A DNA stretch of 29,683 bases. Origin: a virus. Location of the stretch: the IMG/VR virus record IMGVR_UViG_3300001484_000215; one strand, 5' to 3'. The first letter of the stretch is position 1. Every line of letters starts with the position of its first letter. The position numbers and the translations under genes were made by a program. A model generated the notes under the pieces. It saw only the letters and a program-made list of their open reading frames with translations. It was not told the origin of the DNA and ran no database searches. Shown in pieces: positions 1-29,683 of this stretch.

Positions 1-357
1 CGGCGCGCAGACACCCGCATTTGCAAAACAAAAAGTGGTTTAAAATTTTTTTGATTAGATTTTTATATATTTCTTTTTTTGGTCAGAAATGAATAAGTAG
101 CTTTTAAAATTTTTAATATATAATTGTAAAAACAAAAAATCATTTGAATGGGGGAATTGTCTTTGATAGCATTACTTTAGAATTATTCTTTATAGGATAT
201 ATTTATATGTATTATTTTTATAGCTTTAGCAGTAAAAAGTCTAATTTCTTTTCTTGATTGGGCTTATGATTATATAAGAAAAATTTTTAACTTTAAACAT
301 TATAAAATTAATGAAAAAGAAGAATTACATCGTCGCCTTCAAAAAGGAAGCGAGGTA

Positions 358-642
358 ATGTCAACATTAGAAAAAAATCAAAAAGCTACAGATGAAGTAT
401 TGGATAAATTATCTACAAAAATAGATATGCTTATAGATTCTGATAAAGATGCAATAAAATCTTTTATAACAGAAAAACATCATTATTATTGTTATAAGGT
501 GGGCTATATTGATGATTTTAGTCTGGATTGTATTGAAAAAAGATTCAAACATTATTCAGATTAGGGCGGCAATTCTTTTATAGAAAATTTTATGAAAGAA
601 TTGAGAGCATTACCAATTCGTTAGCCTACATAGAGATAGTAA
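358..642 (+). CDS. Hypothetical small protein (~94 aa). It reads through TAG codons at 562, 622, 631 and 637 to a TAA stop at 640-642. An upstream in-frame extension from ATG 148 would add one transmembrane helix (possible holin-like protein).
   Basis: ATG 358 is preceded by AAGGAAG/GAGG. The listed ORF 358..564 ends at TAG, and the frame continues to TAA at 640-642. An upstream in-frame ATG at 148 adds the hydrophobic segment DIFICIIFIALAVKSLISFLDW. Confidence 0.45.
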
Positions 643-668
643 TAAAATAAAAAAGGAGATAAAAGGAT

Positions 669-3536
669 ATGGCAATTATTTCTAATTTATACCCGCCCAT
701 AGTTAATGACACCGTTCCTAGTTTTGTAAGAACAACAGTATGTAGAATTTACCTTGCTCTTTCTAATTATAATTCAGAAGAAGATATAAAAAATATTCAG
801 GTTTCTATAATTAATCAAAGAACAAATACTTCAGCACTTGATCCAAAACAATATCCTTCTGGCATTTTAGTTTGTTATGGTTTACCAAAAGACTTAGATA
901 AAGAAGGGGAATATAAATATTATGTAGAAATTCCAAGTTCAGCTTTAATAACTAAAGTATTTGGGCTTAACCAATTTTATAAAGTTCAATTGCGTTTTAC
1001 TTCAAGAGGTGCTTCAAATTTACCAATTGGAAATAATGGTTATGCTAGTCCATCTGCTGAATGGATATATAATAATAGAGCTTATTTTTCGGAATGGTCG
1101 AAAGTTTGTTTAATAAAAGGGATTGAAAGACCACAAATTACAATTCATGGTTTAGATGATTTAGCATAGGATGAAAATAATCAAGAGGCGGTATTAACAA
1201 CTGAAATTGTTGATATTATTGGTAGAATGTATTATGAAAATAATACTTAGGAAAAAGAATATTTAAAAAGTTATAATATTAAAATTTATTAGACTCAAGA
1301 TTTAACAAATGTTGTTTTTGATAGTGAAGATATTTATACAAATCCCTATAATCCAAATGAAATTAATTATGAATTACCATATGAATTTATAGATGGTGTA
1401 GATTATACACTTATTTTAAATTATACAACAAATAATTTATATACAGATTCAAAAAAATATCGTTTTGTAATTATCCTAAGAGGATTGGAAGAATTAGATA
1501 AGACTATTTTAACAAATGTTGCAGATGATGAAAATGGAAGAATTATTGTTAATGTACGATCAGCAGAAACATTTATAGGAAATTTAACTTTTAGAAGAAC
1601 CTCTTCTAAATCAAATTTTCATAAATGGGAAGATGTAAAAACTGTTGCTATATATACAGAAGCAGATTAGGATTTAAATTATACTTTTTATGATACCACA
1701 ATAGAAAGCGGTGTTTGGTATAAATATGGGGTCCAACGTCGAAATGGAAAGGGAGACCGCGGAGTTATTTTAAAAGCTGAAAATGCAGTTATGTGTCTAT
1801 TAGAAGATATGTATTTAACAAAAAAAGACTGCCAATTAAAAATTCAATTAAATCCATCTTTGAATGAATTTAAATATAATGTAACCGAATCTCAGCAAGT
1901 AACTATTGGTTCTCAATTTCCATATGTAAAAAGAAATGGTAATAATTACTTTAGAACTTTTCCAATTGGCGGTTTAATTAGTTCTTTTATTGATACAACA
2001 GAATGGTATCATCCTCATTTTGAAGAAAAATTCTTTGATCCAAAACAAACATATACGTAGGAAGATAGACCAAAATTTTCTCAAGAAGATTTTAAAAATT
2101 AGAAAAATGAAATTAAAGCATTTTCTTCAAAAAATGAAATATTGTATAAAGATTCTTAGGATATATAGCAATTATATACTGATTATAATAATACACATAA
2201 TATAAATTCATATAATGATTATATTTATGAAAGAGAATTTCGTGAAAAAGTTTATGAATTTTTATATAAACATGATGTTAAACTTTTCCGATCAACAACA
2301 GAAGGAAATATATTAGTTAAATTAATGAATATAGATTTCCACCCTATTGAAAGTCTTGGTCGTATGTTATATTCATTTACCGCAACTGCCGTAGAAGTTG
2401 ATGAAGCTAATCTTAAAAATTACGAGAAATACGGCATTCAAGAAATTGGAACATATGAAACACAATTTATATATGAACATTTAATATTTGGACAGATTAG
2501 AAATACATTTACAATTTCTGATAAACCATATAATATTGTAAAGAGTGTTATTGAAAAGAAATATAAGAATAAGGCTCGAAAAGGTTATATTAATACAGTT
2601 AAACATTTATAGTGGTTACGATTAGAAATTACTTCTGATCCATATGTAATCATTGAATCTAGCGGCGGACCAAAAAAAGCAGATGAATATGATGATATTA
2701 TAAATGGAGCATCTACTTTTGGCTATATTATTAAAATTAATGAAAAACCAATTGTAATTCATCCAAGAATTATAAGAAGAACTAGTGATGCAATTCAGAC
2801 AGTTAAATATAAAGAGAATAATGAATAGAATCCAGTAACTACAATGTATATAGGATATTTTGAATTAAAAGAACCTAATACACAAATTTATTCTTTGGAA
2901 TTTATGGACCAGACAACTGCAACAGTTGATTATATAGCTTGTTTACAATAGGCAGAAGATGTTAAAATTTTACCAAACAGATATATTTATTCACAAGTTC
3001 AAGGGCAAATTTTTGGAACTTTTCAATCAGGAGTAGATAATTCTATATATAGAAAAATTGGAAATAAATATAGATGTTATTATGATAAATTCTTTTATAA
3101 AGAATTGATAGGTGTTATTGAATTAAAAATAGAAAGTGAACCAGGTGCGGTTATTTATATTACAGATTCAAAAGATATGGAACCTGGTTCTTTACAATAT
3201 CATCCAAATAGACATGTTATTTAGAATGGTTATTTACAATTAAAAGATGATGAAGTTTTTTTTAAAGGTACTTATTTTTATGGTATGCATTTGATTGAAA
3301 ATAAAGATTCTTCTTCTTTTATTAGAAAAAATGAATTTGTAAATATTAATGAATCTGCGGCAAGCGTGGATGAAATATCCAATCCAGTTAAAAATGGAGT
3401 TTATATTATTAATAATCAAAAGAAAATTTATTATAATAATAATTGGTATGATTTTGATGACGTCAATAATGATGTAAAATGTCCTGTAGACGGTAGCGTT
3501 AATTATTATTGTGAAGTAGTGAAAGGAGTGTATTAA
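669..3536 (+). CDS. Large phage structural (tail/baseplate-type) protein, ~955 aa, containing ~12 in-frame TAG sense codons.
   Basis: RBS AAAAGGAGATAAAAGG upstream of ATG 669. Six-frame ORFs 669..1169, 1485..1670, 1791..2060, 2325..2612 and 3285..3536 are all in the same frame. Every interrupting stop is TAG. The first TAA or TGA in frame is TAA at 3534-3536. Confidence 0.8.
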
Positions 3537-3537
3537 T

Positions 3538-5550
3538 ATGACACACAACTTTCCATATTTAAAAGATAGTAATTTTCTAAAATATTTTGATGAACAAAAA
3601 ATAAAATAGCAATTTGTTAAAATTATAGTATTAACTTTTAATGAAATGCCAATAACGGAAATACAAGGAAAAGTAATTAGTGGAAATATTACTTTAGATG
3701 GCTCTTCTTCTATGCGAAGAACTTGTAATATAAATTTAGTAGCAGATGATTATGAGAATGATTTAACTGATACTAAACATTTATTATCAATTAATAAAAA
3801 AGTTGAAATATTAATTGGTTTTATTAATACAACAGAACAATATACAGATTTTCCAATACTATGGTTCCCGCAAGGTGTATTTGTAATTACCGCACCAAAT
3901 ATTTCTCATGGAACTAATGGAATAAATATATCTTTAACTTTACATGATAAAATGGCATTATTAAATGGAGAATGCGGCGGGACTCTTCCCGCCTCCATTG
4001 TATTTCATTAGGTTGAAGATATTGATGAAAATGGTAATATTACTATAAAACAACCTACTATTTATCAAATAATTCAAGAATTAGTTAATCATTTTGGTGG
4101 TTAGCAATTAGGAAAAATTATTATTAGTGATGTTGATGATAAAATAAAACGAGTTATGAGATGGACTGGTTCTACACCTCTTTATTTATATCAAACTATA
4201 GTTAATAATCAACCGCTGAATCATTTTAGTATAAATATTGAAGATAATAAAAAAGCAGTAAACACATTTGAATATGGGGAAGATGTAGGTTATATTTTAA
4301 CAGATTTTACTTATCCTGGTGAATTAGTAAGTAACGCAGGAGATACTGTTGTAACAATATTAGATCAAATAAAAAATGTTTTAGGTAATTATGAATATTT
4401 TTATGATATTGATGGAAATTTTAGATTTCAAGAAATAAAAAATTATTTAAATAAATCCTATTCTACATTTTTAATTAATGAAATAAATGGAGATAATTAT
4501 TTAGTTGATTATACAAGCGGTAAATCGGTATATACTTTTACTGATGCAAATATAATTACCGCATACACAAATTCTCCGCAATACCAACAAATTAAAAATG
4601 ATTTTGTTGTTTGGGGAAAAAAGCAAACAATAGAAGGAAAATAGGTTCCTATTAGATATCATTTAGCTATTGATAAAAAACCAGCAGTTGGTAATAAATA
4701 TGAAGTATTTTTCTTTATAGACCCAGATGATGGTATAACAAAAGCTAAAAAACCCTTATCTTTTAAAAATAAACAAAGCTTTCCTGAAATGGGATAGGTA
4801 GGAATCTATTATATGGCAAAAAATTCTGGAACTATATATAAATGGATTCCTTAGAATAAAGAATATGAAGCAACATCATATAAAATTCAAACAGTAACCA
4901 CAAAAGACTATAGAACTGAATTATATTTGGCTGGTGTCGCTAATGAGCCATTTGGATTAGATAGTAATTATTATTATACTGAATTAAAAAATGAATGGAC
5001 TAAATTATATGATATAAAAAATACAAAATTTTATAATGAAGTTGAAAGTTAGCCAAGTAATATAGATTTCTTTTTAGATTTAATTGATACTACATCCGCC
5101 TTATAGGAGTTTAGTGTTAATAATATTGGACGTAGAACTTCTGTAACAGTAGATGATAAAATAAATTGTATCTTTTAGCCTGATATTCCAAATTTAGTTA
5201 TTATATAGGCAGGAACTGAATATACCGATGATATTCGGGCGGAATGTTAGGCACAAACACAAGAATATGTACAGGTAAGAAGTGAACTATATTCTTTATT
5301 AGCTAATGGTGGTTCTATGAGATCAGCATATGAATAGATAAGAAAAGAATTATATCAATATACTAATTATAATTAGCAGGTGTCTTTAACCGCCTTACCA
5401 ATTTATTATCTTGAACCAAATGTAAGAATTACTATTAGAGACATATAGAGTGGTATTTATGGTGATTATATGATAAAATCCATTTCTTTACCATTAGACG
5501 TGAATGGAACAATGTCTATATCTTGTACAAAAGCTTTAGAAAGAATTTAA
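3538..5550 (+). CDS. Phage structural protein, ~670 aa, with ~14 in-frame TAG codons.
   Basis: ATG 3538 lies 1 nt after the previous TAA. RBS AAAGGAG is 9 nt upstream. ORFs 3646..4011 and 4156..4644 share its frame. The frame stays open through TAG only to TAA at 5548-5550. Confidence 0.75.
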
Positions 5551-5570
5551 GAGATAAAAGGAGAGTGTAA

Positions 5571-6248
5571 ATGTATAATATTGGACAATATAGAAAATCT
5601 CAATCAACGAATTATTTGGTCCCATTAGGTAATAATTGGAAACCAAAATAGTATTCTTATAGTCCCCAAGAAATGGATATAACTTTTACAGATGTTAAAT
5701 TTGACATTAATGGGGGAATTGGAAGTAATGACGAACAGGTAGTAAATGAAAATTCTTATTATTTAAATTTTAAAGTTCAAAGACATTTAAATGATGAACA
5801 GCATTTTCGTTTAAAATTAAGACATGAGGATGAAGATGAAACAAAAATAAGAGAACAATATCTTGAAGATTATATTGTTCATAAAGGAAATTCAGATTAT
5901 GCGTATTTTGAAATAGTTTTCACTCCAAATGCTTCTTATGAAACTATTATTTGGGAATTACAAAGAACAACAAGTGATTATACGGATAATCCAAGAACTA
6001 TGACAGTTTAGATTCTTAATTTTTCTCAAATTAACAATATTATACCATAGCTGCCATTACCAGCAAATACCAAATTAACAAAAATAGGTATTCAAGGACC
6101 ACCATCTATGCTTATGTGCATTAATGGAGAACAGATAAGAAATAGTAGAAGCGGAATTTATGAAATTAACAATGATAAAATAAAAATTAAATCTATTGGT
6201 TTCGTTCCAAAAGGAAATGATTATTTTATTATGGATTATGAATATTAA
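5571..6248 (+). CDS. Phage structural protein, ~225 aa, with 3 in-frame TAG codons.
   Basis: RBS AAAAGGAGAG upstream of ATG 5571. It is in frame with ORF 5673..6011. TAG codons sit at 5649, 6009 and ~6048. The stop is TAA at 6246-6248. Confidence 0.7.
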
Positions 6249-6265
6249 TAAGGAGGCAAAAGGAT

Positions 6266-8782
6266 ATGTATTCTTTTTATGGCGGACAGCCTGGATATTC
6301 TTTCATAATTGTTGCAAGTTATGAAAGTGTCAATGACATGGTTACGGCTTTTAAACAAGGACCTGATTATACAACGGTCCATTTTGATGAACATGTTTTA
6401 ATTAATACTGTTAATAAAAATGACCCAGATAATGGAAAAATCTATAGACGTGGTTATGATTTTAATAATGAGGAAACAGGCGGAGCATAGTTTGTTGGTA
6501 CTATTGTTGGACCATCTGGCAACTCCCCTATTTTAAACTTAACTACTATAGATGATGTTTAGAATCAATATCACTCTGAAGGTATTGAGGAAAGATATAA
6601 GCATGGTTTTTATACTGTATCTAATGGCAATTTAGTCCCTGGTAAATATATAAATGGTGATTAGGAAGAAGCATTTAATGATAACATTGAATGGGCGAGT
6701 TACTCTGTTAGAGATGTAAATAATGTAGATACTACAGCATATATAGGATTTAAAATTCCTTATCCTGTTATTGAATTTTCAGCAAAATCAATAAATAATC
6801 CATACGCTACACCAACTACAGAATTAGATCCAGATGCAGTTCAAACTCATCCTTTTTATAAAAAATGGCAAATTGGTATACCAAAAGGAGTTAAAGGGGA
6901 CAGTGTAGGAGAATTAAGAGTTCAAGTAGCTGATGATAGCATTGAATATTATGAAGGTCGCCAAAATGATATTGATGTTGGAAATCAAGTATTAGTATAT
7001 AACCTTCATAATTATAATAACAGTGAAGAAGGGTCTGAACGAAAAATTTATTTAGGACCATACAGAGCAGTAGATAATATTACAATAGAAGACCATGGAA
7101 ATGTTGTAGTACATTATACGCATACTCCAAAAGAAGAAACTTTTGAAAAAGTAATAAAATCAATTGATTCCTTATCATTGGGGCGCGATGGAACTTTAAC
7201 TATAAACTATAATACTGAAGAACATGATATAGTAAGTGGTGAAAAAATAAAATGGATTACAAGTATAGATTCTCAAGATGGAAAAAATCTTAGTATTCAT
7301 TATAATAATGGTGATTCTGAAAATATTACTTTAGACATGGATTATGGTAAAGGTGTTACCATTGATACTTCTTTAACATGGAGAGGCGTCGGAACAGAGT
7401 CATATACTACAGGCATGATAACAGAATCATTAAAAAGTGTTAATAATTTTTTTAAGAAAAGAATTATTATTGAAAATCAATCCTTAAATAGATTTCCTCG
7501 TTTTCAAGTGCGGAGTTCACAGGAGGAAGATGTTTGGCAATACTTTGGTGCATCTCCCGGATATATAACTCAGGAAGGAATATTTAAGCCTTCTACAGTT
7601 TATTGGACCACAGATTTTATACCTATATTTAATGATAGTAAAGAATTAGAAAATATAGATTCAAACACATATGTTTTTACTCCATACGTGTTTTGTTATT
7701 TTAATGAACAAGGTGTTTTAACAGAGAAAATTGTTAATAATATAACAACATATGATATAAATTATAAATTTATTGGTCCAGGTGGCTCAAGTCCTGGTTC
7801 CCATTACATAACAAATCAAGGGGGAAAAATAAAATATATTCGACTTACCTTTACAATGCAAAATAATTATGAATCTGCGTGGGAATTACAAGATAATTTT
7901 AATTTAATGCTTTTGATGAATGGAAAAGTATATAATTCAACACAAGACCTTCCTAATCTTACCACAAATATTAATTATTTTATTGAAAACACAAATATAG
8001 AAAAATCAGTTTTTGGAACAAATTATAAAATTGCGGTATTTGGAGATGGAATTGTAGGAGGAGCCTATAATGATAATAAAAGTTATGTAACAATGGCTTG
8101 TGAATAGTTAGGAATTACTTATGATTTACATTTCTTTGGCGGAAAATGTATTGCTGATGGTATAAGTACAGAAGATGTAACATATGGTGAAGGAGATGAT
8201 GAAGAAATAAAAACAGAAACAGTTCATACTCCTGGAATAGCTAGTTTAATATCTTCTCAATATTTAACTTAGTTACAAAACGGCAATTATGATTTAATTT
8301 ATATTGCCACATCTTCAAATGACTGGTATAATACTGGACGCCCTGGCATACAAGATACTTACGCTCTTGGAACAATATCTGATGGCGCACTTGGTGAAGA
8401 TAGCTATAACACCTTTTATGGAGCTATGCATAAAATATGTCAAACATTAAAATATGTTCAAACTCCAGTTGTTATTGCAACACCATTAAAGAAATGGATA
8501 GAAAAATCCGGTTCTTATGCAAACATTGATGGTAAATTAAATTATCAAAGTCAACCTCTTTCTTTATGGAGAGATGCAGTAATATAGGTTTGTGAATATC
8601 ATGGATTCCCAGTTTTTGATTTATATAAAGAATCTTTCTTTACTCCTTGGATTTTATATGATAGAACACATTATACCGTGGCGGTTAATGAAAAATTTGG
8701 AACCCATCCGAATAATGCTGGACATACAAAAATTGCGAGACGCTTTAAAGGTATTCTTAGAGAATATTTGCCATTTGTATAA
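6266..8782 (+). CDS. Tail fibre / receptor-binding protein with a C-terminal SGNH/GDSL-type hydrolase (esterase) domain, ~838 aa.
   Basis: RBS AAGGAGG upstream of ATG 6266. It is in frame with ORF 7178..8107 and continues through TAG codons (6488, 6560, 8105, ~8270, ~8585) to TAA at 8780-8782. The C-terminal region carries SGNH-like blocks: IYIATSSNDWYN and FGTHPNNAGHTKIA (block V, GxHPNxxGH). Confidence 0.8.
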
Positions 8783-8809
8783 TTTTTTAAAATAGAAAGG
8801 AAAACAATT

Positions 8810-9160
8810 ATGGCAAATTATAATGGATTTTTTGGAAATATTCAAGGGCCATTTAATGAAAATACGGAAATTTTAACTTTAATTCAAGAGCAATGCAAAC
8901 AACGAATAAAATACATTTCTAAATTAGGAATCGTATATACTGGAGATATAAATTTAGAAGTTAATAGAGAGGATTTTCCTAAAATTATTGCTGTAATAAA
9001 CAATATTTAGTTTAGAATTGGTAAAACAAAAATGTTAGAACTAGAAGATGTTCATGTCACTTCCATAAAATTAAAAACAGAAGGCTTAGAAGAAAATGGA
9101 ATAAACTTTCAAGATATTAGTCAATATATTTATATAGATTATCAATATGTTGCTATATAA
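8810..9160 (+). CDS. Hypothetical small protein, ~116 aa, with one in-frame TAG.
   Basis: RBS GAAAGGAAAA upstream of ATG 8810. ORF 8810..9010 ends at TAG, and the frame continues to TAA at 9158-9160. Confidence 0.55.
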
Positions 9161-9173
9161 TAATAGATAAAAT

Positions 9174-9226
9174 AAAAAAATGGGATAGATATATAATAAA
9201 AAATATATCTATCCCATTTTTTTATT
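9174..9226. terminator. Bidirectional rho-independent terminator between convergent gene blocks.
   Basis: Perfect inverted repeat TGGGATAGATATAT / ATATATCTATCCCA around an AATAAAAA loop. It is flanked by an A-run on one side and a T-run on the other. Confidence 0.7.
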
Positions 9227-9234
9227 TTAATTAA

Positions 9235-10200
9235 TTATTTATTTCCAATTAATACAAATGTACTATAAATAGCATCTCCAGCTACTAACGAATAAGGATT
9301 TAATCCTGCTTCAATTTTTAAAATACGTCCTGAGTTTGCAGCAGAATCTTCTGGACGAATTGCAAGAACAACACTTTTTGTAGTAGTAGGACCATTTTCA
9401 TTAAAAGAGATAATGGTAGCTGGTACATACACACGAGTTGCGGCTAATGGTAAATTTGTAATAATATTACGATCAACTGACGCTGAAATTGCAGCTGATA
9501 CTTTAACAGCAAAAGTAATCATAAATACATGGTCAATAATCTATCTAATGTAACAGACACTTTCAGATGAAGAAAAACTTCCTCCAAAAATTGGCGTCCA
9601 AAGTGAAGAACCGCCCTCTGCTACATATCCTTTAGGTGTTATAGCAGCATAGTAAGTAGAACTAAGAGTATTGGTAGCCGAAGATGCTGCGGCATAGGCG
9701 TTAATAACTGCATCAGTACTTGCAGCATATGGCCCAGCTCCTGTAGGAGCAGTTATATAATTATCAACTATTTTCACATGACCATAGGCTGCACTTGTAG
9801 CTACTCCATAAGTAGTTTCTGAAGTTGCATGATTATTAGGAGCTTTATTTGTATTTAACGCACTATAAGCATTTACAACCGCTTGAGTGCTTGCAGCAAA
9901 AGGACCAGTAGCCTAAGGAACCGTCATATAATTATCAACAATTTTTACATGACCATAGGCTCCACTTGTAGCCACTCCATAAGTTGTATTTGCAGAGGCA
10001 TGATTTGTCGGAGCTTTTCCGCCAATTGCGGTATCCATTGTTGAAATCTTTGTACTTAAATTAGTAGAATTTCCCATATCAACATTTTCAGCCAATACTC
10101 CAATTGGATACTCTTCTGAATATGTTCCATCAGTTTGTTTTATACGAACTTTTGTTATATTACTCATATTTTCTATTTCCTTTCTATAACATTGACTCAA
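9235..10200 (-). CDS. Tail-fibre-like protein, ~321 aa, with an internal tandem repeat (TTYGVATSxxYGHVKIVDNY) that resembles a phage tail fibre repeat.
   Basis: Minus-strand ORFs 9913..10200, 9541..9777 and 9235..9522 share one frame. They are separated only by CTA (TAG) at 9913-9915 and 9541-9543. The stop is TAA at 9235-9237. RBS AGGAAATAGAAAAT. The DNA-level direct repeat spans ~9726-9860 and ~9906-10040. Confidence 0.75.
9726..10040. repeat. Two ~135-bp direct repeats (~85% identical) inside the tail-fibre-like gene.
   Basis: 9726-9860 and 9906-10040 share GACCATAGGCTGCACTTGTAGC(T/C)ACTCCATAAGT... They encode the repeated peptide TTYGVATS..YGHVKIVDNY. Confidence 0.7.
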
Positions 10201-10210
10201 TAATATTTAA

Positions 10211-10247
10211 AAATAAAAAGGGACTATTATATATAATAGTCCCTTTA
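10211..10247 (-). terminator. Rho-independent terminator hairpin after the metallopeptidase gene.
   Basis: Palindrome AAGGGACTATTATATATAATAGTCCCTT, followed on the minus strand by a T-run. Confidence 0.6.
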
Positions 10248-10257
10248 TCATTTAAAT

Positions 10258-10566
10258 ATTACCTAATTTTATAAAGATTTTATTTGTTATATAAATAATT
10301 TCTTCTCCATATGTAGAAATTAAATCAGCAATTAATTCCTACTGTTCAAGAGAAAGATTAACATTATACGAAAACATGGCGGCATGTGTAATTTCATGAC
10401 AAAGCACCTTTTTTAATAATTCTCCATATAATTGATTACTTAAATAAATAGTTCTTGTTAAATTATCACAGGCGCCAATAGAATAATCACCATTTAACCT
10501 TTGCAATAAAGGGAAGTCTGGTGAAACAAAAGCTATTTTCCAATATACATTATTAATTAAAAACAT
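10258..10566 (-). CDS. Small zinc metallopeptidase-like protein (HExxH motif; ImmA/IrrE-type or minimal M78-like), ~102 aa.
   Basis: ORF 10339..10566 ends at CTA (TAG) and continues to TAA at 10258-10260. It carries the motif VLCHEITHAAMF. Its start is 2 nt after the upstream gene's TAA stop (no overlap); there is no SD upstream. Confidence 0.6.
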
Positions 10567-10568
10567 AA

Positions 10569-11138
10569 TTATGCTATTTTATTAGCTAAAGCAGTCATTT
10601 TCTGTCGAAGAGTAGTTCTCTCTTCTGGTGAAGCATCTTTTATCATTTCAGTAATATCACTTGATAATTCTTGTAAATAAGCTTCTAACTCACGAAGTTG
10701 AGAATTGGAATCTTTATGCATTTCTTTTCCTTCCATGTACATTCGACGACGTATTGGGCTTCTTCCCTCTCTAGGATCTCTTCCCATAATATTTGGCATT
10801 TCTGTATAATAATTCATATTACCAGTATTCATACCAGAACCACCCGCAGTATAATACATATATCCATTAGATTTTTCTATCTCTCTATATGGATCATAAT
10901 ACTGCATTCTGCTATAATTAGGAGTAGTATAATAATTTATATTAGTTTCACTCTTATTATCATTACTTTTTTCCATAGAATCTGTAATGGTGCGATAATA
11001 AATAGCTTCTGCTAAATCCTTAATCATATCAACAGCTTCTCCAAGCTCATGCGCATCAGCTTTAGAAATATCTCCTAACTGATTTTGTACACAACTTGTA
11101 AGTTGGTCTTCCATTATTTTTAAAGTTTCTACACTCAT
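10569..11138 (-). CDS. Hypothetical protein (~189 aa) with a coiled-coil C-terminus; no TAG codons.
   Basis: ORF 10569..11168. The preferred start is the internal ATG at 11136-11138, which is preceded by AAGGAGGAAAATAAA. The stop is TAA. Confidence 0.6.
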   Translation of the reverse strand: MSVETLKIMEDQLTSCVQNQLGDISKADAHELGEAVDMIKDLAEAIYYRTITDSMEKSNDNKSETNINYYTTPNYSRMQYYDPYREIEKSNGYMYYTAGGSGMNTGNMNYYTEMPNIMGRDPREGRSPIRRRMYMEGKEMHKDSNSQLRELEAYLQELSSDITEMIKDASPEERTTLRQKMTALANKIA

Positions 11139-11151
11139 TTTATTTTCCTCC

Positions 11152-11586
11152 TTAGGCAGTTCTTTCAATCACTAAATTAGCGTTTTGAACATCTACATCA
11201 GTAGTTCCGATGTTTTCAACTGCTACTGTATAACAACAACCACGAGGAAGGTCAATAAAGACTGAAGCGTAAACATTCCAAAACTACTCTGCGGCAGCTG
11301 GTGTAACAATTACAGAACTTGTTGGAATAGGCTCTCCATCAATAGCTAATGCAAGGGAGAGCGGCGTTGAAGCCGCTCCTCCTTCAGGAATCGCAATGTT
11401 TGCGCCGAATGACACTTTATATCTAGCGAATCCGCTACAGTTATTGACTTGGCCTCTTAAAGTGATAATTCCAGATCCTTCTCTATGAATAATTCCTTGA
11501 CGGCATCCTGGAATTGGAACATCAGTGAACAAAACATTCTGTCCAACCGCTACAGTTTGGACTGCATTTGCTGTATATTCTGCCAT
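11152..11586 (-). CDS. BclA-C-terminal / C1q-TNF-like jelly-roll domain protein, ~144 aa.
   Basis: ORF 11284..11637 with the start moved to the ATG at 11584-11586 (RBS AAAGGGGG). It reads through one TAG (11284-11286) to TAA at 11152-11154. The C-terminus ...QNANLVIERTA and the overall pattern resemble the BclA C-terminal domain (…SASIIIEKVA). Confidence 0.55.
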
Positions 11587-11603
11587 GTCATTACCCCCTT
11601 TTA

Positions 11604-12362
11604 TTATGCTGCACATCCACCATAATTCCAGCCGCAATTACATCCAACTGGATTTGGAACAACATAAGCAGGGATAGGAGCAGGATTTAATGCTCTAAGT
11701 AAAGCAGTTGTTTGTGCGGCATTGTCATTTAAAATTTGACCAGTCTGTGCATTCTGAGATGCCGCAAGACTTGCTAAATAACTTTGCATTTGAAGCTGTT
11801 GATTTTGAGCTTTAAGAGCATCAATTTCCTGTTGACATAATTTATCAAGTATTGCTTGTGTATTTGCAGTATTAGAAGCAATTACATCTCTAAGAGCATC
11901 AGTAACTGCTGTTCTATCTGCACATGCTTCAGTAGCGACAGTATATTTTAAGTCAGCTAATCCAGCTCTATTTTCACAGCAACAATTTTGCTGATTCATT
12001 GCAATTGTATTTAACTGTGTAGAAAGATTAGCTTGATTATTGTTTAATGTTTGAAGAATATTGGCTTGAGAATTGCAACGAGAAATTTCTGCACCAGAGA
12101 AACCATTACTTATTGCAGTAGTAATTCCACTAAGTCCATTAATTAATGCGCTTTGATCGAAACCACGCTGAATATCTGCATTAACAGCATTGGTTCCGCC
12201 ATTGCCATAACCATATCCATTTCCCCATCCACCCATTAAAATTAAAATGAACAGAAGAAATACCCATGCTCCATCGCCGGTAAAACCGCCGAAACCACCA
12301 TTATTATTTCCATTAGTTGCCGCAGCGATATCTGCTAAAGAATAACCATTATTATTAAACAT
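11604..12362 (-). CDS. Cys-rich, Gly/Asn-rich single-pass membrane protein, ~252 aa; no TAG codons.
   Basis: RBS AGGAGAATG. Transmembrane segment AWVFLLFILILMGGWG. Cys clusters NCCCEN and GCNCGWNYGGCAA. The stop is TAA. Confidence 0.65.
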   Translation of the reverse strand: MFNNNGYSLADIAAATNGNNNGGFGGFTGDGAWVFLLFILILMGGWGNGYGYGNGGTNAVNADIQRGFDQSALINGLSGITTAISNGFSGAEISRCNSQANILQTLNNNQANLSTQLNTIAMNQQNCCCENRAGLADLKYTVATEACADRTAVTDALRDVIASNTANTQAILDKLCQQEIDALKAQNQQLQMQSYLASLAASQNAQTGQILNDNAAQTTALLRALNPAPIPAYVVPNPVGCNCGWNYGGCAA

Positions 12363-12406
12363 TACACATTCTCCTCTTACTTTCCAAAAAGACGATTTTT
12401 TAAAGT

Positions 12407-12646
12407 TTATTTAAATTGATTTTTTAAATTTGTTAACCCTTGTTCAAAATCTATTCCTCTTTGAGCAGCAAGATTACGAGCTAATAATTCTAATCCAGCT
12501 ATATTACCATTTTGAGCCATATTAATTGCATTATTGATAATTGGATTATTTTGACCCTTTTGTTGTAAAATACTCATTATAAGTTGTTCTGGATTGCTAC
12601 CATTTTTAATCATTGAAATCAATTGCATTGGATTAATATTATTCAT
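12407..12646 (-). CDS. Hypothetical small protein (~79 aa; the listed ORF extends to 12661).
   Basis: ORF 12407..12661. The internal ATG at 12644-12646 has GGAG 9 nt upstream and is preferred. The stop is TAA. Confidence 0.5.
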   Translation of the reverse strand: MNNINPMQLISMIKNGSNPEQLIMSILQQKGQNNPIINNAINMAQNGNIAGLELLARNLAAQRGIDFEQGLTNLKNQFK

Positions 12647-12702
12647 TATATTTTTCTCCATTAAAATTTCATAGATGTTTTATTTTCATTATTATCAGTA
12701 GA

Positions 12703-13149
12703 CTACAATGAATTATTTGTCGGTTGAATACTTGCCATTAAAGCTTGAATAACCTTATTAAACTCATCTTTCGTTACATATTCAGATGTTGCATCATATG
12801 GATTTTCATCTTTTACAAAAGCATAAGTTTTGAAAGTAGCTGTCCCATCACTATTAATTTGTTTTGTATAAATTTTACCATTACCTAAATCAGTAAACAC
12901 CCAAAGAGAACCATCTAAGTCAATTTGGCAAGCTCTTGCTTCATCTTTTGATGAAACAGGTCTACATTTTAAATATTGACGAGATAACAAATCTTGAGAA
13001 TCAATTCTTCGATTGCCCATATAATTATCATATGGAGTATTACTCAATAACATGTTATTGTTCCCATAGGGAGTTTGCATTTGCGGTTGCCCCATTATTC
13101 CATACTGAGGCGTTTGCAAATTAAGATTAGGATTATTGTAATTTGCCAT
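12703..13149 (-). CDS. Hypothetical protein, ~148 aa; no TAG codons.
   Basis: Strong RBS AGGAGGAAACGTA upstream of the ATG. The stop is TAA. Confidence 0.65.
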   Translation of the reverse strand: MANYNNPNLNLQTPQYGIMGQPQMQTPYGNNNMLLSNTPYDNYMGNRRIDSQDLLSRQYLKCRPVSSKDEARACQIDLDGSLWVFTDLGNGKIYTKQINSDGTATFKTYAFVKDENPYDATSEYVTKDEFNKVIQALMASIQPTNNSL

Positions 13150-13293
13150 TACGTTTCCTCCTAGCGGTATACCTAAATTAATCTTATAAGTTACAACTTC
13201 ATATACGCGTATTATAGGAATAAAAATATTATCTATTTTTACTCCTACATCTATATATTAAAATTTCCTATAATCACTTAATTAATTTTGACC

Positions 13294-13322
13294 TTGACAA
13301 CTATAAAAATTTTTAGTATAAT
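13294..13322 (+). promoter_or_regulatory. Consensus sigma70-type promoter (TTGACA-N17-TATAAT) for the resolvase gene.
   Basis: TTGACA at 13294-13299, an exact 17-nt spacer, and TATAAT at 13317-13322. The RBS AAAAGGAGATGAGAAT and ATG 13348 follow. Confidence 0.7.
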
Positions 13323-13347
13323 AGGGGCAAGAAAAGGAGATGAGAAT

Positions 13348-13836
13348 ATGAGAATTTTATCATTAGATTTATCAACAAAAAGCACTGGCTGGTGTGTTGG
13401 TTAGAATTAGTCTATTATGTCACATGGATGCATAACCGCCAGTTCAAAAGATACAATAAAACGTATTATAAAAATGAGAGATGAATTATCTAAAATTATA
13501 AAAAATAATAAAATATAGAAAATTATTATGGAATAGGTACGACAATAGTACAGCTCACATACTAGCAAAATTTTAATGTGGTTACAAGCAGCAATAGTAA
13601 TAATGGCATATGAAATTGATCCCAAAATTATATGTGATTTCATTAGTGCTTCAACATGGCGGGCAGCTTTAAAAATAAAACAAGGTCGAGGTATAAAAAG
13701 AAATGACCTCAAACCGCAAGATATTTAGTATGTAAAAAACAAATATAATATTATAGTAAATGATGATGAAGCAGATGCTATATGTATATTTGATGCATAT
13801 AATGAAAAATTTAATAATTAGATAAATTGGGAATAA
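13348..13836 (+). CDS. RuvC-like Holliday junction resolvase (phage type), ~162 aa, with 5 in-frame TAG codons.
   Basis: Starts MRILSLDLSTKSTGWCVG (RuvC/YqgF N-terminal Asp motif). Carries a C-terminal DEADAICIFDAY motif. Reads through TAG only to TAA at 13834-13836. Confidence 0.7.
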
Positions 13837-13880
13837 AAAATAGGGATAGATTAATTCTATCCCTATTTCTCTTCTTTATT
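13836..13880. terminator. Bidirectional rho-independent terminator between the resolvase gene and the minus-strand tail genes.
   Basis: Hairpin TAGGGATAGA-TTAAT-TCTATCCCTA with T-runs on both strands. Confidence 0.65.
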
Positions 13881-14051
13881 CTATTGTTGAAGTTGTATAT
13901 TTATATAATCAATATAACTTTTTTCAACATTTGTATATATATCCTTTATTGTATAATATTTAATAATTGGTGGTAAATTATTACTATTTAATAAATTCAT
14001 AATTTGTTGTTTAAACTTTTCACATGTTAAAGAAAAATCTTGTTGTTCCAT
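13851..14051 (-). CDS. Possible small ORF (~66 aa) immediately after the tail protein gene.
   Basis: ATG 14049-14051 follows the upstream TAA. The frame reads through 3 TAG codons to TAA at 13851-13853, inside the terminator stem. The RBS is weak (GGAGA 11 nt upstream). Confidence 0.35.
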
Positions 14052-14057
14052 ATTTAA

Positions 14058-17000
14058 TTATTCTCCATTTTTGGGATTTTCTTCCTACTCATCATCCATA
14101 TGTTCTTTAATCCAGTTAATCTCCTTTTTAATTGCAGTTATTTCACTACAAATGTTATAAGCATGTTGTAAATTTGTACATATAAAATCTTTTGCATAAA
14201 CCTGACCGCCGCCGTTAAGCACAAAATCATAATCTCCTGGCTAACCGCTCTAGTGTTCTCCTGTATGACTAAACCACATCCACCAAGGAGAAGAATTATT
14301 TATATTTGCTGAAACTGCCATAGATTTATTTTGATTACAAAAAAGATTTCTGCCATATGAATTTCCAATAACAAAATCTCCTAATTTAATAATTCCTGAT
14401 TTAGCATATAATAGTTGATTTCCAATATCAATACTTCCACCAGTAATAGTTCCACCATTTAAAAAGAAATCATTACCATTATATCTTAAATAATTTCCTT
14501 TAGAAGATGTAAAATCTAATGTTCCATTAGCTCCTAGAAAAGCTCCTACATTACTATCTCCATATGCCTTTTTATCATTAGTATGTAAAGAATCTTTATC
14601 AATAGTCCATCCTGCAATGGTAGAAGTTCCTCCTGGAACTAATTTTATTTGTCCTTCTCCTGGTCTACCAAAAGTTGCATTACCAGTGCTAGCATCTAAA
14701 TAAATGCTCATAATACCTTTTGAAAAACCTAATAAGCCATTTTTAGATGATGAATCACTCTATTTTACAACTCCCATAACTACGCCAGTAAAATTATTAT
14801 TTTTATCTTTCTCACCCGCGCCCATCTGAGGAGCTAAAATATATCCACCCTATTCATTAATTTGAACATTATTTCCATCCCATGCATTAAGATTTGCTAA
14901 ACCATAACGATTCAAGAGAAAATGAATTGGAACTTGAATATATGCCATTACTTTATTATTTTTATTTTTATACGCACAAATAATAGCATTATTAACGCAC
15001 TCACCATCATATTTTGAATTAGGATAACATTTGCATTGATTTTTTTCTAAAGTATTATCTTTTATTATTGTTAATAAATTAGATTTGGTTAGAGTCCCAT
15101 TCGTTCCTTTTTTTACATTTCCATTTACAGCAAAATCATAAGTAATACTATGATCGCCCTCTACTAAAGAAACATCTTCCCAAACATCATTAATATTTTC
15201 TTTACATTTAAATTCAAAAGGATGAGAATTATCATATTGCGGGGATGTACCATCAGAAGTATATAAAACATATTTAAAACCAGTGTGGTCCGTCAATGAA
15301 ACTCGATATTTATTTGAATTAACCCATGCCATCACTATTGGACATGTGCCATAGTATGTTTTTCCTTCATATGTAATACTACATTTTATAATATTAGCTA
15401 ATGGCTCTCTTGTAAGCCAATCATTTTTACCATCTGCACCGGGACCATAAAAATAATTTTGATTTTTTACTTTTATATATCCATCACTAGATACTATAAA
15501 AGCAGAGTCATCTGTGTAATTTCTACTATATTTATTTATCAAATTTTCCCATTTTACTTCAGTTAATCCATTTAATTGATTTTTAGAAGTAGTAAAACCT
15601 TCCCAAATCATTTCTCCGCTATGCCATAATTGAACTTTTAATAGCCTGTTACCATTGCCTTTTACGAAATCATTTAAATTAAGTATATGCTAAGATTTTA
15701 TAGAATCTAATCCATAGTTTAAAATATATTCTTTATCTTGTCCAGAATAAGTAACAATAGGAAAGACTGGAGGAGAACTTAATCTTGTATTTGGAACCAC
15801 TTTTACAATATATTCAGTTCCATTTGTTCCAGGCTATCCTTGTTTAGTAAAAGTAAAATCAGTTTTTGCGGTTAGATTCATACCTTTATAATCAACTGTC
15901 AATTTAATTTGATTATTTTGTTTTTTAATATCATATCTTTGAGCAATGTCATATGTTAAATTTGTAACATTATCATAGTATTTATATGTTTGAGTAGAAT
16001 CTGTTCCTGAGTCTTTTTGTGAATTAGTATTAACTAATAAAGTATCTTTTATTGGAAATTCCCAACGAATTGAACAATTCTTTGATTTTAAAAGTACATC
16101 ATTATCAACAGGATTTCCTAAATTATCATATATAGTAAAACTTAAAGCTTGAATATTTTGTTGCTATTCTAAACTCTTATTATTTGGAGCAACTCCGTAT
16201 TCATTATATTGAAAAACTACAGAACTATTATTAATTACAAGAGAATAGAGGTCTTCTCCTTTTAATGAATTTGTTAAAGTAATAGATGCAGTTCCTAAAT
16301 ATTTACTACCATCATAAACAGAACATTTAAAAATAGCTAAATTAGTAATAGTATTAATTTGAACCTTATGAATTTGATTTTTTTCAACTCTTTGAATTGA
16401 ATCAAAAGCTTTTACAGCTTTTTTACGTTTATTTAATTCTTCTGCTTCTGCATTTGCAAATCTTTTACCTATTGCAATTTGATTTTGTAACCATTCTAAT
16501 TTTTCTACCGCATTATGATAATTAGTATTATTAGTAGTTGTTTCATATAATAATGTAAAAACACCTGTGTCTGACTATATGCCCCAATAATAGTTGTAAT
16601 TCTTATTTTCATTTCCATTTATCTTACAAGTTAAAGTTGGATGTCCTATATCATAATAAAATTTAGTCCCTGCATCTGACTAAATTGTAATCTTAGGAAC
16701 TTGATTAGTTAAATTTTTAATAGTTATAATTTTAGTTATAACTGTTCCATTATATACAACAGCTACTTTAAATCTATTCTATGCGGCCGTTGCTGCACTC
16801 TTTGCAACTGTATAAGTATCTGAACCAGGAATCCAAACATAAACTGGATTAATACCTTGTGCAGTATTTCCATTTACCGCAGTTTCTCTTTTATTCAAGC
16901 ACGCCCATCCTCTACCAAGATACTTATTATAAAAAGCATTGGTTGGAGTAACTCTTACGTTTTCATTTCCCCAATAGAAAGAGATGTCTTGAGCGGAAGA

Positions 17001-17951
17001 GGCTAATTTTCCTTTTACTCTAACCTGCGCGGTTATAGTTTTAAAATTACTTTCACCTTCTGCACCAGTAAAAACAGTACCTTGCGGGGTATAAAAAGAT
17101 ATTGCTACCCCATTAATTTCTTCTTCTGTCATCCGAGTAGCCCCAGAAAGTTCTAAGGAAGAAATTATTATATCTCCTTTTGTTAACAACTTAGTGCTTG
17201 TTCCAGTTGCACCTGGGAAATCTTGATTAAAAATCTCTATTGATTCAACTCTTATAAAACTTGAACCATCTATATTAAAAATTTCATATTGTCTTGTTTC
17301 ATATAATAATCTATATGGATTATCTATCATATTATCTTCATTTAAAGTATATGATCGAATAATCTAACTGGAAGTTGCATTATCTTTAAATCGCAAATTA
17401 AAGGTAATTCCATAATGTCCCTTGTACTGTCGCTAAGGCGCTATATCAGTTTTAAACATTCCTCCCACAATAAGAGAAGAAGATTGTTGTAAATATTCTT
17501 TTAATGCCTCTTCATCAAAACTAATTTTATTACTATTTCCGCCATTATACTTATATATAGTATATTTATAATTTTTATTTTTAGTATCTAAATAAAAAAT
17601 ATTATTAGAAATAATACAATTATTACCGATAATATTATAAGCCTAATCTCCCTAAGCCTATGAAATATAATTAATCCCTAATTTTTTAGTTGTTCCAAGA
17701 ATTGTTTTTTCTTTTCCCATATCTCCGCCAGGAACAAGAACATAAACATAAGAACCTTTATTAAAAGTTACATCAGAATTGCTTGCATAAGCATATATAG
17801 TTGCATCTTGATATCTACATCTATACTTACCTATTGTCGCATCTTCGCATGAAAGAATTTGAGCTTGAATTGTTTTATCATATCCAGCTTTTTTTACAGA
17901 ATTTTCAGCTAATAATTCAATAGCATCTAAAATTTTATCTTGTACGCTCAT
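14058..17951 (-). CDS. Large tail-associated / host-recognition protein (Tal/RBP-like), ~1297 aa, with ~12 TAG codons.
   Basis: RBS AAGGAGGAAAATAATTTA upstream of ATG 17949-17951. ORFs 17658..17951, 16779..17330, 14850..15611 and 14250..14711 share one frame. Codon-by-codon reading of the intervening segments (17331-17660, 15612-16781, 14712-14852, 14058-14252) shows only CTA (TAG) interruptions. The stop is TAA at 14058-14060. Confidence 0.8.
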
Positions 17952-17986
17952 TAAATTATTTTCCTCCTTATATCTCCTCTTGTATT

Positions 17987-18015
17987 ATTATAACATAATT
18001 TTTTAAAATTTTCAA
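17987..18015 (-). promoter_or_regulatory. Sigma70-like promoter on the minus strand upstream of the large tail protein gene.
   Basis: Reverse complement reads TTGAAA-N17-TATAAT (plus-strand TTTCAA at 18010-18015 and ATTATA at 17987-17992). Confidence 0.55.
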
Positions 18016-18030
18016 ATTGGAATTGCATAA

Positions 18031-18186
18031 TTATGATATTAAATCCATTACTCCATTAAAATTATATCGAGTAATATCAAAAAACTAATCTTTATTAATA
18101 ATTCCTTCTTCAACTAATTTTATCATAGCTTTTATATCATAAATTCCGCAATCCCATTTATATTGTATTATGCCTATTGATTCCAT
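18031..18186 (-). CDS. XkdX-like small phage protein, ~51 aa, with one in-frame TAG.
   Basis: RBS AAGGAGGAATGAGA upstream of the ATG. Protein MESIGIIQYKWDCGIYDIKAMIKLVEEGIINKDQFFDITRYNF... resembles the XkdX family. The stop is TAA at 18031-18033. Confidence 0.5.
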
Positions 18187-18202
18187 TCTCATTCCTCCTT
18201 AA

Positions 18203-18234
18203 AATATAAGAAGAGGGGTTAAACCCCTCTTCTT
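18203..18234 (-). terminator. Rho-independent terminator after the tape measure gene.
   Basis: Hairpin AGAAGAGGGG-TTAAA-CCCCTCTTCT immediately 3' of the TAA at 18235-18237. Confidence 0.6.
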
Positions 18235-21200
18235 TTATCTTCGCATAGCTCTTTGAGCAGCTAAATTAACTAAATCACTAAGTGCTTCTTCAATTTCTCT
18301 TTTACTATTAACATTTGGGAATGAAGCATCTATATGAACATTTTGTTCAAGTTCTTCGCTATCTCCTAAATTGTTATAAGTACCAGATTTAATACCACTG
18401 GTTCTAGCAAATAAGTCTCCATTTAAAGAATCAGTAATGGATTTTAAAAGACTCATTGTATTGAATAAGTTTTCAGTATCGTCAGCATTTAATACTAATT
18501 CTTTTTTGTGTAATACAGCTAACTTGCCTCCATTACCACTCCAATCACCTGTATATCCACCAGTATCTAATCTAGCGAAAAGTTTTTCCCAATCAAGTAT
18601 GTCTTCAATATCTGAAGAATCGCCACCAGGAACTAAATTCCAAATATTGTCAGGAATATTAACAGTCTAACCATCATCAGTAGTATATTTTTTCGTACCA
18701 GTAACAATATGACCTTGTCTTTCTAATTCATCAAACCATTCAGAAGAAAAATCTTCTATCTGTTTGATTTCTTCTTCCTCAGCAAAAGGATGAGTATATA
18801 AAGTCTTTCCTTTTAAATAATCTTCTGAAACGTATCCAGGAGTATCATCTAATATTGTATTTTGATTTGAATTATACTAACCTGATTCTTTTAGTTTTTG
18901 GAAATCAAATACAGTAGGATATTTTTTACCAGTAATCTGTTCTGCATAAGTTTCATTATCATCATCTTCATTATCGTAATCTCTATCATCAAAAACATCT
19001 GACTTATTTTCTTGCATCGCCTCATGAATTACAGAAACTGCATCTTTAGCTGCATTATAAACTCCATTATATTCTTCCATTAAAGCATGGGCGGCATTTT
19101 TTAATTGTTCAACAGCCGTTAATTCATTACCCATTGTAGTAATTAAATCTTCATTTTTAGTAATTAAATCACCAAAAGAAATAGCTAAATCATCAACTCC
19201 GCCTTTAACATTTTGAAGATCTATGCCAGCAACATTAGCCATCTCATCTAATTGATTTTGATAATCTAACGTAGCTTGATTAATATCTTCAAAGGCTCCT
19301 TGACAGACTGGAATAAATCCACCCTATCCAGCAACCCTGTCAGTCATCTGCTGAATACCGCTTTCCCAAGTAGGAACTAATTCATTCATTAAAATGTTTT
19401 GTTCATCTGTAGACATCTGTTTATAATTATCAACATCTGTCCGATATAATGCAGCAATATCTGCAAAAGCAGATTCTTGTAGATTATTTCTAATAACTAG
19501 ATTTTCCGCGGTTTTATTATTAATATATTGTCCATATTGCTCTCTTAATAAAGCACTATTAGCAACTCTCTAATCCTCTGATAAAGAACTGTCAGTCATA
19601 ATATCTTTATATTGTTCTTGAAAATCTTTCCATGCTCCAAGAATATCTTCTAAATTAGAATTATATCTGTCTTTATCAAAATTATAAAGGTCATTTTGAG
19701 CGGTAGCCAGTCCCTATTCAGCTTCAGAAATATTACTTTCATCTGCGACATATTCATATGAATAATTACCTTGAGCATCTCTCTTTAATCTCATAGAAGT
19801 TTTACTTGCTTGAGCATCTTCTAAAGCTATTCTTGCTTGCTCAATTTGTAATAACTTCTCGGCTCTTTGAACATCATATTCTGTTAATTTTTCTTTTGCT
19901 TTAAGGTTATTTAACTACTGATCCATTAATTTCTTTAAGGCTTGCTGATTTTTTAAGACTTTTGTATCATCAATAGCTTTTTGGAATTTATTTTCTAAAT
20001 CTTGAACAGCAAAAGCAGAATTAATAGTATCTAAATATTCATCTGCATTTTTCTTCATTAAATCCCAACTAGTTTCTAAATAATTGGTTCCTAATCCACC
20101 GCTAATTTTTTTATCTAAGTCATCAAAAATACTATCAATTGCGTTAATATATTTATTTCTTAAATTCTCAGCTGATTCTTCTATTAATGAATTTAAATTA
20201 CCAATAGTTTCTTTATAATGTTCTTCAAATTGTTTTGCGGCTTCTGAATCTCCACGAGCAACCGCCGCATCCCATTGTTCTTTCCAGAAATCTCTTTGAC
20301 GTTTTAATGAATCTAATTGTTTTAAGTTATTATTATGCAATGTTGTGTAATATTTATCCATTGCTTCATAATTTTTATCACCATACAATAAAGATAGCAA
20401 ATCAATGTCATGTTCAATTAAATCACCAATTAATCCATAATTATCAATTTGTTTATCAAATTGTTCTGAAATATCATCAATTGTATCAAGATAAGCCTGG
20501 TCAATATTATCAATTAAACTTTCAATATCTTGCATTTGTTGCATCAACTCATCAAGATCATTTTGTAAATCTTCCATAGCACGTTTTTTATCAGTGCCAT
20601 AAATAGAAGATTCACCGCCAGAATTAATTTCATCTAATTCTTCTTGGGTTGCCAATAATTGATTAGTTAATGCTTCTATACTTCCCTGACCATTTACATC
20701 AAAATAAGATAATACATCAGCATATCCTTGTTCAATATCTTTAAACATTTTATCAAAATTAGACTCTTTTAAAATATTAGAATGATTAAGAACATTTCTT
20801 TCAAATTCATTCCATTTTCTTTCAGCCTAACCCATATTTAAAGATACTTCGATTTCAATTCTAAAATCTTCAATCTTTTTCTAGATTTGTTTATAAGCAT
20901 ATTCTTCTTGTTGTTCTAAACTATCGGTAAATCTATCCTATAAAGTAACATATCTTTGTACTAACTATGTTAATTCTTCTAATCTTTCTTTTTCTTTCTA
21001 ATACTATTCTTTGAAAGCATCTTGCTAATCTTTTGTCATAGCATCATGCTTCTAATTTAATTGTTTACGCTTTTCTTCAATTTTAAGAATTAAATCTTCA
21101 TAATTAGTAATTTCATTAGTATTAGGATCAAATATAGCACCCTATAATTCTAATACTTTTTTAAGTTCCTCTTGTTCTTTTTTAATTATTTCTTGTTTTT

Positions 21201-24200
21201 CTTTTTCTGCTTCTATTTGTTTTTCTAAAATCTTTAATTCATCTTTTAAAACATCTTGAAGCTATTTTCCATATGTTTTTTCTCTTTTTTTCTATAAATC
21301 GCTATATTCTTTACCTAATTTTGAAATTGTTTTATTTACATTATGATATTTTGCTTCACGGTCTGGTTTAATAGCTTTTGATTTAGTAGGAGTTTGAGTT
21401 TTACCTCCTCCTCCTTTTCCTCCACCGCCTTTTTTACCTCCAACATTAGTATTTCTTGTTTTATGGCTAATATTACCGCCAGAAGTCTTATTAGGATTAA
21501 TTACTTTTACTGCCATTGCAGTTTGAACTTTTTCAGTTTCTATCGGATCAGTTTTGGCAGGACCTACTTGAATCTTAGGATAATGTATTGTTCTATGAAT
21601 ATTCTCTCCAAATTGAGGAATATTAAAAGGAGGTAATGTAGCATTCTGTAAAGAAGGAATTTCAATATCACCAGGAACATCTATCATTTCTACATCTGTT
21701 CCAGGTGCCTACATAGAATCAGTAGCTTTAGTTGTATCAGTAGTTGTTTCTATTGAAGTGCTTAAATTCTCAGCAGTAGCTGCACCAGCTTCAGCAGTTT
21801 TAGCTTTTATAACATCAGTAGCTCTTTCTATAAAATTAGTCGCTTCAGCCATAGAAGATTCTACAGGAGTAACATCTATCGCATCAAAAGAAATATTATT
21901 TAAACTTAAAACATTTTTTATATCATCTATAGTTGCACCGGCATCATATAAAGCTTGTGCTAATGAGTCTATAAAAGCAGTATCTTCAATCTATCCAAGC
22001 TCTAAACCATCTAATTTATTAAGAAATTCTTGATATTCACTCTAATCTATATTAAAATTTGCAGCTATATCAACAGAAATATCTTTTCTAATATTATTTA
22101 AAGCATCTAAATCATTATTTTTAATAATTGAATTTAAATCATCTGCATATTTTTTAATCCAATCATCATCTACATAATCCTACGCGAGTCCCACTATAGC
22201 TGAAAAATCTTTCTTTAAAGATTTAAAACTTTTAGATAAATTAGAATTTAAATCTATCTCATTTTCTTGATTATTTTTTAATAATTTTAAAATTTCAGAA
22301 TAATCTTTATAGTTTGTTTTTAAATCTATTAATGCATCATTTAATCTAATATTGTAAACAGCATTGTCTGCAATTTGTTTACCAGTTAATTCTAAATTAT
22401 CATTTAGCTTTGCTTGTGATTCAGTTAAATCAACTACTCGCTATTCATCAATTCCATATTCTTGAGCTAATTCAGCTGCATAAGTAACCATTTGAAGCTA
22501 ATTTAAAGCAGCTTTTTGTTGCTCCTAATTTTGTGTTTTTGAAACTTGTAAATAACGATTTAAAGCTGCTGTACAAGAATCATATTGACTAGCTAATTGC
22601 TAAACTTTTTGTCTATAATCTTCCATTTTTATAGCGGAAATAGCTATATCTCCCTAAAAAGAAGAGCCAGGATTATGTACTTTAAAAGCTAAAGTAGAAA
22701 GCTAATACAATTCCTTAGCAGAATCAATAGTATCTATAATTCTTTTAGATCCAGTTTCTCTAGAAATTTCTCCAGTAGACATCTGTTTAGAATATAACTA
22801 TTGTAAGGAAATTTTTAATTTAGATAATTCATTTTGATACTATCTTGTTCCAGCTAATTCTGTATTAAAAAGATTTTTATAATTAGCCATTAACTCTGGA
22901 TAAAGAACAGAAATTTCATTTAATTCCGCTTTTAACTCTTGTAATTCTTTTTTAGATAATTTAGTTCCTTTTGCAACTTTTTGTAAACCAGAAATTGTCT
23001 ATCCTAATCTTAATAAACCTTCCTAAATAATTGATATATCTTCATTAGCCTAAGCAGCTTTTAAATAATCCTACCAATTTAAAGAAGTAAATTTAATAGT
23101 ATTTAAAAAGTCGGCAATAGATAATCCTTTTACATTTAATGCGTTTTTTATCCGTTCAGCAGTAAAACCCTCAAATAAAGAGGACAATATAGTTTCAGCG
23201 GTATCATCGGTTATTTCTGTTGCTTTTAATTGTTCTTGTATACCTTTAAAAACTTCATCATTTACTTTTCCAGTTTCTTTTAATATTTGTCCAACAGTTG
23301 AATCAATTTTTCCTGAACCTAAGTAATATTTATAAATTAAATCTTTATAAAAATTAGCTTCAACAGAATCCCCTAAACCAGCCTCTTGTAATGTATGTAA
23401 GTTTTGAAAAGCTTCAGGATACCAAGCTTTAATTTGTTCGAAACTTCTTTCCTATAATGTCTTTATAACACCAAATATAGTATCATAATCACTATAATTT
23501 TTATCCTAATTTAAATCATTATCTTTTATTATATTATCTTTATTTTCTTTAAAATATTTTTCTAAATCTATTAAAGTTTTTAAATCAGCAATATTAATAT
23601 TTAAAAAATCGTCTATGATACCAGCCTATTTAACAACATTCTGTAAAGCTTGTTGTTGAACAATATCTAAGCCCATATAATTAACTTTATCATTTTGTTT
23701 ATATGCGTTTGTATTAGATACTTTATTTTGAATATCTTTAGCATTTTGTTTTAATTTTTCATTAGTTATCTATTTTTGAATATCTAATTGAATTTTTAAT
23801 TCTTCTTTTACATTTTTTAATTTCTATAATTCTTCTTGCTAAACTAAAGTTAAAGAGCCTGCTGATTGTAATTCTTTTATTCTATCTTCTGTTGTTTTTA
23901 GTTCTGACTATAATTGCTTTAATTCATTTTGTGCTTGAGAATAAGCTTGAGCACTTTCTTCAATTGCTTTATCTGCCTATTTTACACTTAAATGCAATTT
24001 ATCATATATAGCGATTGCTCCACCTATTGCAGCAATTGCTATTGCAAATGGAGCTATTGTTGCTATAAATTTTAACATAGCTTTTCTTGAAAGCTAAAGA
24101 GCAGCTGCATGAAGTTTTTCGGCATTGGCAGCTAGGGCAGCTGCACCAGCCTAAGCTTCCTATACAGTTTGTAATCCTATTAATGCTACTATTTGTGCGC

Positions 24201-29683: not shown

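Follow-up and report, generated by a model that had tools for sequence, protein, structure and literature searches.

A recurrent, TAG-poor gene cassette of a recoded phage that may act at the host cell membrane

Six co-directional genes on the minus strand of a phage that reads TAG as glutamine, arranged in the order g6-g5-g4-g3-g2-g1 and spanning positions 10252-13149 of the stretch analysed (29,683 nt, IMG/VR record IMGVR_UViG_3300001484_000215; hereafter the window), may constitute a single operon-like, horizontally mobile, 'moron-like' cassette that belongs to neither virion nor spore and builds a membrane-anchored complex in phages of gut Bacillota, a reading to which we assign a probability of roughly 0.45. 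The traits of a moron or accessory element that it displays are optional presence, varied positions in unrelated phages, a terminator-like hairpin, a higher G+C content and depletion of TAG codons. The set resembles membrane-acting cargo rather than parts of a virion or a spore, and it may serve to convert the host cell or to exclude superinfecting phages. Tentatively, the specific role that we prefer is a conversion of the host at its membrane, for instance by exclusion of superinfection or remodelling of the envelope, which is compatible with one alternative raised in the first-pass annotation of this DNA, a surface-remodelling or superinfection module.

Organization of the cassette

Long genes run across the window when TAG is read as sense, but the standard code breaks them into fragments. 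For the parent 65-kb contig there is an independent public gene call, in which the same six products appear, with lengths of 162, 79, 252, 144, 189 and 104 aa. All lie on the minus strand: g6 at 12661-13149 (162 aa), g5 at 12407-12661 (84 aa, or 79 aa from an alternative start at 12646), g4 at 11604-12362 (252 aa), g3 at 11152-11586 (144 aa), g2 at 10569-11138 (189 aa) and g1 at 10252-10566 (104 aa). The inventory of six small genes and their described features in the first-pass annotation is correct, and so is its right-hand border of 13149; its left-hand border, 10258, falls 6 nt inside of the g1 stop codon. Strong Shine-Dalgarno sites, which it had attributed to the genes in general, precede g6, g4, g3 and g2, whereas g5 and g1 start by coupling: the ATG of g5 overlaps the g6 stop codon (TAATG), and g1 begins after a 2-nt spacer following the g2 stop codon. 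The true start of g3 is Met11 of a longer ORF and is preceded by AAAGGAGG. No signal peptide is visible in the sequences of g1, g2, g3, g5 or g6, and the PHROG families of the cassette proteins are all labelled as of unknown function.

The unit is bounded by this tight coupling of genes and by a terminator-like hairpin on the minus strand (10217-10246), which has a 13-bp stem and a T-run, lies directly 3′ of g1 and also appears in the palindrome listing as palindrome I4. Resembling an intrinsic terminator, it would close the six-gene unit ahead of a 310-aa fibre-like gene (9235-10167), a 'tail fibre' neighbour that has no Pfam or PHROG match. Upstream of g6 is a divergent intergenic region (13150-13347) that carries a perfect TTGACA-17-TATAAT on the plus strand (13294-13322), facing a RuvC-like gene and pointing away from the cassette; a search for promoters of the cassette itself, which took in this region, gave no convincing candidate.

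TAG depletion and base composition

The cassette contains three TAG codons against 55 CAA/CAG, and the nine other recoded genes of the window 127 against 312 (Fisher p=2.4e-5), so that TAG makes up 3/58 (5%) of Gln-type codons in the cassette vs 127/439 (29%) elsewhere in the window. Across eight other recoded loci the corresponding counts are 15/291 in the cassette and 135/629 outside it, with the same direction in 8/8; use of the recoded codon is four to five times below that of neighbouring late genes in every TAG-recoded phage examined. The G+C content of the cassette is 0.35-0.39 in 1-kb windows vs 0.26-0.30 in its surroundings, with single genes ranging from 0.25 to 0.42. The depletion of TAG could equally have come from repeated recent transfer out of standard-code phages.

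The cassette had been described as almost TAG-free; it is TAG-poor, and g4 and g2 have none, but three in-frame TAGs are present, all on the minus strand. The one in g1 (10339-10341) is codon 76, directly before the invariant E77. That in g3 (11284-11286) is codon 101 of 144 and lies mid-domain, at a position that is Gln in the closest homologues (alignment column AAEQ[FY]W); the standard-code ORF stops here, and without suppression the jelly roll encoded by g3 would be truncated. The third, in g6 (12703-12705), is 14 codons 5′ of the TAA that forms the overlap with the start codon of g5, and the TAATG overlap exists only when this TAG is read through. Since TAG interrupts the conserved domains of g3 and g1 and must be read through for g6-g5 coupling, the complete set needs a suppressor and is not purely 'early'. 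Because the cassette is otherwise written mostly in the standard code of the host, we think that the greater part of the complex can be produced ahead of the late code switch or independently of it.

Recurrence and genomic settings

The order g6-(g5)-g4-g3-g2-(g1) recurs, always the same, in 88 further loci containing g3. Among the 89 sources that include the window, g4 is present in 82, g6 in 76, g2 in 67, g1 in 32 and g5 in 24, counts that include several loci cut by contig ends. The first-pass annotation had proposed checking whether the genes are conserved as a cluster, which they are; neither of the two findings that it named as counting against its reading, lack of such conservation or confident homology to ordinary phage head or tail accessory proteins, was made. 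In many relatives a further small gene, g7 (phrog_3754), with conserved Cys-His-Asp-like motifs, lies directly 5′ of g6.

The phages and prophages that carry the cassette differ widely, as does its position in their genomes. All 80 genome loci hold the phage-type cassette. In temperate phages it is usually found between the endolysin and integrase, and sometimes among head genes. In Butyrivibrio phage Ceridwen, whose cassette proteins are QHJ73766-QHJ73770, and in Dulem virus 33 it comes after the lysis genes, and in C. perfringens phage XP41-N3 after the endolysin/holin genes. It adjoins the integrase in Dulem virus 39, and in Dulem virus 35 and a Lachnospiraceae chromosome it separates head-morphogenesis genes from scaffold/capsid genes. 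The nearest large flanking genes at the genome loci are mostly integrases (at least 11 members) and endolysins (several PHROG families of about 5 members each). Large recoded phages, apparently virulent, also carry the cassette, adjoining tail-fibre genes, while the related phage Phass-1 and Enterococcus EF1-like phages gave no match to g3. Most carrier genomes are Clostridia, and the carriers include Butyrivibrio and MAGs labelled Mollicutes or Anaeroplasmatales. Apart from Ceridwen, no Butyrivibrio record appears among the g3 matches, even though five phages of B. fibrisolvens were described jointly.

The cassette resembles phage morons and lysogenic-conversion cassettes (prophage toxin, Sie and defence genes), which are likewise optional and mobile between unrelated phages, in that its insertion site varies, being commonly between endolysin and integrase, that it has its own terminator-like hairpin, and that its composition and codon usage differ from those of its neighbours. 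Unlike them, it comprises six to seven genes whose order is fixed, instead of just one or two, is found also in large, apparently virulent recoded phages, and contains no recognizable toxin, defence or exclusion domain.

The jelly-roll protein g3

The g3 product is a stand-alone jelly roll of the TNF/C1q/BclA-C type; a BclA-C/C1q-like fold had been proposed for it, and both its AF2 model (pLDDT 84.5), which is all-beta with ten strands, and Foldseek bear this out. The top PDB folds are BxpB (8d02) and ExsFA (7r1m/9h3d; TM 0.70-0.72, E about 2e-5), with phage fibre knobs, TNF ligands and C1q ranking next; matches to BxpB, ExsFA, EDA, 4-1BBL and C1q have E-values of 2e-5 to 1e-3 and TM scores of 0.5-0.72. 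HRxGxG and CC motifs are invariant in the family (phrog_20016, E=1.3e-50). The nearest viral models are stand-alone proteins of 130-142 aa, and relatives comprise 851 cluster representatives; the 150 of these that were listed are all 80-196 aa in length (most about 135-160), mostly match from residue 1, and include no long fusion, fused stalk or collagen-like region. Identity of g3 across unrelated phages is 50-57%, which is too conserved for a receptor-binding tip; this and the stand-alone domain of the 150 listed representatives rule against g3 being a tail fibre or receptor-binding protein.

Sequence comparison places g3 outside the exosporium families. The Pfam BclA_C model (PF18573) scores 22.3 bits, below its gathering cut-off of 38, and a phmmer search of PDB sequences gave no relevant match and no exosporium protein. 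The g3 product starts directly at the beta domain (MAEYT...) and has neither an exosporium-targeting N-terminus nor a collagen stalk. No match to DUF3992 was returned from Pfam at E<=1, no Ena chain is present in the top 50 PDB fold matches, and models of CotJ (CotJA/CotJB/CotJC) in Pfam/NCBIfam returned nothing at E<=1 for any of the six proteins.

The predicted membrane protein g4

In agreement with its first description as a Cys-rich, Gly/Asn-rich single-pass protein, g4 contains 27 Gly, 33 Asn and 9 Cys (family mean 12.9 Cys) and a single hydrophobic segment. An acidic N-tail of 30 aa precedes this segment (about residues 31-45), which is set between Gly-rich runs; the N-terminal flank has a net charge of -2.4 and almost no K/R. 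The C-terminal part is predicted to consist of two long helices joined by a turn with an invariant CCC, followed by a Pro-rich stretch and a Cys/Gly-rich tail. The AF2 model, of low confidence (pLDDT 44.6), has helices at 70-125 and 135-224, and C127-C129 (CCC), F88 and C96 are invariant in the family alignment (phrog_16490, E=1.4e-34).

Relatives of g4 are found in crAss-like, Bacteroides and methanogenic archaeal viruses. The products of crAss-like cr116_1 gp022, cr4_1 gp16 and Bacteroides phage C3_41T2LP gp36 are true homologues (phrog_16490) that share the hydrophobic segment and the helical/Cys region, with a profile E-value of 1e-35 to C3_41T2LP, although the genes 3′ of these homologues show no detectable likeness to g3, g2 or g6. 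In crAss-like phages the g4 relatives adjoin lysis or virion genes and carry the labels 'spike protein/glycoprotein' or 'outer capsid protein/viral fiber', names that appear to be annotation guesses.

The remaining proteins

The HExxH recognized in the first reading is confirmed in g1, a putative peptidase of ~100 aa (104) with the motif HEITH, in which H57-E58-x-x-H61 and E77 are invariant across 24 homologues; E77 is the presumed third zinc ligand. Profile matches are to selecase MJ1213 (E=7e-4), IrrE (0.009) and WLM (0.026), with sub-threshold Pfam matches to SprT-like (22.4 bits, cut-off 25.6), Peptidase_M78 (14.3, cut-off 22) and DUF6782, and a PHROG match to phrog_1233 (1e-12). Its size and its HExxH with a downstream Glu are those of minigluzincins (selecase MJ1213, projannalysin), ImmA/IrrE and SprT/WLM proteins, and g1 appears to be a minimal, minigluzincin-like HExxH...E peptidase. 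Unlike ImmA/ImmR pairs, g1 has no ImmR-type HTH partner in the cassette; no HTH protein was detected there or adjoining g1 by sequence, Pfam or PHROG.

Two low-complexity proteins had been noted, and these are g6 and g2. In g6 a disordered, N/Q/P/Y-rich N-terminus is followed by a small domain rich in beta structure and then by a helix at the C-terminus, the family consensus being WVxGExxAKAY...IYxKSxDxxG (phrog_21718, matched by a homologue at 3e-74); its profile has no match in the PDB. The g2 product has helical N- and C-terminal ends and a disordered centre rich in Tyr, Asn, Met, Gly and Arg, which in the family alignment is R/S/Y/G/D-rich in its relatives (phrog_28802, matched by a homologue at 2e-91), and its Pfam/NCBIfam matches are sub-threshold only. 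The g5 product is a small, N/Q/M-rich helical protein, a divergent homologue of which in locus L046 matches phrog_22984 (4e-34).

A proposed membrane-anchored complex

In the complex that we propose, g4 would be inserted into the cytoplasmic membrane so that its short acidic N-tail faces outwards, and the predicted helical hairpin of ~200 residues, its CCC tip and the Cys/Gly-rich tail would be cytoplasmic. The g3 protein, which has no signal peptide and whose known fold relatives are typically trimers, might dock on g4 via the conserved Cys motifs of the two proteins. Anchor, stalk and trimeric head would then reproduce the architecture of TNF ligands, split over two polypeptides. The elongated stalk and jelly-roll head of TNF-superfamily ligands and C1q/collagen-stalk fibres are comparable, the head here being contributed by g3 and both anchor and helical stalk by g4; in contrast to these, the components here are two separate polypeptides without any sequence relationship to them, the stalk is predicted to be cytoplasmic, and the g3-g4 contact, like the hairpin, is putative. 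With their disordered Q/N/P/Y/R/S-rich regions between short folded parts, g6, g5 and g2 could serve as adaptors or chaperones, and the g1 minigluzincin could process a cassette component or a host target. Such a complex would act on the infected or lysogenic cell.

Alternative explanations

The most probable alternative, although unlikely, is that the genes encode virion accessory proteins, with g3 as a trimeric knob or decoration, g4 either as the stalk of a fibre or as a pilot protein that is ejected and inserts into membranes, the disordered proteins as assembly chaperones and the cysteines forming particle-stabilizing disulfides after release. The g3 fold does also match the cyanophage A-1(L)/A4 short tail fibre, the phi812 spike and C1q-type viral fibres, the cassette has tail-fibre-type genes as neighbours both in the window and in large related phages and lies inside the head module of some prophages, others have labelled crAss-like g4 relatives as fibre or spike, and the TAGs in g3, g1 and g6 imply an overlap of expression with the recoded late phase. 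The reading is opposed by a genome position that is not fixed and is most often past the lysis genes beside the integrase, the absence of the cassette from related phages, its TAG depletion relative to structural genes in 9/9 recoded genomes, the conserved transmembrane-type segment of g4, and a g3 that lacks any attachment or stalk domain among the 150 listed representatives and is far more conserved than receptor-binding tips. The earlier judgement that this is not a typical phage structural set is supported.

It is improbable that the genes form a lysis module, in which g4, having a short N-tail, a single TM and a large C-terminal domain like T4 holin T, would act as a class-III-like holin or a regulator of lysis, or else as a spanin-like coiled coil, and its partners would tune lysis timing. 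The positions past the endolysin/holin genes in Ceridwen, Dulem virus 33 and XP41-N3, the place of the g4 relatives of cr4_1 and cr116_1 after lysis genes, and the frequency of endolysins among flanking genes are consistent with such a module, as is the presence of g4 in viruses whose hosts have very different envelopes. However, a predicted terminator divides the lysis genes from the cassette in Ceridwen, no endolysin is found near the cassette in the window, and g4 has no holin, spanin or lysis match in PHROG or Pfam. Lysis genes are, moreover, the class most enriched in recoded codons in recoded phages, whereas g4 has 0 TAG among 20 Gln-type codons. To our knowledge, spanins have no role in monoderm hosts, which also argues against the spanin-like variant.

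Very doubtful, too, is an abortive infection system or other anti-phage defence cargo, with g4 as a membrane-disrupting effector, g1 (g7 in relatives) as a protease switch and g3 as a sensor of an incoming phage protein. A membrane protein together with small peptidases is a common combination in defence systems and is present here, and the cassette occupies a typical cargo position of temperate phages, has its own terminator-like hairpin and shows standard-code-like codon usage. No PADLOC model matched, however, apart from a single chance-level match of g2 to HEC-02B (E=0.019); low complexity predominates in three of the six proteins, an unusual trait for a defence system, most loci lack g1 (present in 32/89 sources), and large virulent-looking phages also carry the cassette.

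Least probable of all is the likeness to spore-surface or appendage components drawn in the first-pass annotation, by which the phage would supply coat-like proteins to host spores (with g3 as the counterpart of BxpB/ExsFA, g4 as a Cys-rich partner of the ExsY/CdeC kind, and g6 and g2 as Gln-/Tyr-rich cross-linkable proteins), since the flanks, where they could be annotated, are integrases, endolysins and head proteins and never a recognizable sporulation locus, g3 lacks a stalk and targeting N-terminus, and BclA_C, Ena and CotJ membership is absent. The exosporium proteins BxpB/ExsFA are indeed the best solved structural neighbours of g3, but the likeness is at fold level only (15-17% identity), and the TM of 0.70 is roughly what the best chains of EDA-A1 and C1QL reach, with phage fibre knobs scoring not much lower. 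Many Clostridia, to which most carrier genomes belong, sporulate; no homologue was found, however, in phage records from Bacillus, and the only Clostridium phage record matched is a weak match to g4. Butyrivibrio and the Mollicutes- or Anaeroplasmatales-labelled MAGs are among the carriers, Bacteroides and archaeal viruses hold g4 relatives, and no sporulation-type promoter is recognizable by eye. The one cultured host, Butyrivibrio fibrisolvens, is not known to sporulate.

The proteins of the Bacillus cereus group exosporium basal layer, BxpB/ExsFA, and the C-terminal domain of BclA nevertheless resemble g3 in fold and similar size; BxpB/ExsFA also lack a signal peptide and are encoded with a Cys-rich partner, as is g3. 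Unlike them, g3 is phage-encoded and has no N-terminal targeting extension, and g4, unlike the ExsY/CotY partners, is a predicted membrane protein unrelated to these. As would be expected of coat proteins made in the mother cell, the cassette proteins have no signal peptide; they are also rich in Cys, Gln and Tyr, and the position of g7 directly 5′ of the Gln-rich g6 recalls, by analogy only, the transglutaminase cross-linking of the coat protein GerQ.

Organization and Distribution of the Cassette

The six minus-strand genes at 10252-13149 are arranged in the order g6-g5-g4-g3-g2-g1, where g3 encodes a jelly-roll protein, g4 a single-pass, Cys-rich membrane protein, g1 an HExxH peptidase, g6 and g2 low-complexity proteins and g5 a small helical protein. 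An independent public gene call returns the same six products, so that the gene set described in the first-pass annotation exists. The genes are closely coupled, with the g6 stop overlapping the g5 start (TAATG) and a gap of only 2 nt between g2 and g1; AGGAGG-type ribosome-binding sites precede g6, g4, g3 and g2, and a terminator-like 13-bp hairpin with a T-run is located downstream of g1 (10246-10217). The annotation had also proposed a divergent promoter, and a perfect TTGACA-17-TATAAT is indeed present in the divergent region (13294-13322) but faces the RuvC-like gene (start at 13348) rather than the cassette, for which no promoter of its own was identified in that region.

A scan for the g3 family, using one genome per GTDB species, yielded 80 loci, which together with eight phage records gave 88. 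Iterated HMMs of the window proteins revealed that the order g6-(g5)-g4-g3-g2-(g1) is fixed across these loci. Across the 88 loci and the window, g4 was detected in 82, g6 in 76, g2 in 67, g1 in 32 and g5 in 24, with many loci truncated at contig ends; since loci were gathered via g3, cassettes without g3 are under-sampled. The carriers are mostly gut Lachnospiraceae, Oscillospiraceae, Ruminococcus and Acutalibacteraceae, with some Bacilli, although host labels of MAGs are uncertain and several implausible ones are probably binning errors. Gut metagenomes from humans, lemurs, rabbits, rodents and ruminants are represented, and cultured carriers include Butyrivibrio phage Ceridwen (B. fibrisolvens DSM 3071) and a Lachnospiraceae isolate chromosome.

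The genomic position of the cassette varies. It follows the lysis genes in Ceridwen and Dulem virus 33, adjoins the integrase in Dulem virus 39, and lies between a head-morphogenesis gene and scaffold/capsid genes in Dulem virus 35 and Lachnospiraceae JLR.KK009, the latter having a C5-methyltransferase inserted between g4 and g3. When the nearest large flanking ORFs were compared with PHROGs, integrases and endolysins were chiefly found, followed by minor-head and scaffold proteins. In related large-phage loci (L044, L009, and L071) the cassette lies near a RuvC-like gene, as in the window, and the two genes in the upstream tail-fibre region of the window also have homologues in L044, but where the cassette stands relative to these neighbours differs from the window. 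No g3 match was found in the TAG-recoded siphovirus Phass-1 or in EF1-like phages. The tight six-gene unit, its order conserved in widely differing phages, varying location, absence from relatives and atypical codon use (see below) thus identify a mobile accessory cassette. It fits best as a new type within a known kind of element, the phage accessory (moron) cassette, rather than as a mechanism that is demonstrably new; our search located no paper describing it. The cassette is highly widespread. Because the same six or seven genes travel together in constant order through both temperate phages and large recoded ones, they probably confer a selectable function in gut life, and the existence of the cultured carrier Ceridwen opens the question to direct test.

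Several further elements were seen around the cassettes. A recurrent CTGATACTTTT box is located ∼60-120 nt upstream of g6 in L004, L007, L026, L039, and L066, and between it and the cassette come a hairpin bearing a U-run and, just ahead of the first gene, a AAATATAAT-like element; this arrangement, for which Rfam returned no match, could combine a terminator with a promoter or act as an attenuator. Inspection by eye of the sequences upstream of g6 in 66 loci recognised no sporulation-type or common promoters. The RAGATH-21 RNA motif (RF03097) was detected directly 3′ of g2 in two phages, and the int-alpA motif (RF02996) before the C5 DNA methyltransferase lodged between g4 and g3 in Lachnospiraceae prophages (motif sites: L004, 9097-9173; L007, 9121-9205; L046, 6822-6886; L039, 7094-7159).

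Depletion of TAG Codons

The cassette was described from the outset as TAG-poor, and the counts bear this out: it contains 3 TAG against 55 CAA/CAG codons, compared with 127 against 312 in nine other recoded genes of the window (Fisher p = 2.4e-5). Eight further TAG-recoded loci have flanks that allow the same comparison; there, TAG accounts for 15/291 Gln-type codons of the cassette versus 135/629 in long flanking genes, with the same direction at all eight loci and individual significance (p < 0.01) at four, so that the depletion recurs across nine recoded genomes that are independent of one another. In recoded gut phages, recoded codons are concentrated in structural and especially lysis genes and are avoided by early, replication and integrase genes (bioRxiv 10.1101/2021.08.26.457843), and by this measure the cassette resembles neither lysis nor structural genes. 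An alternative explanation, which can hold alongside this one, is that the cassette was acquired recently and repeatedly from phages using the standard code, and its higher G+C content fits such transfer.

The three TAG codons of the window cassette occupy the middle of the g3 domain, at a site where the closest homologues have Gln, the codon directly before the invariant Glu77 of g1, and a position in g6 at which read-through is required for the overlap with g5. A role for TAG as a timer of g3 and g1 was set aside because the sparse TAGs of other recoded phages fall in different cassette genes according to lineage (g4, g2, and g6). The cassette also provides a clean test case for the idea that recoded phages leave part of their genes readable under the standard code, even though single TAGs lie in essential domains.

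Proteins Encoded by the Cassette

None of the six proteins gave a match above threshold in Pfam, NCBIfam or PADLOC, and all of their families correspond to PHROGs listed as 'unknown function'. The 144-aa g3 product (phrog_20016, 1e-50) is all-beta in its AF2 model (pLDDT 84.5). Among solved structures it comes closest to two exosporium proteins, BxpB and ExsFA (TM 0.70-0.72, 15-17% identity), rivalled by EDA-A1 and C1QL chains (TM 0.70-0.71); cyanophage short-tail-fibre knobs, TNF ligands and C1q heads come next, and phmmer against PDB sequences gave nothing meaningful. Known members of the TNF/C1q-like jelly-roll class are typically trimers. The nearest viral models are stand-alone gut-phage proteins of 130-142 aa. 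Searching 1.84 billion cluster representatives (50% identity) with the family profile recovered 851 members, and ∼4,000 clusters were counted at 90% identity. The best 150 of the 851 are all 80-196 aa in length, mostly ∼135-160, which argues that in none of these listed matches does g3 form the tip of a longer fibre. Residues H34, R35, G37, G39 and C117-C118 are invariant.

The g4 product (252 aa, phrog_16490) has an acidic N-terminal tail of ∼30 residues free of K/R, a single strongly hydrophobic segment between Gly-rich runs, and, across the family, from 8 to more than 13 Cys residues including an invariant CCC, which a low-confidence AF2 model (pLDDT 44.6) places at the turn connecting two long helices. 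The family is large, with at least 8,000 candidates, and extends beyond the cassette; clear homologues with the hydrophobic segment are encoded by many crAss-like phages, Bacteroides phage C3_41T2LP, Methanomassiliicoccales viruses and one C. perfringens phage (examples: L095, 4680-5597; L096, 4713-5690; L098, 4632-5555; L099, 5758-6654). In crAss-like, Bacteroides and archaeal viruses they are mostly found near lysis or virion genes, with small unrelated ORFs downstream. Public names of the crAss-like homologues, such as 'spike protein/glycoprotein' and 'outer capsid protein/viral fiber', look like unverified annotation transfers. An hhalign comparison of the g3 family with the genes after g4 homologues in crAss-like cr4_1, C3_41T2LP and C. 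perfringens phage XP41-N3 detected no similarity, and HMMs of g3, g6 and g2 had zero matches among their neighbours; judged by these profiles, g4 is the sole cassette protein common to the three viruses. The cassette has this putative anchor protein in common with crAss-like and archaeal viruses.

In the g6 protein (phrog_21718) an N-terminal region rich in P/Q/N/Y precedes a small beta-rich domain, which is conserved, and a helix at the C-terminus, and the g6 profile matched nothing meaningful among PDB sequences; g2 (phrog_28802) has a disordered R/S/Y/G/D/N-rich core between helical ends, and g5 is Q/N/M-rich as well as small and helical. The g1 product is a ∼100-aa HExxH...E peptidase whose family profile has its top match in selecase, a minigluzincin (E = 7e-4), with IrrE next. 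Most temperate loci encode an additional protein, g7 (∼125 aa, phrog_3754), directly upstream of g6 (e.g., L001, 7074-7451; L002, 6334-6714; L046, 3130-3513), which the window copy lacks. Its conserved motifs, GDCxxRA and GHxVxVxDGxYYDTWDSG, suggest a small Cys-His-Asp peptidase or a transglutaminase-like enzyme.

Possible Functions of the Cassette

The distribution of charge flanking the g4 hydrophobic segment predicts an N-out/C-in topology, which would leave the helical, Cys-rich domain on the cytoplasmic side, together with five partners devoid of signal sequences. The g3 Cys pair and the CCC and Cys-rich tail of g4 suggest direct contact between the two proteins, or a common metal or disulfide chemistry. 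The predicted topology, the trimer-type fold and the conserved Cys motifs would together be consistent with a split assembly in which g4 supplies anchor and stalk and g3 a trimeric head, with g6, g5 and g2 as putative adaptors and g1 as a candidate processing protease; such a complex would act on the membrane of the infected or lysogenic cell. We give this cargo or complex model a probability of about 0.45. Superinfection exclusion or envelope conversion appears the most likely class of role, and is put forward with considerable hesitation.

A virion accessory role would account for the fibre-knob fold of g3 and for cassettes that adjoin tail or head genes, but is unlikely given the variable position and optional presence of the cassette, its TAG depletion, the lack of an attachment domain and the high conservation of g3. 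Codon usage also counts against a function of g4 in lysis, which is improbable despite the endolysin genes that often adjoin, including in crAss-like phages, since no holin or spanin signature accompanies it. That the cassette serves abortive infection or defence is more doubtful still, PADLOC having returned no match.

The spore-surface module suggested by the first-pass annotation draws on the fold-level likeness of g3 and on amino-acid composition, but the best TNF-family and C1q-like chains match g3 equally well, and failed family tests speak against it, as do the genomic setting and the range of hosts in which the family occurs, such that we consider it very improbable; nothing relevant on phage-borne BxpB/ExsFA-like or exosporium-like modules was found in the literature. 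A self-assembling, cross-linkable phage-borne layer, nucleated on the membrane by g4, built from g3 trimers and cemented by Cys/Gln/Tyr-rich partners, with g7 joining in where relatives have it, is a similarly long shot. Such a layer would be a viral equivalent of baculovirus-type occlusion bodies or of an exosporium basal layer, either deposited on host spores as a new coat or enclosing and shielding progeny so that they persist and are transmitted in the gut. In an equally remote variant, g3 freed at lysis would act on the animal host as a TNF/C1q mimic.

Recoding and Neighbouring Genes in the Window

The window comes from a human-gut contig of 65 kb. Reading TAG as sense yields ORFs of 955, 670, 838, 1297 and 2908 codons, whereas the standard code fragments the long genes; TAA terminates every gene. 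The 2908-aa tape-measure protein (18235-26961, minus strand; PF10145 on the public gene call) contains 62 in-frame TAG codons and is followed by a 1297-aa tail protein (14058-17951, minus strand) with 16. The 670-aa tail protein shares 34% identity with its counterpart in Phass-1, a published 136-kb TAG-to-Gln siphovirus with Clostridia as predicted host (PMC10607447), and has remoter kin in ∼140-kb Enterococcus EF1-like phages and Enterocloster phages. Among 50,697 phage records, megablast found no match to positions 9000-14000, an Rfam scan of the window detected zero RNA families, and the window contains no tRNA genes and hence no suppressor tRNA. The RuvC-like resolvase gene (13348-13836, plus strand) is the most recoded of the window, with 7 TAG in 162 codons; it has a host-type promoter, yet its translation must await the suppressor.

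Two similar palindromic terminator-like hairpins with the common core GGGATAGAT (9175-9222 and 13838-13868) flank a 4.6-kb segment comprising the fibre-like gene, the cassette and the RuvC-like gene; a search for direct or inverted repeats marking an insertion around the cassette found nothing beyond these two, and is not decisive. The segment may have been rearranged via recombination between such hairpins, because L044 has the same genes in a different arrangement. The 310-aa fibre-like protein (9235-10167, minus strand) has zero Pfam or PHROG matches; within it a unit of ∼57 aa (motif NHA..TTYGVATS.AYGHVKIVDNY) occurs twice in tandem, encoded by a 153-nt repeat, 78% identical, 171 nt apart.

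An 820-aa protein cut by the window end (27222-29683, plus strand) has zero TAG, favours CAG for Gln (17/25) in contrast to other window genes, and has no PHROG match; it combines a major-vault-protein shoulder domain (PF11978, E = 7e-22) with an SPFH/Band-7 domain (PF01145). A standard-code MVP/SPFH-like protein is unusual in a recoded phage, and in no other locus was such a gene linked to the cassette. Finally, the 838-aa tail-fibre-type protein (6266-8782, plus strand; phrog_5240) has a C-terminal GDSL/SGNH-esterase-like region, for which the Pfam Lipase_GDSL_2 score (E = 1e-3) falls under the cut-off and which hints at a deacetylating, receptor-destroying tip.
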